From positions 896,260 through 960,259 of the forward strand of contig JBBCGK010000001.1 of the NCBI GenBank assembly GCA_037200965.1: a DNA stretch of 64,000 nt. Direction: 5' to 3'. This DNA is from a bacterium. Its GTDB lineage: Bacteria > Patescibacteriota > Minisyncoccia > Phycocordibacterales > Phycocordibacteraceae. The notes beneath the pieces were generated by a model. It was not told where the DNA came from and did not search any database. It saw nothing but the letters and a program-made list of their open reading frames with translations. Positions 1 through 64,000 of this stretch are shown here, piece after piece. Every line of letters begins with the position of its first letter. Within the stretch, counting starts at the first letter, position 1. The position numbers and the translations under genes are program-made.

Positions 1-1593
1 CAGATGGGCGCATTGGTACGCGGTGTGAAAGTCGGGCCTTCGCCCGTCTGGCTCCGTGAAGCTCTTGAAGCGGTGGGGCAGCGGTCCATCAATAACATAG
101 TTGATGCGACCAACTACGTGACCCTCGACATGGGCCAGCCGCTCCATGCGTTCGACGCGAAAAAGATCGAGTGGCACGACGGCACCCTCTCGATCCGCAT
201 CCGGGGAACAGCAGCCGGAGAGAACATCACCGTCCTTACGGGCGAAGATTACGTACTTCCCGAGAACACCACCGTCATCGCGGAAGGGACGGCAGGCACG
301 GTGCTCGACATCGCGGGAATCAAAGGCGGCATGGCATCGGCCATTTCCGAAGACACGACCGATCTCTACGTATCCGTCGCGCACTTCGACCCTGTATCGG
401 TGCGCAAGACCGCCCAGGCCCTGAAGCTTTTTACCGACGCGTCGGCGAGGTTCCAAAATAATCCGTCTCCGGAACTCGCGGCGTACGGGATGCGCGCCGT
501 GCTCGATCTTATAGAACAGGTTGCGGGCGGCGAGCTCGTCGGCGTCGTCGATATCTATCCGAATCCGCAGACGCAACTCCCCGTGCAAGTTTCTCTTGCG
601 CGGATCAACGGCCGTCTCGGTTCTTCCTTTACGCTCGCGGAAGTGAAGAATGCTTTTGACCGACTCGGCCTTGCTTGTATCGAAGCCGGAGAAATGCTCA
701 CTGTCACGCCGCCCTTTGAGCGCCGCGATCTCCTGCTCCCCGAAGACCTCGCGGAGGAGGCGGGGCAGGTCCTCGGATACGACCGGGTGCCCGCGGTCGA
801 GCTTCCGGCACTTCCGGGAGCGCCCGATCAGGCGAGGTTCCGCGGCATTTCGAGGATCAAGGATATTCTTGCCGAGCATGGCTATACGGAGATAAGCACG
901 CAGAGCTTTACGCCCACGGGCGATGTGTATCTTGCGAATCCTTTGGACACTACGAAGCCCGTGCTTCGCCCTGGTCTCATCGAAAATATGCAGGACGCGC
1001 TCAAGCGCGCCGCGGTTGCGGCTCCGAGGGTGCTGGGGCCTGCCGACAAGCTGAAACTTTTCGAGATCGGCGCGGTATTTACGAAAGATACCGAGCATCT
1101 GTCGCTCGCGCTTGGGTATGCGCAGCTTTCGGGAAAGAAGTCCGATGCCGTGCTTCCCGGCGCGCTTGATGCGCTCGGTGAACTCCTTGGCGCCATCCCG
1201 GAAAGCGCGGTCAAAAGGGAGGACGGTGCTATCGAAGTCGATCTCTCGGGCTTCGACCTTGCCGCGCTTGGCAAGGACTATGCACCCCGGCCCGTGGGGC
1301 TCGGAACATACCGCCCGTTTTCAATCTATCCGTTCGCGCTTCGCGATATCGCCGTATGGACGCCGCTTGGAACCGAGCAGGACGAAGTCGAGCAGGCGAT
1401 ATTCAAGGAGGCGGGAAGCGAGCTCGCGCGCCTCGACCTTTTCGACCGGTTCGAAAAAGACGGGAAGCTCTCCTATGCCTTCCGTCTTGTCTTCGAGGCG
1501 TTCGACCGCACGCTCACCGACGTCGAGCTCGTCGAGGCGATGGATCGCGTATCAAAAGCGCTTAACGCAAAGGAGGGGTTTTCGGTGCGCTAA
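1..1593 (+). CDS. pheT: Phenylalanine--tRNA ligase beta subunit, C-terminal portion (5' end outside window)
   Basis: ORF runs from the window edge. The translation shows PheT B3/B4 and B5-like and C-terminal anticodon-binding-like regions (FDAKKIEW..., ...FDRFEKDGKLSYAFRLVFEA...). There is no start codon in the window. Confidence 0.85.
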   Translation, partial: QMGALVRGVKVGPSPVWLREALEAVGQRSINNIVDATNYVTLDMGQPLHAFDAKKIEWHDGTLSIRIRGTAAGENITVLTGEDYVLPENTTVIAEGTAGTVLDIAGIKGGMASAISEDTTDLYVSVAHFDPVSVRKTAQALKLFTDASARFQNNPSPELAAYGMRAVLDLIEQVAGGELVGVVDIYPNPQTQLPVQVSLARINGRLGSSFTLAEVKNAFDRLGLACIEAGEMLTVTPPFERRDLLLPEDLAEEAGQVLGYDRVPAVELPALPGAPDQARFRGISRIKDILAEHGYTEISTQSFTPTGDVYLANPLDTTKPVLRPGLIENMQDALKRAAVAAPRVLGPADKLKLFEIGAVFTKDTEHLSLALGYAQLSGKKSDAVLPGALDALGELLGAIPESAVKREDGAIEVDLSGFDLAALGKDYAPRPVGLGTYRPFSIYPFALRDIAVWTPLGTEQDEVEQAIFKEAGSELARLDLFDRFEKDGKLSYAFRLVFEAFDRTLTDVELVEAMDRVSKALNAKEGFSVR

Positions 1594-1612
1594 TCAGGAA
1601 AGACAAAAGCCG

Positions 1613-1668
1613 CCCGTGAGAGCGAGACGAGCAACCTTTGCCCGTCGCCTCTCCGGCGGCTACGTTTC
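1613..1668. terminator. GC-rich imperfect hairpin between convergent pheT (+) and a minus-strand gene; T-rich flanks on both strands
   Basis: gccgcccgtgagagcgagacg ... cgtcgcctctccggcggc can pair imperfectly. TTTCTT follows on the plus strand and CTTTTGTCTTT on the minus strand. Confidence 0.3.
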
Positions 1669-2007
1669 TTCGGGATAGTAATGAAGCCAGACGAGCACGA
1701 GCGCGACGGTGACTTCTTCGACCTCGAACCCGCGGAGCGTGTTCCTCGGAATCTCGATCAGATCGTTCGGTCCATAAGGCGTTCTGGTTGTTCCGGAAAG
1801 CACCCATCCCCGTCCCTCGAGAATTCGATATTCCGAGCATGGGTTCATAGAACCACATTTCCGGTAGATTCCTGTCCCAAACTTGGCCATCTCCATGATC
1901 GAACCGTTGGCATATGGACCGCCGATCTCGCATGCCCAGAAGACCGCGCCATCCTTAGCGACGAGTGATTGCCACGGCAGCCCGACGAAAATATCTTTCA
2001 CGTCCAC
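1660..2007 (-). CDS. Hypothetical protein, possibly cupin-like beta-barrel (start uncertain: GTG at 2007 or ATG at 2109)
   Basis: Minus-strand ORF. A GTG sits 8 nt after an AGGCGAGGAG SD-like sequence directly after the stop of the upstream small gene. Sequence ...CSEYRILEGRGWVLSGTTRTPYGPNDLIEIPRNTLRGFEV... is loosely cupin-like. Confidence 0.35.
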   Translation of the reverse strand: MDVKDIFVGLPWQSLVAKDGAVFWACEIGGPYANGSIMEMAKFGTGIYRKCGSMNPCSEYRILEGRGWVLSGTTRTPYGPNDLIEIPRNTLRGFEVEEVTVALVLVWLHYYPEET

Positions 2008-2032
2008 GGATAGAACTCCTCGCCTTTTTGGA

Positions 2033-2230
2033 TTATTGCCGGATTTCGGAAGCGCGGCTCCGGCGAAGTTCCGCCTTGAGGCGTTTGATCCGTCTCCGGT
2101 CGGTTTCATCGAGCCGCCGTATTGCCACGACCCGAGGGACATCCGCGGGGATATCGCCCCGCTCGTATGCTGCCGTGACGAGTTGTTCGATGTCGTCATT
2201 AAGCCGCGAGCGCGGCGTACCCTTTTTCAT
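2033..2230 (-). CDS. Small (65 aa) basic protein, possible ribbon-helix-helix DNA-binding protein
   Basis: ATG at 2230 is preceded by AGGAGA 6 nt upstream. Sequence MKKGTPRSRLNDDIEQLVTAAYERGDIPADV... has an RHH-like N-terminal strand and helix. It is immediately upstream of, and possibly overlapping, the cupin-like ORF. Confidence 0.4.
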   Translation of the reverse strand: MKKGTPRSRLNDDIEQLVTAAYERGDIPADVPRVVAIRRLDETDRRRIKRLKAELRRSRASEIRQ

Positions 2231-2369
2231 TGATATTCTCCTGTTGGGTTCAAAGCCTATCTTAGACATTACCTGTTTATATACATAAGTCAAGTGTTAC
2301 GGAAGCGGCGGAACAAACATTTTACCTACAAACAAGTCTTCACTTCGTGATACAATAAGCCTAAGAATC

Positions 2370-4424
2370 ATGGCGAAGGCAGAGGCAAAAACACCCGCAA
2401 AAGCGAAGGCGTACGATGCGTCGGCCATTACCGTGCTCGAGGGCCTCGAGCCGGTCCGGAAGCGCCCGGGAATGTACATCGGGACCACGGGTCCCGACGG
2501 CCTCCACCACCTCATCTGGGAGATTTTCGACAACTCCCGCGACGAGGCCATGGGCGGGCACGCGAACGACATCGAAGTCGCTCTTCTTCCGGACGGCTAT
2601 GTGCGCGTAGCGGACAACGGACGCGGCATCCCGGTAGGGATACACCCAAAGACGAAGGTCTCGGCGCTTGAAACCATCATGACGACGCTCCATGCCGGAG
2701 GAAAGTTCGGCGGGGACGACAGCGGGTACAAGGTCTCGGGCGGGCTTCACGGCGTGGGCGCCTCCGTCGTAAACGCGCTTTCGGTGCATACGATGGCAAC
2801 CGTGCACCAGGACGGCGGTATCCACATGCAGGAGTACGCGATCGGAAAGCCCAAGGGGAAGGTAAAGCAAATCGGGAAGACCAAGGAGCGCGGCACGATC
2901 ATCAAATTCAAGGCCGACGATACGATATTCAAGGACGGCATCAACTGGAACTGGGACAAGATCGTCGCGCACCTGCGCCAGCAGGCATATCTCGTGAAGG
3001 CGGTGCGCATCTCGATCATCGACGCGCGCGGGGCGGGGAAGATCGACGACGAAAGCGTCTTCTATCTCCGGGATCTCAAGCTCGAAGTTCCGTCGATGTC
3101 CTTCTATTTCGAGGGAGGCCTTAAGTCGCTCGTCGCTTTCTATAACAAGCACCAGAAGCCGGTGCATCCTCATATTTTCTACGCAGAGCACGAAGCGGAC
3201 GGGGTCGCGGTCGAAGTCGCGCTCCAGTACGTCGACGACATCACCCCGCGGCTTACCGCATTCGCGAACAATACGTACAACGCCGAAGGCGGTACGCACG
3301 TGACGGGCTTTAAGACCGCGCTTACGCGTACCCTCAACTCATACGGCCGCACCGCGGGCATTCTCAAGGAAAGCGAGGAGAACTTCACGGGCGACGATGC
3401 GCTTGAAGGAATCACGGCAGTGATTTCGGTGAAGCTGCCGGAAATCCAGTTCGAGGGTCAGACGAAGGGCAAGCTCGGCTCGGTCGAGGCGCAGGGCGCG
3501 GTCGCAAGCGTATTCGGCTCCGCTTTTTCAACCTATCTTGAAGAGAATCCCGACGACGGGCGGGCGATCGTAAACAAGGTGCTGCTGGCACTCAAGGCCC
3601 GCAAGGCCGCGAAAGCCGCCAAAGACTCGGTGCTCCGCAAAGGCGCGCTTGAAGGCATGACGCTTCCGGGGAAGCTCTCGGACTGCCAGGTGAAGGACCC
3701 GGCGGAAGCCGAGCTCTTCATCGTCGAGGGAGATTCGGCAGGCGGCTCGGCGAAGATGGGCAGGGACCGCAGGACCCAGGCGATCCTCCCGCTTCGCGGC
3801 AAGATCCTCAACGTCGAGCGCCGCATCGACCGCATGCTCGAGTCGGACTCCATCCGCTCCATCGTCATCGCGCTTGGTGCCGCGATCGGCGACGTGTTCG
3901 ACCTTTCGAAGCTCCGCTACCACAAGATCATCGTCGCGACCGATGCGGACGTCGACGGCGCCCATATCCGCACGCTCCTCCTCACTCTCTTTTATCGCCA
4001 TTTCCGTCCGGTGATCGACGGCGGCTTCATCTACATCGCCCAGCCCCCGCTTTATAAGATCAAGAGGGGAAAGGAAGTATTTTATGCGTATTCGGACGAG
4101 GAAAAGAATAAGATTCTCGGGAAGGATGCCGCGCTCGCGGAAGAAATACAGGACGTAAGCGGAGAGGAGGACAGCGCGGGAGAGGAGGCAAGTGCTAAGA
4201 GGACCCCGAAGATTTCCATACAGCGCTATAAGGGCCTTGGCGAAATGAATCCCGAGGAGCTCAAAGAAACGACGATGGATGCCGGGAAGCGGGTCCTCAA
4301 GCAGGTCATGGTCGAGGACGCGCAGGAAGCGGACCGCATCTTCGATATTCTTATGGGCAAGGACGTTGCGAGCCGTAAGTCCTTCATACAGTCGAACGCG
4401 AAGCTCGCGAATCTGGATATATAA
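2370..4424 (+). CDS. gyrB: DNA gyrase subunit B
   Basis: 684 aa. GHKL ATPase motifs (GLHHLIWEIFDNSRDEAM, DNGRGIP, GLHGVGASVVNALS), a TOPRIM region (EGDSAGGS) and a C-terminal GyrB tail are present. Confidence 0.95.
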   Translation: MAKAEAKTPAKAKAYDASAITVLEGLEPVRKRPGMYIGTTGPDGLHHLIWEIFDNSRDEAMGGHANDIEVALLPDGYVRVADNGRGIPVGIHPKTKVSALETIMTTLHAGGKFGGDDSGYKVSGGLHGVGASVVNALSVHTMATVHQDGGIHMQEYAIGKPKGKVKQIGKTKERGTIIKFKADDTIFKDGINWNWDKIVAHLRQQAYLVKAVRISIIDARGAGKIDDESVFYLRDLKLEVPSMSFYFEGGLKSLVAFYNKHQKPVHPHIFYAEHEADGVAVEVALQYVDDITPRLTAFANNTYNAEGGTHVTGFKTALTRTLNSYGRTAGILKESEENFTGDDALEGITAVISVKLPEIQFEGQTKGKLGSVEAQGAVASVFGSAFSTYLEENPDDGRAIVNKVLLALKARKAAKAAKDSVLRKGALEGMTLPGKLSDCQVKDPAEAELFIVEGDSAGGSAKMGRDRRTQAILPLRGKILNVERRIDRMLESDSIRSIVIALGAAIGDVFDLSKLRYHKIIVATDADVDGAHIRTLLLTLFYRHFRPVIDGGFIYIAQPPLYKIKRGKEVFYAYSDEEKNKILGKDAALAEEIQDVSGEEDSAGEEASAKRTPKISIQRYKGLGEMNPEELKETTMDAGKRVLKQVMVEDAQEADRIFDILMGKDVASRKSFIQSNAKLANLDI

Positions 4425-4427
4425 AGA

Positions 4428-4458
4428 CAAATGCCGGGCGTTGCCACCCGGCATTTAA
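4428..4458. terminator. Bidirectional intrinsic terminator between gyrB (+) and the minus-strand gene 4474..5010
   Basis: Perfect 10-bp stem aaatgccggg/cccggcattt with an 8-nt loop. An A/T-rich flank lies on both sides. Confidence 0.55.
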
Positions 4459-4473
4459 CTCCCCGCTTTGAAC

Positions 4474-5010
4474 CTAGAGACTGAGGAAGATCTCCTTGCT
4501 CAGGCGAATGAGTTCCGCGTCCGGTTGCCGAAGCGTGTTTCTGTAAAATGCGGTAAGTTCTTCCCGGGTGAGATTTCGTCCCGGAGAACGACGTGTCAGC
4601 GCATTCGCGCACTGCCAACCGTCTTTTGGGTGCACGCCATTTCCCTCGTGACAGAAAAGGATCACGCTTTCAAGTGCCCATTTCGAGAGCTCGAAATACG
4701 TTCCAATTCCCGCGATTCGCGCAGCGGCGCACCTTGCTCCCGGACGAAAGTGTTGCTGAGCATATCCAGACCATTCGGTGAGGTTCCTGCCAATGACGGA
4801 GTCGATGTCGGGGGGATCGAATTTGTTTATGTTCCCGAATACAAGCATTGCCCGAATGCATTCCTCCATGACGTGTGCCCATATGTCCGTTCCGGGCTCT
4901 TCTGGACCGACGCTGGTGAGGAAATCTTCAAGAGCAGTTTTCTGTTCCGGCCATGTATGTTCGGCGCGGAAATACTCCAGCAAAGCGGACGCATTTTTGC
5001 AGTCAGACAT
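4474..5010 (-). CDS. Hypothetical protein (178 aa), lower GC than neighbours
   Basis: Clean minus-strand ORF between two terminators. Local GC is about 52% against about 62% nearby. No family recognised. Confidence 0.5.
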   Translation of the reverse strand: MSDCKNASALLEYFRAEHTWPEQKTALEDFLTSVGPEEPGTDIWAHVMEECIRAMLVFGNINKFDPPDIDSVIGRNLTEWSGYAQQHFRPGARCAAARIAGIGTYFELSKWALESVILFCHEGNGVHPKDGWQCANALTRRSPGRNLTREELTAFYRNTLRQPDAELIRLSKEIFLSL

Positions 5011-5082
5011 TTTCTCTCTCCGTGCGTTGGGTTGTCAGGATATTGATGGAACCAGATAACTATTTGCATCGTACATTCGGCA

Positions 5083-5130
5083 ACCGGGAAAAACAAGAGA
5101 ACCGCCCGCAATCCTTGCTTGCGGGCGGCG
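5083..5130 (-). terminator. Intrinsic terminator downstream of the CARDB gene (minus strand)
   Basis: 10-bp stem ccgcccgcaa/ttgcgggcgg, followed on the minus strand by TTCTCTTGTTTTT. Confidence 0.55.
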
Positions 5131-5146
5131 CCTTTCTTGTGAAATC

Positions 5147-5941
5147 TTAATCTCTGATCTCAATCGAAGCCGAAGCGTAGTTATTGCTTTCGTCGGACTC
5201 GCTCACGTCCTTGTCGGGGTCGAGCGTGACCGAGAAGCTCTGGTCGCCGGTCTTCGCTTCGCCATCGTCGAGATGGAGCATGAAGTCGATATGGTCGCCG
5301 GGATTGAGGGAAACCTGGGTAGGGGAGCTGAAGGTATAGCTCTGCTTGGTCGGGAGCTTGGCTTCGAAGTCCCAGGTGCCGGAGACATTCGTGCCGCGGT
5401 TAACGACCGAGAACTTGACCGCGAAGCGGCGGTTATCCGGAACGCTCGAACTCAGGACGAACGCCGCGTCGCTGCTGTCGTTACTGGGAAGGTAGCCGAC
5501 GACGAGATTCGTGACCGTGAGGTCAGGGAGGCCTGTGAACGAGCCGCTGCGGACCGCGGTGCCCGTGCCCGGTATTACGTATGCGTTATTCGCAGGCGCG
5601 CCCGCGGACGGGGTCGGCGCGACGGTCGCCGTAACCGAAGAGGTCGTCGTGGTCGTTGCGGGGATCACGACCGTGGTATTTACGGTCGTGGTGCTTGCAG
5701 CAGGGGTTCCAAACGGAACGACGGTGCCGGAGTTCACGACCTCAAGCGTGCTTTCCTTGGCGGGAACGAATACGGAAGAGAGCGAAACGGCCGCCTGGCC
5801 GATGCCGGAAATCGCGGCAGGGATATAGCGCGCCGTATAGACGGCGAGCGTCATGCCGATAAAGAGAAGCGCGATGAAGCCGACGACGGCGAGGGCCCGA
5901 ATGGCCGCCTGGCGGTTGTGGATCTGGGTTTCAGTATTCAT
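5147..5941 (-). CDS. Membrane-anchored surface protein with C-terminal CARDB-like domain
   Basis: Start taken at MNTETQIHNRQAAIRALAVVGFIALLF, which holds an N-terminal TM helix. A Thr/Ser-rich linker follows. The C-terminus (LPDLTVTNLVVGY...FAVKFSVVNRGTNVSGTWDFEAKL...SLNPGDHIDFMLHLD) is typical of a CARDB fold. The ORF is open further upstream to 6127. Confidence 0.65.
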   Translation of the reverse strand: MNTETQIHNRQAAIRALAVVGFIALLFIGMTLAVYTARYIPAAISGIGQAAVSLSSVFVPAKESTLEVVNSGTVVPFGTPAASTTTVNTTVVIPATTTTTSSVTATVAPTPSAGAPANNAYVIPGTGTAVRSGSFTGLPDLTVTNLVVGYLPSNDSSDAAFVLSSSVPDNRRFAVKFSVVNRGTNVSGTWDFEAKLPTKQSYTFSSPTQVSLNPGDHIDFMLHLDDGEAKTGDQSFSVTLDPDKDVSESDESNNYASASIEIRD

Positions 5942-6069
5942 AGGGATATGGATATATCTAACATGGCCCATTTTATTTGTCAATAGCCTCTTGTCAAGTT
6001 TTGTTCTTTGGGGCCTTATGCGACCTCTTGACAGGATCATTCTTATAGTGTAAATATGAGCAAGACTAT

Positions 6070-6753
6070 ATGAACGCAGTCGATAACGCAGTGCGGCTCG
6101 CGAGGGCCGCCAAAAGGGCGTACGCACGAAAGTGGGCCTTCGGAGGCCTGACTTTTATTGCATTCCTTCTTTCCGTTACGACGCTTGCGCATCTTGACCT
6201 CTTGCCTGAAGCGGCCGCGCCGCAGACGGCATCCGCCGGATCGGCGCCCGCAGTCGCCATGGATGTTTCGGGCGTTGTTTCCGCTCCGACTATACCGCAG
6301 TCCGCTGAGCTTCCCGTGAAGATCGAGGTGCCGTCGATCAGGCTGTCCGCGAAGATCGCGAATCCGTCTTCGACCGATATCGAAACGCTCGACCATGCGC
6401 TTCTTGGCGGAGCGGTCAGGTACCCGACGTCGGCGAAGCTTGGCGAAGCCGGGAACGTGATACTCTTCGGCCACTCAAGCTATCTGCCGGTCGTGAGCAA
6501 CCAGGCGTTCAAGACGTTCGACGGCATACAGAACCTTGAGAAAGGAGACCGCATCATCGTATCTTCAGGCACGAGGGCGTACGCCTATGCGGTAGCAGGC
6601 GTGTCGAAGCAGAGCGCGGCATCCGACGCCGGAATCGCCCTGACCTCGACCGGCCATACGCTTACGCTCGCCACGTGCGACTCGTTCGGAGAAAAGACCG
6701 ACCGGTTCGTCGTGACCGCAGAACTTGTCGAGAGCTATCCGCTCGTCCCCTAG
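6070..6753 (+). CDS. Sortase family transpeptidase
   Basis: N-terminal TM segment; catalytic motifs LFGHSSY and TLATCDSF (the TLxTC Cys). Confidence 0.8.
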   Translation: MNAVDNAVRLARAAKRAYARKWAFGGLTFIAFLLSVTTLAHLDLLPEAAAPQTASAGSAPAVAMDVSGVVSAPTIPQSAELPVKIEVPSIRLSAKIANPSSTDIETLDHALLGGAVRYPTSAKLGEAGNVILFGHSSYLPVVSNQAFKTFDGIQNLEKGDRIIVSSGTRAYAYAVAGVSKQSAASDAGIALTSTGHTLTLATCDSFGEKTDRFVVTAELVESYPLVP

Positions 6754-6882
6754 GGGGCGGCCGGATAGCTCTCTGCAAACTTTCCGCAAGGGAAGCGCAG
6801 AGGCGAAGAAATTCGTTCTTTGTAACCGTGAGTCAGTAATAACCCTAGAGCCGCGTGAGCGCGGCAGATCGGAGAACAGGCG

Positions 6883-7974
6883 ATGCGTAGAATTCTCATC
6901 GCCGGTGTCGTGCTCGCCCTCTTGGCGATTATCGGCATCGGTCTCTACAACTTCTTCTCGGCGAGTTCGGCCTCTCCGGCGAAGTCGCCGGTGTGCGCTG
7001 TGACGCTTAGCGAGCGTCACAGCATGGGATGGAAATATCCTGGCGCTGACCCGTTGGTCGAGCGCAAGGGAACCCATTCCGAGCGGCTTGCGAAGGCTCG
7101 CACCTTTGACCGTTGTTCGATGGAGCGCGCCGGAATCCCTGCGAAGGTGATCGACGCGTTCCTGAAGGCAATGGCGAAGCCTGGCGTGCATAAGTCCATC
7201 AAGGACGGCGTGCGCTACGATTTCGTCTCAAGCCGCGGCCCTACAGTCACGAAGAATGTCACGACGCGGTTCGGCCGCGGCGTTCCTCTCAAAAGTGAGA
7301 AGCGCTCCGCTACCGAATATGTCGTGGTCGTCGACGGGGTAACCTGGATCGCCGACCGTTTTGACTGGTGCATGAATCTCGGCGTGCGCCATGTGCGCAA
7401 GCCGAAGAAGCATCATCCGCCGAAGCGTCACCAGCCCCCTCCGCCCGTAAAGGTCACGGAAGAGCGCTGCTACCGCATGCCGTACGACTATCGGACGACG
7501 ACGGGCGAAAACGGGAAACCTCTTCCCGCGATCGACGTCTCGGACGGCTTCGTGCATCATCAGATCTACGTCAAGGATCTGACGAGCGAGGTTATGGCCG
7601 AGCTCATCAGCGATCCGTGCACGTACATGCACGACGAAACCGGCGACTACCGGCTCGAGCTCGGCTGCGACTGCGCCCGCGGCGGCTATCCGTCGCCCGA
7701 AGTGGCCGAGAGGAACGATCTCCCGGCGCAAAGGCCCGAAGCGGTGGCGCACGTGAAAGGGAGGGGCTTGGTCGGCTACTACTCGTATCCGATCGACTTC
7801 AACCGCTCCACGCTCTACTGCGTGCGGACCAACGGGTACCATCTCGAGACCCGGGGGTTCGAAGCGTTCATGGCGTTCTCGCGTTTTGAGATCGTGTCCA
7901 GGACCGCGGTGGCTGAAACCCGGCAGGCGGGCCAGCTCAGCTGGGCCGTCACCGGTTCCGGAAAGACCCTCTGA
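6883..7974 (+). CDS. Hypothetical membrane-anchored protein (363 aa)
   Basis: GGAGAACAGG SD-like sequence upstream. N-terminal TM helix (ILIAGVVLALLAIIGIGLY) and a Pro/His/Lys-rich low-complexity segment. The antisense ORF 7228..8331 is judged a GC shadow. Confidence 0.5.
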   Translation: MRRILIAGVVLALLAIIGIGLYNFFSASSASPAKSPVCAVTLSERHSMGWKYPGADPLVERKGTHSERLAKARTFDRCSMERAGIPAKVIDAFLKAMAKPGVHKSIKDGVRYDFVSSRGPTVTKNVTTRFGRGVPLKSEKRSATEYVVVVDGVTWIADRFDWCMNLGVRHVRKPKKHHPPKRHQPPPPVKVTEERCYRMPYDYRTTTGENGKPLPAIDVSDGFVHHQIYVKDLTSEVMAELISDPCTYMHDETGDYRLELGCDCARGGYPSPEVAERNDLPAQRPEAVAHVKGRGLVGYYSYPIDFNRSTLYCVRTNGYHLETRGFEAFMAFSRFEIVSRTAVAETRQAGQLSWAVTGSGKTL

Positions 7975-7989
7975 CCCAAAGCCGTACGC

Positions 7990-8018
7990 TTGACAACAAG
8001 GCGACGGCAGTGTAATCT
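7990..8018 (+). promoter_or_regulatory. Candidate sigma70-type promoter for the large surface-protein gene
   Basis: TTGACA (7990-7995), a 17-nt spacer, then TAATCT (8013-8018). A nested palindrome gtgccacggcac lies just downstream. Confidence 0.4.
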
Positions 8019-8035
8019 TTTGAGAGCGGGGAATC

Positions 8036-10519
8036 GTGCCACGGCACATCCCCGCCCTCTTTGTACGGGAATCAATCATGACCACCGAAACCACAACCAT
8101 TTCACAAAACAAAAAGAACATGAGCCCGCTCGTCACCGGGCTCTTGAGCGTGGTCGCGGTGCTCTCGATCGGCTTCAGTCTCGGCATCGTGACCGGGGTC
8201 GTGAACGTCCCTTTCACCGAAGCCTGCTGCGTTCTACCGCCTCCACCGATCGTCATCCCTCCACCGATCGTCATCCCTCCACCGATCATCCTTATCCCGA
8301 GCTGTTCGCTCGAAGTGGAACCGTCTTCCATACATCCCGGCGAAACCGCGACGCTTTCGTGGACTACCGTGAACGTAACGGGCGCGGAAATCGATCATGA
8401 CATCGGCGAGGTCGATCTCGACGGCACGTACGACGTATCTCCCTCGGAGACGACCGAATACACCATGACGGGCATGGGTCCCGGAGGCGAGACGATATGT
8501 ACCGCAACCGTCGAGGTCATACCGCCTCCTCCCCCCGCTCCTACTTGTACGCTCACCGCATCCCCGGCCTCCTTTACGGGCAGTGGCGTATCGACGCTCA
8601 CATGGACCACCTCGAATGCTACCTCGTTCACCATTAACCACGGCGTCGGTTCGGTAACTCCGGTTGCCAGCGGATCGAAAGTCGCTCCCGCCATAAGCGC
8701 GAATACTACGTATACCGGTACGGTAGAGGGGCCGGACGGGCAGCAGGATACCTGCACCGCAAGCGTCACCGTGACGCCCGTATCGCCTGGCACCCCGGCC
8801 TGTACGCTCACGGCCTCTCCGGCAAGTTTTACCGGCACGAGCGTGCAGCCAACCCTTACCTGGACCACCTCGAACGCAACCTCGTTCACTATTGACCATA
8901 CGATCGGTTCCGTAACGCCGGTGGGAAGCGGCTCGGTCTTGGCTCCCGCCATTACGACCACCACTACCTACACCGGTATCGCTACAGGTCTCGGCGGCAC
9001 TTCGCAGCCGTGTACGGCGACCGTCACGATAACCCTGCCGGGTGCGCCTGCATGTACGCTCACCGCATCCCCGGCCTCCTTTACGGGCAGTGGCGTATCG
9101 ACGCTCACATGGACCACCTCGAATGCTACCTCGTTCACTATTGATCATGCGATCGGCTCGCTTACTCCGGTCGCGGGCGGTTCCACGACGACGCCCAACC
9201 TTACGGCTACCATCACCTACACCGGTATCGCTACCGGTCCTGCAGGCACGTCGCTGCCCTGCACTGTAACTATTACCGTCACGCCATCCACGCCGGGGCT
9301 CGCGTGTACCCTCACCGCAGATCCGACCTCTCTCCCGGAGGGCGGCGGCACTTCGACCCTCACCTGGACTACGACCGGCGCTACGTCTTTCTCTATCGAC
9401 AATACTATCGGTGCGGTATCTCCTCTGTCCGGCGGTTCCACGACGACGCCGAAGATCACGGACGACACGACGTTCACCGGCACGGTAACCGGTCCTGCCG
9501 GAACCAATAGTTGTACCGCGCAAATCACGGTCGCCGCCAAACCGAGCTGTACGAGCGGTTGCGGAGGGGGCGGAGGAGGAGGGGGCGGCGGCGGTCGCCG
9601 TGTCAGCCGTCCGCACGTGACGCTTGATGTCCTCAAGCAGCCGGATGTCGAACCGCTCGCCTTCGTCTATCTTTCGCAAATTCCCTATACCGGCCTCGAT
9701 CTCGGGCCTGTCGGCACCGTCGCATACTGGGTCGCGCTCGTCGCATGGAGCCTCGCGGTCGCGTATCTTGCGCTCTTCATCCTCCTGCCGTATCTCAGGC
9801 GCCGCATGCAGCGGTTTGCGGAGGCCGTAACCGAGACGCTGAACGCCGAGCAGCTTGCACCCGAAACCGCCCCGGCATATCGTCCGGAGCCCGCCAAAGC
9901 CCCGGTCATGCGCGCGTCCGCAGCGCAGAACGCCGCTCGCGGGTACTCCACGTACGACGGATTCCGTTCGTTCGCGAAGTCCGGCAGCCTCTCGATCGAC
10001 GATATCGTGAAGGGTCTTGCGCGCGAGTCCGCGCCCGACGACGCGGTCGTACATTCCGAGCGCATCGTGGCCCGCGCCCAGAAGACGGAGCCGATCTATG
10101 AGAGCGTCGAGCCTATCTATGGAAATGTCGAACCGGTGCATTCGAGCGCGGCACCCGCTCGCCAGGCACCGCAGGCAAACGCGGCCCCGGTGCATCCTGA
10201 GGTGCCGGGCTTCATCGAAGCCCTTCTTAAGGGCGAGCGGGAAGTGGTATTCGGCGCCGTCCGCGCTACGGTCCGCGCCGGGGGAGACGCCGAAGCGTTC
10301 CTCACCCAGGTCGTCTGCGCGCTTGATGACGCGTACCGCGCGCGTACGGAAGGCACGCCGGTGCATCCGGAGGTGGCGCGCATCACGAACGATTGCGCGA
10401 CCTCCTTCCTCGAACGCCTCGTGACCTCGCTTTCGACTGCAGTCGACTCAAGCTACTCGCAGGGCATCACGGGCGCGAAGCTCGCGCTCACCAGGGCGCT
10501 TGCCGTTACGGGAGCGTAA
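8036..10519 (+). CDS. Large surface protein with five tandem Ig-like repeats, poly-Gly tract, internal sortase-signal-like TM segment and C-terminal domain of unknown function
   Basis: 827 aa. N-terminal TM, then a PPPIVI proline repeat. Five repeats of about 85 aa follow (CTLTASPASFTG...TWTTSNATSFTI.H.IGSVTPV...TYTG...CTATVTV), then G13. The segment LSQIPYTGLDLGPVG-hydrophobic helix-RRR is followed by about 250 aa. Start could alternatively be 8078 or 8120. Confidence 0.75.
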   Translation: MPRHIPALFVRESIMTTETTTISQNKKNMSPLVTGLLSVVAVLSIGFSLGIVTGVVNVPFTEACCVLPPPPIVIPPPIVIPPPIILIPSCSLEVEPSSIHPGETATLSWTTVNVTGAEIDHDIGEVDLDGTYDVSPSETTEYTMTGMGPGGETICTATVEVIPPPPPAPTCTLTASPASFTGSGVSTLTWTTSNATSFTINHGVGSVTPVASGSKVAPAISANTTYTGTVEGPDGQQDTCTASVTVTPVSPGTPACTLTASPASFTGTSVQPTLTWTTSNATSFTIDHTIGSVTPVGSGSVLAPAITTTTTYTGIATGLGGTSQPCTATVTITLPGAPACTLTASPASFTGSGVSTLTWTTSNATSFTIDHAIGSLTPVAGGSTTTPNLTATITYTGIATGPAGTSLPCTVTITVTPSTPGLACTLTADPTSLPEGGGTSTLTWTTTGATSFSIDNTIGAVSPLSGGSTTTPKITDDTTFTGTVTGPAGTNSCTAQITVAAKPSCTSGCGGGGGGGGGGGRRVSRPHVTLDVLKQPDVEPLAFVYLSQIPYTGLDLGPVGTVAYWVALVAWSLAVAYLALFILLPYLRRRMQRFAEAVTETLNAEQLAPETAPAYRPEPAKAPVMRASAAQNAARGYSTYDGFRSFAKSGSLSIDDIVKGLARESAPDDAVVHSERIVARAQKTEPIYESVEPIYGNVEPVHSSAAPARQAPQANAAPVHPEVPGFIEALLKGEREVVFGAVRATVRAGGDAEAFLTQVVCALDDAYRARTEGTPVHPEVARITNDCATSFLERLVTSLSTAVDSSYSQGITGAKLALTRALAVTGA
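8235..8297 (+). repeat. 21-bp tandem repeat (about 3 copies) encoding PPPIVI motif
   Basis: ccaccgatcgtcatccctcca repeats directly, with a variant third copy. Confidence 0.5.
8305..9545 (+). repeat. Five tandem coding repeats of about 250-255 bp; copies at about 8536-8660 and 9055-9170 are nearly identical at DNA level
   Basis: The 100+ bp stretch tgtacgctcaccgcatccccggcctcctttacgggcagtggcgtatcgacgctcacatggaccacctcgaatgctacctcgttcac occurs twice, near 8541 and 9061. Diverged copies lie near 8800 and 9300. Confidence 0.7.
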
Positions 10520-10532
10520 TCGGATTTAATAA

Positions 10533-10578
10533 AAAGAAGAACACCGGCGGACGAAATCCGCCGGTGTTCTTCTTTTGC
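10533..10578. terminator. Bidirectional intrinsic terminator between the surface-protein gene (+) and thrS (-)
   Basis: 18-bp perfect stem aagaagaacaccggcgga/tccgccggtgttcttctt with loop cgaaa. T/A-runs lie on both sides. Confidence 0.7.
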
Positions 10579-10582
10579 GCGT

Positions 10583-12346
10583 TTAAGAACGCGTTTTGAT
10601 TTCCCTGAGCGCTTTCGCGGCAAAATCTGCCTGCTGCATCGCGTCGAGCTTGCCGTGGTCCCGGCTTTCAACAGAAACCGTACCAGATTCTTGTTCTTTG
10701 TCGCCGACGACAAGTACGTACGGAACCTTCTCGAGTTTTGCCGCGCGCACTTTCTTGCCGAGGGACTCGTTCGACGAATCTGCCTCCGCGCGGATATCGG
10801 CTGCCTTGAGCGTTGCCAGAACCTCTCTGGCATATCCGTCATGCTTCTCCGAAACCGGAAGCACCTTCACCTGCACGGGCGAGAGCCAGAGCGGAAAAGC
10901 TCCGCCGAAATGCTCGATCAGGAAACCGAAGACACGCTCCAAGCTGCCGATCGTAGAACGATGGATCATGACCGGTCGTTTCTTTTGTCCGTCCGCGTCT
11001 ATGTATTCGATATCGAATTTTTGGGGAAGCAGGAAATCCATCTGGGCAGTAAAAAGAGTATCCTCTTTGCCGTTCACGTTTTTTGCCTGCACGTCGAGCT
11101 TCGGGCCGTAAAAAGCGGCCTCGTCTTCCGCCTCGACATACGGAAGCCCGAGTTCATCGAGCGCTTCTTTCATAAGTCCCTCTGCAAGATTCCAGAGATC
11201 GTCGTCGGGATAATATTTTTCCTTGTTATCAGCATCCCGCTTCGAGAAGCGATATGAGACGACATCGATAAGACCAAGGCCTTTCATTCCCTCGACGATC
11301 ATCGTGCATACGCTCTTGAATTCCTCCTTGAGCCCTTCCCGGGTTACGAAAATATGTCCGTCGGTAAGCTGGAACTTGCGGACACGGATCATGCCCATGA
11401 GCTCTCCCGATTTCTCATATCGGTTATAGTCGGCTATTTCCGCGTAACGCACGGGCAGATCCTTATAGCTCCACTGTTTTCTCTGGAACATCCGAATATG
11501 ATGGGGGCACGCCATCGGGCGCAGGTAGAACTTGTCCCCGTCCATGTCGATAGGCGCATACATATTGTGCGCGTAATGGTCGAGGTGTCCTGAAATACGA
11601 TACAGCTCCTCGCCTCCGAGATATGGCGTCGACACATGCTCATAGCCATATTTGCGTTCGAGTTCCCGTGCGAAGTTCTCCATTTCGAATTTCACCGCAG
11701 TGCCCTTCGGCGTCCACAAAGGAAGGCCTTTGCCGACTTTTTCATCGATCAAAAAGAGGTCCAGCTCGCGGCCAAGCCTCTTATGATCGCGCTTCTCCGC
11801 CTCCTCTCTTCGCATACGATAGGCCTCCAAGTCCTCTTTAGTCTCAAACGCGAGCCCGTAGATGCGGGTCAGCTGCGCGTTCTTCTCGCTACCGCGCCAG
11901 TACGCGCCTGCAATACGGTCGAGGGCGAACGACTCGGGGGCGATCTCCTGTGCCGGGTTATCTGCCTGACCGCCACGGCAAAGATCCGAATACGCGCCGG
12001 AAGTATAAAATGAAACCTTCTGTCCGTCGGCGGTAAATTCGTCGATCAGTTCCTGTTTATAGGGATTCCCCGGGTACTGCGCCTTCGCTTCCTCGGCCGA
12101 AAGTTCCGAACGCGTGAATGAGGTCCAGGTCGGAAGCAGTCTGCGCATGACTTTCTCGATCTCGGGAAAATCCTTCTCCGATATCGGTTTCGAAAATTCG
12201 AAATCGAAATAGAAGCCGGTATCGATCGCAGGGCCGATAGTCCGCTTGGTGTCCGGCCACAGTTCCATGACCGCGGCGGCCAGGAGATGCGCAAGCGTAT
12301 GCCGTTTTTCTTCAAGCGTTGCCATAGGATATAGAGAATAGCACAC
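10583..12346 (-). CDS. thrS: Threonine--tRNA ligase (short form lacking N-terminal TGS/editing extension)
   Basis: 587 aa with class II aaRS core and anticodon-binding domain (HRSTIGSLERVFGFLIEHFGGAFPLWLSPVQVKVLPVSE...). GTG at 12346 or ATG at 12325. Lies immediately downstream of dnaE. Confidence 0.9.
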   Translation of the reverse strand: MCYSLYPMATLEEKRHTLAHLLAAAVMELWPDTKRTIGPAIDTGFYFDFEFSKPISEKDFPEIEKVMRRLLPTWTSFTRSELSAEEAKAQYPGNPYKQELIDEFTADGQKVSFYTSGAYSDLCRGGQADNPAQEIAPESFALDRIAGAYWRGSEKNAQLTRIYGLAFETKEDLEAYRMRREEAEKRDHKRLGRELDLFLIDEKVGKGLPLWTPKGTAVKFEMENFARELERKYGYEHVSTPYLGGEELYRISGHLDHYAHNMYAPIDMDGDKFYLRPMACPHHIRMFQRKQWSYKDLPVRYAEIADYNRYEKSGELMGMIRVRKFQLTDGHIFVTREGLKEEFKSVCTMIVEGMKGLGLIDVVSYRFSKRDADNKEKYYPDDDLWNLAEGLMKEALDELGLPYVEAEDEAAFYGPKLDVQAKNVNGKEDTLFTAQMDFLLPQKFDIEYIDADGQKKRPVMIHRSTIGSLERVFGFLIEHFGGAFPLWLSPVQVKVLPVSEKHDGYAREVLATLKAADIRAEADSSNESLGKKVRAAKLEKVPYVLVVGDKEQESGTVSVESRDHGKLDAMQQADFAAKALREIKTRS

Positions 12347-15300
12347 CTAGAGCGCCTTCAGGTTCTCGATCGCGAGCGTGGTCTCGCCGTTTCTGAGGGA
12401 CACCTTTGCTTTTATAAGAACGCATTTGCCGGGAACGATGAGCCCCTGGTGTTCCTTGAAAAGCTTCGGGAAGACGACCGATTCGATCGAGGCGGTCTTG
12501 TCGGCAAGCTTCACGAACGACATCTTGTCGCCGTTTTTCGTGAGCATCGTCTTTATCTCTTCGATAAGGGCCGGAAGGATGACCGGAAGGCCTTGCTGTG
12601 GGTTTTCCTTGAGCGATCCGATCGTGAACTTGGCCTGGCCGAGCTTCTCGTCGTGCGCGTCAAGCGGATGGCCCGAGACGTAGATACCGAGCAGTTCTTT
12701 TTCCCATTCGAGCTTTTGTGCGACCGAGACATCCTCGGCTGGCTTAAGGACGAGCGCGGCGGAGTTTGCAAGCGAAGCGCCGAAGAGCGAATCCTGCGGC
12801 GCTGCGGCAGTCGCATCGCGGTGAAAGAGCAGCAGGTGCTCTATATTCGCGAGAAGCTCTCCGCGGCTGCCGAATCGGTCGAGCGCGCCGCAGCGTATAA
12901 GCGACTCGAGAGACTTGCGGTTAAGGTTTCTCGAGCCGACGCGGGAGAGAAAGCCGGTGAGGTCCTTGAACGGTCCGTGCGCGTTCCGCTCGTCAAGAAT
13001 CGCTCCGGCTATGCCGTCACCGAAATTTTTGATTGATGAGAGGCCGAAGCGGATGCTGTCTTTCGCGCCGCCCACGACCGTAAAGGTGGTGCCGCTTTCG
13101 TTTATGTCCGGCGGAAGGACGGGTATCTTCATGCGCTCGCATTCGGCGGCGAGTATCGCGATCTGCTCGGTGTCGCCCGCGTCGGCGGTCAAAAGCGCCG
13201 CCATGTATTCGACGGGGTAGTTCGCTTTCATGTACGAGGTCTGGTACGCGACCTTGCCGTAGCTTGCCGCATGCGCCTTGCCGAAGCCGTAGGCGGCGAA
13301 CGGCTCGATGAGCTTCCAGAGCTTTTCCGCCTTCGCTTCCGTGAGCTTGCCGAACTCCTGGAACCCCTTGGTGAGCTTCTCCTTCTCCTTCTCCATGATT
13401 TCCGGAATCTTCTTGCCCATCGCCTTGCGGAGCGCGTCGGCCGTAAGCCAGGAGTAGCCGCCGAGCTTTATCGCCGTCAGAAGCACGTCGTCCTGGTACA
13501 CCAGGAGCCCGTACGACGCATCCAGGTATTCCTTCATGCGCTCGTCAAGGTACGTGATCATTTTCGGATTGCTCTTGCGCTCGATATAGGAGGGGATGGA
13601 TTCCATCGGTCCCGGGCGGTAGAGCGCGACCATGGCGTTGATGTCGTGGATGGTAGTCGGCTTGAGCTCCTTCAAATAGCGCGTCATACCCGAGCCGTTC
13701 AATTGGAACGTGCCTTCGGTCTCGCCGCGGGCGAGCATGGCGAAGGTCTTCGGGTCGTCAAGCGGCACCGCCTCGATGTCGATATAGATGCCTTTGCTTT
13801 CCCGCACGCGCTCGACGGAGTCCGCGAGGATGGCGAGGTTCTTGATGCCGAGGAAGTCGAACTTCAAAAGCCCCGCGTCCTCGATGGAATGCATGTCGTA
13901 CTGCGTGATCAGCTTGCCGCCCTTGGGGTCGAACTGGAGCGCGGTCCATTCGGTAAGCGGAGTGGGTGCGATCACGACGCCCGCCGCGTGCACGCCGGTA
14001 TGCCGCACGCAGCCTTCGATCCGGCGGGCGAGATCGAGTATTTCGTGCGAGTCCTCGTCTTCCTCGTAGAGGCTCTTGAGGTCGGGCTCGAGCTCGAACG
14101 CCCGGTCGATCGTCATGGGGAATCCTTGCGAGCCGATCGGGATGAGTTTCGCGATGCGGTCACCGGTGCCGTATGCATGTCCGAGCGCGCGCGCGACATC
14201 GCGGACCGCGGCGCGGGCCATCATGGTGCCGAAGGTGCCGATCTGCGCGACGCGGTCGTCGCCATATTTTGATTTCGCATACGCGATCATCTCGTCGCGT
14301 CGATTGTCGGCGAAGTCCATGTCGATGTCCGGCGCGGACGGGCGCTCGGGATTGAGAAAGCGCTCGAAGGGGATTTTGTAGGCGAGCGCGTCCACGTTCG
14401 TGATCCCGGCAAGGTACGTCACCATCGATCCCGCGACCGATCCGCGGATCGTCGTCAGGATGCTGTTCTTATGGGCGAAATCCAGGAGGTCGGATACGAC
14501 GAGGAAGTACGGCGCGTATCCCTTGTCGCCGATGATCTTGAGCTCGTATTCGACGCGTTCAAGGAGCTCCGGCGTGGCCGTAAGCCCTCTTCTTGGTATT
14601 CCGGCGAACGTCTTCGCGCGCAGCTCCTCATCGTGCGTTTTGAACCCCTCGCCGACCGCAAGGTCGGGGAACACCCATTTGCCGAGCTCGAAAACGACAT
14701 TGCAGCGGTCCGCGATTTCCTTCGACCGGTCGACCGCCTCGGGCATGTCCTTGAAGTACGCGAGCGCCTGCTTTTCGCTTATGAAAGAGAAGTCCTCGAC
14801 TTCATTGCTCCGGTTGCCGCCCCCGCCGTGCTGGATCCTCCGCATCACCTCGCACGCTTCCCGGTCGTCGGGGGAGAGATAATACACGTCGTGCTGCGCG
14901 ACGACCGGCACGCCGGAGGATTTCGAGAGTTCGACGATCCGCTTCATCTTTTCCTGGTGTCCGGCGGCCTTGGGGTGGTACGTGACTTCGAGGAAGACGT
15001 TGTCCTTGCCGAACATGCTCACGTATTCGGCAAGCGTCGCGGCCGCCGCCTCCGTCTGTCCCGCGCCAAGGAGCTTCGCGACGTCTCCGGCAAATGAGGG
15101 AATGATGGCGATAAGCCCGCCCGGGTGCTTTTTAAGAAGCTCCTTGTCCATGCGGGGCCGTTCGTTGAAGCCTTCGGTGAAGGACTTGGTGACGAGCTTG
15201 AGGAGATTCTTATAGCCGTCGTTATTTTCCGCGAGGAGCACGAGCCGGGAGCGGTGTTCGTTTTGCCCCTTATCAAAGCGCGAACCGTGCGCAAGGTATG

Positions 15301-15514
15301 CGTCGACGCCGATAATGGGTTTCAGCTCCGCTTTTTTCGCCTCCTTATAGAATTCGATCGCGCCGTGGAGATTTCCCGAGTCGGTGAGCGCGAGCGCTTC
15401 CATGCCTTCCTTTTTCGCGGCACCCACAAGCTCGTCGATCTTCGGGAGTGCCTGGAGGAAGGAGTAGTGGCTGTGGGCGTGGAGATGGATAAAGCGACTC
15501 ATGACGTACAGCAT
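12347..15514 (-). CDS. dnaE: DNA polymerase III alpha subunit
   Basis: N-terminal PHP domain FIHLHAHSHYSFLQA, then polymerase core, fingers and a C-terminal OB region. About 1051-1055 aa; start 15514 or 15502. Confidence 0.9.
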   Translation of the reverse strand: MLYVMSRFIHLHAHSHYSFLQALPKIDELVGAAKKEGMEALALTDSGNLHGAIEFYKEAKKAELKPIIGVDAYLAHGSRFDKGQNEHRSRLVLLAENNDGYKNLLKLVTKSFTEGFNERPRMDKELLKKHPGGLIAIIPSFAGDVAKLLGAGQTEAAAATLAEYVSMFGKDNVFLEVTYHPKAAGHQEKMKRIVELSKSSGVPVVAQHDVYYLSPDDREACEVMRRIQHGGGGNRSNEVEDFSFISEKQALAYFKDMPEAVDRSKEIADRCNVVFELGKWVFPDLAVGEGFKTHDEELRAKTFAGIPRRGLTATPELLERVEYELKIIGDKGYAPYFLVVSDLLDFAHKNSILTTIRGSVAGSMVTYLAGITNVDALAYKIPFERFLNPERPSAPDIDMDFADNRRDEMIAYAKSKYGDDRVAQIGTFGTMMARAAVRDVARALGHAYGTGDRIAKLIPIGSQGFPMTIDRAFELEPDLKSLYEEDEDSHEILDLARRIEGCVRHTGVHAAGVVIAPTPLTEWTALQFDPKGGKLITQYDMHSIEDAGLLKFDFLGIKNLAILADSVERVRESKGIYIDIEAVPLDDPKTFAMLARGETEGTFQLNGSGMTRYLKELKPTTIHDINAMVALYRPGPMESIPSYIERKSNPKMITYLDERMKEYLDASYGLLVYQDDVLLTAIKLGGYSWLTADALRKAMGKKIPEIMEKEKEKLTKGFQEFGKLTEAKAEKLWKLIEPFAAYGFGKAHAASYGKVAYQTSYMKANYPVEYMAALLTADAGDTEQIAILAAECERMKIPVLPPDINESGTTFTVVGGAKDSIRFGLSSIKNFGDGIAGAILDERNAHGPFKDLTGFLSRVGSRNLNRKSLESLIRCGALDRFGSRGELLANIEHLLLFHRDATAAAPQDSLFGASLANSAALVLKPAEDVSVAQKLEWEKELLGIYVSGHPLDAHDEKLGQAKFTIGSLKENPQQGLPVILPALIEEIKTMLTKNGDKMSFVKLADKTASIESVVFPKLFKEHQGLIVPGKCVLIKAKVSLRNGETTLAIENLKAL

Positions 15515-15536
15515 ACCAAGCTGCTATGCTTCGTGC

Positions 15537-16133
15537 ATGCAAACGATTCTCGGCGTCGACGAGGCGGGACGCGGCCCGCTCGCGGGCCCGGTGGCAGTCG
15601 GCGTGGTGGCGATAGCGGAAGGATTCGACCTTGTGGCGGCGTTCCCGGGATTGAACGATTCCAAAAAGCTAAGCGAGAAGAACCGCGAGCGGATTTTCGC
15701 ATTGCTCGAGAAGACCGCGGAAGTGCGCTATGCGGTCGAGTTTGCGGATGCGCGCGTGATAGATGCGGAAGGCATAAGCAAGGCGATACGGGATGCCCTC
15801 TCGCGCGGAGTACGGGCTCTCGTTCCTGATCCGTCCGATGTCTCTGTCTTTCTCGACGGTTCTCTCAAAGCGCCAGCGGAATATGCGCAAGAAACCGTTA
15901 TCGGAGGAGACGGAACGATACCCGCCATTATGCTCGCTTCGGTCGCAGCGAAGGTGGCGCGCGACCGGCTGATGCGCGAGCTTGCGAAGAAGTATCCGTC
16001 GTACGGTTTCGAGAAGCATAAGGGGTACGGGACGGCCGCCCACTATGCGGCGCTTCGTACACACGGCCCCTGCGAAATCCACCGCCATACTTTTCTGCAC
16101 CTTGATCGGGCGAGCGGTACCAGGTATGGTTAA
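15537..16133 (+). CDS. rnhB: Ribonuclease HII
   Basis: MQTILGVDEAGRGPLAGPVAVGVVAI carries the DEAGRG catalytic motif. Divergent from dnaE with only about 20-35 bp between the starts. Confidence 0.85.
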   Translation: MQTILGVDEAGRGPLAGPVAVGVVAIAEGFDLVAAFPGLNDSKKLSEKNRERIFALLEKTAEVRYAVEFADARVIDAEGISKAIRDALSRGVRALVPDPSDVSVFLDGSLKAPAEYAQETVIGGDGTIPAIMLASVAAKVARDRLMRELAKKYPSYGFEKHKGYGTAAHYAALRTHGPCEIHRHTFLHLDRASGTRYG

Positions 16134-16191
16134 CAATTGTCCGGGCATCTGCGTCCGGACTCGACAATTTGCACCTTCAGGGAGTTGAACC

Positions 16192-16425
16192 ATGGGCGCA
16201 CAGCCATGGAGTGGAGAGACGAGTGTTCAACAAGAAAACGGCTCATTGACGTTCCGTTTGGAGTTGGCGAGTTTTCATGTGTGCAGCGTCTGTACCTGCG
16301 CGCGCGAGTTATTCGCATCGGACGGAATCAATGAACCTGCCGTCGACTGCGCCAAAAGGAAACAGAGGGTTCCGCGAAGCATCGCGAATCTGTGTCCGGG
16401 GCCTCTCGAGGCCGTAGCGGTATAA
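16192..16425 (+). CDS. Candidate small Cys-containing protein (77 aa)
   Basis: AGGGAG lies 8 nt upstream of ATG 16192. Cys cluster CSVCTC plus two more Cys. A terminator-like hairpin follows 25 nt downstream of the stop. No homology recognised. Confidence 0.3.
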   Translation: MGAQPWSGETSVQQENGSLTFRLELASFHVCSVCTCARELFASDGINEPAVDCAKRKQRVPRSIANLCPGPLEAVAV

Positions 16426-16450
16426 GCCGCCTTCGCAAAGCGAACTGATG

Positions 16451-16494
16451 CCGCCGAAAGCCCCCAGGGGTTCTCGGCGGTGTTTGCTTTTTAT
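16451..16494 (+). terminator. Nested GC hairpin plus T-run upstream of rpmF
   Basis: ccgccga-aagcccccaggggttc-tcggcgg, followed by TGTTTGCTTTTTAT. Confidence 0.45.
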
Positions 16495-16518
16495 ACCGAT
16501 TCTGGTAGCTTGAAGCGC

Positions 16519-16848
16519 ATGTCGATACGAATGCGCCACACCAGTTCGCACACCAAAAACCGCCGGAGCCACCATGCGCTCAAGACCCTTACCGTCCTTA
16601 AGGACAAGGAGACGGGCGCGCTTCGCCTTCCGCACCGCGTCGACGAAGCGACGGGCATGTACCGCGGCAAGCAGATTTTCGCCGCGAAAGTGAAGGCGGT
16701 TAAGACGGACAAGACCGCAAAGAAAACCGACCATCCGAAGGACCACGTGCACGACAGCGAGGCGGCGAAGCAGACCAAGACTTCGGTACTCGAAAAGTTT
16801 TCGGTTTCCCGACCGCGCTCGAGAAGCGGAATGGGCGGAGGAGCGTAA
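16519..16848 (+). CDS. rpmF: 50S ribosomal protein bL32, Cys-less with Lys-rich C-terminal extension
   Basis: MSIRMRHTSSHTKNRRSHHALK...TGALRLPHRVDEATGMYRGKQI aligns with E. coli L32 (RSKRGMRRSHDAL...[21 protein letters not shown]). No zinc-ribbon cysteines are present. A C-terminal tail of about 55 aa is K/T/D-rich. Confidence 0.75.
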   Translation: MSIRMRHTSSHTKNRRSHHALKTLTVLKDKETGALRLPHRVDEATGMYRGKQIFAAKVKAVKTDKTAKKTDHPKDHVHDSEAAKQTKTSVLEKFSVSRPRSRSGMGGGA

Positions 16849-16931
16849 GCTCCGCATTGTGCACAGGAGAAACCGCCGCGCCCTTGCGCGGCGGTTTGCG
16901 CTTGCTACGATACCTGTGTTGTTCATTCGAT

Positions 16932-17861
16932 ATGGCTAACCGACATCTTGCGCGCTCTGTCGTCCTCCAAACGCTCTTTGAGTGGGATACTACAGCTGCC
17001 TCAAGTGAAAGCGCGCACGAGACGCTCAAGAGAAATGTCGAAGAATTCGGCGGAGACGATGCCGATGCGCCGTTCATGTCGAAACTCCTCGACGGGGTGC
17101 TCGCCAAGCGGGACGACCTCGACCTCATCATCGCCAAGGCCGCTCCCGAATGGCCCCTCGAAAAGATCGCTCCCGTGGACCGTAACATTTTACGCCTCGG
17201 GCTTTTCGAGCTTCTCTTCGCCGACCGCACCCAGGTCCCGGCCAAGGTGGCCATAAACGAGGCGATAGAGCTCGCGAAGACGTTTGGAGGAGATTCCTCC
17301 GGGCGGTTCGTGAACGGGGTGCTCGGCGCCGTATACAAGGAGATAGGAGAGCCGGGCAAGGACGAAGTCAGCAAGAAAAAGCAGGTAAAATACGAAGATA
17401 TTCCGCTCCAGCGGCTGGGCGGCGCGGTCGTCTATGCAAAGCACGAGGGCGAGTACTATCTCGCCCTCGTGCATGACGTGTTCGGGCATTGGACCCTTTC
17501 GAAGGGCAAGATCGGCGATACGCCGGAAACCGCGAATGAAACGACCGAAGAAGGCACGGCGCGGAAAGTACGGGCGGAGATCGGCCTCGACGTAACGATC
17601 GAGGAGCAGGTCGGCGAGAACGAATACGTCGCGACGCATCCGGAGAATGGCAAGCTCCGAAAGCGCGTCACCTATTTCCTCGCGCGCGCGCAGTTCGAAC
17701 CCCTCCAGCTTGAAGCGAACAAAGGGGGACTCGACGACGTCAAATGGTTCCGCCTCTCGGACATTCTTGACCTCAATTTCTACGATGATATGCTCCCCAT
17801 CGTCACGAACGCCGTCCAGAAACTCCTCGACCGCGCCCGCGCCACTACTGTAAATGCCTGA
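16932..17861 (+). CDS. nusB: NusB antitermination factor fused to a C-terminal Nudix-like hydrolase domain
   Basis: N-terminal NusB (MANRHLARSVVLQTLFEWD...VDRNILRLGLFELLF...AINEAIELAKTFGGDSSGRFVNGVLGAV). The C-terminal about 150 aa carry a degenerate Nudix box (GKIGDTPETANETTEEGTARKVRAEIGL). The stop overlaps the rnc start (ATGCCTGA). Confidence 0.8.
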   Translation: MANRHLARSVVLQTLFEWDTTAASSESAHETLKRNVEEFGGDDADAPFMSKLLDGVLAKRDDLDLIIAKAAPEWPLEKIAPVDRNILRLGLFELLFADRTQVPAKVAINEAIELAKTFGGDSSGRFVNGVLGAVYKEIGEPGKDEVSKKKQVKYEDIPLQRLGGAVVYAKHEGEYYLALVHDVFGHWTLSKGKIGDTPETANETTEEGTARKVRAEIGLDVTIEEQVGENEYVATHPENGKLRKRVTYFLARAQFEPLQLEANKGGLDDVKWFRLSDILDLNFYDDMLPIVTNAVQKLLDRARATTVNA

Positions 17862-18543
17862 TTTCGCCTCCTTCGCCGCAAAACTCGGACTCAAATTCGA
17901 AAACCAGGCGCTTCTCATCGAAGCGCTGACGCACCGCTCGTACCTCAATGAAAATCGGGGAACGGTCTCGAAGCATAACGAACGGCTCGAATTCCTCGGC
18001 GACGCGGTCCTCGAGCTCGCCGTCACGCATTTCCTCTATTTTCAATACCCGAACAAGCAGGAAGGCGAGCTCACGGCCTATCGCGCGGCGCTCGTGAACA
18101 CGGTGTCGCTTGCAAGCCTCGCCGAGAAGCTTGGCGTGAACGACTACCTGCTGCTCTCGAAAGGCGAAGCCAAAGATACCGGCCGCGCTCGCGCAATCAT
18201 TCTTGCAAACGCGTTCGAAGCGCTCCTTGGCGCGGTGTATCTCGACCAGGGATACGAAGCGGCGGAGAAGTTCCTCGCGCTTAACCTCTATCCGCGCCTT
18301 GCGGGAGTGCTCGAGCAGGGAACCTGGCAGGACGCGAAGAGCCGCTTCCAGGAGGCTTCCCAGGAGCATAGGGGCGTCACGCCGACGTACCGGACCATTT
18401 CCGAAACGGGTCCCGACCACGCCCGCTCCTTCACGGTCGGCGTCTTTTTGCATGCTGAAGAGATAGGGCGCGGGGAAGGGAAATCAAAACAGGAGGCCGA
18501 GCAGGCCGCGGCGCAAAACGGCATTGACAAGATGGGGTGGTAG
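17854..18543 (+). CDS. rnc: Ribonuclease III
   Basis: RNase III signature ERLEFLGDAVLELAV plus a C-terminal dsRBD. Confidence 0.9.
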   Translation: MPDFASFAAKLGLKFENQALLIEALTHRSYLNENRGTVSKHNERLEFLGDAVLELAVTHFLYFQYPNKQEGELTAYRAALVNTVSLASLAEKLGVNDYLLLSKGEAKDTGRARAIILANAFEALLGAVYLDQGYEAAEKFLALNLYPRLAGVLEQGTWQDAKSRFQEASQEHRGVTPTYRTISETGPDHARSFTVGVFLHAEEIGRGEGKSKQEAEQAAAQNGIDKMGW

Positions 18544-18579
18544 AAGTATTATCCAGACAGGCCAAAGGAGATTGAGCAG

Positions 18580-18867
18580 ATGGCAGGAACAGGCGTTTCT
18601 TCCGAGAATCCGGGATTTATCCCGGATCAGAACTACACATTCGAACCGCCGGTGAAGACGAGATGCATCTCGACCGCTGGCGGCAGCGGCTGGACCGAAA
18701 AGGTTTTCGCCGAAGGGTGGTGCCTGAAGTTCGATCCGAGCACGAAGATAGGCACCTTCCAGGGAATGCCTGTCGGAGAAGATGTCGAACACTTCTTCAC
18801 CATCGAATTCGGCCCTGGGAGCGTGGCGAAAGAAGTCTCGCCGCCCCATCTCACGGTCGTGAAATAG
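18580..18867 (+). CDS. Hypothetical small protein (95 aa)
   Basis: AAGGAGA RBS upstream of the ATG. No recognisable family. Confidence 0.45.
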   Translation: MAGTGVSSENPGFIPDQNYTFEPPVKTRCISTAGGSGWTEKVFAEGWCLKFDPSTKIGTFQGMPVGEDVEHFFTIEFGPGSVAKEVSPPHLTVVK

Positions 18868-18934
18868 GACGGGCTCCTGTATATCCGTCCTCACACAGCA
18901 CTCGCGCCATGCGCGGGTGCTGTATACTTTTTAT

Positions 18935-21900
18935 ATGCTCAAGCGGCTCGAAATCGCCGGGTTCAAATCGTTCGCACGGAAGACCGTGCTCGATTTCTCG
19001 TCCTCGGTGACGTCGATCGTGGGGCCGAATGGATCTGGGAAGTGCGTGACGGGCGATACGCTCCTTGCGCGCCGGACGGCTTCGGGGGAAGCGGAAGACG
19101 TCGCGATCAAAGACATCCGTCGCGGCGACGAGGTACTCGCGCTTGACGAGGCGACGGGCGCTTTCGTGAGCGCCCGCGTGAACGCGCTCCTCGATTCGGG
19201 CACCAAAGACGTGTGTGAGCTTGTCACGGAAAGCGGCAAGCGCATTCGTACGACCGCGGAGCACCCTTATCTCGCCGCTCCGGAGGCCCGGCCAGTTCCC
19301 GAGCGTCCGCGCATCGGCGTGTTTATTGATAACTCGAATCTCTATCATGGGGCGCGAAAGGCCGGGTGGCAGATCGATTTTGGCAAGCTCCGCGCGCTGC
19401 TTGAAGCAAGCGCCGACCTTCGCATCATGCGCTATCACGTCGCGGTTCCGGAAGCCGGGGATCCCGCGCATGAAGCCGCGCGCAAGCATCTGCGGGCGGT
19501 CGCCCCGTACGTGACGGTGCTCGAAAAGCCGCTCAAGTATATTGCCGGAAGCAACGGATCGGTCGTAAAGAAGGGAGATATCGACATCGACCTCGCCCTG
19601 GATGTCGTGCGGCATCTGCCGCTTCTCGACGTCGCGATAATCGTGAGCGGGGACAGCGACTATCTGGGGCTTGAGCAGTACGTGCAGCGGCAAGGGAAAG
19701 CGGCCCTATTCCTCTCATTCAAGCGGTCGATGGCGTGGGAGTTGCGCTTGAAGCCGCATATCTTTGCGGAGCGCATCCGCCCGTGGATCGAGCGCAGAGG
19801 AACGCAAAACCCCGAGCTTTCGCTCGGGGCAGTGTTGGTAGCGCCAATTATACAGGCATCGCTCAAGCGCGCAAGCCCCGGGCGCGAGACCCGTGTGGAT
19901 ACTATCGGTTCATGGACTCGCGTCATGCATCTTGCTATCGGTTCGCGCATCGCGACGCTCTCTGCCTCCGGAGCGCTCACGTTTGAAGCAGTTGCGTCGA
20001 TATCCGTTCTTCCCGCTGAACGGGTATATGACATTGAGGTGGAAGGAGTTCATAACTTCGTGGGAAACGGTATCGTCGCGCACAACAGCAACGTTGCCGA
20101 AGCTTTCCGCTTCGCGCTCGGGGAACAGTCGATGAAGTCGATGCGCGGGAAACGAAGCGAAGACCTCATCTTTTCGGGCTCGCACACCGCACAGCGCTCA
20201 AACCGTGCCGCGGTCGCGGTCGTTTTCGATAATTCCCGCAAGCAATTCAAGCTCGACTTTAACGAGGTGGTGATCGAGCGCGCGGTATTTCGCGACGGGA
20301 CGAGCGAATACTCGATCAACGGGTCGAAAGCGCGCCTTCGCGACATCCAGGAGCTTCTTGCAGGCGCCAATATCGGCGAGACCGGGCACCACATCATCTC
20401 CCAGGGCGAGGCCGATCGGATACTCGCGGCTTCAAGCGCCGACCGGCGCGAAATGCTTGAGGAAGCGCTCGGGCTCAAGATTTTCGAATTCAAGAAGCAG
20501 GAGAGCGAGAAGAAACTCCAGAAGACCGAGGAGAATATCGGACAGGTGGAGGCGCTCCGGAGGGAACTCGCGCCGCACTTGAAGTTCCTCGGGAAGCAGG
20601 TCGAGAAGCTCGAACGCGCGGAGGAAATGCGGCGCGAGCTCGGAGCCGCGGCGAGGACGTACCTCGCGATCGAGGATGCCTATCTTCGGGAAGAAAAGAA
20701 GCGTGCCGAAAGCGCGAAAGTCTCCGCGGCGGAGCGCCTTGCGAAAGCGTCCGCGGAACTTGCCGCGGTCACCGACCTCACGGCAAGCGACAGCGAAGCC
20801 CTGAAGCGCTTCGAAGCCGTACGGCAGTCGGAAGCTCTTGCCGAGCGGATTACCTCCTCGCGGGCCGAACTTGCGCGCGAGCTCGGGAAGACGGAAGGTG
20901 CGCTTGAGGGAGCAAAAAGGCGAAGCGCCGCAGTCGCCCGCGACCCGTACGCGAAGATACCGCGGGAAGACCTGACGGCTCTTCGGGACGAGGTTGAGCG
21001 GCAGGCCGAAGGCGCGGGAGAAGGTGTCGAGTCGCTGCGCGCCGCACTCGCCGCGATACGCTCGGCAACGCGCGCTTTCTTCGAGCGCTTCGCGGTTTCG
21101 GGTGCCGCGTACCTTGCGGAGGAGGAGCGCGAGACGTTCGCGCTTGAGGAAGAGCAGAAAAGGCTCGTCGCGAAAGACGCGGAGCTCGCTGCCGAGCTTG
21201 AAAAAGCGCGGGCGGCGCTTGCCCGAGCCCGCGAAGAAGCCCGCGCCCGCGAAGAGGCGGGGCGCGAAAGCCAGCACCGCACGCTGCAGGTCGCGGAGGC
21301 AAAGGCTTCCGCGGAGGCGGAGACGGAACGGTTCGGCGCGCGCCTTCGCGAGCTTGCCTTCCTTGCCGAAGAGCTCCAGAGGGACACGGCCGAAGTACTC
21401 GCGCTTGCGGGTGCCGAGGCCGTCTCGTACGCGCCCCTGTCGGAGCTTCCGCGGGAAGAGCGCCGGGCGCAGGAAGACCGCAAGCGCGCGCTTGAGCGCC
21501 TCAAGATACGGCTTGAGGAAGCGGGCGGCGGCGGGGAACAAATACGCAGCGAATACAAGGAGGTCTCGGAGCGAGAGAGTTTCCTTGCGCGGGAGCTTGA
21601 GGATCTTGCGAAGTCGGCCGCAGGGCTTCGGGAACTCATAACCGAGCTCGATACGGAACTCGGCAAGAGTTTCGCGGAGGGGCTTCAGAAGGTTAACGCG
21701 TCGTTCGGGGAATTCTTCGCGCTCATGTTCGGGGGCGGAAGCGCCCGGCTTGTGCTTGAAGAGCCCGAAGACGATGAAGAGGAAGACGAGGAACGCGAAA
21801 CAAGCACGCCACGCAGGGAAATGCGTCCGGGGATCGAGATATCGGTTGCCCTCCCGAAAAAGCGCGTGCAGTCGCTCATGCAGCTTTCAGGCGGCGAGCG

Positions 21901-22180
21901 GGCGCTCACGTCGATCGCGCTCATCTTTGCCATGAGCCAGGTGAATCCGCCGCCGTTTTTGATACTTGACGAGACGGACGCGGCCTTGGACGAGGCCAAC
22001 AGCCGCCGCTACGGCGACATGATCGAGAACCTCTCGAAGAAATCCCAGCTTATCGTCATCACGCATAACCGCGAGACCATGAGCAGGGCGGGCATCCTCT
22101 ACGGCGTGACAATGTCGGGCGACGGCGTCTCGAAGCTCCTTTCGGTCAAATTCGACGAGGCGGTTGCGGTGGCGAAGTAA
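18935..22180 (+). CDS. smc: SMC-family chromosome partition ATPase (hinge-less, about 740-aa extein) interrupted by an intein after Walker A
   Basis: N-terminus MLKRLEIAGFKSF...VGPNGSGK, then the intein, then SNVAEAFRFALGEQSMKSMRG...IFSGS. Long coiled-coil. C-terminal LSGGERALTSIALIFAM signature and LILDETDAALD D-loop. No hinge domain is discernible. A GTG at 18917 is an alternative start. Confidence 0.85.
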   Translation: MLKRLEIAGFKSFARKTVLDFSSSVTSIVGPNGSGKCVTGDTLLARRTASGEAEDVAIKDIRRGDEVLALDEATGAFVSARVNALLDSGTKDVCELVTESGKRIRTTAEHPYLAAPEARPVPERPRIGVFIDNSNLYHGARKAGWQIDFGKLRALLEASADLRIMRYHVAVPEAGDPAHEAARKHLRAVAPYVTVLEKPLKYIAGSNGSVVKKGDIDIDLALDVVRHLPLLDVAIIVSGDSDYLGLEQYVQRQGKAALFLSFKRSMAWELRLKPHIFAERIRPWIERRGTQNPELSLGAVLVAPIIQASLKRASPGRETRVDTIGSWTRVMHLAIGSRIATLSASGALTFEAVASISVLPAERVYDIEVEGVHNFVGNGIVAHNSNVAEAFRFALGEQSMKSMRGKRSEDLIFSGSHTAQRSNRAAVAVVFDNSRKQFKLDFNEVVIERAVFRDGTSEYSINGSKARLRDIQELLAGANIGETGHHIISQGEADRILAASSADRREMLEEALGLKIFEFKKQESEKKLQKTEENIGQVEALRRELAPHLKFLGKQVEKLERAEEMRRELGAAARTYLAIEDAYLREEKKRAESAKVSAAERLAKASAELAAVTDLTASDSEALKRFEAVRQSEALAERITSSRAELARELGKTEGALEGAKRRSAAVARDPYAKIPREDLTALRDEVERQAEGAGEGVESLRAALAAIRSATRAFFERFAVSGAAYLAEEERETFALEEEQKRLVAKDAELAAELEKARAALARAREEARAREEAGRESQHRTLQVAEAKASAEAETERFGARLRELAFLAEELQRDTAEVLALAGAEAVSYAPLSELPREERRAQEDRKRALERLKIRLEEAGGGGEQIRSEYKEVSERESFLARELEDLAKSAAGLRELITELDTELGKSFAEGLQKVNASFGEFFALMFGGGSARLVLEEPEDDEEEDEERETSTPRREMRPGIEISVALPKKRVQSLMQLSGGERALTSIALIFAMSQVNPPPFLILDETDAALDEANSRRYGDMIENLSKKSQLIVITHNRETMSRAGILYGVTMSGDGVSKLLSVKFDEAVAVAK
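19043..20086 (+). mobile_element. Intein (348 aa) in the SMC P-loop carrying a NYN/LabA-like PIN-fold nuclease domain instead of a canonical homing endonuclease
   Basis: Intein starts at Cys after GPNGSGK (block A CVTGDTLLA) and has block B TTAEHPY. Block F is VYDIEVEGVHNFVGNG and block G is IVAHN, followed by +1 Ser. Removing it reconstitutes GPNGSGKSNVAEAFRFALGEQS. The central about 150 aa hold NYN motifs GVFIDNSNLYH, DIDIDLALD and IVSGDSDY. Confidence 0.85.
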
Positions 22181-22185
22181 TCGTC

Positions 22186-23116
22186 TTCTAATCAACACCT
22201 TGGCACCACCTCCTTGAGTACTTGTGCCGGGGTCAGGAGATTCAGGCCGAAATGGTGCCGCTCCCGGTTGTACCAGGGGATGTATTTCTTCAGAGCCGCA
22301 TTGAACGCTTCCGGACTTCTGCGCGCATGGTCGAGGCACTCCTCCTGAAGCGTGCGGTTGAATCGCTCGATATGCGCATTGTCGTTGGGTTTCCCGATGC
22401 GGGAATACCGGTGCTTCCTCCGGATGCGCTCGACGAACCACGCCCCGAACTCGGGACCATGGTCGCTCTGGAGCATTTCGAAGCGGAAGGACGCTCTCCG
22501 CTGCGCCTCCTCGACGAAGCGCACGGCGGTCGCGGCATCCATGCGCGCATAGGTCTTCGCGTACGCGGTGCGGGAATGCACGTCGATGAGGGTGAAGGTA
22601 TACATCCGCTTCTTCAAATCGAGCATGGTGTGAATGGTGTCGATCTGGACGAGGGAACCGGGTTTCTCCGGCAGGGGGCGGTCGACCTGTGGGTGGTATC
22701 GCTTGTACGGGCTCCTCTTCTTGAGGAGGCCCATGCGGTCAAGCGTTCGCTTGATGGTGGAGAGTGAAATCACCACCCCTTCCTCCTCCAGTATGCGCTG
22801 AATGACTTCCGCGCTTCGCTTCGACTTGAGCCGGGTATGGAAGATCTTCCAGCGGAGTTCGTCTGAGAGCTGCCGGGGATGGCGCTTCGGACGCGACGAG
22901 CGCGTCGGTATCGGGTGGTATCCGATGCGTTCGGCCCTTCGCACCCATTTCATGACGGCGGTGTGATGGTACCCGAGATGCCGCCCGATCTTGCGCGCGC
23001 TCCAGCCTTGGCGGAAGAGATCCGCCGCTTCGCGGCGGATGCGGGGCATACGGGGGTTGGTGGTGTATGGCATGCGACTTGGCTTAGTGGTGCCAAGGTA
23101 TTGAACCATTACGAGT
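22186..23116 (-). mobile_element. IS481-family insertion sequence (about 0.93 kb) inserted at the smc stop codon
   Basis: Terminal imperfect inverted repeats: left ...TAATCAACACCTTGGCACCAC (22189-22209); right reverse-complement CTCGTAATGGTTCAATACCTTGGCACCAC (23087-23116). Single DDE transposase ORF. A possible 5-bp direct repeat GTAAT lies at 22177-22181 and 23115-23119. Exact ends uncertain by a few bp. Confidence 0.65.
22192..23109 (-). CDS. IS481-family DDE transposase (start 23109 or 23073)
   Basis: N-terminal HTH (RIRREAADLFRQGWSARKIGRHLGYHHTAVMKW). rve integrase core LVQIDTIH...DHGPEF...KPNDNAHIERFNRTLQEE with a D,D,E triad. Confidence 0.8.
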   Translation of the reverse strand: MVQYLGTTKPSRMPYTTNPRMPRIRREAADLFRQGWSARKIGRHLGYHHTAVMKWVRRAERIGYHPIPTRSSRPKRHPRQLSDELRWKIFHTRLKSKRSAEVIQRILEEEGVVISLSTIKRTLDRMGLLKKRSPYKRYHPQVDRPLPEKPGSLVQIDTIHTMLDLKKRMYTFTLIDVHSRTAYAKTYARMDAATAVRFVEEAQRRASFRFEMLQSDHGPEFGAWFVERIRRKHRYSRIGKPNDNAHIERFNRTLQEECLDHARRSPEAFNAALKKYIPWYNRERHHFGLNLLTPAQVLKEVVPRC

Positions 23117-23180
23117 AATTTGACACGTTTCCTCTTATAGAGTATTGTGCGCATAACGCATAGACGAAAAGGAGATTCGA

Positions 23181-23552
23181 ATGCGTAGCACATTCAAAGC
23201 GATAGTGGCAGCCGCGCTCATGCTTGCGCCTGTTGCTGCCGGGGCGGAGCCGGATTTCGCATATAACGAGAGAAGCCCGAGCGAGAAATGGCGAGACGAA
23301 CACATCACCTTCGCCTACTTCGGGCGGGAAATCAAAGGCACCGACTGGCTCGTCATCGGCCTCCATCCCGGAGACCGGAAGGTAACCGTCTCGCACCGGC
23401 ATAAGATCTATCGCGACTGGGGCTATGCGGAAGTGTTTTCGCTATCAGTAGGCGACTCAATCTTCCTCGAGCCGTCTACTGCATATCCATTTGGTCAAAA
23501 GGCGAAGCTCGTAGAGTTCGATGGCTACACCAGCATGTTCTGGATCCATTGA
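23181..23552 (+). CDS. Hypothetical secreted small protein (signal peptide)
   Basis: AAAAGGAGA RBS. N-terminal signal peptide MRSTFKAIVAAALMLAPVAAGA. No known family. Confidence 0.5.
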   Translation: MRSTFKAIVAAALMLAPVAAGAEPDFAYNERSPSEKWRDEHITFAYFGREIKGTDWLVIGLHPGDRKVTVSHRHKIYRDWGYAEVFSLSVGDSIFLEPSTAYPFGQKAKLVEFDGYTSMFWIH

Positions 23553-23600
23553 GTTTCACCCCGTGAAGGGAGGTGCCCGGCACAGAAGGCCGGGCACTTT

Positions 23601-23846
23601 TCATTTTGCGAGGCGGTCTCTTTCCTCGCGCTGCAGGCGGAAACGCTCCTTGCAGCTTTCGCAGCCTTCCGGTCCCTGCATCCCGAATATATGTCCGTAC
23701 GCTTCTTCGAGCGCTGTTTCAAGAATGTCGCGTGGAAACTCGTCGCAGCACATAACGGTAGCGATCAGTATGCCCATATCGGGCTTAAGTTCCGGATGGG
23801 ATTCGGCAAACGCTACGCGTCCAAGACGCCTGTCTTCCGGTGTCAT
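23601..23846 (-). CDS. Hypothetical small Cys-containing protein (81 aa)
   Basis: AAGGAGA RBS 7 nt upstream of the minus-strand ATG. Motifs CC...C..C. Confidence 0.45.
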   Translation of the reverse strand: MTPEDRRLGRVAFAESHPELKPDMGILIATVMCCDEFPRDILETALEEAYGHIFGMQGPEGCESCKERFRLQREERDRLAK

Positions 23847-23948
23847 ATTGTATTTCTCCTTCAGTTCCTTACTCTATAACGCCGACAAAGAGACCTAAGA
23901 TGTCATGTCGTTCATCGTTCCAACAGGAGCGCATGTTATACTTCCTCC

Positions 23949-24164
23949 ATGCTTACGGCCGTATACAAGAAAGTCAGGAGCGGATACGTTGCCTGGATCG
24001 AGGAGGTGCCTGGCGTGCTGACGCAGGGAAAGTCGCGCGTCGAGGCGCGCGCGAATCTTGCTGATGCGCTTCGTGAATTCATCGCGGCGCGGCGTGACGC
24101 TACACGACGAAGCTCCGTACGTGGAAGCGCTCCCCTCAAGCGCGAGCGCATGGCGCTCGCATAG
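23949..24164 (+). CDS. hicB: HicB-family antitoxin (UPF0150-like)
   Basis: VYKKVRSGYVAWIEEVPGVLTQGKSRVEARANLADALREFI matches the HicB N-domain pattern. Lies directly upstream of hicA. Confidence 0.7.
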   Translation: MLTAVYKKVRSGYVAWIEEVPGVLTQGKSRVEARANLADALREFIAARRDATRRSSVRGSAPLKRERMALA

Positions 24165-24173
24165 CTTTCCCCG

Positions 24174-24368
24174 ATGAAGCGCCGGGACCTGGAGCGGCAT
24201 CTTTATGCGCAAGGTTGCCGTCTTGTACGGGAGGGCGCGAAGCATTCCGTATTTGAGAATCCTCCGCTTGGCGCGATGGCGACGGTACCGCGGCACGCCG
24301 AAGTCGACCCGTATCTCGCGCGAAAAATCTGCAAGGAGCTCGGCATTAAGGCACCACAAGGGCGTTAA
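24174..24368 (+). CDS. hicA: HicA-family mRNA interferase toxin
   Basis: MKRRDLERHLYAQGCRLVREGAKHSVFENP...ATVPRHAEVDPYLARKICKELGI matches the HicA/YcfA pattern (KGSH..., VPxH...). Its stop is 1 nt from the convergent rnr stop. Confidence 0.75.
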   Translation: MKRRDLERHLYAQGCRLVREGAKHSVFENPPLGAMATVPRHAEVDPYLARKICKELGIKAPQGR

Positions 24369-24369
24369 T

Positions 24370-26343
24370 TTATTTCTTCTCCGAGAGCGTGAAATCGAGC
24401 TCGCGCTCCGGAATACGCGCGGCAAGGAGCTTCACGCGCACCGGGTCGCCGAGCGTATAGCTTTTCTTGAGCCGATTGCCGATAAGGCGGTAGCGGGCCT
24501 GGTCGAAGGTGTAATAGTCGTCGCCGATCGAGGAGAGTCGGATCATGCCTTCCGCGTGCGTTTCCGTAAGTTCGACGTACATCCCGCGCTCGGTGACGCC
24601 CGAGATGACGGCGTCGAATTCCTGTCCGATCTTGTCCGCCATGAACTCGACGAGCTTCATCTTGATCGAGTCGCGCTCGGCTTCCGTCGCCGATATTTCG
24701 CGCTCGTTGCAGTGGATCGCCATCTCCTCGAGATGATCCATATCCTCGCGGTCGAGCTCATCCCCGTTCTCATAGTGCTTGAGGATACGATGCGTGATCA
24801 GGTCGGGATAACGGCGGATGGGGGAGGTGAAATGGGTATAGGAATCGAACGCGAGCCCGAAGTGTCCGATGTTTTTGGTCGCGTACGCGGCCCTCGCCAT
24901 GGAGCGCAAGCTCGCGGTCTTTATGAGGTATTCCTCCGGCGTTCCCGTGACCTGCGAGAGAAGCGCGTTGATATCGGTTCCTTTGACTTTCCCCGCCTGG
25001 TTCTTGAGCTCGTACCCGAGCGCATGGAGGAACTGCGCGAGATTCTCGATGCGGTCCATATCCGGCGCGTCGTGCACGCGATATATCTGCGAGAGCCTGT
25101 CGCCCTTTTTCTTCGATGTCTCGGCAAGATGCTCGGCCACGGCCACGTTCGCAAGGAGCATGAAGTCCTCGATGAGCATGTTGGTATCGCGCCGCTCTTT
25201 GAGATGCACGGCGACCGGCTTCCCGCTCCCGTCGAGCTCGATCTTCACTTCCGCGGTATCGAAGGCGATGGCGCCGTTGTCGGTCCGGCGCTTCCTGAGC
25301 TTGTCGGCAAGGCGCTTTAGGGTATTGAGTTCCGCAAGCATGGGACCGTTCTGGGTATCAAGCACCTCCTGGGCGCCTTCGTAGGCGAAGCGCTTGTCGG
25401 AGTGGATGACGGTTTCGCCGAACCATCGTTCAAGGACGTTCGCGTCGCTGTCGAGCACGAAGACCGCGGAAACGGCGAGGCGGTCTATGTGTTCATTCAG
25501 GGAGCACAGGTTGTTTGAAAGCACGTGCGGAAGCATAGGAATAGTGCGGTCAACAAGATAGACCGAAGTCGCGCGGTGCCTTGCCTCGCGGTCGAAGTCG
25601 GTGCCTGGCCGTACGAAATACGAAACGTCGGCGATATGAATGCCGACCTCGGTCTTTCCGTCCCCGAGGTCCCTGACCGAAAGCGCGTCGTCGAAGTCCT
25701 TGGCGTCCGCGGGGTCTATGGTAAAAGTCGGGGTGCCGCGGAAGTCCCGGCGCTTGGTTTCTCCCCGTGCGGCCTTTGCCGCTTCTTCGTCGATCATCGC
25801 CTGTCCGGTCGCCTCGAGCTTCTCCGCTTCTTTGATCACCCCCGGAGGGAATTCGCTGTGGAAGCCCTGGGAGAGCGCCAAGGCGCGCATCTCGGTCTCG
25901 TGGACGCCTGCGGGCCCGATGATCTCCTCAAGGCGGGCGGAAGGGAACTGCTGGCCCTTGTCCCAGCCCGTGAGGCGGACGAGCACTTTGTTTCCGAGCG
26001 GAAGATTGTCGCCCGTGACGATAAAGGGCGTGTACATGCGCTTCCAGTCGGGCGCAAGGAGCGTCTCCCCGCGCTCGCCTTTGATGAGCGTCCCGACGAA
26101 ATGCTCCCGGTTTCGCTTCACTATCTCAAGTACCTTTGCGGCTTTCCGGTTATCGACGATGCCCGCGGGCGCGATCTTGACCGTATCGCCGTGGAAAGCG
26201 CCCATGATCCACTCGCGGGGAATCATGAGATCCTCCTGTTTATCTTTCGAACTTTTAGAGACGCCTGGGTCCAGGCTGAAGAAACCGATTCCCCTGCCGG
26301 TGACGGAAATGATTCCCTCGTATGATTTTTCCTCGGGCTTCAA
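24370..26343 (-). CDS. rnr: Ribonuclease R (RNB-family 3'-5' exoribonuclease)
   Basis: 657 aa with N-terminal OB/cold-shock domain, RNB catalytic domain (DPADAKDFDDALSV..., HFGLAFDSYTHFTSPIRRYPD) and a C-terminal S1 domain. Confidence 0.9.
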   Translation of the reverse strand: MKPEEKSYEGIISVTGRGIGFFSLDPGVSKSSKDKQEDLMIPREWIMGAFHGDTVKIAPAGIVDNRKAAKVLEIVKRNREHFVGTLIKGERGETLLAPDWKRMYTPFIVTGDNLPLGNKVLVRLTGWDKGQQFPSARLEEIIGPAGVHETEMRALALSQGFHSEFPPGVIKEAEKLEATGQAMIDEEAAKAARGETKRRDFRGTPTFTIDPADAKDFDDALSVRDLGDGKTEVGIHIADVSYFVRPGTDFDREARHRATSVYLVDRTIPMLPHVLSNNLCSLNEHIDRLAVSAVFVLDSDANVLERWFGETVIHSDKRFAYEGAQEVLDTQNGPMLAELNTLKRLADKLRKRRTDNGAIAFDTAEVKIELDGSGKPVAVHLKERRDTNMLIEDFMLLANVAVAEHLAETSKKKGDRLSQIYRVHDAPDMDRIENLAQFLHALGYELKNQAGKVKGTDINALLSQVTGTPEEYLIKTASLRSMARAAYATKNIGHFGLAFDSYTHFTSPIRRYPDLITHRILKHYENGDELDREDMDHLEEMAIHCNEREISATEAERDSIKMKLVEFMADKIGQEFDAVISGVTERGMYVELTETHAEGMIRLSSIGDDYYTFDQARYRLIGNRLKKSYTLGDPVRVKLLAARIPERELDFTLSEKK

Positions 26344-26454
26344 GTTATAAACACTGTATCAATACAGGGCGATTTATGCTATTGTCTGAACACACGGCAT
26401 GCGTCCTTCAGGAGCATCGCGGTGGCCCTTCCCGGGCGTTTCCTCCCTGAACTT

Positions 26455-26481
26455 GCGGCACCCCTGGTGCCGCCCTTTTTT
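26455..26481 (+). terminator. Orphan plus-strand intrinsic terminator between divergent rnr and rpsP
   Basis: 8-bp stem gcggcacc/ggtgccgc, loop cct, then cc+TTTTTT. No plus-strand CDS lies upstream. Could terminate a roughly 100-nt small RNA. Confidence 0.55.
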
Positions 26482-26486
26482 GCAAA

Positions 26487-26515
26487 TTGACTCGCAAGCC
26501 TTCTTTTGGTACCCT
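26487..26515 (+). promoter_or_regulatory. Candidate rpsP promoter placing the TSS 2-3 nt before the ATG (leaderless)
   Basis: TTGACT (26487-26492), 17-nt spacer, TACCCT (26510-26515). ATG at 26525 with no SD. Confidence 0.35.
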
Positions 26516-26524
26516 GCTTCATAC

Positions 26525-26947
26525 ATGTTGATGATCCGTTTCCAGCGCATCGGCCGGACCAATGATCCGGCATTTCGCATTGTCGTCCTCGAAAAGGCGC
26601 GGAGCCCCAAGGCTGGAAGTCCTTTGGAGCTTGTCGGCACTTATAACCCGAAGACCAAGGCGGTTACCCTTAAGGAAGACCGCATTACGTATTGGATAAG
26701 CAAGGGCGCCCAGGTCTCGCCGTCGCTCCATAACCTCCTTCTTAATAAAGGCGTAGTTACGGGCAAAAAGATAAACGTGCTTCCGAAGAAAACCTATACG
26801 AAGCCGGAAGAGCCGGTAGCCGAAGCCGTCGCAGCTCCGGCAGAGTCTGCGCCGGAAGCGCCGACTGAAGCGGAAGTCGCCGCAGAAGCGGAGCCTGCTG
26901 CGGAGGAAACCCCGGCAGCCGAAGAGGCAGCCGCTCCCGCGGCCTAG
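26525..26947 (+). CDS. rpsP: 30S ribosomal protein bS16 with Ala/Glu/Pro-rich C-terminal extension
   Basis: MLMIRFQRIGRTNDPAFRIVVLEKARSPKAGSPLELVGTYNP...ITYWISKGAQVSPSL matches S16. The tail is AEAVAAPAESAPEAPTEAE... Confidence 0.85.
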   Translation: MLMIRFQRIGRTNDPAFRIVVLEKARSPKAGSPLELVGTYNPKTKAVTLKEDRITYWISKGAQVSPSLHNLLLNKGVVTGKKINVLPKKTYTKPEEPVAEAVAAPAESAPEAPTEAEVAAEAEPAAEETPAAEEAAAPAA

Positions 26948-26996
26948 CACTCCGGAGCCTCAGGCTCCTTATCCCTACTATCCCGCACCGATACCT

Positions 26997-27302
26997 ATGG
27001 AAAACGACCAGCTGTTTCTTGAGACCGTCGTCAAAGCTCTTGTCGACAACCCGGACGCCGTCGTCACGACGCGCGGCGTCGACGAGATGGGCGTCCTCCT
27101 CACCCTCACGGTGCATCCTGACGACATGGGCAAGATCATCGGCAAGGACGGGAATACCGCGAAGGCGCTTCGCACCCTCCTTCGCGTCGTCGGCATGAAG
27201 CACAATGCGCGCGCGAACCTGAAGATCAATGAACCGGTCGGCGGCAAGCGCGAGCAGGAGATGAAGACCGTCGACCAGGTGGTAGAGGAGATTTCGCTAT
27301 AG
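26997..27302 (+). CDS. khpA: KH-domain RNA-binding protein (KhpA-like)
   Basis: Canonical position between rpsP and trmD. Motif GKIIGKDGNTAKALRTLL marks a KH GXXG loop. Confidence 0.8.
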   Translation: MENDQLFLETVVKALVDNPDAVVTTRGVDEMGVLLTLTVHPDDMGKIIGKDGNTAKALRTLLRVVGMKHNARANLKINEPVGGKREQEMKTVDQVVEEISL

Positions 27303-27967
27303 TGTTGCGCTTCCACCTCGTCACTCTTTTCAAAGAAGCTTGCGAGCCGTACCTTTCGGCGTCGATACTCGGGCGCGCGCGCAAAAACAAGCGTATCGGC
27401 GTTTCATATCAAAACCCGCGGGATTTCGTTGATAACCGATGGGGGAAAGTGGACGAGCGGCCGTACGGCGGCGGGCCCGGGATGGTTATGACCGCGCTCC
27501 CGGTCGCGAAAGCGGTCGCGAAAGCTCTGGGCGCCAAGAAGAGTGCTGCCAAAACAGCGGAGATAATCTGGTTTTCTCCCTCGGGCAAACCATTTACGAA
27601 CAAGGACGCGGACAAACTCGCGAAAGCGGGCGACGTGGTCTTGGTGTGCGGCCGGTACGAAGGTATCGACGAGCGCGCCTTTAAGATTTTGAAAACGATG
27701 GGGAGGGTGAAAGTATTTTCCGTCGGCTCCGCAACGCTTACGGGAGGCGAGGTGCCAGCGCTCGCGATCATCGACGCCGTCACGAGGCGCATCCCGGGAG
27801 TCCTGGGGAAGGATGAGTCGGTCGAGGAACGCCGGGTTGCCTCAAGCGAGGTATACACGCGGCCAGAATCCTTGCAGTGGAAAGGAAAGAAATACCGCGT
27901 TCCGAAAGTGCTCCAGAGCGGGCATCAGGCGAAAATTGATGAGTGGAGGGTAAAGAGGGGAAAGTGA
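27302..27967 (+). CDS. trmD: tRNA (guanine37-N1)-methyltransferase
   Basis: GTG start overlaps the khpA stop. SPOUT MTase motifs are present (RPYGGGPGMVM, LVCGRYEGIDER). Confidence 0.9.
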   Translation: MLRFHLVTLFKEACEPYLSASILGRARKNKRIGVSYQNPRDFVDNRWGKVDERPYGGGPGMVMTALPVAKAVAKALGAKKSAAKTAEIIWFSPSGKPFTNKDADKLAKAGDVVLVCGRYEGIDERAFKILKTMGRVKVFSVGSATLTGGEVPALAIIDAVTRRIPGVLGKDESVEERRVASSEVYTRPESLQWKGKKYRVPKVLQSGHQAKIDEWRVKRGK

Positions 27968-27968
27968 G

Positions 27969-28280
27969 TTGAAAAAAGAACCGTTCCTGATACTATCGCT
28001 TCCAGCGTTAACAGCGCCGTACCAAGGGGAGGAAATCATGAGCGACGCATCAACGCCGCGCCCGAACGAAGCTTTGCCTGCCGTGAGGAACCTGCCGCTA
28101 CTCGCGCTTGCGGTTATTCTCTTCATGCTTACCGACGCTGTTTTGATCTTCATGCCGATGAAACCCGAGCCGTTCTGGCAAATGGTTTCTCTCGCCCTGC
28201 TTCTCGCGGTATTTGCGGGAGGCCTCGGATTCAGCGTCATCCGGAACCTGCTTTATCGCGCGAGGCGTTCTGGCCAGTAA
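27969..28280 (+). CDS. Hypothetical small membrane protein (start uncertain: TTG 27969 or ATG 28038)
   Basis: Two predicted TM helices (LLALAVILFMLTDAVLIF; MVSLALLLAVFAGGLGF). Directly follows trmD. Confidence 0.35.
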   Translation: MKKEPFLILSLPALTAPYQGEEIMSDASTPRPNEALPAVRNLPLLALAVILFMLTDAVLIFMPMKPEPFWQMVSLALLLAVFAGGLGFSVIRNLLYRARRSGQ

Positions 28281-28397
28281 AGCGCGTTACGGTATCGGAT
28301 TAGAACGGGCGGCCCCACCAGGGCCGTCCGTTTGCTTTATGTCATTTAGTATTGTATAAACCTCCAATCTCCTGTCCGCCTTAGACAGGAGTGAGCG

Positions 28398-29189
28398 ATG
28401 AAAGCTGCTTTGTCGGACTATGAGACGACGCAGCGGGGTACTGACACCCCCTTTGCTTGGTCAGGGATGGCCGCAACGATAAGGCGGAAGGTCTTTCACA
28501 CCATGTCGTATTCAGTTAACGAACTGCTTGTCGCAGACAAGGTTTCCACGTATCTGACCGATAAGTGGGAGGAGCAGACAGGGATCAACCCGAACATCAT
28601 TGCAGCAAAAGTGCTTCACAACGAACAAGTCGTGAAGCTCGTAAGCTCGTGGATGCGTCCGATCGGAATGGGCTCCCTCGCCTTCGCCATTCTGTTTTTA
28701 TGTGCCACCTTTGCGTTCGCACTCACAGATCTTCTTGGGAGCTCCACTGTCGGTTATGTAGCGGCTGCCGTCGGCGTCGTCTGTGGCACGATCGACATGA
28801 CTGTCTCGTTCGTGTACAAGACTCGGGAATACGAGTTATTTCCCACTGATGCATGCGGTTTCAGCTCGAGGTATCGCCAGCTGGCCGAGTGGAGCGGCTC
28901 GGTGTCCGGGGAGCTTCCTTTAGCTCCAGGGTCACTCAGGCTGATGGCCGAGAAAATCCTTTCTGGGTCCGCTGCCAACGCCATCCGTGCGCAAGTTTGG
29001 GCACAGGCGATGAAGTTGAGCGACGATGACGAGTTAAGGCTTCGTGAAGCGGAACTGGCTTGGCGCAAGGAAACCAGGAAGCGCTACACAAAACTCCTCG
29101 AATGGGATCTTGTTCCGGCGCTCGGTGTCTCCGGTTATTTCAAGGGAGCGGGAAAATATGTAGCACAAAATCCGCTCTGGGATTACTAA
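28398..29189 (+). CDS. Hypothetical membrane protein (263 aa), low GC (about 50%)
   Basis: AGGAGTG RBS. Central TM helices. Followed by its own terminator. No known family. Confidence 0.55.
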   Translation: MKAALSDYETTQRGTDTPFAWSGMAATIRRKVFHTMSYSVNELLVADKVSTYLTDKWEEQTGINPNIIAAKVLHNEQVVKLVSSWMRPIGMGSLAFAILFLCATFAFALTDLLGSSTVGYVAAAVGVVCGTIDMTVSFVYKTREYELFPTDACGFSSRYRQLAEWSGSVSGELPLAPGSLRLMAEKILSGSAANAIRAQVWAQAMKLSDDDELRLREAELAWRKETRKRYTKLLEWDLVPALGVSGYFKGAGKYVAQNPLWDY

Positions 29190-29201
29190 AGCAGCAATGG
29201 C

Positions 29202-29232
29202 GCGGGCGGCCCCAAAGGCCGCCCTTTCGCTA
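29202..29232 (+). terminator. Intrinsic terminator downstream of the 263-aa gene
   Basis: Stem gggcggcc/ggccgccc, loop ccaaa, then TTTCGCTAT. Confidence 0.5.
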
Positions 29233-29245
29233 TCCCCAGGTTCGC

Positions 29246-29274
29246 TTGACGGCTTTTAGGCGGGGGAGTACATT
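29246..29274 (+). promoter_or_regulatory. Candidate sigma70-type promoter for rpoBC
   Basis: TTGACG (29246-29251), 17-nt spacer, TACATT (29269-29274). About 160-nt 5' UTR before rpoB. Confidence 0.45.
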
Positions 29275-29442
29275 GAGGACACCAGAACTGATTGAGTGGC
29301 GGGGGCCTCTGGGGGCGGGGGAGACAAGATTTCAAATATTTTAACAGCGTCTCGGAAAACGAGGGCGCCGCTCGCACGTATGTGCGAGCTCTTACGCGTC
29401 TTCGCCTTCCGAAACATCGTTTGATGGCTAATTCAACACGAC

Positions 29443-32400
29443 ATGGCGCATACTAAGGCGATAGTGCAGAAGACGTTCGGCGCGTTCCGGGCTCCGCGCG
29501 TGGAATTTCCGGACCTGGTCGCGCACCAGCGGGCATCGTTTGACTGGCTCATGAAGAACGGGCTCGGGGAACTCTTCAAGGAGTTTTCCCCTATTTCAGA
29601 CTACTCGGGCAAGAAGTTCGAGATGCGCTTCGAGGGCTTCGAAGTCGGCGAGCCGAAGGAGGACGAGGAGTCCGCGCGCGAGAACATGCGCACGTACGAA
29701 GCGCCGGTGAAGATATCGGTGCGCCTCATCAACAAGACCTTCGGTTCTGAGAAAACGCAGGACATTTTCCTCGCGGATATCCCGATGATGACCCCGCACG
29801 GGAGTTTTATCGTTTCCGGCGTCGAGCGCGCGATCATCCCCCAGCTCGCCCGCTCCTTCGGCGCGTTCTTCGTCTCCGAGCAGATCCGCGGCAAGAACTA
29901 TTTCGGCGCGAAGATCCTTCCGGCGCGCGGCGTCTGGATCGAGATCGATTCCGAAGCCGACGGCGCGATCATGGTGAAGATCGACCGCAAGAGGAAGTTC
30001 CCCGTGAGCCACCTGCTTGCTGTCTTTGGCGGGGGGCAGAAGGAAGAGCTTCTCAGGCATTTCAAAGGCAATGATGTCGCGCTTGCTGCCATGCAGGCCA
30101 CGCTCGCGCACGACCAGGCCGCAACGCTCGAAGACGCGTTCGTCGAAATACACCGCCGCATGCGCGACGGCGACCTCGCGACCGCGCAGAACGCCAAGGA
30201 CTATGTCCAGGCGCTCTTCAAGGCCGACCGCTACGACCTCCACCGCGTGGGCCGCTACCGTCTCAACCAGCGCTTCGGCCTTCCGGTCGACGACAAGCAT
30301 CTTGCGGACCATTCGCTTTCCCTTGCCGACCTTATCCGCATCGTCGCCGAGATCGCGCGTCTCAACGTCACTCCTGACGCGGTGCCTGACGACATCGACC
30401 ACTTGGGCTTCCGCCGCGTGCGTTTCGTCGGCGAGCTTCTCCAGGCGCGCATGCGCGTCGGCATGAGCCGCATGAAGCGCAATATCCAGGACCGCATGTC
30501 GACGATCGAAACCGAGACGTCGCTCCCGATGCAGTTCGTGAACCCGCGGCCGTTCCAGGCTTCGGTCCGCGAGTTCTTCACGGCCAACCAGCTTTCGCAG
30601 TTCCTCGAGCAGCAGAACGTGCTTGCGGAGCTCGAGCACATGCGGACGCTCTCGGCGCTCGGCCCCGGCGGCCTCACGCGAGAGAGAGCGGGCTTCGAGG
30701 TCCGCGACGTGCACGCCTCCCACTACGGACGCCTCTGCCCGATACAGACGCCGGAAGGCCAGAACATCGGCCTTATCCTTCGCATGGCGACCCACGCCCG
30801 CACGAACGAGTACGGCATCCTCGAGACGCCGTACGCGAAAGTGAAGGGAGGGAAGGTGACCGAAGACATTTCGTATCTCAACGCGCTTGACGAAGAACAG
30901 CACGTGATCGCGCACGGCGCGACGCCGGTCGACGAGAAGGGGCGCATTGTCCCGGAGACGTTTGAAGCCCGCAAGAACGGGCACCCGGCCGTGGTGTCGC
31001 GCGACGAGGTCGACTATATCGACGTTTCCATGTACCAAATGTTTTCCATCGCGACCGCAATGATTCCGTTCGTCCATAACGACGACGCGAACCGGGCGCT
31101 CATGGGTTCGAACATGCAGAAGCAGGCGACGCCATGCCTCATTCCCGAGGCTCCGCTCGTCGCGACCGGCATCGAAGAGCACGCCGCCCGCAACACCGGC
31201 CGCCTTGTCGTCGCCGAGTCCGCAGGCACTGTCTCCTATGCCGACGCGCGCAGGATCGTTATCGAGCCGTCGGGAGCCGGAAAGCCCAAGGAGTACCGCC
31301 TCCAGGGCCTCACGCAGACCAACCAGAATTCCGCGTTCTCGCAGCGGCCGAGCGTGTCGACGGGAGACAAGGTAAAGAAAGGAGACGTTCTTGCGGATGC
31401 TTCCTCGACCGTACAAGGCCAAATGGCGCTCGGACAGAACGTCCGCGTGGCGTTCATGAGCTGGTCGGGAGCTAACTATGAAGACGCCATCATCATCTCG
31501 GAGCGCCTCGTCGAGGACGCAAAGTTCACGACCGTCCACATCGAGGACTTCGAATGCGCGGTGCGCGACACCAAGCTCGGCCCCGAAGTCACGACGCACG
31601 ACATTCCGAACGTGGGCGAGATGCGCCTCAAGAACCTCGACGAGGAAGGAGTCGTGCGCATCGGCGCCGAAGTGCGCCCCGGCGACATTCTCGTCGGCAA
31701 GGTGACGCCCAAGGGCGAGACCCAGCTCACGCCCGAGGAGCGCCTCCTTCGTTCTATCTTCGGCGATAAGGCCAAGGACGTGAAGGACACGTCGCTTCGC
31801 ATGGACGGCGGCAAGCGCGGCCGCATCATCGGCGTCCGGGTATTTTCCAGGGAAAAGGGCGACCAGCTTGAAACCGGCATCATAAAGAAAATCGTCGTCA
31901 CGGTAGCCCAGGTGCGAAACGTATCGGTGGGCGACAAGCTCGCCGGTCGCCACGGAAACAAGGGCGTTATTTCCCGCGTGCTTCCGGTAGAAGACATGCC
32001 GTACGACAAGGACGGCAATCCGGTGGATCTCATTCTCACCCCTCTTGGTATTCCGTCCCGTATGAACCTCGGCCAGGTGCTCGAAATGCATCTCGGGCTT
32101 GCGGCGAACACGCTCGGATACCAGGCCGTCGTGCCTCCGTTCGCGGGCGCCACGTCCGACGAGATCAAGGACGAGCTCGAGAAGGCAGGCTTCGCAAGAA
32201 GCGGCAAAGTGAAGCTCTACGACGGACGCACCGGAGAGAGCTTCGCCCAGGACATCGCCGTCGGATACATGTACGTGCTGAAGCTCCATCACATGGTGGA
32301 GGACAAGATCCACATGCGCTCCATCGGCCCGTACAGCCTCATCACGCAGCAGCCGCTCGGAGGGAAGGCCCAGAACGGCGGGCAGCGCTTCGGGGAAATG

Positions 32401-32628
32401 GAAGTGTGGGCGCTTCTCGGTTACGGCGCCGCGTACACGCTCCGCGAGATGCTCACCATCAAGTCAGACGACATCCAGGGCCGCTCCGCCGCCTTCGACG
32501 CGATCGTCAAGGGCGAGGCGATCAGCCATTCGGGCACCCCGGCATCGTTCGCCGTCCTTACCAACCAGATCCGTGGCCTTGGGCTCGATGTTGATCTCAT
32601 CGAGGGCGAGTCCCCGCGTGATATTTAA
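29443..32628 (+). CDS. rpoB: DNA-directed RNA polymerase subunit beta (compact, 1061 aa)
   Basis: Conserved Rpb2-like regions throughout (e.g. GRHGNKGVISRV, LGGKAQNGGQRFGEMEVWAL). Confidence 0.95.
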   Translation: MAHTKAIVQKTFGAFRAPRVEFPDLVAHQRASFDWLMKNGLGELFKEFSPISDYSGKKFEMRFEGFEVGEPKEDEESARENMRTYEAPVKISVRLINKTFGSEKTQDIFLADIPMMTPHGSFIVSGVERAIIPQLARSFGAFFVSEQIRGKNYFGAKILPARGVWIEIDSEADGAIMVKIDRKRKFPVSHLLAVFGGGQKEELLRHFKGNDVALAAMQATLAHDQAATLEDAFVEIHRRMRDGDLATAQNAKDYVQALFKADRYDLHRVGRYRLNQRFGLPVDDKHLADHSLSLADLIRIVAEIARLNVTPDAVPDDIDHLGFRRVRFVGELLQARMRVGMSRMKRNIQDRMSTIETETSLPMQFVNPRPFQASVREFFTANQLSQFLEQQNVLAELEHMRTLSALGPGGLTRERAGFEVRDVHASHYGRLCPIQTPEGQNIGLILRMATHARTNEYGILETPYAKVKGGKVTEDISYLNALDEEQHVIAHGATPVDEKGRIVPETFEARKNGHPAVVSRDEVDYIDVSMYQMFSIATAMIPFVHNDDANRALMGSNMQKQATPCLIPEAPLVATGIEEHAARNTGRLVVAESAGTVSYADARRIVIEPSGAGKPKEYRLQGLTQTNQNSAFSQRPSVSTGDKVKKGDVLADASSTVQGQMALGQNVRVAFMSWSGANYEDAIIISERLVEDAKFTTVHIEDFECAVRDTKLGPEVTTHDIPNVGEMRLKNLDEEGVVRIGAEVRPGDILVGKVTPKGETQLTPEERLLRSIFGDKAKDVKDTSLRMDGGKRGRIIGVRVFSREKGDQLETGIIKKIVVTVAQVRNVSVGDKLAGRHGNKGVISRVLPVEDMPYDKDGNPVDLILTPLGIPSRMNLGQVLEMHLGLAANTLGYQAVVPPFAGATSDEIKDELEKAGFARSGKVKLYDGRTGESFAQDIAVGYMYVLKLHHMVEDKIHMRSIGPYSLITQQPLGGKAQNGGQRFGEMEVWALLGYGAAYTLREMLTIKSDDIQGRSAAFDAIVKGEAISHSGTPASFAVLTNQIRGLGLDVDLIEGESPRDI

Positions 32629-32647
32629 TCCCCTACATATCACCACT

Positions 32648-35600
32648 ATGGCTACTTTCAACCCAACGTCCCGCAAGATCGCTCCCCGGATCAACTGGAG
32701 CGCGATACGCCTCTCGCTCGCGTCCCCCGAGCGCATTCTCTCGTGGTCCAAGGGAGAGATCACCAAGCCGGAGACCATCAACTACCGCACCCAGCGCTCG
32801 GAAAAGCACGGTCTCTTCGACGAGAAGATCTTCGGTCCCGAGAAGGACTACGAATGCTACTGCGGCAAGTACAAGGGCATCCGCTACAAGGGCATCACGT
32901 GCGACAAGTGCGGCGTCGAGATCACGCGTTCGATCGTGCGCCGCGAACGCATGGGCCACATCGAGCTCTGCACCCCGGTCGCGCACATCTGGTTCCTCCG
33001 CTCCGTGCCGTCGCGCATGGCGCTTCTTCTTGGCATCCCGTCAGCAGACCTCGAGAAGGTCGTCTATTTCGCGGGATACATCGTGACCAAGGTCGCGGAA
33101 GACACCAAGAAGCGGCTCGTCGGCGAGCTCGAGTCGGAATACAAGACCAAGTTCAAGGCGGCGGATACCGATGCCGCGCGCGACGCGCTTAAGGAGAAGA
33201 TGACGCTTACGAAAACCGAGATCGACGGTATCGCCGTCGGCCGCGTCCTTGACGAAATGGAGTACCACCGCTACTCGGTGAAATACGGAACGCTTTTCGA
33301 GGCCAAGATCGGCGCGGAAGCCATCTACGCGCTTCTTAAAGCGATCGACCTTGAGGCGCTTAAGGCGAAGCTTGAGGAGCGCTATAAGTCCGCAGGGGCC
33401 GCCGAGCGCGAGAAGCTCGCGAAGCGCATTTCGCTCATCGCGGGCATGATCGCGTCGGGAGTCCGCCCGGAATGGATGTTCCTTACGAAAATCCCGGTCA
33501 TCCCTCCGGCGCTCCGCCCGATGGTCGCGCTTGAGGGCGGCCGCCACGCGACCTCCGATGTGAACGACCTCTACCGCCGCGTTATCAACCGCAACAACCG
33601 CTTGAAGAAGCTCCTCGACATCCATGCGCCGGAAGTGATCCTCCGAAACGAAAAGCGCATCCTCCAGGAAGCGGTCGACGCGCTTCTCGACAACTCCATC
33701 CGCAAGGGCGGAGCGTCCGCAGGCGCGCTCACGCCCGCCCAGCGCCGCCCGCTCAAGTCTCTTGCCGATTATTTGAAGGGCAAGCAGGGCTATTTCCGCC
33801 AGAATCTTCTCGGCAAGCGCGTTGACTATTCGGGCCGTTCCGTGATCGTCGTTGGCCCTGACCTCGAGCTTGACGAGTGCGGACTCCCGAAGCACATGGC
33901 CCTCGAGCTTTTCCGCCCGTTCGTGATCGCCGGGCTTCTTGAGCGCGAACTCGCCTTCAACATCCGCGGCGCGGGACGCCTCATCGAGGACGGCGTGCCG
34001 GAAGTCTGGGAAATTCTCGAAGAGAAGATCCGCGGCAAGTACGTGCTTCTCAACCGTGCGCCGACGCTCCACCGCCAGGGTATCCAGGCGTTCCGCCCGA
34101 GACTCATCGAAGGCGACGCCATCCAGCTCCATCCGCTCGTCTGCCACGCGTTCAACGCGGACTTCGACGGCGACCAGATGGCGGTCCACGTGCCGCTCTC
34201 GGAAGAGGCGCAGTGGGAGGCGAGGGAAGTGATGAGCGCGAACAAGAACATCCTGAAGCCGGGCAACGGCGAGATGACCGTACTTGTCGGAAAACCTCAG
34301 GACATTATTCTCGGCGTCTATTGGCTCACGAAAAACGTGGCGAAGGCGAAAGGCGAAGGCACGTACTTCCAGTCCCCGAACGCCGCGATCCTCGCGTACG
34401 AGTACGGCGCGATTGATCTTCGCGCGAGCGTGCACATCCTTCCGGTCGCCGGAAAGGAGAAATACGCGGGCTTCGAAGGAAAACTGTTTGAGACGACCGT
34501 CGGACGCCTCCTCTTCAACACTGTGCTTCCGTCGGACTATCCCTATATCAACGACGTCATCACGAAGAAGGGCCTCGGCGCGATCATCGACGACTGCGCG
34601 AAACGCTACGGCTTCGACCGCATCCCGGGCATCGTCGACAAGGTGAAGAAATTCGGCTTCCAGTACGCGACCGAAGCGGGTATCACCTGGGGCATCGAGG
34701 ACGTTTCCGTCTCGACCGGGAAGGAAGCGGTTATCACGGCCGCGCGCGAGAAGGTGCAGAAGATCGAGAGCGACTACAAGGACGGCCTTCTCTCGGGCGA
34801 CGAGAAGCACCGGATGGTGATCGAGATCTGGCACGGCGCGAAGCAGGAAGTTGAGAACCTCGTCGAGAAGGACCTTGATCCGACGGGTTCCGTAAACGAC
34901 ATGATCAAGTCGGGAGCCCGCGGTACGCTCGGCAACCTCACCCAGATGGTCGGTATGAAGGGCCTCATCCAGTCGACCGACGGCGAGACGATCGAAGTGC
35001 CGATCATCTCGTCCATGGCCGAGGGCCTCAATCCGGTCGAGTACTTCATGAGCACACACGGCTCGAGAAAGGGTCTCGCCGACACGGCGCTCGGTACCGC
35101 GCGCGCGGGCTATCTCACGCGCCGCCTCTTTGACGTGGCGCAGGACTCGATCATCACCGAGATCGATTGCGGCACCAAGCGCGGCATCGCGATCAACCGC
35201 ACGTCGGCATCCGGCATCAAGATCGACTACGCGTACGCGGTCCGGGGCCGCACGCTCTCGGCGGACGCGGTTTCCAAAGACGGCACCGTGCTCTTCAAGA
35301 AGAACCACTACCTCACCGCCGAAGACGCGAAGACGATCAACTCGGCGGATATCGAGACCGTCTCGGTGCGCTCGGCGATGAGCTGCGAGACGCGCTTTGG
35401 CATCTGCCAGAAGTGCTACGGCATGGATCTCACGACCCAGGAACCGGTCGACCTTGGCGAGGCGGTCGGCACCGTCGCCGCGCAGGCTATCGGCGAGCCG
35501 GGAACCCAGCTCACGATGCGTACCTTCCACCAGGGCGGGACGGCTTCCGTTGGCGGTGACATCACGTCGGGCCTTCCGCGCGTCGAGGAAGTCTTCGAGA

Positions 35601-36379
35601 AGCGCTCGCCGAAGAACTCGGCCATCGTCTCGAAGATCGACGGGCTCGTGACCGACATCAAGGAGGCGGGCCGCGAGCGCATCATCGTGGTCGCGCCGGA
35701 AGCGGGACAAGGGAAGAAGGACGGCTCGGCTTCGGAGTACCTCGCGGTCTATCCGCGCCAGGTGCTCGTCAAGATCGGCGACCAGGTGAAGAAGGGCCAG
35801 ATCCTCACCGACGGCTCGGCGGACCTCGACGAACTCTTCGAGCACGCCGGACGCGCCCTCGTCCAGGAGTACATCATCGCGGAAGCGTCGAAAATCTACG
35901 AGCTCCAGGGCGCGAGCGTGTCGCGCAAGCACCTCGAGGTTATCGTGAAGCAGATGTTCTCGCGCGTGAAGGTCACGGATGCGGGCGACGGCGACTACTC
36001 CGTCGGCGACGTGCTCGAGGACTGGGAATTCGCGGAGGCCGTGAAGGAAGCGGAGGACGCGGGCAAGATGCCGCCCAAGGCAAAGGAGATCGTGCTTGGC
36101 ATCAAGGAGTCGGCGCTTTCCCGCCGTTCCTTCCTCTCGGCGGCGTCGTTTGAGCAGACGACCAAAGTGCTCATTAACGCCGCGCTCAAGGGCAGCGTCG
36201 ACAACCTGAAGGGCCTTAAGGAAAACGTGATTCTCGGGCGGCTCATTCCTTCGGGAACGGGCTTCCCGGGAAGCCAGAAGGCTGAGCACATCAAGAAGCT
36301 TCAGGCGTCGCAATCCGCTCCCGCTCCGCGCGAGATTCCGGGAGCAAGCATCCGCGTACCGTCGAGGACGGGTTCCTAG
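32648..36379 (+). CDS. rpoC: DNA-directed RNA polymerase subunit beta'
   Basis: Start MATFNPTSRKI... Zinc finger CYCGKYKG...CDKCGVE, the NADFDGDQMAVH catalytic motif and trigger loop region are present. Confidence 0.95.
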   Translation: MATFNPTSRKIAPRINWSAIRLSLASPERILSWSKGEITKPETINYRTQRSEKHGLFDEKIFGPEKDYECYCGKYKGIRYKGITCDKCGVEITRSIVRRERMGHIELCTPVAHIWFLRSVPSRMALLLGIPSADLEKVVYFAGYIVTKVAEDTKKRLVGELESEYKTKFKAADTDAARDALKEKMTLTKTEIDGIAVGRVLDEMEYHRYSVKYGTLFEAKIGAEAIYALLKAIDLEALKAKLEERYKSAGAAEREKLAKRISLIAGMIASGVRPEWMFLTKIPVIPPALRPMVALEGGRHATSDVNDLYRRVINRNNRLKKLLDIHAPEVILRNEKRILQEAVDALLDNSIRKGGASAGALTPAQRRPLKSLADYLKGKQGYFRQNLLGKRVDYSGRSVIVVGPDLELDECGLPKHMALELFRPFVIAGLLERELAFNIRGAGRLIEDGVPEVWEILEEKIRGKYVLLNRAPTLHRQGIQAFRPRLIEGDAIQLHPLVCHAFNADFDGDQMAVHVPLSEEAQWEAREVMSANKNILKPGNGEMTVLVGKPQDIILGVYWLTKNVAKAKGEGTYFQSPNAAILAYEYGAIDLRASVHILPVAGKEKYAGFEGKLFETTVGRLLFNTVLPSDYPYINDVITKKGLGAIIDDCAKRYGFDRIPGIVDKVKKFGFQYATEAGITWGIEDVSVSTGKEAVITAAREKVQKIESDYKDGLLSGDEKHRMVIEIWHGAKQEVENLVEKDLDPTGSVNDMIKSGARGTLGNLTQMVGMKGLIQSTDGETIEVPIISSMAEGLNPVEYFMSTHGSRKGLADTALGTARAGYLTRRLFDVAQDSIITEIDCGTKRGIAINRTSASGIKIDYAYAVRGRTLSADAVSKDGTVLFKKNHYLTAEDAKTINSADIETVSVRSAMSCETRFGICQKCYGMDLTTQEPVDLGEAVGTVAAQAIGEPGTQLTMRTFHQGGTASVGGDITSGLPRVEEVFEKRSPKNSAIVSKIDGLVTDIKEAGRERIIVVAPEAGQGKKDGSASEYLAVYPRQVLVKIGDQVKKGQILTDGSADLDELFEHAGRALVQEYIIAEASKIYELQGASVSRKHLEVIVKQMFSRVKVTDAGDGDYSVGDVLEDWEFAEAVKEAEDAGKMPPKAKEIVLGIKESALSRRSFLSAASFEQTTKVLINAALKGSVDNLKGLKENVILGRLIPSGTGFPGSQKAEHIKKLQASQSAPAPREIPGASIRVPSRTGS

Positions 36380-36421
36380 CCCTTCATCGGCGCTCGGTGC
36401 GCGTGATACACTGTTCCTTAC

Positions 36422-36619
36422 ATGAATTCGATAACGGCGAAATCAAGGAAATCGGACGTGCGCCTCAGGGCGTACGTGGCCGAGATGGTGCGCGAGGTGC
36501 TTGACGATCCCGACTTCGGACTCGAGCTTTCAGGTTATGCCCGCCGACGGCTTGCAAAGGCGAAAAAAACCCGTGCCAAGGGTATTCCGCTCTCCGCGAT
36601 CCTGAAGAAGTATTCCTGA
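36422..36619 (+). CDS. Putative antitoxin (65 aa) of a RelE/ParE module
   Basis: Small basic/acidic protein directly upstream of a RelE/ParE-like ORF, with a 1-nt gap between its stop and the toxin start. Family not resolved. Confidence 0.5.
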   Translation: MNSITAKSRKSDVRLRAYVAEMVREVLDDPDFGLELSGYARRRLAKAKKTRAKGIPLSAILKKYS

Positions 36620-36620
36620 C

Positions 36621-36896
36621 ATGGAGTGGAGCGTCGATTTCACTCCGGACGCGGAGCGGGATTTGAAATCGCTTCCGAAAGCCGTCCGGGCCCGGGTATT
36701 GGCACGGGTCGTATGGCTTGCGGCCAACTTCGACCTGATCGCGCCGCTTCCGCTTCGCGCAGAGTGGCGCGGGTACTACAAGCTGCGGGCGGGCGATTAC
36801 CGCGCGGTATACGCGGCCGATTATGGCGCCCGTGTTATCCGCATCGAGTATATCGACCACCGGAGCAGGGTCTACAAGCGCCGGAAGCCGAAATAG
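36621..36896 (+). CDS. RelE/ParE-family toxin
   Basis: MEWSVDFTPDAERDLKSLPKAVRARVLARV...WRGYYKLRAGDYRAVYAADYGARVIRIEYIDHRSRVY fits the RelE/ParE pattern (F.p.A..dLk.L......ri...i..L...P..G..L.G....yRlRvGdYRiiY.id). Confidence 0.7.
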   Translation: MEWSVDFTPDAERDLKSLPKAVRARVLARVVWLAANFDLIAPLPLRAEWRGYYKLRAGDYRAVYAADYGARVIRIEYIDHRSRVYKRRKPK

Positions 36897-36952
36897 CAAA
36901 AAGCGGCGAAGGTGATGTTCCTCCGCCGCCTCGCGCAATGCTTGCCGTCGCG

Positions 36953-37204
36953 TCAACAACAACTGTTCAGGTATGTGGCGATCTGCAGCAAGAACTGGAA
37001 TCGCTCAGAACGATTTAGCCCGAACCACTGCAGTTCCAGGTCGACGCGTTCTTCGTTGAGCCTCGACAGCTGCGCACTGCTCAGCATCGCGTCGTCGTTC
37101 ACGAGTCCTCCCAGATCTTCGTAGAACCGGGTTCGGTTAATCGGACTCAGCCCCAAGGGTTTTTCGAGATTGCTCTTGAGCCATTCGGCAACGTTTGTCT
37201 TCAT
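36953..37204 (-). CDS. Hypothetical small protein (84 aa)
   Basis: AAGGAGAATGCC-ATG RBS on the minus strand. No family recognised. Confidence 0.45.
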   Translation of the reverse strand: MKTNVAEWLKSNLEKPLGLSPINRTRFYEDLGGLVNDDAMLSSAQLSRLNEERVDLELQWFGLNRSERFQFLLQIATYLNSCC

Positions 37205-37274
37205 GGCATTCTCCTTAAGTACGGCCATGTACGGCCGGATTAGGGTGGAAACAGGTCGCGGGAGCAACTGTACC

Positions 37275-37304
37275 TGACAATAAGCATTGTTGGTAATATT
37301 GTCA
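37275..37304. promoter_or_regulatory. Perfect 8-bp inverted repeat TGACAATA-N14-TATTGTCA in the divergent region upstream of dnaG
   Basis: Seen directly. Could be an operator or promoter element (contains TTGTCA / TGACAA hexamers). Confidence 0.3.
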
Positions 37305-37357
37305 AGTATTCAAACGGGCCAGCGGTAAGTATGTACAAGCGTTAGAATGGCACTATT

Positions 37358-39034
37358 ATGGCGACCGATACCGTACAACGCGTCAAAGCGAAGCTCTCGA
37401 TCATCGACGTCGTCACGCCGTACGTGAAGCTTACGAGAGCAGGGCGGCACTATCGGGGCCTCTCTCCCTTCAACAAGGAGAAGACGCCGTCGTTCTTCGT
37501 CTCTCCCGACCGCGGCACGTACTACTGCTTCTCGAGTAACCAGGGCGGCGACATCTTTACCTTCATCGAAAAGATGGAAGGCGTCGATTTCAAGGGCGCT
37601 CTCAAGATCCTCGCGGAGAAAGCGGGCGTCGAGATCGTCTACGAAGGGAATTCGGGCGCCGATCGCTCGCGTTCGGAGCGGCTTCGCGAAGCGATGGCAA
37701 AGGCATCGGAGTTCTATATGCGCGGGCTTTCCGAAGGAACACCCGCGTACGACTACGCGCTTTCGCGGGGGCTCTCCAAAGAAACGATTACGGGCTGGCA
37801 GCTCGGGTTCGCGCCTCCGGAATGGCGGATGCTCCTCGAAACGCTTTCGGGACAGGGCTTCACGCTCGACGAGCTCAAAGGCGCGGGGCTCGTCAAGGAG
37901 GCGGACGGAAAGCCCGGCACGTACTACGACCGCTTCCGCAACCGCCTCATGTTCCCGATACGCGACAGCGCGGGACGCACCGCCGCCTTCACGGGCCGAT
38001 CGCTTGACCTAAACGACCAGGCGAAATACCTCAACAGTCCGGAGACCGAGCTGTACAGGAAATCGGAGATCCTCTTTGGCATGGACCGGGCGAAGGATGC
38101 GATACGCACGAGAGGGTTCGCGATACTCGTCGAGGGGCAGATGGATCTTCTCCATGCGCACCAGGCCGGATTCACCAATTCCGTCGCGCTCTCGGGCACC
38201 GCGCTCAGCCCCGAGCACCTCGCGCTCATCAGGCGCTATGCGGACAATCTGATGCTCGCCTTGGACGGCGACCGCGCGGGCCTCGCGGCAAGCGCCAAGA
38301 GCGCGGTCGCGGCGCTCTCGGCAGGCCTTCGGGTGAAGGCGGTACGGCTTCCGAAGGGAGAAGACCCGGCGGATCTCATCAGCCGCGATCCGAAGGAGTT
38401 CAAGCAGCGGGTCGCGGACGCCGCGAGCATCATCGAGTTCTTCCTCTCGGTGCTTGCGGAAGCGGAGAAAGACAAGCACCGGCTGGTGATGGCGGCTGAG
38501 AAGATCGTGCTTCCGCTTCTGGCGGCGGTCAGGAGTCCTCTCGAGCGCGAGCACTTCGTCGGCATCGTCGCGCGAACGCTTGAGACGACGCCGGAGGCGG
38601 TGCGCGCCGCGCTCCCGCGACAGAGCGTTTCGGTCGCCGCGCGAAAGTCGATGACCTATGCCGTCGGCTCTCCTCGGCAAGTACTTAAGGATTCCCAGGC
38701 GCTCCAGCTTCGCGCAGCCGCTGCGTGCTACGCCGAAAGCCTGCTCGCGAAGCGCGTGAAAGCGGAGTACGAGCGCATCGCGGGCATACCGCTCCCGGGC
38801 GAGGCGCCGGACGAGCGCGCGATCTTCGAGATAGGGCAGGCGCTTGGCGAATCTCCCGAAGAAGGCGCCGCCGACGATCTTATCAGGGCGTTCGAACTGA
38901 GCATCGTGCGCGAAGCGCTCGCCGAAGCGACCGCGGCGCTTCGCAAGGCGGAAGCCGCGGGCGATAAGGACGCCGCGGACGCCGCGATGAAGCGGTCGCA
39001 GGAATTAAGTGTGCGTTTGGCCTCGCTTTCCTGA
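37358..39034 (+). CDS. dnaG: DNA primase
   Basis: N-terminal zinc-binding region, TOPRIM (EGQMDLL, LALDGDRAG) and a C-terminal helicase-interaction region. Confidence 0.9.
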   Translation: MATDTVQRVKAKLSIIDVVTPYVKLTRAGRHYRGLSPFNKEKTPSFFVSPDRGTYYCFSSNQGGDIFTFIEKMEGVDFKGALKILAEKAGVEIVYEGNSGADRSRSERLREAMAKASEFYMRGLSEGTPAYDYALSRGLSKETITGWQLGFAPPEWRMLLETLSGQGFTLDELKGAGLVKEADGKPGTYYDRFRNRLMFPIRDSAGRTAAFTGRSLDLNDQAKYLNSPETELYRKSEILFGMDRAKDAIRTRGFAILVEGQMDLLHAHQAGFTNSVALSGTALSPEHLALIRRYADNLMLALDGDRAGLAASAKSAVAALSAGLRVKAVRLPKGEDPADLISRDPKEFKQRVADAASIIEFFLSVLAEAEKDKHRLVMAAEKIVLPLLAAVRSPLEREHFVGIVARTLETTPEAVRAALPRQSVSVAARKSMTYAVGSPRQVLKDSQALQLRAAAACYAESLLAKRVKAEYERIAGIPLPGEAPDERAIFEIGQALGESPEEGAADDLIRAFELSIVREALAEATAALRKAEAAGDKDAADAAMKRSQELSVRLASLS

Positions 39035-39069
39035 ATTTTTAACCTACTATTACCAGTACTACTCTCTAT

Positions 39070-40302
39070 ATGGCTACCGCACGCAAAAAGGCGAAGATGA
39101 AGAAAACGGGAAGCAAGAAGCCCGCGAAACGTATCGCGAAGAAAAAGCTGGCGCCTAAGCGCAAAACGGTTTCTTCCCGCGCCAAGGCGGTCGTCCGTAA
39201 GGCGGTGATCGGCGTGAAGGCGAAGGCGCAAAACGAGAAAGCGGCGAAAGCCGAGGCGCTTATCGTCAAAGGCCGCGAGCGCGGGTACATCACCTACAGC
39301 GAAATTTTAAAGGCCTTCCCGACGATCGAGGAAGACGTCTCGTTCCTCGACTCCCTTTATGAGCGTTTCGCGACGATCGGCATCGATATCCTCGAAGGCG
39401 GCATGCTCGAAGACCATGCGGACGAATACCTCGCGACGAGGAACATCAAGCAGCGGGGGGATTCGACCGGCTACGACTCGATCCAGATATACCTTCGCGA
39501 GATCGGCCAGTATCCGCTTCTGACCGCGGCCGAAGAGCGCGAACTCGCCCAGAGGATCGAGAAAGGGGACGACGAGGCGCGGAACATCCTCGCCCGTTCG
39601 AACCTGCGGCTTGTGGTATCGATCGCGAAGAAGTACGTGGGCCGTTCGCCCGACCTCACCCTTCTTGACCTCATCCAGGAAGGGAACCTGGGGCTTTTCA
39701 AAGCAGTTGATAAGTTCGACTGGAAGAAGGGATATAAGTTTTCCACCTACGCCACATGGTGGATCCGCCAGGCGATCACGCGTGCCCTTGCCGACCAGTC
39801 GCGCACTATCCGCATTCCGGTCCATATGGTCGAGACCATCGCCAAGTACAAACAGGTATCGCGCCGCCTCTCGCAGGCCCTCGGACGCGATCCGCAGCCG
39901 GAGGAAATAGCGGTCGAGATGGGCGTCGAGCCGGAGAAGATATACCAGATCGAGAAGATCAATCAGGACACGCTCTCGCTTGAGAATCCCGTCGGGGACG
40001 GGGATGATGGCGGAAGCTCGACCCTGGGCGATTTCATTGCCGACGACAAGGTCCCGAGTCCCGTGCAGGAATCTTCCGAGCGTATCCTCGGAGAGCAGGT
40101 CCGCGACATCCTCGGCGACCTCTCCCCGAAAGAGCGCAAAATCCTTGAGATGCGCCACGGGCTTCTCGACGGCATCTATCATACGCTTGAAGAGGTGGGG
40201 AAGGAATTTGGCGTGACGCGCGAGCGCATCCGGCAGATCGAGGCAAAGGCGCTCGAGAAGATCAGGACGCATGACAAGTCGAGGAGACTGAAGAGCTACT
40301 AA
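39070..40302 (+). CDS. rpoD: RNA polymerase sigma factor RpoD (sigma-70) with Lys-rich N-terminal extension
   Basis: Regions 1.2-4 are present. The promoter -10-recognition motif [13 protein letters not shown] is visible, as are region 2.2 (LIQEGNLGL) and the region 4 HTH ([20 protein letters not shown]). Confidence 0.9.
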
Positions 40303-40363
40303 AAACCGGTCTAACTCGGCCTTCTGCTAAGTCTATGGTATAAGTGTCCATAGGAGGTGCCCC

Positions 40364-40486
40364 ATGCGGACTATTACCATGCTCTTCTCGCCCGACGGCC
40401 GCTATGCCCAAGGCGAGATGAATTTCTCAAGCGCGGTCACTGCCGCCTTGCTGTTTCTCGGCGCCGTCGCCTACCGGCTGTGCTGA
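40364..40486 (+). CDS. Unannotated 40-aa small ORF with consensus SD and hydrophobic C-terminus
   Basis: AGGAGG lies 7 nt upstream of ATG 40364. Encodes MRTITMLFSPDGRYAQGEMNFSSAVTAALLFLGAVAYRLC. The hairpin tcggcccc/ggggccga follows at about 40496-40520. Flanked by a ctatgg...ccatag palindrome. Confidence 0.35.
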   Translation: MRTITMLFSPDGRYAQGEMNFSSAVTAALLFLGAVAYRLC

Positions 40487-40567
40487 CTCCCGCGTTCCCG
40501 ATCGGCCCCCGCAAAGGGGCCGATTGTCTTGTACCGGAAGTACCGTGCGTGCTATCGTATGCGGACT

Positions 40568-40981
40568 ATGTCGGCACAAGGAACATTCGCGACCGCGCTC
40601 AACTGCATGGATGGACGCTGCCAGGAGAAGGCATACATGTTCGCACAGCAGGCATCCGGCGCGGACTTTATAGATATGATCACCGAGCCCGGCATCGACG
40701 GGCTTCTCTCCGGGACGCATTCAGTGGTTTCTGCGGAGGATATTCCCGGAAAGATCTCTTGGATACGGGCCAAGGCCGAAATCTCGGCGAAAGGGCACGG
40801 GTCAAAGCAGTGCGTCATTTTCGGACACTGCGGTTGCGCGGGCAACCAAGTTACGTTTGAAGAACACAGGGCGCACCTTCTCGCGGCTCTTGAGAAAGTT
40901 CGCGGATGGGGGCTTTTTGATGAAGTAAGAGCAGCGGCATTCACCGAAGACTGGACCCTTGAAGAGGTTCGCAGCGCCTAA
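40568..40981 (+). CDS. Hypothetical protein with beta-carbonic-anhydrase-like Cys-x-Asp-x-Arg and Gly-His-x-x-Cys-Gly motifs (start uncertain 40529-40568)
   Basis: NCMDGRCQE and VIFGHCGCAGN resemble the beta-CA zinc site, but the protein is shorter than typical beta-CAs. Confidence 0.45.
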   Translation: MSAQGTFATALNCMDGRCQEKAYMFAQQASGADFIDMITEPGIDGLLSGTHSVVSAEDIPGKISWIRAKAEISAKGHGSKQCVIFGHCGCAGNQVTFEEHRAHLLAALEKVRGWGLFDEVRAAAFTEDWTLEEVRSA

Positions 40982-41045
40982 GGGAACGTAAAAGCAAAAG
41001 GGCGCCTCGTGCGAGGCGCCCCTTCTGGTGCGGGGATCTTTCGGA

Positions 41046-41588
41046 TCACCGCGCAAGCGTGGCGTAGCGGCCGAAATCGAGAACGTAGCTTCCGCGGTTG
41101 CGCCACGGGAACGGATGCCAGCGGCCCCAGTCGATGTGCACGAGATGGTATAGCTTCTCGAGCCCGGGCACGCCGTCGCGGATGATCGCTTTCGTGCTTA
41201 TGAGCGCGGCGACCATGCCATTGAAGTCGAATCCTGAGCTGAGCGCCTGTCCGCACGGCCAGTGTCCGTATGCGGCGATCGTGGTGATGTTCTTCATGCC
41301 GATCGCGTTGGCGGCATCCTTGAGAAGGACCTTGTCCGCGCCGCCCGAGAGTTCAGGGGCGATGCGCAGCGCGCCGCCGTTCAGCATCAGAGGGTGATGG
41401 CGGCCGCGGGAATTTCGAAATCCACGGTCATGTCGCCTTCTGAGGTCGGGCTCCTGATCGCAGTCCCCGCACGCCATCAGGATGGTTCCCTTGGGCGCCG
41501 AAAGGACCGCCCTTTCGAGGGGCACGAGCACTCCTTTGCGCGCGAGGCTCATTGCGGCCACCCGGTCTTGTCCGGTGATCTGTAGCAT
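41046..41588 (-). CDS. Hypothetical protein with a related Cys-Gly-Asp-Cys-Asp and Gly-His-x-Pro-Cys-Gly motif pair
   Basis: ILMACGDCDQ and AAYGHWPCGQ. Convergent with the preceding gene; possibly a distant paralog or the same fold. Confidence 0.45.
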   Translation of the reverse strand: MLQITGQDRVAAMSLARKGVLVPLERAVLSAPKGTILMACGDCDQEPDLRRRHDRGFRNSRGRHHPLMLNGGALRIAPELSGGADKVLLKDAANAIGMKNITTIAAYGHWPCGQALSSGFDFNGMVAALISTKAIIRDGVPGLEKLYHLVHIDWGRWHPFPWRNRGSYVLDFGRYATLAR

Positions 41589-41671
41589 ATGTGATATTCC
41601 CCCTGTTAGGTCCAGACTGTGCGTACTATACCACGGGTGCTGATCTGATGCAACTTCGCTATACTTAGACT

Positions 41672-44479
41672 ATGCGGCCGGATGCATCATTTGAAAAGTC
41701 ATATAAGCAACTCAATGCGGAGCAGAAACTCGCGGTCGACACCGTCGAGGGGCCGGTGATGGTGATCGCGGGACCCGGGACCGGGAAGACCCATATCCTC
41801 ACGCTCCGCATCGCGAACATCCTCAAGGAAACCCAGGCGAACCCCGGAAACATTCTCGCCCTCACGTTCACCGATTCCGCGGCGCGCACGATGAAGAGGC
41901 GTCTCGCGGAAATTATCGGAGAAGAATCTGCGCGCGGCGTCGCCATCGATACGTTCCACGGATTTGCGGGCAGGGTGCTGGAGCGCTTTCCGGACCATTT
42001 CGGCGGCTACGGAACAAGACGGCTCATGGGAGACGTCGAACAAGTCCTTCTCATGCGCGAGGCGATAGAGACGGCGGACATAGAGGAGATCCGGCCTCCG
42101 AAAGCGCCCTATACCTATCTCGACGAACTCCGAACTCTCTATGACACGCTTACCCGCGAAGCGGTCCCGCTCGACACGTACCTTGCCTGGGGAACGGAGG
42201 AGCGGGCGCGCATACAAAGCGACCCCTCGCTCGCGTACAAGCGCGGCACGAATACGGGCGAACTCACAAAAGCGGGCCAGGAGCGCCTTGCGCGGATCGG
42301 CAAGGTCGACGAGGCGGTGCGCGCGCTTATACGGTATGAGGAGCTAAAAACGGAAAAGGGAAAGTACGACTTTTCGGATGTTTTGAGGGTGGTCATAGGG
42401 CGCATCGGGGAAGACGCGACGCTTCGCGCGGAACTCCAGGAACAATATCAGTATGTCCTTGCGGATGAGCACCAGGATGCCAATGCGCTCCAGCACAAGC
42501 TGCTTTCGCTGTTCGCGATTGACGATTTCCCGAACATCTTCATCGTCGGGGACGAGAAGCAGGCTATCTATCGCTTCCAGGGGGCGGAAGCGGGAGGCTT
42601 CGGCGATTTCCTCGCGCAATTCCCGCGAACCAAAGTCATTACCCTTGTCTCATCCTTCCGCTCATACCAGGACGTGCTCGACCGGGCGCATGCGGTCATA
42701 GAGCCGACAGGCCCTCATACGCGTCTCATCGCCACCCGCGGCGAGGCAGGCGAGCGCGTATCGCTCATCGTCGGCGCGGATCCTCTTGAGGAGCGTTCCA
42801 AAGTCTGCCGAAAGATAGCGGAACTCATAGAAAGCGGCGTCCCGCCGCACCATATAGCGGTCATAAGCCGGAAAAACGAGATCGCTAATCTTGTCGCGGC
42901 GGAGCTTGCCGGTATCGGCGTCCCGGTCCTTCGGGCGGGAGATATATCGCTTTCCTCGCGCCCGCTCATCCGTGCCTTTCTCGCGCTCATGACATACGCT
43001 GCCGATCCGCTCCGCACTGACGCGCTTCGCGAGGCGCTTCTTGCGCCATGGTGGGAGCCCCCCTTCATCGAGCGCCTGCAGCTTCTGCGCACGACTTCCG
43101 ATTCGGAACTTCCCCGCACTCTCGCGAAGCGGTATCCGGAGGTTGGCGCGATATTTGAAGAGGGGATCCGCCGGGGCGCGTCCCATACGCCGCTCGAATG
43201 CTTTTCGGCGCTCATGACTCTTTCCGGTGCCCGCGACTACTTCCTCGCGCATGCTGACGCGCTCGAGGACCTGCCGCTCATGCGCCATCTTTCAATGCAT
43301 CTTGAAGAGGCGGCGAGCCTCGAGCCGGAGGCGAGCTTCGCCGAGGTAATGGCACGGCTTATACGAGCCAGGGAGCATGATCTGAGTCCGCTTAAGGCCG
43401 CGGAGACCGAGCGGGAAGGTTCGGTCACGGTCATCACGGCTCATAAGGCCAAGGGCATGGAATTCGCGCAGGTGTTCATTCCCGACGCGACCGAGCAGGG
43501 ATGGGAGCGCGGCGGGAAAAGCGCCATGATCCCGAGTCCGTTCGAGAATAAGCAGGACGAGGGCGATTCGCGAAGGCTCCTCTATGTCGCGCTCACGAGA
43601 GCGAAAGACCGTGCGTATCTTTCCTATGCGAGAGAAACCAAAGACGGCAAAGAGCGTTCCCTCTCCGCGCTTCTGCCGCCCGGCCTCTCGGAAGAGAAAG
43701 TCGAAGCTTCGCCGCTCCCGACGCTTCATAGGACAATTGCCGTATCGGACCTCGTGCGGCAGCTCGCGCGCGATTATCTCGTGAATGATGGCCTTGCGCC
43801 GACGGCGCTCAACCAGTATCTGCATTCACCCGCGGAATTCTTCGCTTCCCGTGTTCTTCGCATCAAGGAGCCGCCAAACGGCCCGACGATCCTTGGGAGC
43901 GCGGTGCATACGGCCGTTGCCGCTTTCCTTGAAGGGAAAGGTGAAGCGGCTGCGTATGCCGCGCTCGCACGCGCATTCGCGACTTCGCTCCTGCCGCGCG
44001 ATGCGGTCTTCAGCGTGCTTGAGCGCGAGGCCCGCGAGATATTCGCCGCATACCTTTTGAGGCCGCTTCCTACTGGCACTCCACGACTCATCGAGGAGTC
44101 GTTCGACACGATTCGCGAAGTCGCGGGCGTCTTGGTCCGCATGAAGGGAAATATCGACGCGGTATTCGATACGCCGGAAGGGGCGTGCATCGTCGACTTC
44201 AAGACCGGAAGCAGCGTCTCCGCGAAGAACCAGGAATATGTGCGTCAGCTTATGTATTATGTGCATCTCCTTGAAAAAAACGGCGAAGTTCCTACGCGCG
44301 CTTCCCTTGTGGCGCTTACGGCAAGCGCCGTCAAGGAACTTCCCGTTCCGGTCACGGAAGAATCAAAGCGCGAGATGCTTGCCGAGTTTGATGCTGTAGC
44401 TACCGAGCTTCTGTCCGGGAAATGGCGAGCGGGGGAGCCGTCGCAGTACGATGCGCTCCTTCGGCTTTTTAATGCCTGA
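41672..44479 (+). CDS. UvrD/PcrA-family helicase fused to a C-terminal PD-(D/E)xK (RecB-like) nuclease domain (AddA-like)
   Basis: Walker A VIAGPGTGKTHIL, helicase motifs (DEHQDAN, VGDEKQAIYRFQGA, VITAHKAKGMEF). C-terminal nuclease motifs GNIDAVFD...IVDFKTGS...QLMYY. Confidence 0.85.
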   Translation: MRPDASFEKSYKQLNAEQKLAVDTVEGPVMVIAGPGTGKTHILTLRIANILKETQANPGNILALTFTDSAARTMKRRLAEIIGEESARGVAIDTFHGFAGRVLERFPDHFGGYGTRRLMGDVEQVLLMREAIETADIEEIRPPKAPYTYLDELRTLYDTLTREAVPLDTYLAWGTEERARIQSDPSLAYKRGTNTGELTKAGQERLARIGKVDEAVRALIRYEELKTEKGKYDFSDVLRVVIGRIGEDATLRAELQEQYQYVLADEHQDANALQHKLLSLFAIDDFPNIFIVGDEKQAIYRFQGAEAGGFGDFLAQFPRTKVITLVSSFRSYQDVLDRAHAVIEPTGPHTRLIATRGEAGERVSLIVGADPLEERSKVCRKIAELIESGVPPHHIAVISRKNEIANLVAAELAGIGVPVLRAGDISLSSRPLIRAFLALMTYAADPLRTDALREALLAPWWEPPFIERLQLLRTTSDSELPRTLAKRYPEVGAIFEEGIRRGASHTPLECFSALMTLSGARDYFLAHADALEDLPLMRHLSMHLEEAASLEPEASFAEVMARLIRAREHDLSPLKAAETEREGSVTVITAHKAKGMEFAQVFIPDATEQGWERGGKSAMIPSPFENKQDEGDSRRLLYVALTRAKDRAYLSYARETKDGKERSLSALLPPGLSEEKVEASPLPTLHRTIAVSDLVRQLARDYLVNDGLAPTALNQYLHSPAEFFASRVLRIKEPPNGPTILGSAVHTAVAAFLEGKGEAAAYAALARAFATSLLPRDAVFSVLEREAREIFAAYLLRPLPTGTPRLIEESFDTIREVAGVLVRMKGNIDAVFDTPEGACIVDFKTGSSVSAKNQEYVRQLMYYVHLLEKNGEVPTRASLVALTASAVKELPVPVTEESKREMLAEFDAVATELLSGKWRAGEPSQYDALLRLFNA

Positions 44480-44623
44480 TGGCCGGGATCGTGTCTACGT
44501 GCCTGTAAAACGGCTTATACTAGGGAGGATTTTAGTGCGATTCCTTGACAGATCTGTAGAGTCATGTATACTACGCTCAGTACCGAGGGCATGAGCCTGG
44601 TCCAATTGAAGGAGGTCATTCAT

Positions 44624-45055
44624 ATGCGTATAACTATGATTCTGGCCGTTATCGGCCTGGCATTCACTCTCACGGCGTGCGATGACGCCGTCGGTGAGAG
44701 CGCCTGCCAGAAGCGCTACACGTCCGCGGAGTGCGTCATGCACACCGACGCGGTTGCGATCTCGAAGGCGCTCGGTGCAGGCGTCTGGACCCGCGTGAAT
44801 GACGTCTATATCGCGAACGCCTCCGAGCGCTACCGCGTTCTCGCGGCCCGCGCGGACGGCAAGATCACGGTCACGGTCCAGGTCAGGGACGACCTGCCGC
44901 TCTGGCGCGCCTACGACCTCGATGCCCGCGGCAATCTGATCGCGGTGCGCGGCCAGATCGCGCACTATCCCGAAGGCGCCGATCCGAAGGACTGGGCCGA
45001 GGTCCATCGCGCCGCCACCGAGTTCTTCTTAAACCATAAAGCCCAGGAGGGCTAG
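44624..45055 (+). CDS. Putative lipoprotein (143 aa)
   Basis: GAAGGAGG SD. Signal peptide with lipobox LTAC (MRITMILAVIGLAFTLTAC). Confidence 0.6.
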   Translation: MRITMILAVIGLAFTLTACDDAVGESACQKRYTSAECVMHTDAVAISKALGAGVWTRVNDVYIANASERYRVLAARADGKITVTVQVRDDLPLWRAYDLDARGNLIAVRGQIAHYPEGADPKDWAEVHRAATEFFLNHKAQEG

Positions 45056-45100
45056 CGCATCCCGAGAACCCATCCTCGCACGGAAACGTGCGGGGATGTT

Positions 45101-45775
45101 CTATTTCACCGCCGCAAGCGCGGCTTCGACCTTCTGCTTCATCGTATCGTACGGGAATGCGCCGTTTATGAGAACGGGTTCCGATCCCCGGACGAGGATG
45201 ACGCTATAGGGCGTACCGTTCGCGCCTGCCGCCTTTGCATTATCGGAGTCGGCCGCGACGCGGTCCTTGGCGGTGCCAGCCGAAAGGCAGGCGGTGACGG
45301 CGTCTCCGGAGACCCCTGCTTGCGTTGCAAGGCTCGGATACGTCGACGGGTCGGCGGGCTGGTTCGCGAACAGGAGATCGCTGAATTTCCAGTATGCTTC
45401 GTTCCCGCCGAGATTCGCGACGCATTCGGAAGCTTCCGCGGCACTTTGTGCGTTCGGATGCAGCTCGGTCAGGGGGAAATTGCGGAATATCCAGGCAACC
45501 TGCCCGTTTGCTCCATACTCGTTCACGATCCGGTGGAGGGTGTCGTTGAAAGATTTGCAGAACGGACAGTCGAAGTCGGAATATTCGACAATGATGACCG
45601 GCGCGGCGGGATTCCCGAGGATATGGTCGTCCGAGCCTGGCGGCCGCACCAAGGAAAGGTCACTTGTCGCTCCCGCAGTATCGGTGACGTTTTTCGAACT
45701 TACGTAATACACGGCGCTTGCGACAATGAGGCCGGAAACGATGAGTACGGCCGGGATGAGGATGTTTTGGGACAT
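45101..45775 (-). CDS. DsbA-like thiol:disulfide oxidoreductase (thioredoxin fold)
   Basis: N-terminal TM anchor and CPFC active site (EYSDFDCPFCKSF). Confidence 0.75.
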   Translation of the reverse strand: MSQNILIPAVLIVSGLIVASAVYYVSSKNVTDTAGATSDLSLVRPPGSDDHILGNPAAPVIIVEYSDFDCPFCKSFNDTLHRIVNEYGANGQVAWIFRNFPLTELHPNAQSAAEASECVANLGGNEAYWKFSDLLFANQPADPSTYPSLATQAGVSGDAVTACLSAGTAKDRVAADSDNAKAAGANGTPYSVILVRGSEPVLINGAFPYDTMKQKVEAALAAVK

Positions 45776-45852
45776 GGAAGAAGTATAAAGGGGAGAGAGG
45801 GAAGCGCAAGGCATTTTATCCCGTCCTTATTTTCCTTCGGTACAGTATCAGC

Positions 45853-46239
45853 ATGAAGAAGGATTTTGACGGATGGAACGACCAGAAGAAGTCGATTGAC
45901 GAGCGTGCCCACGCGCCGCTCTATCATGAAGGTGAAGTTCGGTGGTGCCGCCTAGGCACGAACATCGGATTCGAGCAGGATGGTACCGGAAACGGCCGAG
46001 CGCGTCCGGTGCTTATCCTCAAAGGATTCAGCAGGCAAGTGTGCCTAGTCGTTCCGCTTACCAGTTCGCAAAAGAAGAATCCATACCATGTTTCTGCTGG
46101 AAGGATAGGAGGGCGTGATGCCTTCGCGATTATTTCCCAAGTGCGGCTTATCGATACGAAACGATTGGATCAGCCTCTCGTCTATCTCGAGCACGCAGTA
46201 TTTGAACGTATCAGAAAAGCCGTCAGAAACTTGTTCTGA
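45853..46239 (+). CDS. PemK/MazF-family endoribonuclease toxin, apparently solitary
   Basis: EGEVRWCRLGTNIGFEQDG...RPVLILKGF..VCLVVPLTSS...ISQVRLIDTKRL fits the PemK/MazF pattern. No small antitoxin ORF lies adjacent (78-nt and 83-nt flanks). Confidence 0.65.
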   Translation: MKKDFDGWNDQKKSIDERAHAPLYHEGEVRWCRLGTNIGFEQDGTGNGRARPVLILKGFSRQVCLVVPLTSSQKKNPYHVSAGRIGGRDAFAIISQVRLIDTKRLDQPLVYLEHAVFERIRKAVRNLF

Positions 46240-46322
46240 CGGCTTTCCCCGTTCTCCCCTTGCGGGGCAGGCCTAAGGCATTTGTCCAGAAAGTGTATTC
46301 CTTTCTGCCGCACTGTCAATAC

Positions 46323-46901
46323 TTAAAAAGGCAGCGTGTGGGTAAGGGAAGGGGCTTCGGGAAGTTCTCCCCATTTCGACGTGTCGAGCTTGATATCGCG
46401 GATTTCGCGCAAATCCTTATACTTCAGCGTCTTGTTTTTGAGGGCATAGTCGTAGAGCTCGCGGGTAAGCCGCACGTCCTCGATGCAGTAGGCGCGAACC
46501 TTGTCATAGAGTCCCTCCCGCCACCACTCCATCGCCTTGAGTCCCTCTCCGGTTTTCCCGCGCCCAAGCGTCGCCTGCGCGAGATTGTCGAGGCGGATAC
46601 GCCGCCCGAGCGCTCCGTACACCTCGGAAAGAAGATCGAGGCTCTTGATCTTCCCGAGGTCGCCCGGATAGTAGCGGTTGAGGAGCGGTATGTCGAACGA
46701 ATCGGAGTTGAATCCGACGAGCATGTCCGTTCGCTCAAGGACGGACCACAGCGCCGGAAGTTCTTCCACGGTATATGACGTATACGCACCGGTGTCCGAA
46801 TCGTGGATGCCGACGACGGTCAGCTGCTGCTCGGTCACATCAACCCGGCCGAGAACGGCCGAGTCCGAAATGCTTTCGATGTCGAACGTGACGACGCGCA
46901 T
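46323..46901 (-). CDS. DEDD-family 3'-5' exonuclease (RNase H-like fold)
   Basis: Exo motifs VTFDIES (Exo I), GFNSDSFDIPLL (Exo II), YCIEDVRLTRELY (Exo III). Start is 1 nt after the hisS stop (operon). Confidence 0.65.
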   Translation of the reverse strand: MRVVTFDIESISDSAVLGRVDVTEQQLTVVGIHDSDTGAYTSYTVEELPALWSVLERTDMLVGFNSDSFDIPLLNRYYPGDLGKIKSLDLLSEVYGALGRRIRLDNLAQATLGRGKTGEGLKAMEWWREGLYDKVRAYCIEDVRLTRELYDYALKNKTLKYKDLREIRDIKLDTSKWGELPEAPSLTHTLPF

Positions 46902-46902
46902 G

Positions 46903-48171
46903 CTAGCGGTTTTTCGCTATCCAGAGGGCGACCGCCGCCGCGTCGACAAGCGTCGTGGTCTCGAATTGCGGCAGGTCCTTAAGCGCGGGCGCTTTGCCGC
47001 CCGCCTCGTCTTTGCCGTACGCGAGGAAGTAGCGGATGCCGCGCTTTTCGGCCTCCTTCGCCTGGTCGCCAAGCGCCTTGTCCCGAAGATTCGTGAACGC
47101 ACGGACTCCTTTCATGCGCAATTCGTCGGCGAACGTCTCCGCGGCGCGCACGCCGTCTTTTTCCGTCCCGATATAGATCTCGGGAGACGAGGAGCGCCTC
47201 GGCAGGTATCCGTGCGTCTCAAGAAAGTCCGCAAAGCTCACGTCGCCGACCGCAAAGCCGACTGCGGGAAGCGGGTCGCCGCCAAATAGCGCTACCAGTT
47301 CGTCGTAGCGTCCGCCGCCAAATAGCGCGCGGGGGTTCGCAGGATCGGTATCGAAGACTTCGAATACGAGATCGGTGTAGTAATCGAAGCCGCGGACAAG
47401 CGCGGGATCGAACAGAGCGTTCCCGATACCCTCCTCGTGGAGCGCTTCGACGAACGCCAGAATGCGGTCTTTCTCCCGCCGTACCCCCTCGTTCGTCGCG
47501 GACTCGATCTCGTCGAGCGGATCTTTCTGTGAAAGCGCCCGCGCGGCAGCTTCCCACTCGGCAGGCGGCATCTTTTCCTTCTTGTCCAAAAGGCGCGTGT
47601 ACGCGCGCATCGCTTCGGGATCAAGTCCTGCGGCCAGGGCCGCGCAGGACAGGAGCTTCCTCGAATTGATGCGGATTACGTACTCTTCGCGTTTCGCGCC
47701 GAACGCTTTCATGATCCGGCTCGCGACGGTAACGATTTCCCGGTCCGCTTCTCCCGCGGGGAGTCCCACCAGATCGACGTCGATCTGATAGAACTCGCGA
47801 AGACGGCCTTTCTGCGGCCGTTCATATCGGAAGCGGCTGCCGATCGAAAACCACCGAAGCGGGAACGCGAGCTCCCGGCGCTTCCCGGCGATCATGCGCG
47901 CGAGCGTCGGCGTCATCTCGGGGCGCAGCGTGACGCTTCTGCCCCCGCGGTCAGTGAATGTGTAGGTTTGCTCGTTGATAATCTCCTCGTTGCCCTTGCT
48001 GAGGTACAGCTCCGAGCGCTCCATCGGAGAGGCGTTGTATTCTTCGTATCCCCAGAGCTCAAGCACGTTCCGCGCCGTACTGAAAATGCCCGTGAGCTGC
48101 GCCCAGTCTTCGGGATAGAAATCGCGCACTCCTTTGTAAGGCTCGGTATCGAGCTTTCCGCGCTCCGTCAT
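46903..48171 (-). CDS. hisS: Histidine--tRNA ligase
   Basis: Class II motifs, HisRS-specific regions and a C-terminal anticodon-binding domain (VGFAVGDVSFADFLETHG). Confidence 0.9.
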   Translation of the reverse strand: MTERGKLDTEPYKGVRDFYPEDWAQLTGIFSTARNVLELWGYEEYNASPMERSELYLSKGNEEIINEQTYTFTDRGGRSVTLRPEMTPTLARMIAGKRRELAFPLRWFSIGSRFRYERPQKGRLREFYQIDVDLVGLPAGEADREIVTVASRIMKAFGAKREEYVIRINSRKLLSCAALAAGLDPEAMRAYTRLLDKKEKMPPAEWEAAARALSQKDPLDEIESATNEGVRREKDRILAFVEALHEEGIGNALFDPALVRGFDYYTDLVFEVFDTDPANPRALFGGGRYDELVALFGGDPLPAVGFAVGDVSFADFLETHGYLPRRSSSPEIYIGTEKDGVRAAETFADELRMKGVRAFTNLRDKALGDQAKEAEKRGIRYFLAYGKDEAGGKAPALKDLPQFETTTLVDAAAVALWIAKNR

Positions 48172-48207
48172 GCGCTGTAGTGTAGCAGATGCAGGGATGC
48201 CAGGGAA

Positions 48208-48771
48208 CTAGGATTCTAGTTTCTGCCCTTCCCGCAAATGCAAATCGGCTATTTCGTGCATGATGAGATCCCGAAGTCCTTGCGGGTCCCGTATGCCGTG
48301 CATCAGAAACAGCTCGTCATGCCCCGCGGTCTCGACATGAATGGTGCCGAATCCGAAGAGGGTCGGGAGGATACCGTTCACGTTGGTCGTGACGTCCTGT
48401 ATGTGCGCGAGCAGGAAGCTCGACACTTCGCGCCGGAAGAAGCCGAACTGATGGATGTCGACGACGCGCTCTGTCGTGATTACCCACACGTCGAGGAAAT
48501 AGCGGGTGAAGACATTAAATGCGCCGATCCAGAGGAAAAACCACCACACGCCAAGGCCGAACCTCGCCCACGGCCCTTCAAAGCCCGCTGTCTGCGTGAG
48601 AAAGTGAGCTCCGGCAGGCTGTACCGACGCGATAAGGTTGATGGCCTCCGGGATAAGGAGCGGCGCGAGCGCGAGGAGCGCGTAGGGGATAAGCTCGATC
48701 GCGAATACGATCCAGTGCTTTCGTACCGAAAGAGTGATTCGTTCGCCCGGTTCGAGTTCGAATTCTTCCAT
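48208..48771 (-). CDS. Membrane protein with bacterial PH (bPH_2/YdbT-like) domain
   Basis: Two TM helices flank a PH-like segment (GERITLSVRKHWIVF... ; TTERVVDIHQFGFFRREVSSF). Confidence 0.5.
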   Translation of the reverse strand: MEEFELEPGERITLSVRKHWIVFAIELIPYALLALAPLLIPEAINLIASVQPAGAHFLTQTAGFEGPWARFGLGVWWFFLWIGAFNVFTRYFLDVWVITTERVVDIHQFGFFRREVSSFLLAHIQDVTTNVNGILPTLFGFGTIHVETAGHDELFLMHGIRDPQGLRDLIMHEIADLHLREGQKLES

Positions 48772-48774
48772 ATT

Positions 48775-49020
48775 TTAATGAAAGCCGCTGAGGGCGTATG
48801 CCGCTATCGACGCGGAGACGAATACGTGCGCCGCAAGGGCCGGAATGGCGACGGCTGAACTGTGGCCGTACCGGAGCCAGTGATATGCCGCCACGAGCGT
48901 ATAGACGGCCCAGAGTCCGAAGAGAACGGCGACGATGACCGGCAGAAAATGTTCCAGGTCGACAGTGCCAAGATAGGAGGCGAGCGGGAACTGGACCGGG
49001 GGAAGCGTCTCTCCTTGCAT
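48775..49020 (-). CDS. Hypothetical small membrane protein (81 aa)
   Basis: Two hydrophobic helices. Packed tightly between flanking genes. Confidence 0.4.
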   Translation of the reverse strand: MQGETLPPVQFPLASYLGTVDLEHFLPVIVAVLFGLWAVYTLVAAYHWLRYGHSSAVAIPALAAHVFVSASIAAYALSGFH

Positions 49021-49022
49021 CG

Positions 49023-49781
49023 CTAATAGTATGCCATGACAAGCCGGGGGCGGCCATAGTGGTCGTTGCGCAACCCGGCGCGCATAGCGCCGTTCTTCGT
49101 GAAAAGAGCGAGCGCTTCCGGGCCGCGCCCGCTATCGACTTCGCACCAAAGCTCGCCGCCAGGATTCATATGCGCCGGCGCGGTTTTAGCGATTTCGCGG
49201 ATAAGAGACAGTCCGTCGCTTCCGGCAAACAGCGCCAGCCGCGGTTCCCACGCGGCTACGTCCGCGTCGAGCGCCCGGCCTTCGGGAATATAGGGCGGAT
49301 TGGCTGCGATCACGTCAAAGGTCTCATCGCCAAACGGTTTGAAGAGATCCCCCGTCCTCACCCGGCAGCGCCGCTCGTCAAGCCCGTTCGAGCGCATGTT
49401 GTTCCCGATCTGCGCGGCGTGTTCCGGAACAAGTTCCCCGAAGGATACTTCCGCATCCGGTATGTGCTTAAGCACGGCAAGACCGATCGCGCCCGATCCC
49501 GCACACATATCGAGAAAGCGAAAGTTCCGCGTTCCGAATCGCGACCTCAGATGCGCGATCATGTTTTCCGTCCACCATTCCGTTTCGGGGCGGGGGATAA
49601 GCGGCCGGGAGCCGAGTCCTATCCTAAGTCCGAGAAAGGGTATCCAGCCGATCACGTATGCGAGCGGTTCGCCGCTTGCAAGGCGCGCCCGGTCGCGTTC
49701 GAACTCTTCGCATGCTCTGCCGGCGTATTTTTCATCGAGAAGCTGCCGCTCTTCTTTGGTAAGCACGGTCATCGGCCGCAT
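49023..49781 (-). CDS. prmC: Release factor glutamine methyltransferase (PrmC/HemK); start uncertain (49772-49865)
   Basis: SAM-binding DMCAGSGAIG and catalytic NPPY (IAANPPYIP). Confidence 0.75.
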   Translation of the reverse strand: MRPMTVLTKEERQLLDEKYAGRACEEFERDRARLASGEPLAYVIGWIPFLGLRIGLGSRPLIPRPETEWWTENMIAHLRSRFGTRNFRFLDMCAGSGAIGLAVLKHIPDAEVSFGELVPEHAAQIGNNMRSNGLDERRCRVRTGDLFKPFGDETFDVIAANPPYIPEGRALDADVAAWEPRLALFAGSDGLSLIREIAKTAPAHMNPGGELWCEVDSGRGPEALALFTKNGAMRAGLRNDHYGRPRLVMAYY

Positions 49782-49796
49782 GCTACCATTAAAACC

Positions 49797-50231
49797 ATGC
49801 GCATACATTTCTGGAATACGGTTTTCGGGCTTCTTTTTATCCTCCTCGTTATTTCCGGAACCCACTGGCTTGCCGCGCAGGGGAAGCTTCCATCTTCCGT
49901 TTCCCTCGGCGCATTCATGCTCATGGCTCTCGCTATTTTCCGGCTCGTGCGCCTCTTTACGTACGACAACATCACCGCCTTCGTGCGCGGCTGGTTCGAG
50001 GGCTGTCGTCCGGGCTCGTGCGCCGGTACGCTCGGCACTCTTATCAACTGCCCGTGGTGCACGGGGCTCTGGTTCGCCTTCTTCGTACCCTTCTTTTACT
50101 ACGCGACCCCGTATGCCTGGTTCCCCATCCTCATTCTCGCCCTGGCCGCGGTCGGTTCCTTTTTCCAGATCGTCTCGAATCTTGCGGGCTGGTATGCCGA
50201 AGGAAAGAAGCTGGAAGTACGGGGCCGTTAG
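49797..50231 (+). CDS. DUF1360-like membrane protein (CxxC...CPWC motif)
   Basis: MRIHFWNTVFGLLFILLVISG... TM helices. Motif GCRPGSCAGTLGTLINCPWCTGLWFAFF. The 5' part of track ORF 49059..50231 is antisense to prmC and is rejected. Confidence 0.5.
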   Translation: MRIHFWNTVFGLLFILLVISGTHWLAAQGKLPSSVSLGAFMLMALAIFRLVRLFTYDNITAFVRGWFEGCRPGSCAGTLGTLINCPWCTGLWFAFFVPFFYYATPYAWFPILILALAAVGSFFQIVSNLAGWYAEGKKLEVRGR

Positions 50232-50240
50232 CTATCCACA
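50232..50240 (+). promoter_or_regulatory. DnaA box (CTATCCACA, 8/9 to TTATCCACA) upstream of dnaA
   Basis: Seen directly. Single box in the 96-bp dnaA upstream region. Confidence 0.4.
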
Positions 50241-50327
50241 TTGCGTTTATGTACCCGAAGCATATACTCGCCCATTAGATAGAGGGGCTAATCAAGGTCT
50301 TTCTATAGAACCCGAAGGGGGTCAACA

Positions 50328-51773
50328 ATGAGCAATCAGGATACTACCACCGGTGGCCCTCCAAAGGATACTGGATGGGATGCCGCATGGTCTGGCGCGC
50401 GCGAGCGCCTCCGGAAAGAACTCGGCGATGCCACGTTCAACGCATGGATCGGCCCACTCAGGCTCGTCAGCGCCGATAGGGACAATATCCAGATCGGCGC
50501 GGCAAAGCCGTTCGCACGCAATTGGGTGGCCAACCATTACGTTACCCGCATCGACCGCGCGCTTCGGGCGGAAGGCAAAGCTCCCGACTCGCTCTCGATC
50601 GTGCTTTGCACCTCGGTACCGCCGCCGAACACCGGGGCGGTTACCAGCGGCACTCCGGTCGAGCTTCCTCCGTCAGCCTATCCGGCGTCAGCGCTCATGC
50701 GTAACGGCGAAAAGCCTGCGGCAGAGCCGAGAAACCTCTGGAACAGGCCGCTTCATCCGAGCCAGACCTTCGGCAGTTTCGTCGCGGGCTCGGAGAACGA
50801 GTTCGGATACCGCGCGGCGGAAAGCTTCGCGGATGGCAGCACCGAAAGCGGGCTGCTCTATATCCACGGCGGCTTCGGCTACGGCAAGACGCATCTTCTG
50901 AACGCGACCGCGCTCGAAGCGCGCAAACGCGGGAAGAGGGCGCTGTTTCTCGGCGCGGAGGATTTCATGCGCCAGTTCCTCGGTGCGCTGCACCGGCGGG
51001 ACACGCTTTCCTTCAAGGACGAGCTTCGGGCTGCCGACATGCTGCTGATCGACGATCTACAGCACATCTGCCGCTCGCACACGACCGTGTCGGAATTCCT
51101 CCATACCGTGAATGCCTTCGCCGATTCGCGCCGGAAACTCATCGTCGCTGCCGATCGCGCGCCGGCGGCCCTCGAAACGCTGAGCGCTGATGTCAGGTCG
51201 CGCCTTACGGGCGGCCTTACGATCGGGCTCGATAAGCCGGGCCGGGACACGCGTTTGGCGATTCTCAAGTCGCGCGCGAACGAGTTCACCCGCGCAAGGC
51301 CGCACGCGGTGCTTCCCGAAGAAGTGCTCGAGCGCATCGCCGATATGCCGGACGCGAGTCCGCGCGATCTCCTCGGCGTGTTCACGAAGCTTGCCACCTA
51401 CGCCGACCTCACCAAGAAGCCGGTCACGCTTGATGTCGCCGAAGAGGCCGTCGGCCAGCGCTCCGCGCCCGGCCGCAAGATCTCGATCGAGGACATCCAG
51501 CGCAAGACCGCCGAGTTCTACAAGCTCGACATCCGCGACTTCCAGTCGCCGCAGCGCACCCGCAGGGTGGCCCGGCCAAGGCAAGTGGCGATGTTCCTCG
51601 CGCGCGAGCTCACGATGCGTTCGCTTCCCGAAATCGGGCGGCGGTTCGGCGGGCGGGACCATACCACGGTCCTGCATGCCTGCCGTCGCATCGCGGAACT
51701 TTGCGAAGAAGACAGGGACTTCAAGGACGAAGTCGGGTTCCTTCGGGACATGCTTACGCGTCGCGGCCTTTAG
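50328..51773 (+). CDS. dnaA: Chromosomal replication initiator protein DnaA
   Basis: AAA+ core (GGFGYGKTHLL, LIDDLQH, sensor motifs). C-terminal domain IV HTH is RPRQVAMFLARELTMRSLPEIGRRFGGRDHTTVLHACRRI. Confidence 0.92.
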   Translation: MSNQDTTTGGPPKDTGWDAAWSGARERLRKELGDATFNAWIGPLRLVSADRDNIQIGAAKPFARNWVANHYVTRIDRALRAEGKAPDSLSIVLCTSVPPPNTGAVTSGTPVELPPSAYPASALMRNGEKPAAEPRNLWNRPLHPSQTFGSFVAGSENEFGYRAAESFADGSTESGLLYIHGGFGYGKTHLLNATALEARKRGKRALFLGAEDFMRQFLGALHRRDTLSFKDELRAADMLLIDDLQHICRSHTTVSEFLHTVNAFADSRRKLIVAADRAPAALETLSADVRSRLTGGLTIGLDKPGRDTRLAILKSRANEFTRARPHAVLPEEVLERIADMPDASPRDLLGVFTKLATYADLTKKPVTLDVAEEAVGQRSAPGRKISIEDIQRKTAEFYKLDIRDFQSPQRTRRVARPRQVAMFLARELTMRSLPEIGRRFGGRDHTTVLHACRRIAELCEEDRDFKDEVGFLRDMLTRRGL

Positions 51774-51790
51774 GCGCGACGCGGAGTTTC

Positions 51791-51824
51791 AAGGGCGGCG
51801 CGCTACGGCGGCCGCCCTTTTTTC
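51791..51824 (+). terminator. Intrinsic terminator downstream of dnaA
   Basis: Stem gggcggc/gccgccc with a GC-rich interior, then TTTTTT. Confidence 0.65.
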
Positions 51825-51910
51825 TAATCAACACGACTTTATTTCCCGTTAATATTTCTATGCTTTACTTATCCCGGACGAGTAGTTCGGATGTTCAAGG
51901 AGCAAGGACA

Positions 51911-52135
51911 ATGGCCTGGACACATGCAAGGAAGATGCAGCTCAAATCTCTCTGGACGGAAGGGCTTCCCGCGAGCAAGATCGCGAAGGAGCTTGGCATC
52001 ACGCGCAATGCCGTGATCGGCAAGGCGCACTATCTTGATCTCCCAAGGCGCGATGACCCTTCGCTGCCGCGCACCAAAAAACCGCCGCGCGCGACGGTGA
52101 AAATCGACCGCAGCAAGTCGACCTATCCAGTATAG
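51911..52135 (+). CDS. GcrA-like N-terminal DNA-binding domain protein (75 aa)
   Basis: AAGGAG RBS. MAWTHARKMQLKSLWTEGLPASKIAKELGITRNAVIGKAHYLDLPRR aligns closely with the Caulobacter GcrA N-terminus (MSWTDERVELLKKLWTDGLSASQIAKQLGGVTRNAVIGKVHRLGLSGR). Confidence 0.65.
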   Translation: MAWTHARKMQLKSLWTEGLPASKIAKELGITRNAVIGKAHYLDLPRRDDPSLPRTKKPPRATVKIDRSKSTYPV

Positions 52136-52159
52136 AAAGGACACGTCTTCTGCCGTTGC

Positions 52160-52199
52160 AAAATAAAACGGCCCGCAACACGCGGGCCGTTTTATTTTT
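52160..52199. terminator. Bidirectional intrinsic terminator between the gcrA-like gene (+) and the RRM protein gene (-)
   Basis: 12-bp perfect stem aaaacggcccgc/gcgggccgtttt, loop aacac, flanked by A-runs and T-runs. Confidence 0.7.
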
Positions 52200-52206
52200 G
52201 GAAATG

Positions 52207-52569
52207 TTAGTAGTTTCCGCCGGACGAGTAGCCTCCGCGGCCACCGCCGTATCCGCCACCGTTTCCTCCGCGGTTACCACCGCCGAAACCTCCGCGGTCG
52301 CCTCCTGCCGGGCGCTCGCCCTGCGGGCGCGCGAACGATACGGAGAGCGTGCGGCCGCCGAAGTCCTTGCCGTCCCAGCGGTCGATTGCCGCCTGGGCCT
52401 GCGCTTCATCCGCCATCTCGACGAAGCCGAAGCCGCGCGAGCGACCCGTCATGCGGTCGGAGATAATGCTGACCGACGTGACCGTGCCTGCTTCCTCGAA
52501 AGCGGCGCGGATTTCGTCTTCAGTTGATCGGTAGGGGAGACCTCCGATGTAGAGCTTATTTGTAGCCAT
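52207..52569 (-). CDS. Glycine-rich RNA-binding protein (RRM domain)
   Basis: RNP2 LYIGGL and RNP1 RGFGFVEM. C-terminal RGG/GGY-rich tail. Confidence 0.8.
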   Translation of the reverse strand: MATNKLYIGGLPYRSTEDEIRAAFEEAGTVTSVSIISDRMTGRSRGFGFVEMADEAQAQAAIDRWDGKDFGGRTLSVSFARPQGERPAGGDRGGFGGGNRGGNGGGYGGGRGGYSSGGNY

Positions 52570-52862
52570 GCTATGCGTTAACTGTATAAGCTCGCCGATA
52601 CCGAACACTTTCTGGCTCACGCCGCGAAGCTCTGGAAAACTGCGAGTTGCACCCAGTATGCTACACCCTTGCCCAAAGCGCAAGGGAGGTGTGTATAACG
52701 CCTATTGTACCGGATTCGCCGGAATCGTCCGGACATTCGTGATGATTCCGGGATCCCGAGTTGTCGCGTCGGACGCGATCGTCCTCATAAGGACGGTCGG
52801 GACAAGGAACGTGAGCATGCTGAGCCCGAGAAGGGCGACGAGGATTATGACGAATGTTTTCT

Positions 52863-53262
52863 TCATCGGCCGGATTGTAGCACGGGCCGGAGCTCGAGGG
52901 AATCCGCCGTAAGGCTGCCGTCGCTGTTTGCGGTTCCCGACACCGACACGTTCTCCCCGGCTGCCACATCAGCAAGGCTTCCCGGGGCGCTTTTGGCGAC
53001 CGTGGTCGAAGCGCTCGTAAGGACGATCCGGGTGCTTCCGTTCATCATCCGGATCGTGATGCTGCCCGCGTCCTTCGAAAGGACGGTACCGGAAACAAGG
53101 CCGCTTCGTCCGGCAAATCCGCCGCGCATGCCGCCCGCGAAATTCCCGGGAGCCATTCCTCCGCGCGCGGGCCCGTGCCCTCCCGCGTATGCGATACCCG
53201 AATAAAAGCCGATGCCAAGCGCGATAACCGCGATGCCGATACCGTAGAGTACGTTCTTCCGC
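52863..53262 (-). CDS. Hypothetical small secreted/membrane-anchored protein (133 aa)
   Basis: N-terminal TM (MRKNVLYGIGIAVIALGIGFYSGI) and a Gly-rich linker. A possible 54-aa sORF (MKKTFVIILVALLGLSMLTF..., 52703-52866) lies just downstream. Confidence 0.4.
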
Positions 53263-53312
53263 ATATGGTTTATAAAGCTGGTATGGGTACTACTACGCAT
53301 TCTTTCGGGTAC

Positions 53313-54545
53313 TCATTCATACCGGAGCGCGTCTATCGGATTGAGCGCTCCGGCGCGCCGGGCAGGGTAATACCCGAAGACGATGCCGATCCCCGCGGAA
53401 ACGCAAAACGCGAGGAGTACGGATGAAACCGATACGCTCGTCGAGACGAGCCCCGAATAATTGACGCCAATCGAGACGAGCCACCCGAGCGCCACGCTGA
53501 TGACGCCCCCGATGAAGGTGAGCGCGACGGCCTCGGCAAGGAACTGGATGTTAATGTCGCGGCGTTTCGCGCCAATGGCTTTGCGAAGCCCGATCTCCCG
53601 CGTGCGCTCGGTCACGGTCGTGAGCATCATGTTCATGATCCCGATGCCGCCCACAAGAAGCGAGATGCCAGCCACCGCGCCAAGGAGGATGGTGAATGTG
53701 CCGGTTATCGATGAGGCGGTCGAGAGGATATCCGCCTGGTTAAGCACGCTGAAATCGGCCATAGCCGGATCGCTTATCTTGTGCCGTTCGAGAAGGAGAG
53801 CAGTGATGTCCTGCTGCACCTGCGCCATCGTGTCCGCATCGGTCGCTTGCACGTCGATCGTCGTCAGATAATCGCTTCCGGAGAGATAGCGCGCGGCGCT
53901 CCCGGTCGGCACATAAACGATGTCATCGGCATTCGTGAACCCGCTCCCGCCTTTCGCAAGCGTGACCCCGATTATCTTGAACTGGATATTCTTGATGCGC
54001 ACGGTCTGCCCGACAGCGTCCTCGGGGAGAGCATCCTCGCCGAAGAGGTCGGTAAGCGCAGTCGGTCCGAGAACGGCGACCTTATCGCCCGAGTCGTTCT
54101 GGCTTTCGGAAATGAAGGAGCCTTGGCCGATTTCCACGTTCCTGATATCCGCATAGCTCGGACTCACGCCGTTGACCGTCGTGTTGGTATTCGTCCCTTT
54201 GGCCGTGACCTGATAGCGGCCGGAGATTTCCGTCGCTACGGACCGCACCGAATCCGCCTGCGCCGCTATCGCCGCCGCATCGTCTTTCGTGAGCGTTCGC
54301 GCCCCGCCGCGCCCTGCGCTCACCTGGAACCCCGGGCCCCGCTGCGCCCCCGGCGTTATGACAAGCAGGTTCGAACCGAGCGATTCGATGCTCGCCGTGA
54401 CCGAGTTCTTCGCTCCGGTGCCGATCGAGACGAGCGCGATGACGGACGCGATGCCGATGATGATGCCGAGCATCGTAAGGCCGCTTCGCGCTTTGTTGGC
54501 CGAAAGCGCGGTATAGGTCTCCTCGAAAAGATCGCGCGTGGTCAT
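53313..54545 (-). CDS. ABC transporter permease, MacB/FtsX family
   Basis: N-terminal TM, large periplasmic domain, then a C-terminal FtsX 3-TM bundle. Overlaps the upstream ATPase gene by 4 nt. Confidence 0.85.
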   Translation of the reverse strand: MTTRDLFEETYTALSANKARSGLTMLGIIIGIASVIALVSIGTGAKNSVTASIESLGSNLLVITPGAQRGPGFQVSAGRGGARTLTKDDAAAIAAQADSVRSVATEISGRYQVTAKGTNTNTTVNGVSPSYADIRNVEIGQGSFISESQNDSGDKVAVLGPTALTDLFGEDALPEDAVGQTVRIKNIQFKIIGVTLAKGGSGFTNADDIVYVPTGSAARYLSGSDYLTTIDVQATDADTMAQVQQDITALLLERHKISDPAMADFSVLNQADILSTASSITGTFTILLGAVAGISLLVGGIGIMNMMLTTVTERTREIGLRKAIGAKRRDINIQFLAEAVALTFIGGVISVALGWLVSIGVNYSGLVSTSVSVSSVLLAFCVSAGIGIVFGYYPARRAGALNPIDALRYE

Positions 54546-55249
54546 GGGTGCAGTATCAGTTTCTGCGCACGATTCTTCTCGTCGGAAACGATGCGTCCGT
54601 CGCGTATCGTGATGATGCGCCCGGCATGCTGCGCGACTTCCGGTTCGTGCGTGATGAGGACGATGGTTCGTCCGTGCTCGCGGTTGAGCTTCTGGAACGT
54701 GCCAAGGACCAGGAGGCCGGTCGCGGTGTCGAGATTTCCCGTCGGCTCGTCCGCGAGGATGAGCGCCGGGTCGTTCACGAGAGCCCTCGCTATCGCGACG
54801 CGCTGTATCTGCCCGCCCGAGAGCTGATTCGAGAGGTGGCCGAAATGCGACTCGGGGAGTCCCGCCGCAAGAAGCGCTTCTTTCGCACGCTTCCGCCGCT
54901 CGTCTTCGTTGACTCCCGCATAGACGAGCGGCAGCATCACGTTCCGCAGCACGCTCGTCCGCGCGAGCAGATTGAACGACTGGAAGACGAAGCCAATGCG
55001 ATCCTTGCGCACGTCCGCAAGCTCGTCGTCGTTCATTTTCGACACATCGCGCCCGTCGAGCACGTACGTGCCGCTCGTCGGCGTATCGAGGCAGCCGAGG
55101 ATATGCATCAGGGTCGATTTGCCGGAACCCGACGGACCCATGACTGCGACGAACTCTCCGGCGTCAATACCGAAACTCACGCCCCTAAGCGCCTCGAACA
55201 GGTTGTCGCCCTCGCCATAGGCTTTGGTGATGTTCGCGACCTCGATCAT
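54542..55249 (-). CDS. ABC transporter ATP-binding protein (MacB-type)
   Basis: Walker A GPSGSGKST, signature LSGGQIQRVAIARAL, Walker B ILADEPTGNLD. Confidence 0.9.
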   Translation of the reverse strand: MIEVANITKAYGEGDNLFEALRGVSFGIDAGEFVAVMGPSGSGKSTLMHILGCLDTPTSGTYVLDGRDVSKMNDDELADVRKDRIGFVFQSFNLLARTSVLRNVMLPLVYAGVNEDERRKRAKEALLAAGLPESHFGHLSNQLSGGQIQRVAIARALVNDPALILADEPTGNLDTATGLLVLGTFQKLNREHGRTIVLITHEPEVAQHAGRIITIRDGRIVSDEKNRAQKLILHP

Positions 55250-55250
55250 G

Positions 55251-56969
55251 CTAGAAGCCGCCGAAGCCCGCGCGCCGCGTCGCCCCCGAGGTTGCCGTGG
55301 TTTTCGCCGTCCCGTTGTTCGCGCGCACCACGACCTGGTCGCCTTCGCCAAGGCCCGAAAGAATCTGCGTGCTGGTATCGTCCGAGATGCCCGTTTCGAC
55401 GGGAACGTTCTTCGGCGCCGCCGGCGAGGGAGTGCCCGCGCTTCCGGTATTCGCTTCAGCGAGCGGGGGATCGAATACCTGCACGTAGCTTGCGCCGTTC
55501 ATAGTCTTTATGGCGCCCGAAGGCACCGAAAGCGCGTTTGGCGCGGTCGCGGTGATGATTGAGGCCGAGACGGTCATGCCCGGCTTCACGCGCTCGTCCC
55601 CCGCGTCGAGGCTTATGGTCACGCTATACGTCACGACGCCCTGGGAGACCGTGCCGACCGCGTCGATGCCGCTCACGGTACCCGTGAGCATGAGACCGTC
55701 TATCGCATCGAACGTGAGTGTCGCTTTTTGTCCGAGTTTAATCTTCGCTGCGTCGACCTCGTCAAGCGAAAGTACGGCGCTCTTTTCCTCGCCGATCATC
55801 GTGACGGCCGGGCTCCCTGCGGCGGTGCCCACCGTCGCGTCGAGCGCCGATACCGTCCCGGCGAAGGGCGCATAGAGGTAATAGTCCGCGAGGTTGTCCT
55901 TCGCGTCCTGCAGGGCGTTTTTCGCTTTCGTAAGCGAGAGTTCCGCCGACCGCACGGCAAGCGGTGTGCCGCTTCCGGAGAGCGTCGCGGTCGCGTTCTG
56001 AAGCGTCGTCAGCGCGGAAAGGGAGCTCGCGCTGTCGCCCTGGGCCTTGCCCGCATACGCGGCGGCCGAGGTGATCTGAGCGGCAAGACCCGCGGGAGGC
56101 GTAAGCAGGTTATGAGCGTCGACGGTCGACTGCACCAGGTTGAGAAACGCGAGCGTATCCTTGGCCGCCTGGTTCGCCGCTGAAGTGGCCTCGTTCGTGT
56201 GCTCCAGGAGCGCAAGAATGTCTTCGGCCGAAGAGTCGCGGTTCGCGGTCTGATACAGGCTGAAATACTTGTCATAAAGGTTTTTCGCTGCCCGGTATGA
56301 AGCCTCGGCCTTGTCGGCAGCCGCGCGCGCGGCAGGTTCGTTCTCTTCGATGAGATCTTCGTATGCGTTCGCATTCGTCCTGCCCCCGTATGTTGCCGTC
56401 CGTTCGTGGAGAATAGTATCGAGTCCGGAAAGGATGCCCGGCAGGTCGCTCCACGCCGTTGCGGCGCTATCGAAGCCGCTCCCGCGCGCGCTCGTGATGC
56501 TGTTCCCCGACGAGCTTATGGCCTGCTGGTATGAAATCTCGGCGCTCGCAAGGTTTGCCCCGGCGTCCCGTACCGACTTCTCCGCGGAGGTCGTATCGAG
56601 TTTCAGAAGGAGGGTTCCGGCCCCGACCTTCTGGCCCGCTTTAACTCCGACGTATGTAACGGTGCCCGAGCCCTCGGGCTTGAGCGCCGCTTCGGTCGTC
56701 GCGGATACTTGGCCGCTTCCGGTGACGGAAGAAACGATCGTCGACACCTTCGCATTCGCGGTCACATATGTCGTCGGAGCAGCGTTCGTCGCGAGCGCCG
56801 AATAGGCCCAATAGCCTGCGGCAAGAACCGCGATGATAATGATTCCTGTGATGGCGGTATGAGCCTTGGTATACGCAAGGGCGCGGGAGGGAAGCGAACG
56901 GGCGGAACCTGCGAGCGTGTCTATGGGCATGGCCGGGATATATGAGGATATTCCCTTAGTACGCGCCAC
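55251..56969 (-). CDS. Periplasmic adaptor (HlyD/MacA-like membrane fusion protein); start 56969 or 56930
   Basis: N-terminal TM, long coiled-coil/lipoyl/beta-barrel architecture. Forms an operon with the ABC genes. Confidence 0.8.
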   Translation of the reverse strand: MARTKGISSYIPAMPIDTLAGSARSLPSRALAYTKAHTAITGIIIIAVLAAGYWAYSALATNAAPTTYVTANAKVSTIVSSVTGSGQVSATTEAALKPEGSGTVTYVGVKAGQKVGAGTLLLKLDTTSAEKSVRDAGANLASAEISYQQAISSSGNSITSARGSGFDSAATAWSDLPGILSGLDTILHERTATYGGRTNANAYEDLIEENEPAARAAADKAEASYRAAKNLYDKYFSLYQTANRDSSAEDILALLEHTNEATSAANQAAKDTLAFLNLVQSTVDAHNLLTPPAGLAAQITSAAAYAGKAQGDSASSLSALTTLQNATATLSGSGTPLAVRSAELSLTKAKNALQDAKDNLADYYLYAPFAGTVSALDATVGTAAGSPAVTMIGEEKSAVLSLDEVDAAKIKLGQKATLTFDAIDGLMLTGTVSGIDAVGTVSQGVVTYSVTISLDAGDERVKPGMTVSASIITATAPNALSVPSGAIKTMNGASYVQVFDPPLAEANTGSAGTPSPAAPKNVPVETGISDDTSTQILSGLGEGDQVVVRANNGTAKTTATSGATRRAGFGGF

Positions 56970-56974
56970 ACCGT

Positions 56975-58085
56975 CATTTCATGCATTGTCTAATGTCTAT
57001 ATGGCTACTCTCAACCTCTAACTGCCCGCATATGATACCACGTATGTATACCCACCTAACGTTCGAGGAACGAGAATGCATTGGTCTTATGCGTGCAGCC
57101 TACTTCTGGCCAGTCGAAATCGCACGCGAGCTCAATCGCGATCCTAAAACCATCAGACGAGAGCTCAGACGCTCGAAACCGTTGTTTGAAGGATACCGAC
57201 CAAGCCGGGCACACAAAGATGCACGAAAGAAAAAGAAAATCCCGAGACGCGGGAAGAAGCTCAACTACGCGCCTCTTCAGCGTGTCGTGTATGCAAAGCT
57301 CCGGCTTCGCTGGAGCCCGGAGCAGATTGCGCAGTACTTGAAACAGCACTACGCTACAGATACTCGTATGCAAGTCTCCCACGAATCCATCTACACCTAT
57401 ATCTATGTGCTCCCGCGCGGGAGCCTCCGCAAGGAGCTTACGTCGTACCTGCGCCAGGGCGCCGAAGGGCGCAGGCGCAGGTATCGGGTGCACGACAGGC
57501 GAGGAAAGATACCCAATATGGTGAGTATTCACGAGCGCCCCAAAGAAACGGAAGACCGCTCAGTACCTGGACACTGGGAGAGCGACCTCATTATCGGCAA
57601 AGGACATCAATCAGCCATTGCGACCTTGGTGGAACGCACCACGCGCATGACCATTCTGGTGCCGCTCAGAGAAAAGACCGCTCCTGCGGTGCGCATGGCA
57701 CTTACGAAAACCGTGAAGAGCTTGCCCCGCGAAGCCTTCCGATCAATCACCCATGATCGCGGCAGCGAGATGGCTGAGCACGAACTCTTCACCAAAGAGA
57801 CCAGGGTGCAGGTGTATTTCGCTGATCCACAAAGCCCGTGGCAGCGTGGTACAAACGAAAATACCAATGGCCTTATTCGTCAGTATTTCCCCAAGGGAAC
57901 GGACTTCCGGCGGGTGCCAACTAAGTATTTGAAGCAAGCGCAGAAGCAGCTCAATACTCGGCCCAGAAAAGCTATCGGCTTCAAAACACCTGAAGAAGCA
58001 TTTGCGCTATTATTAAAGAAGCGGGCATTTAGAGTTTGAATTCAAGATGTCTCTCGATGGATTCCCAAGAGGCTTTAATTAAGAA
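56975..58085 (+). mobile_element. IS30-family insertion sequence (ends not resolved), low GC
   Basis: Single IS30-type transposase gene in an approximately 50% GC segment between the macA-like start and a convergent low-GC gene. Terminal inverted repeats could not be identified by eye. Confidence 0.45.
57044..58039 (+). CDS. IS30-family transposase
   Basis: N-terminal HTH (LTFEERECIGL...). DDE domain with HWESDLIIGKG, ITHDRGSEM and YFADPQSPWQRGTNENTNGLIRQYFPKGTD. Confidence 0.8.
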   Translation: MYTHLTFEERECIGLMRAAYFWPVEIARELNRDPKTIRRELRRSKPLFEGYRPSRAHKDARKKKKIPRRGKKLNYAPLQRVVYAKLRLRWSPEQIAQYLKQHYATDTRMQVSHESIYTYIYVLPRGSLRKELTSYLRQGAEGRRRRYRVHDRRGKIPNMVSIHERPKETEDRSVPGHWESDLIIGKGHQSAIATLVERTTRMTILVPLREKTAPAVRMALTKTVKSLPREAFRSITHDRGSEMAEHELFTKETRVQVYFADPQSPWQRGTNENTNGLIRQYFPKGTDFRRVPTKYLKQAQKQLNTRPRKAIGFKTPEEAFALLLKKRAFRV

Positions 58086-58117
58086 AACAGGCCGCTCAGG
58101 TATTCAAGCGGCCTGTT
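58078..58117 (-). terminator. Hairpin terminator after minus-strand gene 58117..58746 (also downstream of the IS30 transposase)
   Basis: 10-bp stem acaggccgct/agcggcctgt adjacent to the stop. TTTCTTAAT follows on the minus strand. Confidence 0.45.
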
Positions 58118-58746
58118 CAAGGTTTGCATTTAAGCGCTTCCGTATGGGAGATGATGTACTCCCGATAACCATTCGTTCCGTTGAGAGGACGCAGGCACAT
58201 GACGTAGCGGATCGCTCCTTCCGCTTTGTCCTTGTGCGCTTCTACGATCGAGGCGATCTCTGCCAAGCTCTTTCTCAAAGCACGGCGACATCTTCCGCCG
58301 TTGGTGCCTTGGTGCCGGGTAACCGTGCCTGCCTCGTGCGCCAGTATGGTCCTGCACGCATCCTGGATTTCGATCGTAGCTTGAAAGTACGGCAAGCCCG
58401 CGCTCGGTTTTTTTGTGTGCGGCTCGTTCGCGTACTTAGCAGTCCTCTTAAAGATGAATGTCAGGTACGCAGCCTTGGCTTTCCGCACTTGCCCGTGCGT
58501 CGGCGGGCGTATCCCGTCGGGAAGATGGTAGTCCTTTTCCCAAATCGAGATGAGGTGGGTCTGCTCCTTCGTTACGATCGCGATCTTCGCTTGCCTATCG
58601 AATGGCGAATAGAACAGGAGATATTCGTATTCTCCTTGAGAACCAAGCTTCACCGCGGCGTCCGACTCGATGAGAGTAAGGACGTCTTGGGGCAACATGG
58701 CAGTGCGGCCTTCGATGCACTCTCGCGCATGCCTGGTCAGTTTCAT
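58117..58746 (-). CDS. Hypothetical protein (209 aa), low GC
   Basis: Clean ORF, about 52% GC, no family recognised. Adjacent to IS30. Confidence 0.5.
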   Translation of the reverse strand: MKLTRHARECIEGRTAMLPQDVLTLIESDAAVKLGSQGEYEYLLFYSPFDRQAKIAIVTKEQTHLISIWEKDYHLPDGIRPPTHGQVRKAKAAYLTFIFKRTAKYANEPHTKKPSAGLPYFQATIEIQDACRTILAHEAGTVTRHQGTNGGRCRRALRKSLAEIASIVEAHKDKAEGAIRYVMCLRPLNGTNGYREYIISHTEALKCKP

Positions 58747-58890
58747 GTATGCCTCCGTTGGAAAAGTTCATATCCTGGCTAATCTATTTCCACCTATATC
58801 ATGCTTGTGGTAGCCGGGCAATATCTCTTTTTGTACGAGGCTAAGTAACCGAACCAGAGAGTAAGCCGCCGTCTTTTTCAGTTCCTAGAT

Positions 58891-60540
58891 TTAGGCACCG
58901 ATCATGTCCCGCTCGATGTCTTCGAACGTACCACCGGTCTTCTTCCCCGGATTGAATATGCCGAGCGGGTCGAAAATCTTCTTCGTCTCCTTAAACAGCG
59001 AGATCATCTTCTCACCGAAGAGCATCGGGAGATAGGGAGTGCGGATAATTCCGTCATTGTGTTCGCCGGTCGTCGTTCCGCCGTATTTGATGACGAGCGC
59101 GTACACTTTCGGCGCAAGCTCAAGCACGGTTTTCCTGCTCTCGGGCTTAGCAAGGTCCATGAGCGGGATGATATGGAAATTGCCGTTTCCGATATGCCCG
59201 GCGATGGTATAGATGAAATTGTCCTTGTATTCCTCAAGGAGTGCATTGAGTTCCGGAAGGAACTGCGGGTATGAGTCCGGCGGTACGACGAAATCATCGA
59301 TGAACGGAGAGGCGTAGAGGCCGTGGAGATTCTTCCGGAGAAGCGAAAAGCTTTCGCGCCTGACGATCCAGTACTTCTCCGATTCCTGCTCGTTCTTCTC
59401 GACTTTGGTTTGTACGGAAAGGCCCGAAAGGGCGTCCCGCGCGGCCTCGGCCTTCCGGTCGGCCTCCTCGATCGTATCCTCGGCGAATTCGGCCATGAGG
59501 ATGAGCTTGGGGACGCCGCCCGTAAGGACCATTTCGGCTTCCGGAAGAAAAGAGATGCCGAGCCGGGCCGCCTTCGCGAAACCCATCTGCGAAAGCATTT
59601 CCGGCAGGAACTTCACGGCAAGCTTGAACGTCTGGTCATCATAGGATTCGAACGATTCGGGATCGAGCGGCAGTATCCTGTGGACGATGTTCGGAAGGAT
59701 AGCGAGATCGGAAAGGAAGATGACGAGCATGGCGCGGTGCGCCTTGGGGACGACGAGGCGGAGCTTCGCGCGCGTCATGAGCGCGAGGGTTCCCTGCGCG
59801 CCGCAGATGAGCTTCGCGAGATTGAAGGCGCCGTCCGCGCTGCGGACGCTCCACAGGGCATAGCCCGCCGAATTCTTCGATACCTTAGGCCTGTGCGCCT
59901 CAATCTCCGCGGCGTTCTCCCTCAGGAGGCTGTCCATGTTGCGGTATATTTCCCCTTCGAGATTCCGAAGAGCTTTCTTTTGTTCGAGTTCGCCGGGGGA
60001 GAGGGTCTTGAAGGTTGCAGGAGAGCCATCCGAGAGGATGACGTCGATCTCCTCGATATAGTCCTCGGTCTTCCCGTATTTGAGTGTGCGTTCCCCGCCC
60101 GCGTTGTTATTTACGATCCCGCCCATGGCCGCGATTTCGCGGGACGCGGGATATGCGGGCATGACCTGGTCGCCCCCGGCGAGGGTTTCCTTCTCGAAGT
60201 CTCGATAATAGGCGCCGGGCTCCGTGACGGCATAGCCGTCGCCGACCTCAAGCACATGGTTCATATATTTCGTGAATACCGCGACGATCGAGGTTGTGAG
60301 CGGGCCGCCGGACATGTCGGTTCCGGCGGAGCGCGCGGTTATGGAAACATCCTGTCCGTCCTTTTTCGCTTCCGCGACTGCCTTCACGAGATTCGAAACG
60401 TCTTCCGCGTCCTTCGGATACACCACGAGCGAAGGGGTGCGCGAAAAGATGCTCGTGTCGCGGCTGTACTTTTCTCGCTCGTCCGCCGACTCCGTTACAT
60501 CTCCCTTCAAGACCCTTTTTAATTCGTTTTGCAATTCCAT
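58891..60540 (-). CDS. FAD-linked oxidase (GlcD/D-lactate dehydrogenase family)
   Basis: FAD-binding PCMH domain (LVVYPKDAEDVSNLVKAVAEAKKDGQDVSITARSAGTDMSGG) and a C-terminal FAD-oxidase domain (HIGNGNFHIIPL). The ORF is open upstream to 60837; start taken at MELQNELK. Confidence 0.8.
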   Translation of the reverse strand: MELQNELKRVLKGDVTESADEREKYSRDTSIFSRTPSLVVYPKDAEDVSNLVKAVAEAKKDGQDVSITARSAGTDMSGGPLTTSIVAVFTKYMNHVLEVGDGYAVTEPGAYYRDFEKETLAGGDQVMPAYPASREIAAMGGIVNNNAGGERTLKYGKTEDYIEEIDVILSDGSPATFKTLSPGELEQKKALRNLEGEIYRNMDSLLRENAAEIEAHRPKVSKNSAGYALWSVRSADGAFNLAKLICGAQGTLALMTRAKLRLVVPKAHRAMLVIFLSDLAILPNIVHRILPLDPESFESYDDQTFKLAVKFLPEMLSQMGFAKAARLGISFLPEAEMVLTGGVPKLILMAEFAEDTIEEADRKAEAARDALSGLSVQTKVEKNEQESEKYWIVRRESFSLLRKNLHGLYASPFIDDFVVPPDSYPQFLPELNALLEEYKDNFIYTIAGHIGNGNFHIIPLMDLAKPESRKTVLELAPKVYALVIKYGGTTTGEHNDGIIRTPYLPMLFGEKMISLFKETKKIFDPLGIFNPGKKTGGTFEDIERDMIGA

Positions 60541-60589
60541 AGGACCAGTATACGGCCTCGAAGGGTCGGTATGATATAGTGTACGGCCT

Positions 60590-60916
60590 ATGGCATTCAA
60601 GAACACGTTGCGGAGGGGGAGCATACGAAACGTCATTTTCCGGGAAGGCAAATCGTGGTATGGCGCGGCGCTCGAACTCAATATCGTCGAATCCGGCGAA
60701 ACCCCCCAGGAGGCGCTGTTCCTTCTCGATGATGCGGTCAAGGGATATATCGAGGCTGCCCGGAAAGCAAAGCTCTCGATCGGCGTGCTCAACCAGGAGA
60801 TAAATCCGGAGTATGAAAGGCTTTGGAATATCGGCAACTCGAAATCCGACCGTCCGAAGGCGGGGAAGCGCGAAATCTACAGCGTTGCGTCCCAGCAGAT
60901 AGCGGCGCTCGCATAA
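60590..60916 (+). CDS. hicB: HicB-family antitoxin (second copy)
   Basis: RNVIFREGKSWYGAALELNIVESGETPQEALFLLDDAVKGYIEAA matches the HicB N-domain. Confidence 0.65.
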   Translation: MAFKNTLRRGSIRNVIFREGKSWYGAALELNIVESGETPQEALFLLDDAVKGYIEAARKAKLSIGVLNQEINPEYERLWNIGNSKSDRPKAGKREIYSVASQQIAALA

Positions 60917-60924
60917 CCTCTCTC

Positions 60925-61161
60925 ATGCCGCGCGGCCTCAATAACTGGACTGCGGGCGCGGTTATCCGCTTCCTTAAAACGCGCGGGTTCGCGCAAAGCC
61001 ATGCGCGCGGCAGCCACTTTTATTACAAGAGCAAGCAGGGAGGCAGGGACCGTCTCGTGTGCGTACCGGTTCATGGCAAAAACGGTTTGATCGCCATCGG
61101 TACGATGAAAGGCATCGTCAAGCAGTCCGGTATTTCCGAAACCGAGTGGCGCCAAGAGTAA
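60925..61161 (+). CDS. hicA: HicA-family toxin (second copy)
   Basis: MPRGLNNWTAGAVIRFLKTRGFAQSHARGSHFYY...VPVHGKNGLIAIGTMKGIVKQSGIS matches HicA. Confidence 0.7.
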   Translation: MPRGLNNWTAGAVIRFLKTRGFAQSHARGSHFYYKSKQGGRDRLVCVPVHGKNGLIAIGTMKGIVKQSGISETEWRQE

Positions 61162-61177
61162 ATCGCTGTATGAGTAA

Positions 61178-61214
61178 ACACAAAGGCCCGGAGTATCTCT
61201 CCGGGCCTTTGTGT
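61178..61214 (+). terminator. 15-bp perfect hairpin downstream of hicA
   Basis: acacaaaggcccgga/tccgggcctttgtgt with loop gtatctc. Confidence 0.55.
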
Positions 61215-61269
61215 ATGGCGTTGAGCAGGCCCTAAATCTTTCTAGGGAAAATGAGAAGATGCCAAGACT

Positions 61270-61304
61270 AATGCCGAGCAAGAACATAGCTCTTGCTCGG
61301 CATT
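61270..61304 (-). terminator. 14-bp perfect hairpin overlapping the stop of minus-strand gene 61304..61870
   Basis: aatgccgagcaaga/tcttgctcggcatt with loop acatagc. Confidence 0.5.
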
Positions 61305-61870
61305 CAGGTGATGAGTTGCCCCCGTGCGGTGAGGATGGCATTGTCGGCGACCTCCGCCATGGTCTCGTAGAACGGAAATGATCTGCCGACCGCCTTGCTC
61401 AACTCGAACAGGATGACATCGAGCCCGTAGAAACGACGGTCGCCGCCGACTACGATGCGAGTATCCATTACCTCGGCAAAAGCGGTGAACTTACCGATCT
61501 CGCGGCGAGTGTCCATCGCGTATGGTTCCGGCCCTGGATGCGGAGCGTCAGCACTTTCAAGACCAAGCCAGAATAGTACACAGCCTGGCACGTTCGGCTC
61601 GAGTCCTGCCTGCTTGAGATAATGACGTTCCCAGACCAGCTGCCGATTATCGGCTTGCGAGAACGGCTGGTGGAAATGGTGCGCGAGCCGATGCGTGTTG
61701 TCCCATCGTGATGGACAGGCGACAAGTGCAGACGGTTCGCGGTCGAGGATATGTTCTGCCATATACGACTGCCAGTCACCGCCACCGCGAATCGGTCCCG
61801 CCAGGAAAAGAAGGGGCGATTCGAATGTTGGCGTGAGGGGTATGATTTGTTTGGGTACATAGATAGGCAT
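61304..61870 (-). CDS. Hypothetical protein, possibly nucleoside 2-deoxyribosyltransferase-like/SLOG Rossmann fold
   Basis: Start MPIYVPKQIIPLT. The N-terminal FLAGPIRGGGDWQ motif resembles the FLAGP motif of NDT-like families. Confidence 0.4.
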   Translation of the reverse strand: MPIYVPKQIIPLTPTFESPLLFLAGPIRGGGDWQSYMAEHILDREPSALVACPSRWDNTHRLAHHFHQPFSQADNRQLVWERHYLKQAGLEPNVPGCVLFWLGLESADAPHPGPEPYAMDTRREIGKFTAFAEVMDTRIVVGGDRRFYGLDVILFELSKAVGRSFPFYETMAEVADNAILTARGQLIT

Positions 61871-62062
61871 TTGGCCCTCCCTGCTGGTGTTTTGTCTGGC
61901 TTGAGAATACAACCTTAGTCCTTCTATGTACAGGTTTTACTATTTTCTTGCATAATTTTCCCAGACGGCCGCACGAGCCACCCGGAGAAATCGAAATAGT
62001 CCACATCGGATACTCAGCTATTGACTAGCGGGTTCCATCTCTTTTAGTAAAAGAAATTCGAA

Positions 62063-62905
62063 TCAAAAGACGATAAGAAGAAGGGAAAGGAGCCCCGCCG
62101 CAAAGCAATAGACGGCGAACGGCGTAAGCGTCTTCGTCTTGAAGTAATGGGTGAGGTAGCGAACAGAAAGATACGCGGCGACCGCCGCGGCGACCGCTCC
62201 GAGAAGCGTCGCGCCGAGCACCTGCGTACTTGCATGAAACAATACCGGAAGCTTGAGAATCGCCGCCCCGAAAATGACGGGAGTGGCGAGAAGGAACGAA
62301 TAGCGCGCGGCCTCCTCATGCGGAAGTCCGGCAAGAAGACCGCCGCCGATCGTCGCTCCGGTGCGCGAGAGGCCGGGAATGAGCGCTCCTGCCTGCGCGA
62401 GTCCGATCCATCCGGCCCGGTCAAACGTGAGTTTGGCGATCCGCTCGTCGCCCCGCTCGGACGCATCGCGGCGCTTTCGGACAAGCTCGGTCCCGAAGAG
62501 CAGGACGCCGTTCAGCATGAGGAATATGGCGGCTACGATCGGGGTCGCGAAAAGTATCTCGATTTTCTCCTCGAACAGAATGCCGAGTATTCCGGCGGGG
62601 ATGGTGGACACGAAGATGAGCCAGGCGAGCTTCGCATGCGTATCCCCCTTGATCGTATGAGTACCAAGCGAACGGAAGAATCCCCGGACGATGCCGATCC
62701 AGTCTTTCATATAGAAGCCAAGAAGGACGAGCGCGGTCGCAAGATGCGTCGCGACGATGAAGGGGAGGAAAAATTCGCTTCCCTGGTCGATATTCCATCC
62801 GAGCACGGAAGGGAGTATCACCGTGTGCCCGAGGCTCGAGATCGGGAAGAGTTCGGTGACTCCCTGGAGAAGCCCGAGCACGACCGCCTGGAAATAGGTG
62901 AGCAT
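62063..62905 (-). CDS. uppP: Undecaprenyl-diphosphatase
   Basis: BacA/UppP motifs (PISSLGHTVIL, GLSRTGATI) and 8 TM helices. Confidence 0.9.
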   Translation of the reverse strand: MLTYFQAVVLGLLQGVTELFPISSLGHTVILPSVLGWNIDQGSEFFLPFIVATHLATALVLLGFYMKDWIGIVRGFFRSLGTHTIKGDTHAKLAWLIFVSTIPAGILGILFEEKIEILFATPIVAAIFLMLNGVLLFGTELVRKRRDASERGDERIAKLTFDRAGWIGLAQAGALIPGLSRTGATIGGGLLAGLPHEEAARYSFLLATPVIFGAAILKLPVLFHASTQVLGATLLGAVAAAVAAYLSVRYLTHYFKTKTLTPFAVYCFAAGLLSLLLIVF

Positions 62906-62952
62906 AGGAACGTAGTATACGAGAGGCGGGGCGTATCTGCTATGCTACTCCC

Positions 62953-63999
62953 ATGGACCGCCTCTTTCTCGTCCTCCTCGGGTTCGTGCCCGCGACCGCC
63001 GTCGCCTATTTCCTTCATGCGTCGCCCGTCCTCGTCTTTATCCTCTCCGCGATCGCCATCATCCCTTTGGCCAAGTACATCGGAACGGCGACCGAGGAGC
63101 TTGCTTCGCAGAGCGGCTCGGCGGTCGGGGGACTCCTTAACGCGACCTTCGGAAACGCGACCGAACTCCTGATCGGCATATTCGCGCTTCGCGCCGGACT
63201 TCTCGAAGTCGTGAAAGCTTCGATTACGGGCTCGATTCTCGGCAACCTCCTTTTGGTGCTCGGACTCGCGATGTTCGCCGGAGGCCTCGGCCGCGCGAAG
63301 CAGACGTTCAATATCACCGCAGCGAAAGCGAGCGCCTCGACGCTCCTTCTCGCCGCCATCGCCCTTGTCGTGCCGGCTCTCTTCGTTCTCACCGCCCCTG
63401 CCGCAGGGTTCCCGATCGTCGAGGAACTCTCGCTCACCATCGCGCTTCTTATGATTATTTCATACGGGGCGAGCCTCTGGTTTTCGCTCCGGACCCACAA
63501 GCATCTCTATACGGAAGACGAGGCGCTCCATACGCCCAAATGGAGCAGGAAGAAAAGCATCCTCATACTCCTCGGCGCGACCGTTCTCGTCGCGTGGATG
63601 AGCGAGATCCTCGTGGGTTCGATCGAGCCGCTCATACGCGTGTTCGGGTGGACCGAACTCTTCATCGGCGTCATCATCATCGCGATCGTGGGAAATGCCG
63701 CCGAGCATGCTTCCGCCGTCACGGTCGCCATGAAGAACCGCATGGACCTCGCGCTGCAAATCTCCATCGGTTCCGCGACCCAGATCGTGATGCTCGTCGC
63801 TCCGCTCCTCATATTCGCGAGCATCTTCCTCGGACACCCGATGAGCCTCGTGTTCAATTTCTTTGAGGTCGCGGCGCTCATCTTCTCGGTGTTCATCGTC
63901 AACTCGATCATCGACGACGGCGAGAGCAACTGGTTCGAGGGACTCCAGCTTCTCGTCGCGTACCTCATCCTCGCGGTCGCGTTCTTCTTCTATCCCTAG
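62953..63999 (+). CDS. Cation (Ca2+)/H+ antiporter, CaCA family
   Basis: Two alpha-repeat regions (GNATELLIGIFA; GNAAEHASAV) and about 11 TM helices. Confidence 0.85.
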   Translation: MDRLFLVLLGFVPATAVAYFLHASPVLVFILSAIAIIPLAKYIGTATEELASQSGSAVGGLLNATFGNATELLIGIFALRAGLLEVVKASITGSILGNLLLVLGLAMFAGGLGRAKQTFNITAAKASASTLLLAAIALVVPALFVLTAPAAGFPIVEELSLTIALLMIISYGASLWFSLRTHKHLYTEDEALHTPKWSRKKSILILLGATVLVAWMSEILVGSIEPLIRVFGWTELFIGVIIIAIVGNAAEHASAVTVAMKNRMDLALQISIGSATQIVMLVAPLLIFASIFLGHPMSLVFNFFEVAALIFSVFIVNSIIDDGESNWFEGLQLLVAYLILAVAFFFYP

Positions 64000-64000
64000 C

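Follow-up and report, generated by a model that had tools for sequence, protein, structure and literature searches.

The 64-kb stretch of DNA analyzed here (the window; features lie on the plus strand unless stated otherwise) contains a gene, at positions 8036..10519, for a surface protein in which a segment resembling an LPXTG-type sorting signal lies inside the chain, and a sortase gene is present upstream. A sequence-only reading of the window left two interpretations side by side, namely cleavage by the sortase at the internal motif or retention of the protein by a stop-transfer helix in front of a domain of unknown function. The question raised by the locus is whether an internal segment of this kind serves as a sorting signal, and what the domain behind it is.

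Architecture of the PYTG-module protein

The open reading frame is real and encodes 827 residues from a GTG start, an alternative ATG start at 8078 yielding 813 residues. No exact copy of the protein, with either start, was present in the protein collection, and the full-length sequence had no match in Pfam or NCBIfam at E ≤ 0.1. A putative Sec signal peptide (8078..8221) consists of a KK n-region, an h-region at residues 30-56, and an AxA-like site (FTEA|CC) near residue 62. The N-terminal membrane or signal segment already suspected from the letters was recovered both by hydropathy (residues 30-56) and as a helix in the AF2 model (residues 30-53). The pattern A-x-A|Q..PPCC was kept among homologues of the protein, and the signal peptide is probably cleavable, at a site placed by a hand rule. 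It is followed by a CC dipeptide and a proline-rich stalk (8222..8299), predicted by AF2 to be disordered, whose CC and polyproline were kept in many homologues. The threefold PPPIVI motif of this stalk was confirmed as a tandem repeat at 8240-8287, in which an 18-nt unit occurs in 2.7 copies that are 100% identical.

Beyond five Ig-like domains, the ectodomain ends in a CTSGC sequence and a polyglycine spacer (residues 505-520, 9548..9595), also disordered in the AF2 model. The glycine tract, first read as 13 residues, comprises 11 (residues 510-520) and is encoded by mixed GGN codons. A glycine run of 3-25 residues was found in nearly all homologues, its length differing by species, and CxxxC in about half of them. 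The sorting-signal-like module, delineated by invariant residues and profile search, spans residues 541-590 (9656..9805) and reads LAFVYLSQ-IPYTG-LDLGP, a transmembrane helix and RRR. Its internal arrangement is as originally described, with LSQIPYTG at residues 546-553, the helix at 559-587 and RRR at 588-590. The pentapeptide IPYTG (nt 9680-9694) contains the putative scissile bond, T552|G553. The cytoplasmic part after RRR has 237 residues and includes a conserved box, GYSxYDGFRSFA..LSIDDIVKGLAR (residues 636-664, 9941..10027), in which G642, F643, D656, V658 and L661 are invariant, a disordered linker with tandem EP(I/V)Y(E) repeats (residues 684-702, 10085..10141), present in one to three copies in 66 of 108 homologues, and a predicted six-helix bundle (residues 721-827, 10196..10516).

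Conservation of the motif and membrane helix

Exhaustive HMMER profile searching recovered the PYTG module in 801 cluster representatives from Paceibacteria, whereas no more than 8 short fragments came from a word-indexed search with a profile of the 70-residue module. In total, 259 homologues of the C-terminal module of the window protein were found. Among 120 homologues, the pentapeptide has the form [IVMLTA]-P-[YQK]-T-G, in which P, T and G are invariant and X is variable, so that the motif first noticed in a single protein is conserved in its family. This invariance, together with the 801 clusters, indicates that the motif is not a chance occurrence, and its variation is exactly that expected of a sortase pentapeptide. 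The invariant residues of the module are L546, P550, T552, G553, Y564, W565, Y577 and P585. Conservation extended beyond the pentapeptide to YLSQ, LDLGP and GT..YW..W....AYL of the flanks and transmembrane helix. AF2 placed IPYTG in a disordered stretch adjoining a single long helix. A six-frame scan of the 64-kb window detected a single xPxTG-plus-helix site, the LSQIPYTG region.

The module is not confined to proteins with long tails. A 43-residue segment comprising the motif and the helix was common to long- and short-tail families (hhalign, 43 columns, E = 6e-25). These substrate families have unrelated ectodomains and tails of differing length (about 22 residues in L134, about 25 in P0252, 80-120 or 240-320 in others), the 43-residue module being the sole segment that they share. 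In the family of the window protein, the signal was never strictly C-terminal, and 21 columns of the 237-residue tail are invariant in the 120 homologues, a mark of strong purifying selection. Further members can be sought with the 43-residue module as a simple key, which has already recovered 801 clusters. In locus L007, a separate 79-aa ORF also contains the conserved cytoplasmic box, sharing the transmembrane segment and the DIVKGL box. Public gene calls for the family of the window protein are often truncated.

The sortase and its gene cluster

The putative cognate enzyme is a membrane-anchored sortase encoded at 6070..6753, an assignment made from the letters alone and upheld by a PF04203 match (E = 6e-21). 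The link between the two genes proved stronger than could have been known from one sequence. A same-strand sortase gene was located 0.7-2.8 kb upstream in all 57 loci of the window protein's family that contained enough upstream DNA to be evaluated; the 31 loci lacking a sortase all end at a contig edge. For the short-tail family, a sortase was encoded within 3 kb in 21 of 23 non-redundant evaluable genes, and in the two exceptions, both in L134, it was located 3.4 kb upstream. Linkage of the long-tail proteins to a sortase with an intact active site is thus obligate in the evaluable loci and, because the 43-residue module is the only segment common to the substrate families, it is this module that the sortase tracks. 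Since the catalytic residues H135, C203 and R212 are invariant in the 57 cluster sortases, the enzyme is predicted to be active. The closest solved structure was Bacillus anthracis SrtA (2kw8, E = 2.5e-7). The window sortase scored under every NCBIfam class cut-off (A-F and GN), the best match being class E with 48.3 bits against a cut-off of 160; TIGR03784 matched at E = 0.01, with 15.5 bits against a 158-bit cut-off.

Sortase, gene X and PYTG protein form a conserved cluster in every locus that could be evaluated, these loci coming from about 80 distinct genomes or contigs. The chromosomal position of the system (gyrB ... thrS-dnaE) is likewise fixed. Gene X (6883..7974), usually located between the sortase and substrate genes, encodes a Cys-rich, fast-evolving orphan bearing a signal or transmembrane segment. 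It belonged to a single family in 47 of 56 loci, and its only near-invariant residues are C, N and C. A word-indexed homologue search with gene X returned only the query, a Pfam search was negative, and relaxed scanning of 47 members against Pfam produced nothing consistent. Divergently from the sortase gene, the minus strand encodes an N-terminally anchored CARDB-domain protein (5147..6127; PF07705, E = 9.5e-8), whose gene was present in 55 loci. A promoter-like site at 5997-5970 indicates that the true start of this protein is probably downstream of 5970. Neither gene X nor the CARDB neighbor encodes a C-terminal sorting signal, and a search of the 64-kb window revealed no other candidate substrate for the sortase. 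Sortases are reported in more than half of the genomes of the candidate phyla radiation (PMC6744442). Full-text literature searches on PYTG, IPYTG and Parcubacteria or Patescibacteria sortase retrieved no paper on a PYTG-type sorting signal.

A collar-like domain in the cytoplasmic tail

The C-terminal domain, originally left without a function, can now be assigned a predicted fold, which is that of a clamp-loader collar: the modeled six-helix bundle has the collar-domain fold of clamp-loader domain III (DNA_pol3_gamma3, PF12169). The resemblance is one of fold, as PF12169 did not match the window protein and gave weak matches to only 3 of 120 homologues (best E = 0.055), hhalign of the domain against E. 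coli DnaX was insignificant (probability of 4.6%), and a PDB profile search with the domain was empty. In clamp loaders (DnaX tau/gamma, delta, delta', RFC), domain III follows AAA+ domains I and II, whereas in the AF2 model of the window protein a transmembrane helix and disordered linkers precede the collar-like domain, which is thereby attached to a surface protein. Neither the window nor any of the loci retrieved contained a dnaX gene.

The collar-like domain probably oligomerizes or docks the precursor, or what remains of it after cleavage, to a cytoplasmic partner. A more elaborate proposal, which we consider rather improbable, is that cleavage yields two products, a wall-attached Ig-repeat adhesin and a membrane-tethered collar protein that would form a ring or bind clamp-loader or replisome proteins, linking surface-protein assembly to a cytoplasmic process. 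Such an arrangement, if true, would provide a sortase-dependent outside-in link in an ultra-small, host-dependent bacterial lineage.

Two downstream genes in short-tail loci were considered as detached collar domains. The 182-aa gene of L089 was rejected (hhalign probability of 0.3%), and the 209-aa gene of L007 was dropped as no resemblance was obvious by eye. By eye, the L089 gene has the look of a small lipoprotein.

A proposed dedicated sortase substrate with an internal signal

The reading that we regard as reasonably probable is that the gene encodes a dedicated substrate of the sortase located two genes upstream, with a non-terminal sorting signal. The precursor would be exported by its Sec signal peptide, which would be removed, and the ectodomain, consisting of the CC-polyproline stalk, five Ig-like domains and the CxxxC-polyglycine spacer, would be kept at the membrane by the 43-residue module and RRR. 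The membrane-anchored sortase would then attack the T552-G553 bond and pass the ectodomain on to an acceptor in the envelope, for which a peptidoglycan precursor is the simplest candidate. The 275-residue remnant (G553-A827) would remain in the membrane and would not be a throw-away product, as it would contain the cytoplasmic box, the EPIYE repeats and the collar-like helical domain. On the whole of the evidence, cleavage is favored over a plain stop-transfer helix. The tripartite layout of the segment (motif, 5 residues, 29-residue helix and RRR) fits the canonical definition of a sorting signal (PMC8225981), and in pneumococcal pilins IPQTG, VPDTG and YPRTG have been proven to serve as sortase signals (PMC5640630). 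A direct test of the proposed new sortase specificity is possible with IPYTG peptides (YLSQIPYTGLDLG and Abz-FVYLSQIPYTGLDLGP-Dnp).

One observation that speaks against cleavage is the conserved 237-residue tail, which also fits an uncleaved bitopic receptor. According to this alternative, which we consider unlikely, the protein is a type I membrane adhesin or receptor whose ectodomain remains joined to the cytoplasmic domain; YLSQIPYTGLDLGP and the transmembrane helix would form a juxtamembrane and intramembrane interface through which the protein assembles with the sortase, X and the CARDB protein, and the collar-like domain would cluster the receptors or signal. Conservation of the helix and its flanks well past the pentapeptide is consistent with this proposal, since it suggests a protein-protein interface for which cleavage is not required, as are the conservation and predicted folding of the cytoplasmic part. 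The Gram_pos_anchor and LPXTG_anchor models also failed to match the window protein at E ≤ 0.1, and in a relaxed scan of 120 members the curated anchor models were likewise absent among the 25 families listed of the 71 matched. However, the sortase triad is intact in 57 of 57 loci, implying that there must be a substrate for the enzyme, and no gene nearby encodes another candidate. In addition, a varying X beside fixed P, T and G is what marks a sortase site, and tails as short as about 22-25 residues retain both the module and the sortase.

Recognition by the sortase could have a different outcome if the enzyme acted as a polymerase or ligase, joining Thr552 to a Lys residue or to the N-terminal amine of another substrate copy, of gene X or of the CARDB protein, thereby producing a fiber or heteromeric structure instead of a wall-anchored monomer. 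The I or V at position 1 is typical of class C-sortase pilins (IPQTG, VPDTG), and two more secreted or anchored proteins are always co-encoded. We nevertheless consider this outcome very unlikely, since different families have unrelated ectodomains, no pilin motif containing Lys was seen to be conserved, and the window sortase matched classes E and D best, though weakly, and not class C. That the ORF is an artefact, produced by assembly collapse or by a frameshift that merged the genes for a surface protein and a cytoplasmic protein, has a negligible probability. The databases do list many stand-alone C-terminal proteins of 270-300 residues, and assemblies often break at repeats inside the gene. 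However, the stand-alone entries, which might have answered to the idea of homologues with a separate C-terminal gene, are truncated gene calls: the DNA of L001 and L004 contains one continuous ORF. The frameshift envisaged in the sequence-only reading is likewise contradicted by an identical and continuous fused architecture in more than 50 other, independent genomes.

Comparison with known sortase systems

The proposed substrate shares with LPXTG-type systems (Gram-positive SrtA, pilin sortases, RrgB with IPQTG) an N-terminal export signal, assigned here by a hand rule, an xPxTG pentapeptide with fixed P, T and G followed by a hydrophobic helix and basic residues, and an adjacent gene for a membrane-anchored sortase with a His-Cys-Arg triad. 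It differs in that the signal is internal, at a distance from the extreme C-terminus, and precedes 237 conserved cytoplasmic residues, in that the flanks and helix are conserved in sequence and X is usually Tyr, and in that the sortase fits no curated class and the anchor HMMs do not match.

Class GN ("marine", subfamily 6) sortases pair with an adjacent LP[QK]T[AS]T target protein. As in that pair, one sortase gene is tied in the genome to one gene for a large surface-protein substrate, in bacteria other than the classical Firmicutes and Actinobacteria. The sortase clade, the motif and the accessory genes (here X and CARDB) are different, and the GN target ends with its signal, without a cytoplasmic domain. 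A functional membrane remnant has a parallel in Streptococcus gordonii, in which the C-peptide left by SrtA is reported to be sensed by a histidine kinase (SGO_1180 two-component system; work cited in PMC11326707). In that system a separate kinase reads a remnant that is a short peptide, whereas here a folded cytoplasmic domain would be on the remnant itself.

Sortase substrates in Paceibacteria are not known to have been described before, nor is an internal signal followed by a cytoplasmic domain in sortase systems. If the preferred reading of a dedicated substrate is correct, a whole class of uncultured, ultra-small bacteria now has an identified cognate signal and main substrate for its sortase, and the concept of a sorting signal is widened to an internal module with a sequence-specific helix and a remnant carrying a clamp-loader-like folded domain. 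The PYTG substrate is probably the principal variable adhesin, its ectodomain being freely exchanged from one species to another and its anchoring module constant.

Ig-like repeats of the ectodomain

The reading of the protein as a surface protein with five Ig-like repeats was borne out by repeat alignment, AF2 and Foldseek. The five tandem β-sandwich domains (8300..9544), each bracketed by two Cys residues, are R0 (8300-8539, residues 89-168), R1 (8543-8797, residues 170-254), R2 (8801-9049, residues 256-338), R3 (9053-9301, residues 340-422) and R4 (9305-9544, residues 424-503). R1 to R4 are 54-73% identical to each other at the protein level, and R0 is divergent (38-43%). The Ig-like array did not match any Pfam family. 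All five domains were modeled by AF2 as seven-strand β-sandwiches with pLDDT > 90, and Foldseek searches of the PDB matched them to the tandem Ig arrays of GhpA, titin, Dscam and RTX-adhesin, with E-values down to 1e-14.

At the DNA level, R1 and R3 share an exact run of 86 nt (8546..8631 and 9053..9138), the only exact repeat of at least 40 nt in the 64-kb window. Identity between R1 and R3 is 95% over 100 nt and 88% over 140 nt, and the remainder of the repeat units is 58-71% identical. Near-identity of two repeat copies, noted at the outset, was thus verified, but the proposal that the region is prone to recombination gained little from a single patch and from mixed glycine codons. The identical patch looks like a gene-conversion tract. 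Because of the mixed codons, the slippage potential of the polyglycine tract is modest. The tract was also considered as a sortase nucleophile, a role rejected because an internal glycine run has no free amine; it is read as a flexible spacer.

The PYTG module and its linkage to sortase genes

The sequence-only reading had noted a segment resembling a sorting signal inside the protein encoded by ORF 8036..10519(+). All its elements were recovered: LSQIPYTG at residues 546-553, a 29-residue hydrophobic helix (559-587), and RRR (588-590). Across 120 homologues the site reads [IVMLTA]-P-[YQK]-T-G, with invariant P, T, and G, and Y, Q, or K as the third residue. In this pattern, the motif behaves like a sortase pentapeptide; pneumococcal pilins carry IPQTG, VPDTG, and YPRTG as sorting signals established by experiment (PMC5640630). 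The layout (motif, five residues, hydrophobic helix, basic residues) is also that of the canonical tripartite signal, which consists of a motif, a hydrophobic helix, and basic residues (PMC8225981). In AlphaFold2 (AF2) models, the motif is part of a disordered segment that borders a single long helix on the outside. In contrast to ordinary sorting signals, the module is also conserved in its flanks and in the helix (PLAxxYLSQ before the motif; LDLGP.GT..YW..L..W....AYL.LF...P after it).

A profile of 70 positions covering the motif and helix was used for an exhaustive HMMER search, which returned 801 cluster representatives with the module at E <= 1e-3 and 202 at E <= 1e-10. The first hundred or so matches belonged to the family of the window protein and carry the motif 250-320 residues before the C-terminal end. 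They were followed by a second, short-tail family, in which a signal peptide and Tyr/Gly/Asp-rich or Ig-like ectodomains precede the same module, and the tail comprises 80-120 residues and ends in [IV]D.F[IV].[SA]Q[IV]NR. In a profile-profile comparison, the two families had exactly 43 columns in common, starting at YLSQ and ending with the helix (E 6e-25). The shortest tails after the module comprise about 25 residues in a protein from the collection (P0252) and about 22 in the second gene of locus L134. The module is therefore the constant element, to which interchangeable ectodomains and tails are joined.

The upstream sortase gene, 6070..6753(+), is genuine (PF04203, E 6e-21), and its product scored below every curated class cut-off (best match class E, 48 bits versus 160). 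Counted over the window plus 86 other loci, a same-strand sortase gene was present 0.7-2.8 kb upstream of the PYTG ORF in all 57 loci with enough upstream DNA; in each of the 31 loci without a sortase, a contig end truncated the sequence inside the PYTG gene or shortly ahead of it. The cluster sortases have an N-terminal membrane anchor and retain His135, Cys203 (in TLxTC), and Arg212 in 57 of 57 cases. For short-tail genes, drawn from an independent metagenome scan, a sortase was found at most 3 kb away for 21 of 23 non-redundant evaluable genes; both exceptions are in L134, where the sortase lies 3.4 kb upstream of the first PYTG gene. No second xPxTG+helix site was found anywhere in the 64-kb window, and neither neighbouring product has a C-terminal sorting signal.

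Family and ectodomain

Searching with the last 307 residues of the PYTG protein identified 259 homologues, all from Paceibacteria/Kaiserbacteria-type MAGs; in a genome scan, 259 GTDB species representatives carried the module. The homologues are constant from the poly-Gly onward and vary ahead of it, carrying Ig-like repeats, 'TATNYN' repeats, or SpaA-like domains. The full protein was not recognised by Pfam or NCBIfam. The window ORF is real, with a GTG start, 827 codons, and an in-frame ATG at 8078. Its product (827 or 813 residues) was absent from a 15-billion-protein collection, in which the product of the neighbouring orphan gene X was present (P0262, NCBI WDN10_05305).

The N-terminal hydrophobic segment spans residues 30-56, and an 18-nt tandem repeat at 8240-8287 encodes 2.7 copies of PPPIVI. 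The predicted mature N-terminus (8222-8299(+)) is kept in the window protein and homologues as ..PPCC followed by polyproline (up to more than 30 Pro); another sublineage has EGDGGGG.. repeats there instead. In about half of the homologues CxxxC directly precedes the poly-Gly. The four Cys stand on either side of the ectodomain, at its two membrane-proximal ends.

Five repeat units (R0 to R4) are present as previously described, but only R1 to R4 are close (54-73% identity), R0 being divergent (about 40%). All five were modelled as β-sandwiches with pLDDT above 90 (AF2, 85 aligned homologues), and their Ig-like nature was borne out by Foldseek matches to tandem Ig-like arrays (E down to 1e-14), including GhpA, titin, Dscam, and RTX-adhesin extenders. 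The near-identity reported for two copies holds for an exact R1/R3 run (8546-8631 = 9053-9138) of only 86 nt. Since the units are otherwise 58-71% identical at the DNA level and this run is the sole exact repeat of at least 40 nt in the 64-kb window, it looks like a gene-conversion patch rather than a recent duplication. The supposed run of 13 Gly comprises 11 residues (510-520) encoded by mixed GGN codons; across species its length is 3-25 residues. About one third of the genome loci (L008-L087) are broken by a contig end inside the PYTG gene. Assemblies evidently often break in the repeat region, and the repeat copy numbers that they show, including that of the window, therefore need caution.

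Cytoplasmic part

AF2 models of residues 521-827 and of the full-length protein agree on the cytoplasmic part. A disordered linker follows the transmembrane helix and leads to a short conserved box, GYSxYDGFRSFA..LSIDDIVKGL (residues 636-664), with invariant G642, F643, D656, V658, and L661. A disordered stretch then contains EP(I/V)YE repeats (residues 684-702; 10085-10141(+)), which are reminiscent of EPIYA-type tyrosine motifs and occur one to three times in 66 of the 108 homologues. The last residues (721-827) form a six-helix bundle (AF2 pLDDT >90) with a fold like that of clamp-loader domain III, the 'collar' by which the pentamer of the gamma complex is kept together. The bundle would work like a collar domain and may be derived from one. 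Of 120 homologues, only three matched PF12169, all weakly (best E 0.055), and hhalign against E. coli DnaX recovered the expected helix register, but at a probability of 4.6%; owing to this weak sequence-level support, the bundle was not counted as a member of the family.

Proposed processing of the PYTG protein

The protein would be exported by Sec, with signal-peptide cleavage after A-x-A in the conserved A-x-A..CC site, and the precursor would be held by the module. The sortase would then attack the T552-G553 bond and transfer the CC-polyPro-Ig5-CxxxC-polyGly ectodomain to an acceptor in the envelope, with the poly-Gly and a linker of about 30 residues acting as a flexible spacer. A 275-residue remnant would stay in the membrane. 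The conserved box and collar-like domain of this remnant are under purifying selection and must therefore function either before cleavage, by clustering or positioning the precursor with the sortase, X, and CARDB set, or afterwards, as an autonomous membrane protein. The C-peptide circuit of S. gordonii (PMC11326707) is a precedent for a functional sortase remnant.

We consider cleavage by the sortase somewhat more probable than its absence, and hold the functional partnership of sortase and module with far greater confidence. The protein could instead be an uncleaved adhesin-receptor, the module being only an assembly interface. We regard this reading as unlikely, and a sortase-built polymer or heteromer as less probable still. 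That the architecture is an artefact we regard as extremely improbable. Many database homologues have only 270-300 residues and start just ahead of the motif. In L001 (6642-8873) and L004 (6252-8801), a single continuous ORF of about 745-850 codons shows the architecture of the window, and gene callers had placed antisense ORFs over the GC-rich repeats, calling the last 270-290 residues only. The short entries are thus miscalled continuous ORFs and the fused architecture, unbroken in over 50 independent genomes, is real; a frameshift fusion of two genes was rejected on the same grounds. Public gene calls are often wrong in this way for the family, and the window also carries a 710-codon antisense ORF (8234-10366(-)).

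With sortase cleavage as the preferred reading, the PYTG system would work like LPXTG/sortase systems, but its signal is not C-terminal and the protein matches no curated anchor model. Class GN sortases form dedicated one-sortase/one-target pairs, and the PYTG system would work alike. Features so far undescribed in sortase substrates are the sequence-specific helix, the two obligatory accessory genes, and the predicted folded cytoplasmic domain of clamp-loader type. A search of the accessible literature found no mention of PYTG-type signals or of the sortase-X-PYTG cluster.

Gene order and chromosomal position

The window contains, in order, the CARDB-protein gene (5147..6127(-)), the sortase gene, gene X (6883..7974(+)), and the PYTG gene, with gaps of 129 and 61 nt between the + strand genes; the order is the same in L001, L002, L004, and L007. 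In 47 of 56 loci, gene X belongs to a single orphan family, which evolves fast, is rich in Cys, and bears a signal; a CARDB-domain protein gene is present in 55 loci. A strong sigma-70-like promoter match (11/12) occurs at 5970-5997(-), within the 5' portion of the long CARDB ORF. Translation probably starts downstream from this match, giving about 270 residues as in homologues, in which case the CARDB and sortase genes would no longer overlap.

In both substrate families, the cluster is located between gyrB and thrS-dnaE-rnhB (window 2370-15514; L001, L002, L007, L089), except in L004, which has ABC-transporter and uvrABC flanks. This conserved position suggests that the cluster is an old core envelope feature, passed on vertically, rather than a mobile island.

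Individual loci showed further arrangements. L134 harbors two PYTG-module genes (7065-8306 and 9700-11022), the second encoding a nearly canonical C-terminal signal. In L007, a separate 79-codon ORF (4371-4610) downstream from a short-tailed PYTG protein encodes a module-like transmembrane helix and a GFxS..LSVEDIVKGLSHE box, without ectodomain or PYTG motif. The gene following the short-tail PYTG gene of L089 (8269-8817) encodes a small lipoprotein-like product that shows a Cys/His peptidase-like pattern (CADFIN...GHVGVV) and may be an amidase or peptidase of the cell wall.

Follow-up and report, generated by a model that had tools for sequence, protein, structure and literature searches.

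The window, as the whole 64,000-nucleotide stretch of DNA analyzed in this study is called, carries the SMC gene of a Paceibacterota/Kaiserbacteria-like bacterium of the candidate phyla radiation (Patescibacteria), and this gene holds an insert in its ATP-binding loop (Table 1). The SMC open reading frame (18917..22180, + strand) encodes 1087 amino acids from a GTG start at 18917. Translation probably begins at the ATG at 18935 instead, because the orthologues open with MLKRLEIAGF. The insert consists of 348 codons (nt 19043-20086) and interrupts the Walker A motif GPNGSGK^S in frame, after its Lys and before its Ser, where ^ marks an insertion point here and below. No match to SMC_hinge was found at E<=1 in the SMC, which has a mature length of 733 amino acids; over 100 Patescibacteria orthologues share this short form. 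An exact-protein look-up returned no identical protein for the window SMC, and a search of the 410-nt spacer that precedes smc and is specific to the window found no repeats.

Table 1. Positions of the SMC gene, its intein and the parts of the intein within the window.
Feature	Position (nt)	Strand	Basis or remark
SMC gene (precursor with intein; probable start)	18935..22180	+	SMC_N 2.8e-64; TIGR02168 513 bits (under its cut-off of 567); orthologue starts
N-extein, ending ...IVGPNGSGK (Walker A through Lys)	18935..19042	+	Protein 100% identical to intein-less orthologue P0026
Intein, 348 aa (Cys1 ... His347-Asn348)	19043..20086	+	HMM matches; gap in L003
Splicing block A, CVTGDTLL (Cys1 nucleophile)	19043..19066	+	C1 in 75/75 NYN-inteins
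Splicing block B, IRTTAEHPYLA (Thr71, His74)	19244..19276	+	H74 in 75/75, T71 in 74/75
NYN/LabA PIN-like nuclease domain, aa 88-250	19304..19792	+	NYN PF01936 match
NYN residue D96	19328-19330	+	Invariant
NYN residue N99	19337-19339	+	Invariant
NYN residue K177	19571-19573	+	Invariant
NYN residue D181	19583-19585	+	Invariant
NYN residue D204	19652-19654	+	Invariant
NYN residue D206	19658-19660	+	Invariant
C-terminal extension of nuclease module, aa 251-283 (...WIERRGTQNPELSLGAVLV...), lower-confidence helix	19793..19891	+	Common to free-standing NYN homologues
Hint beta-hairpin RVDTIGSWTRVMHLAIGSRIATL, after the nuclease here	19892..19960	+	
Splicing blocks F and G, ERVYDIEVEGVHNFVGNGIVAHN (D330, H347, N348)	20018..20086	+	
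C-extein, Ser+1 (20087-20089) to stop codon; completes Walker A as GPNGSGK-S	20087..22180	+	

The boundaries of the insert were defined by comparison with orthologues. Among the 120 best orthologues, 119 (729-775 amino acids, 67-84% identity) are collinear from end to end with the spliced SMC of 733 amino acids, and the insert is absent from all 119. The single longer match among the 120, the 942-amino acid SMC P0029, was rejected as an SMC intein because its extra length consists of internal duplications, probably an assembly artefact. In addition, alignment with a syntenic relative, L003 (84% SMC identity), shows an exact gap of 1044 nt between the K and S codons of GPNGSGK^S; by blastn, window 18915-19045 corresponds to L003 5980-6111 and window 20084-22180 to L003 6106-8199. 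The joined, insert-free SMC site in L003 reads ...GGGCCAAATGGCTCGGGTAAG^AGCAACGTAGCTGAGGCA.... An earlier note on this DNA had stated that deletion of residues 43-390, which are nt 19043-20086, restores the SMC head, and both comparisons bear this out. Homologous non-intein sequence at the insert position, which that note named as evidence to the contrary, was found in none of these 119 orthologues.

The 348-amino acid segment was matched in two stretches by the Pfam model Intein_splicing (E 1.2e-16, 61.3 bits against a cut-off of 35.8) and by the NCBIfam model intein_Cterm (TIGR01443; 3.1e-9), and the match to intein_Nterm was marginally under the cut-off (5.1e-5, 24.2 bits against 24.5). The Hint fold is built from two segments which flank the nuclease. 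The class-1 splicing set is complete (C1, T71, H74, D330, H347, N348 and Ser+1), and the motifs CVTGDT, TTAEHP, GVFIDNSN, DIDIDLALD, SGDSDY, VYDIEVEGVHNF and VAHN^S are all present in columns that are invariant, or nearly so, in the family of NYN-inteins. This family numbers at least 75 distinct members assembled from public Patescibacteria data, and it is defined by HMM, so badly decayed copies would be missed. The terminal His-Asn and a Ser or Thr at +1 are invariant across these 75. Splicing blocks A, B, F and G and the Ser+1, as proposed in the earlier note, were recovered by both the model searches and the family alignment. Judged from its sequence, 19043-20086 is confirmed as a canonical class-1 intein which splits the SMC Walker A motif. 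The precursor would splice and religate GPNGSGK-S, because the open reading frame is intact and an SMC with a split P-loop cannot bind ATP. The GC3 of the intein is 0.70 and that of its C-terminal Hint part is 0.54, against 0.74-0.83 in neighbouring genes, which is consistent with a foreign origin.

The nuclease nested in the intein was matched by the NYN model PF01936 over aa 90-235 (E 2.9e-16, 60.7 bits against a cut-off of 24.2) and weakly by TIGR00288. In the predicted structure it adopts a PIN-like alpha/beta fold like those of solved NYN structures, with high confidence for the NYN domain and low confidence for aa 278-285 after the domain, and the NYN domain of MARF1 is its second structural neighbour. 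Residues D96, N99, K177, D181, G203, D204 and D206 are invariant in 75/75 NYN-inteins, which are only about 29-55% identical overall, and the splicing residues are kept to the same degree (75/75; 74/75 for T71). At other acidic positions, residue 183 is D or E in 60/75 and D187 is D or E in 73/75. From this conservation, the nested NYN/LabA nuclease is predicted to be a catalytically intact, metal-dependent enzyme. The module ends in a C-terminal extension of roughly 30-50 amino acids.

NYN is the sole nuclease domain in the intein. The recognised homing-endonuclease families (LAGLIDADG, HNH, GIY-YIG, His-Cys box, PD-(D/E)XK and EDxHD/Vsr-like) gave no Pfam or NCBIfam match in any frame. An endonuclease hidden in another frame or antisense, as in actinophage inteins, was considered and rejected, since the overlapping ORFs 18854-19693(-), 19663-20034(-) and 19215-19511(+) had no Pfam match. 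PADLOC returned a generic NYN model (7.6e-8), which is not informative about membership in a defence system. The earlier note had identified the central domain as NYN/LabA and PIN-like, and not LAGLIDADG, HNH or GIY-YIG. Both parts of this claim stand, the first by model score, fold and conserved residues, including D96, D181, D204 and D206 in 75/75, and the second by the Pfam searches of all frames and the antisense strand. A lack of any NYN/PIN match or fold, or of the acidic residues, would have spoken against the claim, and neither was observed.

Most of the 75 NYN-inteins reside in giant tail-fibre-like surface proteins, and four reside at this SMC site. In public automatic annotation they appear as 'NYN domain-containing protein'. 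The other occupants of the SMC site are in L006 (Kaiserbacteria, exteins 47% identical), P0243 and P0285, and the nearest relatives of each SMC intein are inteins in surface-protein repeats. The target in the surface proteins is a repeated motif, ..LHVxGQ^TYIxGNVGIGTT.., for which the joined DNA reads ...CATGTNGTNGGNCAG^ACNTAYATH.... Several divergent inteins can occupy repeats of one gene. Inteins within one protein are just 31-54% identical, so recent intragenic homing is unsupported. A DNA target shared by the SMC site (..GGGAAG^AGC..) and the repeat (..GGNCAR^ACN..) was also considered, and the weak resemblance, GG(G/N)(A/C)A(G/R)^A, is too little to claim one. The NYN module is inserted in frame at either of two adjacent points in the Hint fold, one used in 27 and the other in 12 of 39 relatives; the Hint beta-hairpin precedes the nuclease in the 12 and follows it in the window intein. 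At the SMC site, three different NYN subtypes and both Hint topologies are found. In sister inteins the place of NYN is taken by an RNase H-like nuclease, as at aa 240-417 of P0018; this RNase HII-like module is the second common one of the lineage.

The NYN module also occurs free-standing. In three independent loci (L029, L032 and L096), a free-standing NYN ORF lies between the halves of a split intein, with all parts on one strand in the order N-extein and IntN, NYN ORF, IntC and C-extein. The split loci also hold PemK-like, PD-(D/E)XK-like and 160-amino acid genes; the PD-(D/E)XK-like assignment rests on a match (E 4.3e-4) under the Pfam cut-off. Free-standing NYN copies adjoin a PemK/MazF toxin gene, and stand-alone related NYN genes adjoin a Y1 transposase gene of the IS200 type or a gene fragment that matches N-terminal SAM-like domains of phage integrases. 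A phage origin was not indicated: tblastn gave no match in 50,697 GenBank phage records, the few related inteins in IMG/VR were all without NYN, and the intein had no match in PHROGs. The occupied-site and empty-site 32-mers of this strain were both without matches in JGI metagenomes.

The explanation we favor is that of a class-1 SMC intein whose NYN nuclease is the mobility enzyme of the element, and we put the probability of this explanation as a whole at roughly 0.55. A homing role is the most likely one for the NYN module because intein occupancy is sporadic and site-specific among SMC orthologues, because the surroundings of the module are those usual for homing-endonuclease genes, and because NYN is the only nuclease that the element encodes. 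Like a homing endonuclease, it is encoded within or beside a self-splicing element that occupies one site sporadically among orthologues; it does not belong to a recognised homing-endonuclease family. Once excised, the intein would nick or cleave target DNA that lacks an intein, at the insertion site or close to it, and recombinational repair templated by an intein-bearing copy would then install the element there. The large intein lineage in Patescibacteria mainly colonises the surface-protein repeat, and the SMC P-loop site has been reached at least a few times. A wider proposal is that the NYN nuclease and its RNase H-like sister are new homing endonucleases which drive the large intein radiation in Patescibacteria, that these inteins home into the surface-protein repeat and now and then move into essential genes, as at the SMC Walker A loop, and that the free-standing module divides inteins into halves which splice in trans. 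This proposal is tentative, with chances somewhat short of even.

Several observations speak against a mobility role. We know of no NYN (PF01936) protein that is a site-specific DNA endonuclease, and no separate DNA-recognition domain was seen in the intein. Three NYN subtypes and both topologies at one SMC site would be odd if NYN alone sets target specificity, and the SMC and repeat targets are only weakly alike at the DNA level. The classical homing cycle predicts frequent nuclease decay, and no decayed NYN copy is found among the 75, a set whose HMM definition leaves out badly decayed ones. The identities of 31-54% within one protein give no sign of very recent homing. In addition, the PD-(D/E)XK-like protein could be the DNA endonuclease of the split loci, and the JGI metagenome scan yielded no empty-site allele of this strain. 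An alternative which we regard as unlikely, though to be reckoned with, is that the intein splices but NYN is an RNase with a non-homing role. It could act as a toxin or addiction module that penalises loss, it could process or regulate RNA to the advantage of the host, or it could serve in defence. The element would then spread or persist through ordinary recombination following DNA uptake, or be inherited vertically. PF01936 and its relatives, including the structural neighbour MARF1, are RNA-directed wherever studied, and 75/75 intact centres fit constant selection better than a homing cycle. The NYN model in PADLOC comes from candidate defence systems, a PemK/MazF toxin gene lies beside free-standing NYN copies, and the fold of the second module, RNase HII-like, is best known from RNA-containing substrates. 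However, an RNase without a homing role leaves unexplained why the same codon boundary is occupied in SMCs that are 47% identical and empty in 119 closer orthologues, and it does not account for the homing-endonuclease-type contexts of the module. Moreover, the PIN-like and RNase H-like folds include DNA nucleases (FEN/T5 exonuclease, RuvC, integrases and Endo V).

The remaining alternatives question the nuclease, the splicing or the assembly. That NYN is an inactive, decaying passenger, a former nuclease which is now just a linker in what would function as a mini-intein, is very improbable: many intein endonuclease domains are degenerate, and a low-confidence stretch (aa 278-285) follows the domain, but the NYN domain itself is modelled with high confidence and has an HMM score of 60.7 bits, far over its cut-off, and its D96, N99, K177, D181, G203, D204 and D206 are all retained at 29-55% overall identity. 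Scarcely plausible is an autoproteolytic module of the HINT/BIL type that releases a nuclease toxin, a possibility which mainly concerns the surface-protein copies. Most family members do lie in giant secreted tail-fibre-like proteins, the host type of PT-HINT domains (PMC3482391), and PT-HINT (PF07591) gave a sub-threshold match (18.2 bits against a cut-off of 27.7). Yet the Hint fold encloses the nuclease, which is not C-terminal to it, the His-Asn and the +1 Ser or Thr do not vary, and the host sequence, be it the repeat or Walker A, picks up again precisely where the insert ends. Cleavage alone would also destroy an SMC ATPase of an essential type, and splicing would restore GPNGSGKS. An assembly chimera that placed a foreign intein in the SMC gene deserves almost no credence; the assembly is of metagenome type and such genomes carry multiple copies of the intein lineage, but the insert falls precisely on a codon boundary and keeps the reading frame, its deletion restores Walker A, and three independent assemblies carry a NYN-intein at the same site.

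The window intein is one member of a sizeable NYN-intein family for which no description was found in the literature. The searches found no paper linking inteins and NYN domains, nothing relevant linking homing endonucleases and the PIN domain, nothing informative on NYN-domain DNases, and no report that places a NYN/LabA member within an intein or ascribes a homing function to one. The earlier note had called such an intein new, which agrees with the literature but not with the databases, as at least 75 are present in public data. To our knowledge, very few nuclease folds serve as homing endonucleases, and those encoded in frame in inteins are essentially LAGLIDADG and HNH. If the mobility explanation is true, a PIN-like/NYN homing nuclease would be a new homing-endonuclease fold and could give a new compact scaffold for site-specific nucleases, and the functionally obscure bacterial LabA/NYN family (PF01936) would gain its first concrete testable activity. 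If NYN is instead an RNase with another role, the family would be a clear case of intein cargo unrelated to homing. The lineage offers dozens of mutually divergent and presumably orthogonal inteins, natural split ones included. It also indicates that inteins thrive in repeat-rich surface proteins, beyond replication enzymes alone, which bears on the debate over parasitism versus function in intein distribution.

Compared with bifunctional inteins such as PI-SceI, PI-PfuI and full-length DnaB, the window intein has a nested domain that is NYN/PIN-like and not LAGLIDADG or HNH. The conserved endonuclease site in DnaB mini-inteins is the point after this Hint beta-hairpin. In the window intein, NYN sits one beta-hairpin earlier than in 12/39 relatives. 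A single, highly conserved site for HEN domains in inteins is reported (PMC6801210). A 2025 survey recorded LAGLIDADG, HNH, Vsr-like and Endo VII-like as the nested endonuclease types of inteins, and the NYN/PIN-like fold is absent from these types (bioRxiv 10.1101/2025.01.02.630785). The domain resembles NYN/LabA proteins (PF01936/COG1432; structure 2qip, VPA0982; MARF1) in HMM match, fold, Asp set and SGDxD motif. However, known NYN/LabA proteins stand alone or are joined to RNA-binding modules, and they are RNA-linked, and this one lies inside an intein and belongs to a subfamily with its own C-terminal extension (NMAWELR...TxNPxLxxG). The NYN family is predicted to act on RNA, as shown in MARF1. 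In the 2017 classification of the PIN superfamily, PF01936 counts as functionally unstudied, with no mention of Hint or homing (PMC5499597).

The split loci recall the 'fractured genes' of Dassa et al. (2009), in which a free-standing Vsr-like (EDxHD) homing endonuclease gene lies between the halves of a split intein (PMC2677866); L029, L032 and L096 have a NYN ORF in that place. Unlike fractured genes, the window intein is itself contiguous, the related loci have NYN as the intervening gene together with PemK-like, PD-(D/E)XK-like and 160-amino acid genes, and the hosts are Patescibacteria surface proteins, not phage DNA-metabolism enzymes. PT-HINT and bacterial intein-like (BIL) domains belong to polymorphic toxins and variable surface proteins, with the Hint domain ahead of a C-terminal effector and usually no canonical splice junction. 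They share with this lineage the Hint fold, and most relatives of the window intein lie in giant repeat-rich surface proteins, but the lineage differs from them in its canonical His-Asn and +1 nucleophile, its nested effector, the exact restoration of the host motif and the sub-cut-off PF07591 match. Lastly, the Walker A motif of DNA-associated P-loop/ABC-type ATPases is a known hot spot for inteins (PMC4760082), and the window intein lies inside Walker A as do those at DnaB site b, MCM site a and RFC (Novikova et al. 2016, PMC4760082). It differs from them in having SMC as its host, a protein not named among intein hosts in that survey's main text, and its insertion point separates the Lys of GxxGxGK^S from the Ser.

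An intein splits the Walker A loop of an SMC protein in the window, as the earlier note had proposed. The product of the smc ORF matches SMC_N (2.8e-64) and TIGR02168 (513 bits), and the Pfam and NCBIfam matches inside the ORF include Intein_splicing in two stretches with NYN (PF01936) within. Removing the intein, encoded by nt 19043-20086, in silico joins ...IVGPNGSGK to SNVAEAFRF... in a protein of 733 aa. With this spliced protein as the query, 120 orthologues from Patescibacteria (Paceibacterota, Kaiserbacteria, Parcubacteria) were listed. Of these, 119 are without the insert, are 714-775 aa long, and are collinear with the query over ~100% of its length at 67-84% identity; none has homologous sequence at the insertion point. 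The sole longer SMC among those listed, P0029 (942 aa), was rejected as an intein carrier and has internal duplications instead. The closest listed orthologue, P0026 (84% identity), is encoded on contig L003, which shares with the window the gene order DnaE, RNase HII, NusB-NUDIX, RNase III, SMC, RNase R, S16, KH, TrmD, RpoB. By the two blastn blocks, the window contains exactly 1044 additional bases, located between AAG (Lys) and AGC (Ser) of Walker A. This exact codon-boundary insertion excludes chance or misassembly, and an intein occurs at the same SMC boundary in three independent assemblies as well.

Features of the window, the intein and related loci
Feature	Location	Strand	Details
smc ORF	18917-22180	+	1087 aa; true start probably ATG 18935, since orthologues begin MLKRLEIAGF
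Nuclease module and hairpin in Hint fold	19277-19960		position compared with related proteins P0003, P0243 and others
Splicing block A	intein		CVTGDTLL, Cys1
Splicing block B	intein		TTAEHP (T71, H74)
Splicing block F	intein		VYDIEVEGVHNF (D330)
C-terminal splice junction	intein		His347-Asn348, then Ser+1
Pfam Intein_splicing	348-aa segment		E 1.2e-16; 61.3 bits, cut-off 35.8
Pfam NYN (PF01936)	intein aa 90-235		E 2.9e-16; 60.7 bits, cut-off 24.2
NCBIfam intein_Cterm	348-aa segment		E 3.1e-9
NCBIfam intein_Nterm	348-aa segment		E 5.1e-5; 24.2 bits, just under cut-off 24.5
blastn block	18915-19045		L003 5980-6111
blastn block	20084-22180		L003 6106-8199
SMC-site intein, window			348 aa
SMC-site intein, L006	Kaiserbacteria MAG JAHFMV010000016		380 aa; 45% identical; exteins only 47% identical
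SMC-site intein, P0243			341 aa; 32% identical (phmmer scan); 29%, lowest of 39 aligned
SMC-site intein, P0285			fragment; yet another NYN subtype
"Fractured gene" loci, three independent	L032:43-4973; L029:266-4680; L096:1-7298
Stand-alone NYN genes of subfamily	L097:5079-7233; L099:2233-4387; L001:6001-9528
Stretch missing from L003	18504-18914		~410 nt, between rnc and smc; 95-aa ORF without Pfam match; no repeats found
Window-specific insertion	22181-24390		~2.2 kb, between smc and RNase R gene; ~44 nt in L003; small ORFs without Pfam match
IS481-like DDE transposase ORF	22192-23193	-	in the ~2.2-kb insertion; rve_3 5.5e-15, rve 7.5e-11
suhB/mmgR (RF00519)	26418-26488	+	51.2 bits, gathering score 41
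Stretch missing from L003	27948-29223		~1.3 kb, before rpoB

Two side observations concern the neighbourhood. The mature SMC (exteins of 18935-22180), at only 733 aa, lacks an SMC_hinge Pfam match and scores below the TIGR02168 cut-off. The short form is kept in more than 100 Patescibacteria orthologues (729-775 aa), which may represent a hinge-less or minimal-hinge SMC family. The suhB/mmgR match, which lies at the start of the rpsP region or immediately before it, is unexpected because this family is known from alphaproteobacterial sRNAs; it could be spurious or could mark a leader element.

Judged from its sequence, the element belongs to the intein family, with all the defining sequence and fold features, and it has the full class-1 residue set. 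The 348-aa segment matched the splicing and NYN models, with intein_Nterm marginally under its cut-off, and the central domain falls within PF01936. The ORFs tested in another forward frame and antisense to the intein had no Pfam match; thus, no nuclease other than NYN is identifiable in the element. Conservation was assessed in two sets: 39 complete NYN-inteins, retrieved by running HMMER over all 1.84 billion representative proteins, and 75 distinct NYN-inteins, the number reached once GTDB genome loci were included. Members of the 39-sequence alignment share only 29-46% overall identity with the window's intein. The splicing residues C1, H74, D330, H337, H347 and N348 are present in all 75 sequences, as are NYN residues D96, N99, K177, D181, G203, D204 and D206, so the acidic catalytic set (D96, D181, D204, D206) is intact. 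Position 183 is Asp/Glu in 60/75 and position 187 in 73/75. This pattern indicates that the NYN nuclease centre is under selection and rules out a decayed linker. Both the observation and the interpretation in the earlier note hold as a whole.

Among the 1.84 billion representatives, 2997 hits passed E<=1e-3, and 63 passed E<=1e-30. When one genome per GTDB species was scanned by pattern, 331 stretches coding for relatives emerged, in Kaiserbacteria, Sungii-, Taylor-, Giovannoni-, Nealson-, Kerfeld-, Zambryski- and Daviesbacteria, WWE3 and others. With few exceptions the host proteins are very large (600 to >6000 aa), and in them the intein splits the repeated motif ...(T)SPxxxLHVxGQ/TYIxGNVGIGTT... 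(slash, insertion point). Their C-exteins, where scannable, carry Peptidase_S74 and Bact_surface_Ig-like domains, which marks these hosts as tail-fibre-like surface proteins. A single protein contains up to five inteins of the lineage (P0148, 5631 aa). Multi-intein giant surface proteins of Patescibacteria with GNVGIGTTSP..LHVxGQ/TYI repeats include P0148, P0146, P0147 and the loci L007, L013, L035 and L072, among others; canonical inteins are not usually hosted by proteins of this class. Four NYN-inteins (window, L006, P0243 and P0285) occupy the SMC Walker A site, each with its nearest relatives among the inteins of surface-protein repeats.

The NYN module occurs in several contexts. We take the canonical HEN site, from DnaB mini-intein sequences, to follow the hairpin GxW..V..L..G..IA. 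Where it is in frame, the module sits in one of two neighbouring loops of the Hint fold. It directly follows block B and precedes this hairpin in 27 of the 39 inteins, the window's among them, which makes the window's order the unusual one; the hairpin comes first in the other 12. P0243 has this other topology and a NYN subtype different from the window's. A single, highly conserved site is reported for HEN domains (PMC6801210). At L029, L032 and L096, a tail-fibre-like surface protein gene is interrupted by a split intein that belongs to this lineage, and between the halves NYN is a free-standing ORF that starts and stops independently. The order is N-extein plus IntN, NYN, a PemK/MazF-like toxin gene (4.7e-13), a gene of ~420-470 aa that combines a zinc ribbon with a PD-(D/E)XK-like region (4.3e-4, below cut-off), a ~160-aa gene, and IntC plus C-extein. 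This is the same layout as the "fractured genes" previously described for free-standing homing endonucleases (PMC2677866). Stand-alone NYN genes (L097, L099, L001) adjoin a 23S_rRNA_IVP-family gene (four-helix, bAvd-like). In two of these loci an IS200-type Y1 transposase gene is a further neighbour, and there the NYN ORF has a weak HintN remnant at its N-terminus. The stand-alone form is also found beside a gene fragment with matches to phage-integrase N-terminal SAM-like domains.

The distribution of the intein among SMC orthologues is sporadic and site-specific. We consider it slightly better than even (probability about 0.5-0.55) that the NYN domain is the mobility nuclease of the element. 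Splicing of the precursor would yield active SMC and release the 348-aa intein, empty target sites would be cut or nicked by the NYN domain, and recombinational repair would copy the intein in. This is suggested by the position of NYN inside an intein that has no other nuclease and by its three contexts (in-frame, free-standing in a split intein, stand-alone), which are typical of homing-endonuclease genes. In addition, a second, RNase H-like fold fills the same slot in sister inteins, and identical insertion points in SMCs only 47% identical need some site-specific mechanism. However, the little that is known of PF01936 proteins links them to RNA, and they are otherwise unstudied (PMC5499597), which leaves room for an RNase with another role, in addiction, regulation or defence; we regard this as a doubtful but serious alternative. 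Also against homing, a DNA-recognition domain is not obvious in the intein, one SMC target site is used by three NYN subtypes, no decayed NYN copies were seen, and the split loci hold another candidate DNA nuclease. All remaining readings together are improbable.

Two further observations count against homing. Inteins sharing one protein are 31-54% identical to each other, giving no sign of very recent homing. Neither an empty-site allele in the same population nor matches to occupied-site 32-mers were found in JGI metagenomes. The GC3 of the intein is 0.70 (0.74-0.75 in its N-terminal and NYN parts), compared with 0.74-0.83 in neighbouring genes, which is consistent with horizontal arrival. 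The value of 0.54 in the C-terminal Hint part (19898-20086) is a compositional mark left either by foreign origin or by constraint on conserved block F/G codons.

The suggestion that a NYN-intein would be something new stands in part. Full-text searches found no literature on inteins with a NYN domain, nothing relevant on homing endonucleases with a PIN domain, and, for inteins together with CPR bacteria, only a single paper's passing mention; a classification of the PIN superfamily (PMC5499597) mentions neither Hint nor homing. Yet with 75 distinct copies the intein is no singleton, and public databases already hold many such proteins under automatic names, for example "NYN domain-containing protein." The finding thus widens from one odd intein to a lineage for which no description was found, whose nested nucleases are non-canonical, whose members include natural split forms, and whose host range is unusual. 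P-loop insertion is a known intein habit that the window's intein shares, although SMC is not among the hosts named in the main text of that source (PMC4760082). Intein-associated endonucleases in a 2025 survey (bioRxiv 10.1101/2025.01.02.630785) are LAGLIDADG, HNH, Vsr-like (in split inteins) and Endo VII-like (out of frame). The nested nuclease of the window's intein is none of these; its NYN domain lies outside every recognised homing-endonuclease family.

Follow-up and report, generated by a model that had tools for sequence, protein, structure and literature searches.

The gene for the replication initiator DnaA often adjoins the chromosomal origin, oriC, and DnaA serves as a marker of the origin that is assumed to pass on by vertical descent. 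In the Caulobacter cell-cycle circuit, DnaA reportedly activates transcription of gcrA (Collier et al. 2006). Of the alphaproteobacterial loci examined, the closest two, L003 and L005, carry the gene order rpsT-dnaA-dnaN-recF-gyrB, whereas the dnaA described here stands alone among genes of Parcubacteria. A close characterized relative of the small protein encoded next to it is GcrA of Caulobacter crescentus (5YIU/5YIV for the DNA-binding domain; 7YE1 for the full-length protein), in which a three-helix DNA-binding domain is followed by a linker and a sigma70-interacting CCCH domain (residues 108-173), and residues R33, N34, I37 and G38 form an m6A-reading pocket (PMC5887438). The same DNA-binding domain occurs in short GcrA-like proteins of phages, represented by the contigs L089 and L090, the IMG/VR entries L175-L180 and the phiCbK-type Caulobacter phages (PMC3556154). 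For Patescibacteria, gene transfers from other phyla including Pseudomonadota, some of them concerning replication and repair functions, have been documented in a study whose text contains zero occurrences of DnaA (PMC12455944). Our literature search found no report of an alphaproteobacterial DnaA in Patescibacteria, no initiator capture from two donor clades at one locus and no mosaic dnaA allele.

The DNA analysed here is a 64-kb stretch of a bacterial chromosome, referred to as the window. We consider it highly probable, on comparison with related genomes, that the segment 50232-52156 is a laterally acquired insertion in a Parcubacterium chromosome and not an ancestral origin region. This grade applies to the whole history taken together: foreign DNA, uptake of dnaA, its leader, replacement of the gene body and addition of a gcrA-like gene. 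The host itself is a Parcubacterium (Patescibacteria/CPR), an ultra-small bacterium of the "candidate phyla radiation", as judged by its proteins. HisRS of the window is 60-73% identical to proteins of Parcubacteria, Paceibacterota and Minisyncoccia; the core set rpoB, rpoC, dnaG, rpoD, dnaE and gyrB is present, together with a sortase, the gene for the host sigma70 lies at 39070-40302, and GyrB (684 aa) shares only 46% identity with GyrB of the alphaproteobacterium L003. An alphaproteobacterial host, which the DnaA matches and a match to the mmgR sRNA had brought into consideration, was ruled out by the affinities of HisRS, DUF1360 and GyrB, by gene content and by synteny. The features to which we refer below are the following.

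2370-4424: gyrB, within the window
49023-49772, minus strand: gene for a PrmC/HemK-like methyltransferase, upstream of the DUF1360 gene
49794..50231, plus strand: DUF1360 membrane-protein gene (Pfam PF07098), native to Parcubacteria; left border of the insertion
50232-50240, plus strand: DnaA box CTATCCACA, one mismatch to TTATCCACA; first bases of the inserted DNA
50241..50268, plus strand: promoter-like element of dnaA, with -35-like TTGCGT (50241-50246), a 16-nt spacer and -10-like TATACT (50263-50268)
50314..50321, plus strand: ribosome-binding site (RBS) GAAGGGGG, part of the invariant block ACCCGAAGGGGGT and located 6 nt ahead of the dnaA start codon (ATG, 50328)
50328-51773, plus strand: dnaA, full length, 481 aa, with DnaA_N, Bac_DnaA and Bac_DnaA_C domains
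51793..51823, plus strand: terminator-like hairpin GGGCGGC...GCCGCCC followed by TTTTTT, 3' of dnaA, read from the sequence
51816..51875, plus strand: AT-rich stretch between the dnaA terminator and the gcrA-like RBS
51828-51833 and 51850-51855, plus strand: candidate gcrA-like promoter, -35 TCAACA and -10 TAATAT
51897-51902: RBS AAGGAG of the gcrA-like gene
51911..52135, plus strand: gcrA-like gene, 74 aa; GcrA DNA-binding domain in residues 1-45, then a basic disordered tail
52160..52198: perfect 17-bp inverted repeat (I7, 100% complementary) with A and T runs on its flanks
52207..52620, minus strand: native gene for an RRM-type RNA-binding protein (PF00076) with a Gly-rich tail; right border of the insertion

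Every feature that the original prediction had described was found in place: prmC and the DUF1360 gene upstream of dnaA, the dnaA gene itself, the small GcrA-like gene downstream of it, a near-consensus DnaA box at 50232 (one mismatch), an AT-rich stretch after the dnaA terminator (at about 51816-51875), and a distant gyrB with dnaN missing from the window. Neither dnaN nor a second, native-type dnaA was detected in the 64-kb window or in the next 9 kb to its right.

The insertion is best seen from its borders. About 20 related Parcubacteria loci with conserved flanks have no dnaA between the DUF1360 and RRM genes, and the empty sites were read directly in L086, L104 and L149. At this site dnaA is present only in three sister species, those of the window, L085 and L172. 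Since the segment 50232-52156 is missing from some 20 relatives with conserved flanks, the site is not an ancestral origin. Both flanking genes are native: DUF1360 has homologues of 59-83% identity in Paceibacterota/Kaiserbacteria, and the RRM protein is 81-97% identical in relatives, where its gene abuts DUF1360 or prmC. In these relatives the DUF1360 stop codon is followed by a terminator and then by the RRM gene, with nothing else between. The inverted repeat at 52160..52198 separates the gcrA-like gene from the RRM gene, which converges on it, and reads as a bidirectional terminator. It stands at the position of the native DUF1360/RRM terminator, and a comparable hairpin lies between DUF1360 and RRM in the empty sites L086, L104 and L149. 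None of 14 flanking window genes (0/14) is found near dnaA in alphaproteobacterial loci. No integrase, phage structural gene or att-type flanking direct repeat was found at the locus, whose neighbours are housekeeping genes. A mobile-element reading was rejected: neither direct nor inverted repeats flank the segment, and phage and plasmid relatives of the DnaA do not exceed 37% identity. The nearest transposase (56981-58039) lies 5 kb off. An Rfam scan of the island returned sub-threshold terminator-like matches only.

The inserted dnaA encodes a complete initiator. It scores 375.3 bits with the DnaA equivalog model TIGR00362 (cutoff 343.9) and exceeds the gathering threshold of each of PF11638, PF00308 and PF08299. 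One recognizes domain I, an AAA+ domain III that contains the Walker A and B motifs, and a helix-turn-helix in domain IV; GGFGYGKTHLL, LLIDDLQ and RDHTTVLHA are among the visible motifs. What the original prediction had overlooked is that this gene is foreign and, by its sequence relationships, of alphaproteobacterial descent. Over its whole length the protein is 66-78% identical to DnaA of Micropepsales/Rhizomicrobium-like Alphaproteobacteria (L003-L082), which have the same three domains, and its best 80 GTDB matches, at 66-77% identity, all carry the label Alphaproteobacteria or (Pseudomonadota/)Proteobacteria. Judged by the 281 columns that are conserved among alphaproteobacterial DnaA proteins, it deviates no more than its alphaproteobacterial relatives do, at 20/281 positions compared to 18/281 for L003. 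This descent by itself accounts for the missing dnaN. The dN/dS of dnaA is 0.08-0.25 (0.18 for L172-L085 and 0.08 for window-L003, with saturated dS), and the protein is probably an active ATP-dependent DnaA-box binder under purifying selection.

The gene does not have a single ancestry along its length. In a neighbour-joining tree (459 columns, no outgroup), the DnaA of the window and that of L003 were sisters in 99-99.5% of bootstraps, and those of L172 and L085 grouped in 60%. Rare states in the window DnaA are common with L003 in 23 cases vs 3 with L085. Residues shared with the CPR sisters gather at positions 7-20, and those shared with L003 are spread across the remainder. As read from these patterns, the window dnaA is a mosaic, in which the first ~16-20 codons are common to the CPR sisters and the rest is L003-like. 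The three CPR loci share the leader but their coding bodies nest in different alphaproteobacterial clades, which implies at least two transfers into one locus. A single acquisition followed by fast evolution was rejected for the gene body on the strength of bootstraps, rare shared states and sliding identity, and was kept for the leader and the N-terminus. With regard to direction, the body in the window could be the original one and the other two replacements.

Compared to the alphaproteobacterial loci, the leader, the promoter-like element and the first ~16-20 residues of DnaA are specific to the CPR lineage. All three CPR loci carry certain blocks of the 96-nt leader unchanged, and none of these blocks occurs in 80 alphaproteobacterial loci; they include the RBS block and both promoter-like hexamers with their spacing. 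At the position of the DnaA box, L172 has CTATCCACA and L085 has TTCTCCACA. Neither the empty sites nor the 260-nt stretches that precede dnaA in the 80 alphaproteobacterial loci contain the box. On its own, a single box with one mismatch within 96 nt of leader would count for little; its position, however, is kept in two other species. The element at 50241..50268 may well act as the dnaA promoter. Its -35-like hexamer matches the consensus at 3/6 positions, and a consensus promoter scan missed it because the scan required 4/6 matches at -35. Given that the box abuts this hexamer, DnaA probably represses its own transcription, and the box is probably an autoregulatory operator. Both the promoter and the autoregulation are read from conservation among three sequences.

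Directly downstream of dnaA, a 75-aa protein matching the N-terminal domain of GcrA had been described; the domain assignment stands, and the length is corrected to 74 aa. With PF07750 the protein scores 61.9 bits, above the gathering score of 26.9, over profile positions 1-65/155 only, and with the NCBIfam equivalog NF050816 it scores 60.2 bits, below the cutoff of 280. Its PDB sequence matches are 7ye1 and 5yiu. The three-helix domain is 62% identical to that of Caulobacter GcrA, and a predicted model superposes on 5YIU at 0.7 Å rmsd, with low pLDDT in the tail. Residues W3 and W15 are conserved, as are the m6A-pocket residues R33, N34, I37 and G38, which correspond to R, N, I and G of the motif TRNAVIGK. 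By contrast, the protein stops at residue 74 without linker, sigma70-interacting domain or Cys/His motif of a CCCH zinc finger, and has a one-residue deletion before the recognition helix. Also unlike the Caulobacter case, the host is not an alphaproteobacterium, which bears out the original remark that a GcrA-family gene is unexpected in this organism, and no N6_N4_Mtase or CcrM was identified among the window genes scanned. GANTC is represented at 0.51 of expectation in the window under a first-order model and 0.90 under a third-order model (a single 64-kb sample); the corresponding values are 0.73/0.96 in CPR relatives and 0.34/0.62 in alphaproteobacterial loci. Lacking the sigma70-interacting domain, the protein cannot act as a sigma70 cofactor. 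Its sequence suggests that it can bind GANTC-type sites and cannot recruit RNA polymerase; most likely it would act by occlusion, as a small DNA-binding protein from a phage take-over gene that was either domesticated or carried along as a passenger.

A phage derivation of this gene, raised as a question with the original prediction, received a mixed answer: its nearest relatives are in phage contigs, but no phage structural, integrase, prophage or att features flank it. The inspected relatives P0002 (L089) and P0014 (L090) are likewise short forms with the DNA-binding domain only, and sit in phage-like contigs. The window protein has the ELG-ITRN spacing and the RRDDP motif in common with P0002; the spacing is also found in viral proteins, and the window protein matches phrog_16311 (E 1.9e-9). 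Over the domain, no phage protein exceeds 63% identity, INPHARED yielded a single weak GcrA-like match (Phaeobacter phage MD18), and, unlike the phage genes, this one is chromosomal in a CPR bacterium, directly after dnaA. The functional pairing of DnaA and GcrA in Alphaproteobacteria has a physical counterpart here, with a truncated GcrA and, upstream of its gene, only the two-mismatch TAATCAACA in place of a good DnaA box. As gcrA is not next to dnaA in the 80 alphaproteobacterial loci, the adjacency was not inherited from the donors. In L172 the distance from dnaA to the RRM gene is 70 bp with no gcrA-like cassette between, and the L085 sequence ends before that position; its loss from L172 would be an alternative to a gain of the gene in the window lineage. 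The dnaA terminator hairpin was omitted by the terminator scan because its loop exceeds the 3-8 nt limit. The AT-rich stretch that follows lies between this terminator and the gcrA-like RBS, in a cassette missing from L172. It is therefore better read as the promoter region of the gcrA-like gene, the more likely assignment on its sequence, than as the DNA-unwinding element proposed originally.

The history that we propose would begin in an ancestor of the three sampled sister species, with the uptake of a complete dnaA whose donor was a Micropepsales/Rhizomicrobium-like alphaproteobacterium; the gene would have landed between DUF1360 and RRM, which are convergent. It would then have come under a new, lineage-specific promoter, with a DnaA box abutting the -35-like hexamer and, probably, self-repression. 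In the window lineage the body from about codon 17-20 onward would have been exchanged for an L003-like allele, while the old leader and N-terminus were kept. Finally, a small phage-type gene with its own AT-rich upstream region, seen only in the window species, would have been added 3' of dnaA. Such a history accounts for the absence of dnaN, for the single box and for the AT-rich stretch. Against it, an initiator has to work with the helicase of its host, which makes a swap across phyla unlikely a priori; the L172-L085 grouping has 60% support only, and the -35-like hexamer matches at only 3/6 positions.

The reading put forward originally, a chromosomal origin in a non-canonical arrangement in which the box is part of oriC and the AT-rich stretch a DNA-unwinding element, draws on the frequent adjacency of dnaA and oriC, on the near-consensus box upstream and on the ~60 bp of ~65% A+T downstream in a 60% G+C genome. 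DnaA-box-like 9-mers are also enriched: the window holds 12 one-mismatch boxes vs 4.8 expected, 5/12 of them between 46 and 52.7 kb. A similar excess, about 1.9-fold, is however found in relatives without this dnaA, and is thus uninformative about this locus. Scanned for further boxes, 50232-52206 showed a single one with no more than one mismatch, and no cluster. The best 600-bp windows contain 5-6 boxes (at most two mismatches), mostly inside genes, and the intergenic pieces of the segment (96, 137 and 71 bp) hold no cluster, so the combination expected of an oriC, a box cluster and an AT-rich element in one intergenic region, is not found at the locus. The lone box abuts the conserved promoter-like -35/-10 pair, an arrangement that suits autoregulation of dnaA better than an oriC; the only box near the AT-rich stretch is the two-mismatch one (at 51825), and the stretch itself belongs to the gcrA-like cassette that L172 lacks. 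GC skew is -0.05 to -0.03 at 49-54 kb on both sides of the locus without a switch, although a 64-kb stretch in which the sign changes several times is too short for certainty. As some 20 relatives have an empty site, an origin at this position could only be an imported one, and we regard it as very improbable. An assembly or binning artefact, with an alphaproteobacterial dnaA wrongly joined to a CPR contig, might be suspected from a contig number above 10,000 in the source assembly and from Rhizomicrobium MAGs in a neighbouring accession series (L076). Yet the same junctions recur in a 960-kb contig, in a 9.4-kb contig of another assembly and in a Logan assembly, and the same arrangement, diverged in sequence, is present in two further species from JGI samples. 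Moreover, the leader is conserved among species and the GC3 of dnaA (0.78) is at the level of host genes (0.73-0.84). The chance of an artefact is, in our estimation, negligible.

If the segment is an acquired insertion, as we prefer, what does the DnaA do? We see an even chance that it takes part in initiation at the host chromosome, whether alone, having displaced the native initiator, or as a co-initiator; that it is an extra copy acting mainly as a regulator is conceivable, at a somewhat lower probability. Xenologous displacement, with the alphaproteobacterial DnaA as the only DnaA of the lineage, firing an origin elsewhere, agrees with the proposed history and is the most far-reaching of its functional readings. 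It is suggested by the full-length protein with all three domains, by its retention in three species that share just 72-75% HisRS identity (dN/dS 0.18), by the DnaA box in its own promoter and by the few paralogues in Patescibacteria genomes (PMC12455944). Since words resembling the DnaA box are in excess throughout the group, a DnaA from Alphaproteobacteria would recognize the same sites, and the exchangeability of alphaproteobacterial alleles suggests a general role in box binding. On the other hand, DnaA must load the host helicase, cross-phylum swaps of interaction-rich proteins are rare, and no oriC-like region is seen nearby; we hold displacement to be plausible, short of probable. A different use would be directed outward: the Parcubacterium could be an episymbiont of Micropepsales-like Alphaproteobacteria that keeps DnaA and the GcrA domain to disturb the cell cycle of its host, as alphaproteobacterial phages appear to do. 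Captures from two alphaproteobacterial clades within one group would fit this, as would the phage contig L090, where a gene for the GcrA DNA-binding domain only lies near a DnaA_C-domain gene, the GcrA-like 'host takeover' genes of Caulobacter phages (PMC3556154, PMC13459779) and a nearby DprA, consistent with DNA uptake. But neither protein has a signal peptide or secretion feature, the locus holds no delivery system, and the DnaA box in the gene's own promoter points to use inside the CPR cell; we therefore find it very unlikely. Returning to acquisition for the bacterium's own use, we tentatively suggest, while thinking it rather doubtful in its entirety, that a CPR lineage swapped its own initiator for an alphaproteobacterial DnaA and renewed the body from a second clade, possibly because it lives on Micropepsales-like hosts and uses their DNA as food, and that one species added a phage-type GcrA domain.

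Our findings describe, in a CPR genome, a complete and selected DnaA that appears to be of alphaproteobacterial descent, occupies a site empty in relatives and would be a mosaic of two separate donors. The use of dnaA for locating the origin or for placing such genomes would mislead. The GcrA DNA-binding domain also extends beyond Alphaproteobacteria and their phages, here as a minimal form that would not depend on sigma. If this is the only DnaA of the lineage, it would represent a cross-phylum displacement of the replication initiator. Should the tentative scenario of a swapped and renewed initiator be true, an essential, interaction-rich replication gene would be exchangeable across phyla, and the donor would point to the host of the episymbiont. 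If these bacteria are episymbionts, the donor clade (Micropepsales/Rhizomicrobium-like) may offer a testable lead to their uncultured host.

The locus sits in a 960,259-bp NCBI contig; another NCBI assembly and one from Logan contain it too. The host is a Parcubacterium of the candidate phyla radiation (CPR), as indicated by the gene content of the window (pheT, gyrB, sortase, dnaE, rnhB, rpmF, rnc, RNase R, trmD, rpoB, rpoC, dnaG, rpoD, UvrD-like helicase, hisS), by its HisRS, whose matches at 60-73% identity bear the names Parcubacteria, Paceibacterota, Minisyncoccia or Patescibacteria, and by the matches of the DUF1360 protein, which have the same affinities and include one from Kaiserbacteria. 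The relevant features are:

2370-4424, gyrB (GyrB of 684 aa)
upstream of dnaA, minus strand, PrmC/HemK-like methyltransferase gene
upstream of dnaA, plus strand, DUF1360 gene, ending at 50231
50232-50240, DnaA box CTATCCACA
50328-51773, plus strand, dnaA (481 aa; DnaA_N, Bac_DnaA and Bac_DnaA_C domains)
51793-51823, hairpin and T-run 3' of dnaA
51911-52135, gcrA-like ORF downstream of dnaA (74 aa)

The neighbourhood is as the original prediction described it: dnaA, the PrmC and DUF1360 genes upstream, the box at 50232 and the AT-rich stretch after the terminator are all present, and dnaN is missing from the window and from the 9 kb to its right.

This Parcubacteria chromosome carries an inserted alphaproteobacterial dnaA. 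Its product scored 375 bits against TIGR00362 (cutoff 344), and when each GTDB species was represented by a single genome, the 80 best DnaA relatives listed were without exception labelled Alphaproteobacteria or Proteobacteria (66-77% identity), many of them being Rhizomicrobium (order Micropepsales). The closest loci examined, L003 and L005, have the gene order rpsT-dnaA-dnaN-recF-gyrB. In the 80 alphaproteobacterial loci, the 6 kb around dnaA contain no homologue of any of the 14 genes that flank the window copy, and the window and L003 GyrB proteins (684 aa and 807 aa) are only 46% identical, against 78% for DnaA. No DnaA more than 37% identical to that of the window was found in phage and plasmid records. 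When relatives were compared through the hisS neighbourhood, about 20 Parcubacteria loci kept the order RRM-(DUF1360)-prmC-small ORF-bPH-hisS-exonuclease without dnaA or a gcrA-like gene; in the relatives L086, L104 and L149 nothing but a terminator hairpin separates the DUF1360 stop codon from the convergent RRM gene. A dnaA adjoining DUF1360 occurs only in the window genome and two sister species (L085 and L172), and the flanking proteins of the three are roughly equidistant pairwise (HisRS 72-75%). The inserted DNA begins with the DnaA box, immediately 3' of the DUF1360 stop codon, and ends before a perfect 17-bp inverted repeat (52160-52198) that takes the native terminator's place. Transfer into Patescibacteria in general, replication functions included, is documented (PMC12455944); we found no description of an alphaproteobacterial DnaA in Patescibacteria in the literature.

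The window dnaA is not decaying, and the gene is under purifying selection in the three species. With synonymous sites saturated, dN/dS was 0.08 between the window gene and L003 and 0.18 between the two other CPR copies. The GC3 of the window gene (0.78) equals that of host genes, and at columns conserved in alphaproteobacterial DnaA the protein deviates to no greater extent than its relatives among the Alphaproteobacteria.

Several other observations were made in the window. Transposase genes with an rve domain lie at 56981-58039 (+) and 22192-23193 (-), the former (HTH_38 + rve, IS30-like) being missing at the corresponding place in L172. Between rpoD and a DsbA-like gene, L172 encodes a Tsp45I-like restriction enzyme and an N6_N4 methyltransferase (2825-4907) where the window has a UvrD-like helicase, and this flank is therefore variable. 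A PemK/MazF-like type II toxin gene (45853-46239, +) is not in the sister loci, and a HicA-like type II toxin gene with an upstream partner lies near 60.6-60.9 kb. The neighbours of rnc encode a NusB-NUDIX fusion protein (309-334 aa; 16857-17861, +) and a 1087-aa ORF for which Pfam gave no match (18917-22180, +). The RNase R and trmD genes are separated by ~950 bp, and within this gap 26418-26488 (+) is a full-length match to Rfam RF00519 (51.2 bits, gathering score 41), including the GCCCUUC..GGGCGUUUCCUCCCU core and a terminator. This family, suhB/mmgR, comprises sRNAs of Alphaproteobacteria, and the match may mean that the genome contains an alphaproteobacterial element besides dnaA.

The three CPR dnaA genes have a common leader and bodies from different alphaproteobacterial clades. 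Homologous in all three species, the 96-nt leader occurs 5' of dnaA in none of the 80 alphaproteobacterial loci. It includes:

invariant block T.TCCACATTGCGTTT, the DnaA box and then a -35-like TTGCGT
spacer of 16 nt between the -35-like and -10-like hexamers
invariant block ATATACTC, containing a -10-like TATACT
invariant block ACCCGAAGGGGGT, containing the ribosome-binding site

A 'GGP(P/S)' motif and a 5-6-residue insertion lie in the first ~16-20 DnaA residues, a stretch likewise common only to these species. In distance-based neighbour-joining trees (82-83 sequences, 200 bootstraps), the window DnaA was sister to L003 in 99-99.5% of bootstraps and never grouped with L085 or L172, which paired (60%) near a Rhizomicrobium clade. 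The window protein has 23 rare derived residues in common with L003 and 3 with L085, and its preference for L003 is present in every 60-residue window along the protein. The simplest account is that one ancestral insertion made the leader and N-terminus, and that later, in one lineage, the gene body was swapped for an allele of another alphaproteobacterial clade; either body may be the original. One locus would then have had at least two alphaproteobacterial donors. A DprA (DNA-processing protein A) gene lies with topA just beyond the window (locus L181, 1-826, about 8-9 kb right of the window end); DprA is consistent with an ability to take up and recombine DNA, which bears on the captured foreign alleles.

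The box and the AT-rich stretch had been proposed as parts of an origin, and neither reading was supported. The box abuts the conserved -35-like hexamer, and the -35/-10-like element is, judging from three sequences, most likely the dnaA promoter; the arrangement appears to be that expected of autorepression, not of an origin. No second DnaA box with at most 1 mismatch was found in the segment, and the 12 DnaA-box-like words of the window (4.8 expected) are matched by a 1.9-fold excess in relatives without this dnaA. Throughout the Parcubacteria group (window, L086-L171), TTATCCACA with at most 1 mismatch occurs at 1.9-2.6 times the composition expectation, alphaproteobacterial dnaA present or not; the ratio for DnaA-box-like 9-mers in alphaproteobacterial loci is about 1.1-1.2. 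Either side of the locus shows a weakly negative GC skew. The AT-rich stretch runs from the dnaA hairpin and T-run to the gcrA-like ribosome-binding site and contains a weak -35/-10 candidate (TCAACA, 16 nt, TAATAT). In L172 the RRM gene follows 70 bp after dnaA, and both the gcrA-like gene and the stretch are missing, which places the stretch in the gcrA-like cassette.

The small protein, predicted to be a 75-aa GcrA N-terminal DNA-binding domain (DBD), has 74 aa and passes the Pfam GcrA threshold (61.9 against 26.9 bits), matching only profile positions 1-65 of 155; against the NCBIfam GcrA equivalog it scored 60 bits (cutoff 280). Residues 1-45 match the Caulobacter GcrA DBD (PDB 7YE1, E 1.6e-12; 5YIU, E 4e-11). 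The AlphaFold model has three helices (pLDDT 87-92 over residues 1-40; low confidence from residue 45 onward, in the tail); its superposition on 5YIU gives 0.7 A and 62% identity. W3, W15 and the counterparts of R33, N34, I37 and G38, which form the m6A pockets in Caulobacter GcrA (PMC5887438), are kept. Unlike full GcrA and two homologues of 110-125 aa, P0004 and P0020, the protein is without the sigma70-interacting domain and its CCCH zinc finger. The domain family comprises 6,986 cluster representatives, the window protein being the sole member of its 50%-identity cluster. As to a phage derivation, P0002, which scores best among the homologues, and P0014 are each encoded on a phage-like contig that has primase, terminase and portal genes, a one-residue deletion giving ELG-ITRN is common to the window protein, P0002 and IMG/VR proteins, and a PHROG of unknown function matches (E 1.9e-9). 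The insertion has no flanking repeats, integrase or phage genes. This DBD-only phage-type gene lies downstream of dnaA here and is missing there in L172; L085 ends before it.

On the P0014 contig (L090), which has genes for terminase and portal proteins, a GcrA-DBD-only protein (8001-8261) is encoded ~2.4 kb from a 191-aa protein with a weak match to DnaA domain IV (Bac_DnaA_C; 10697-11272). Here a phage combines DNA-binding modules of the GcrA and DnaA types. Many of the strongest GcrA-domain matches (P0282-P0284 and others) are long proteins with 2-11 tandem domain copies, an architecture that to our knowledge has not been described for GcrA. GANTC shows no specific depletion in the window: observed/expected by dinucleotide prediction is 0.51 (0.73 in related Parcubacteria, 0.34 in alphaproteobacterial loci), several other palindromes are depleted as much, and a third-order model leaves 0.90. 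The window showed no CcrM-type methyltransferase.

In the working that we propose, the GcrA-like protein would be able to bind GANTC-type sites and unable to recruit RNA polymerase, acting by occupancy; its gene is probably dispensable, because it was not seen in the available sister loci. DnaA would be expressed from the conserved promoter-like element, repress that element through the box, and bind the TTATCCACA-type boxes common in this group of genomes. It is possible, if tentative, that DnaA acts as an accessory regulatory protein. We give about even chances to a role in initiating the host chromosome, a reading that includes the case, about as tentative as the accessory one, in which this alphaproteobacterial DnaA would be the sole initiator.
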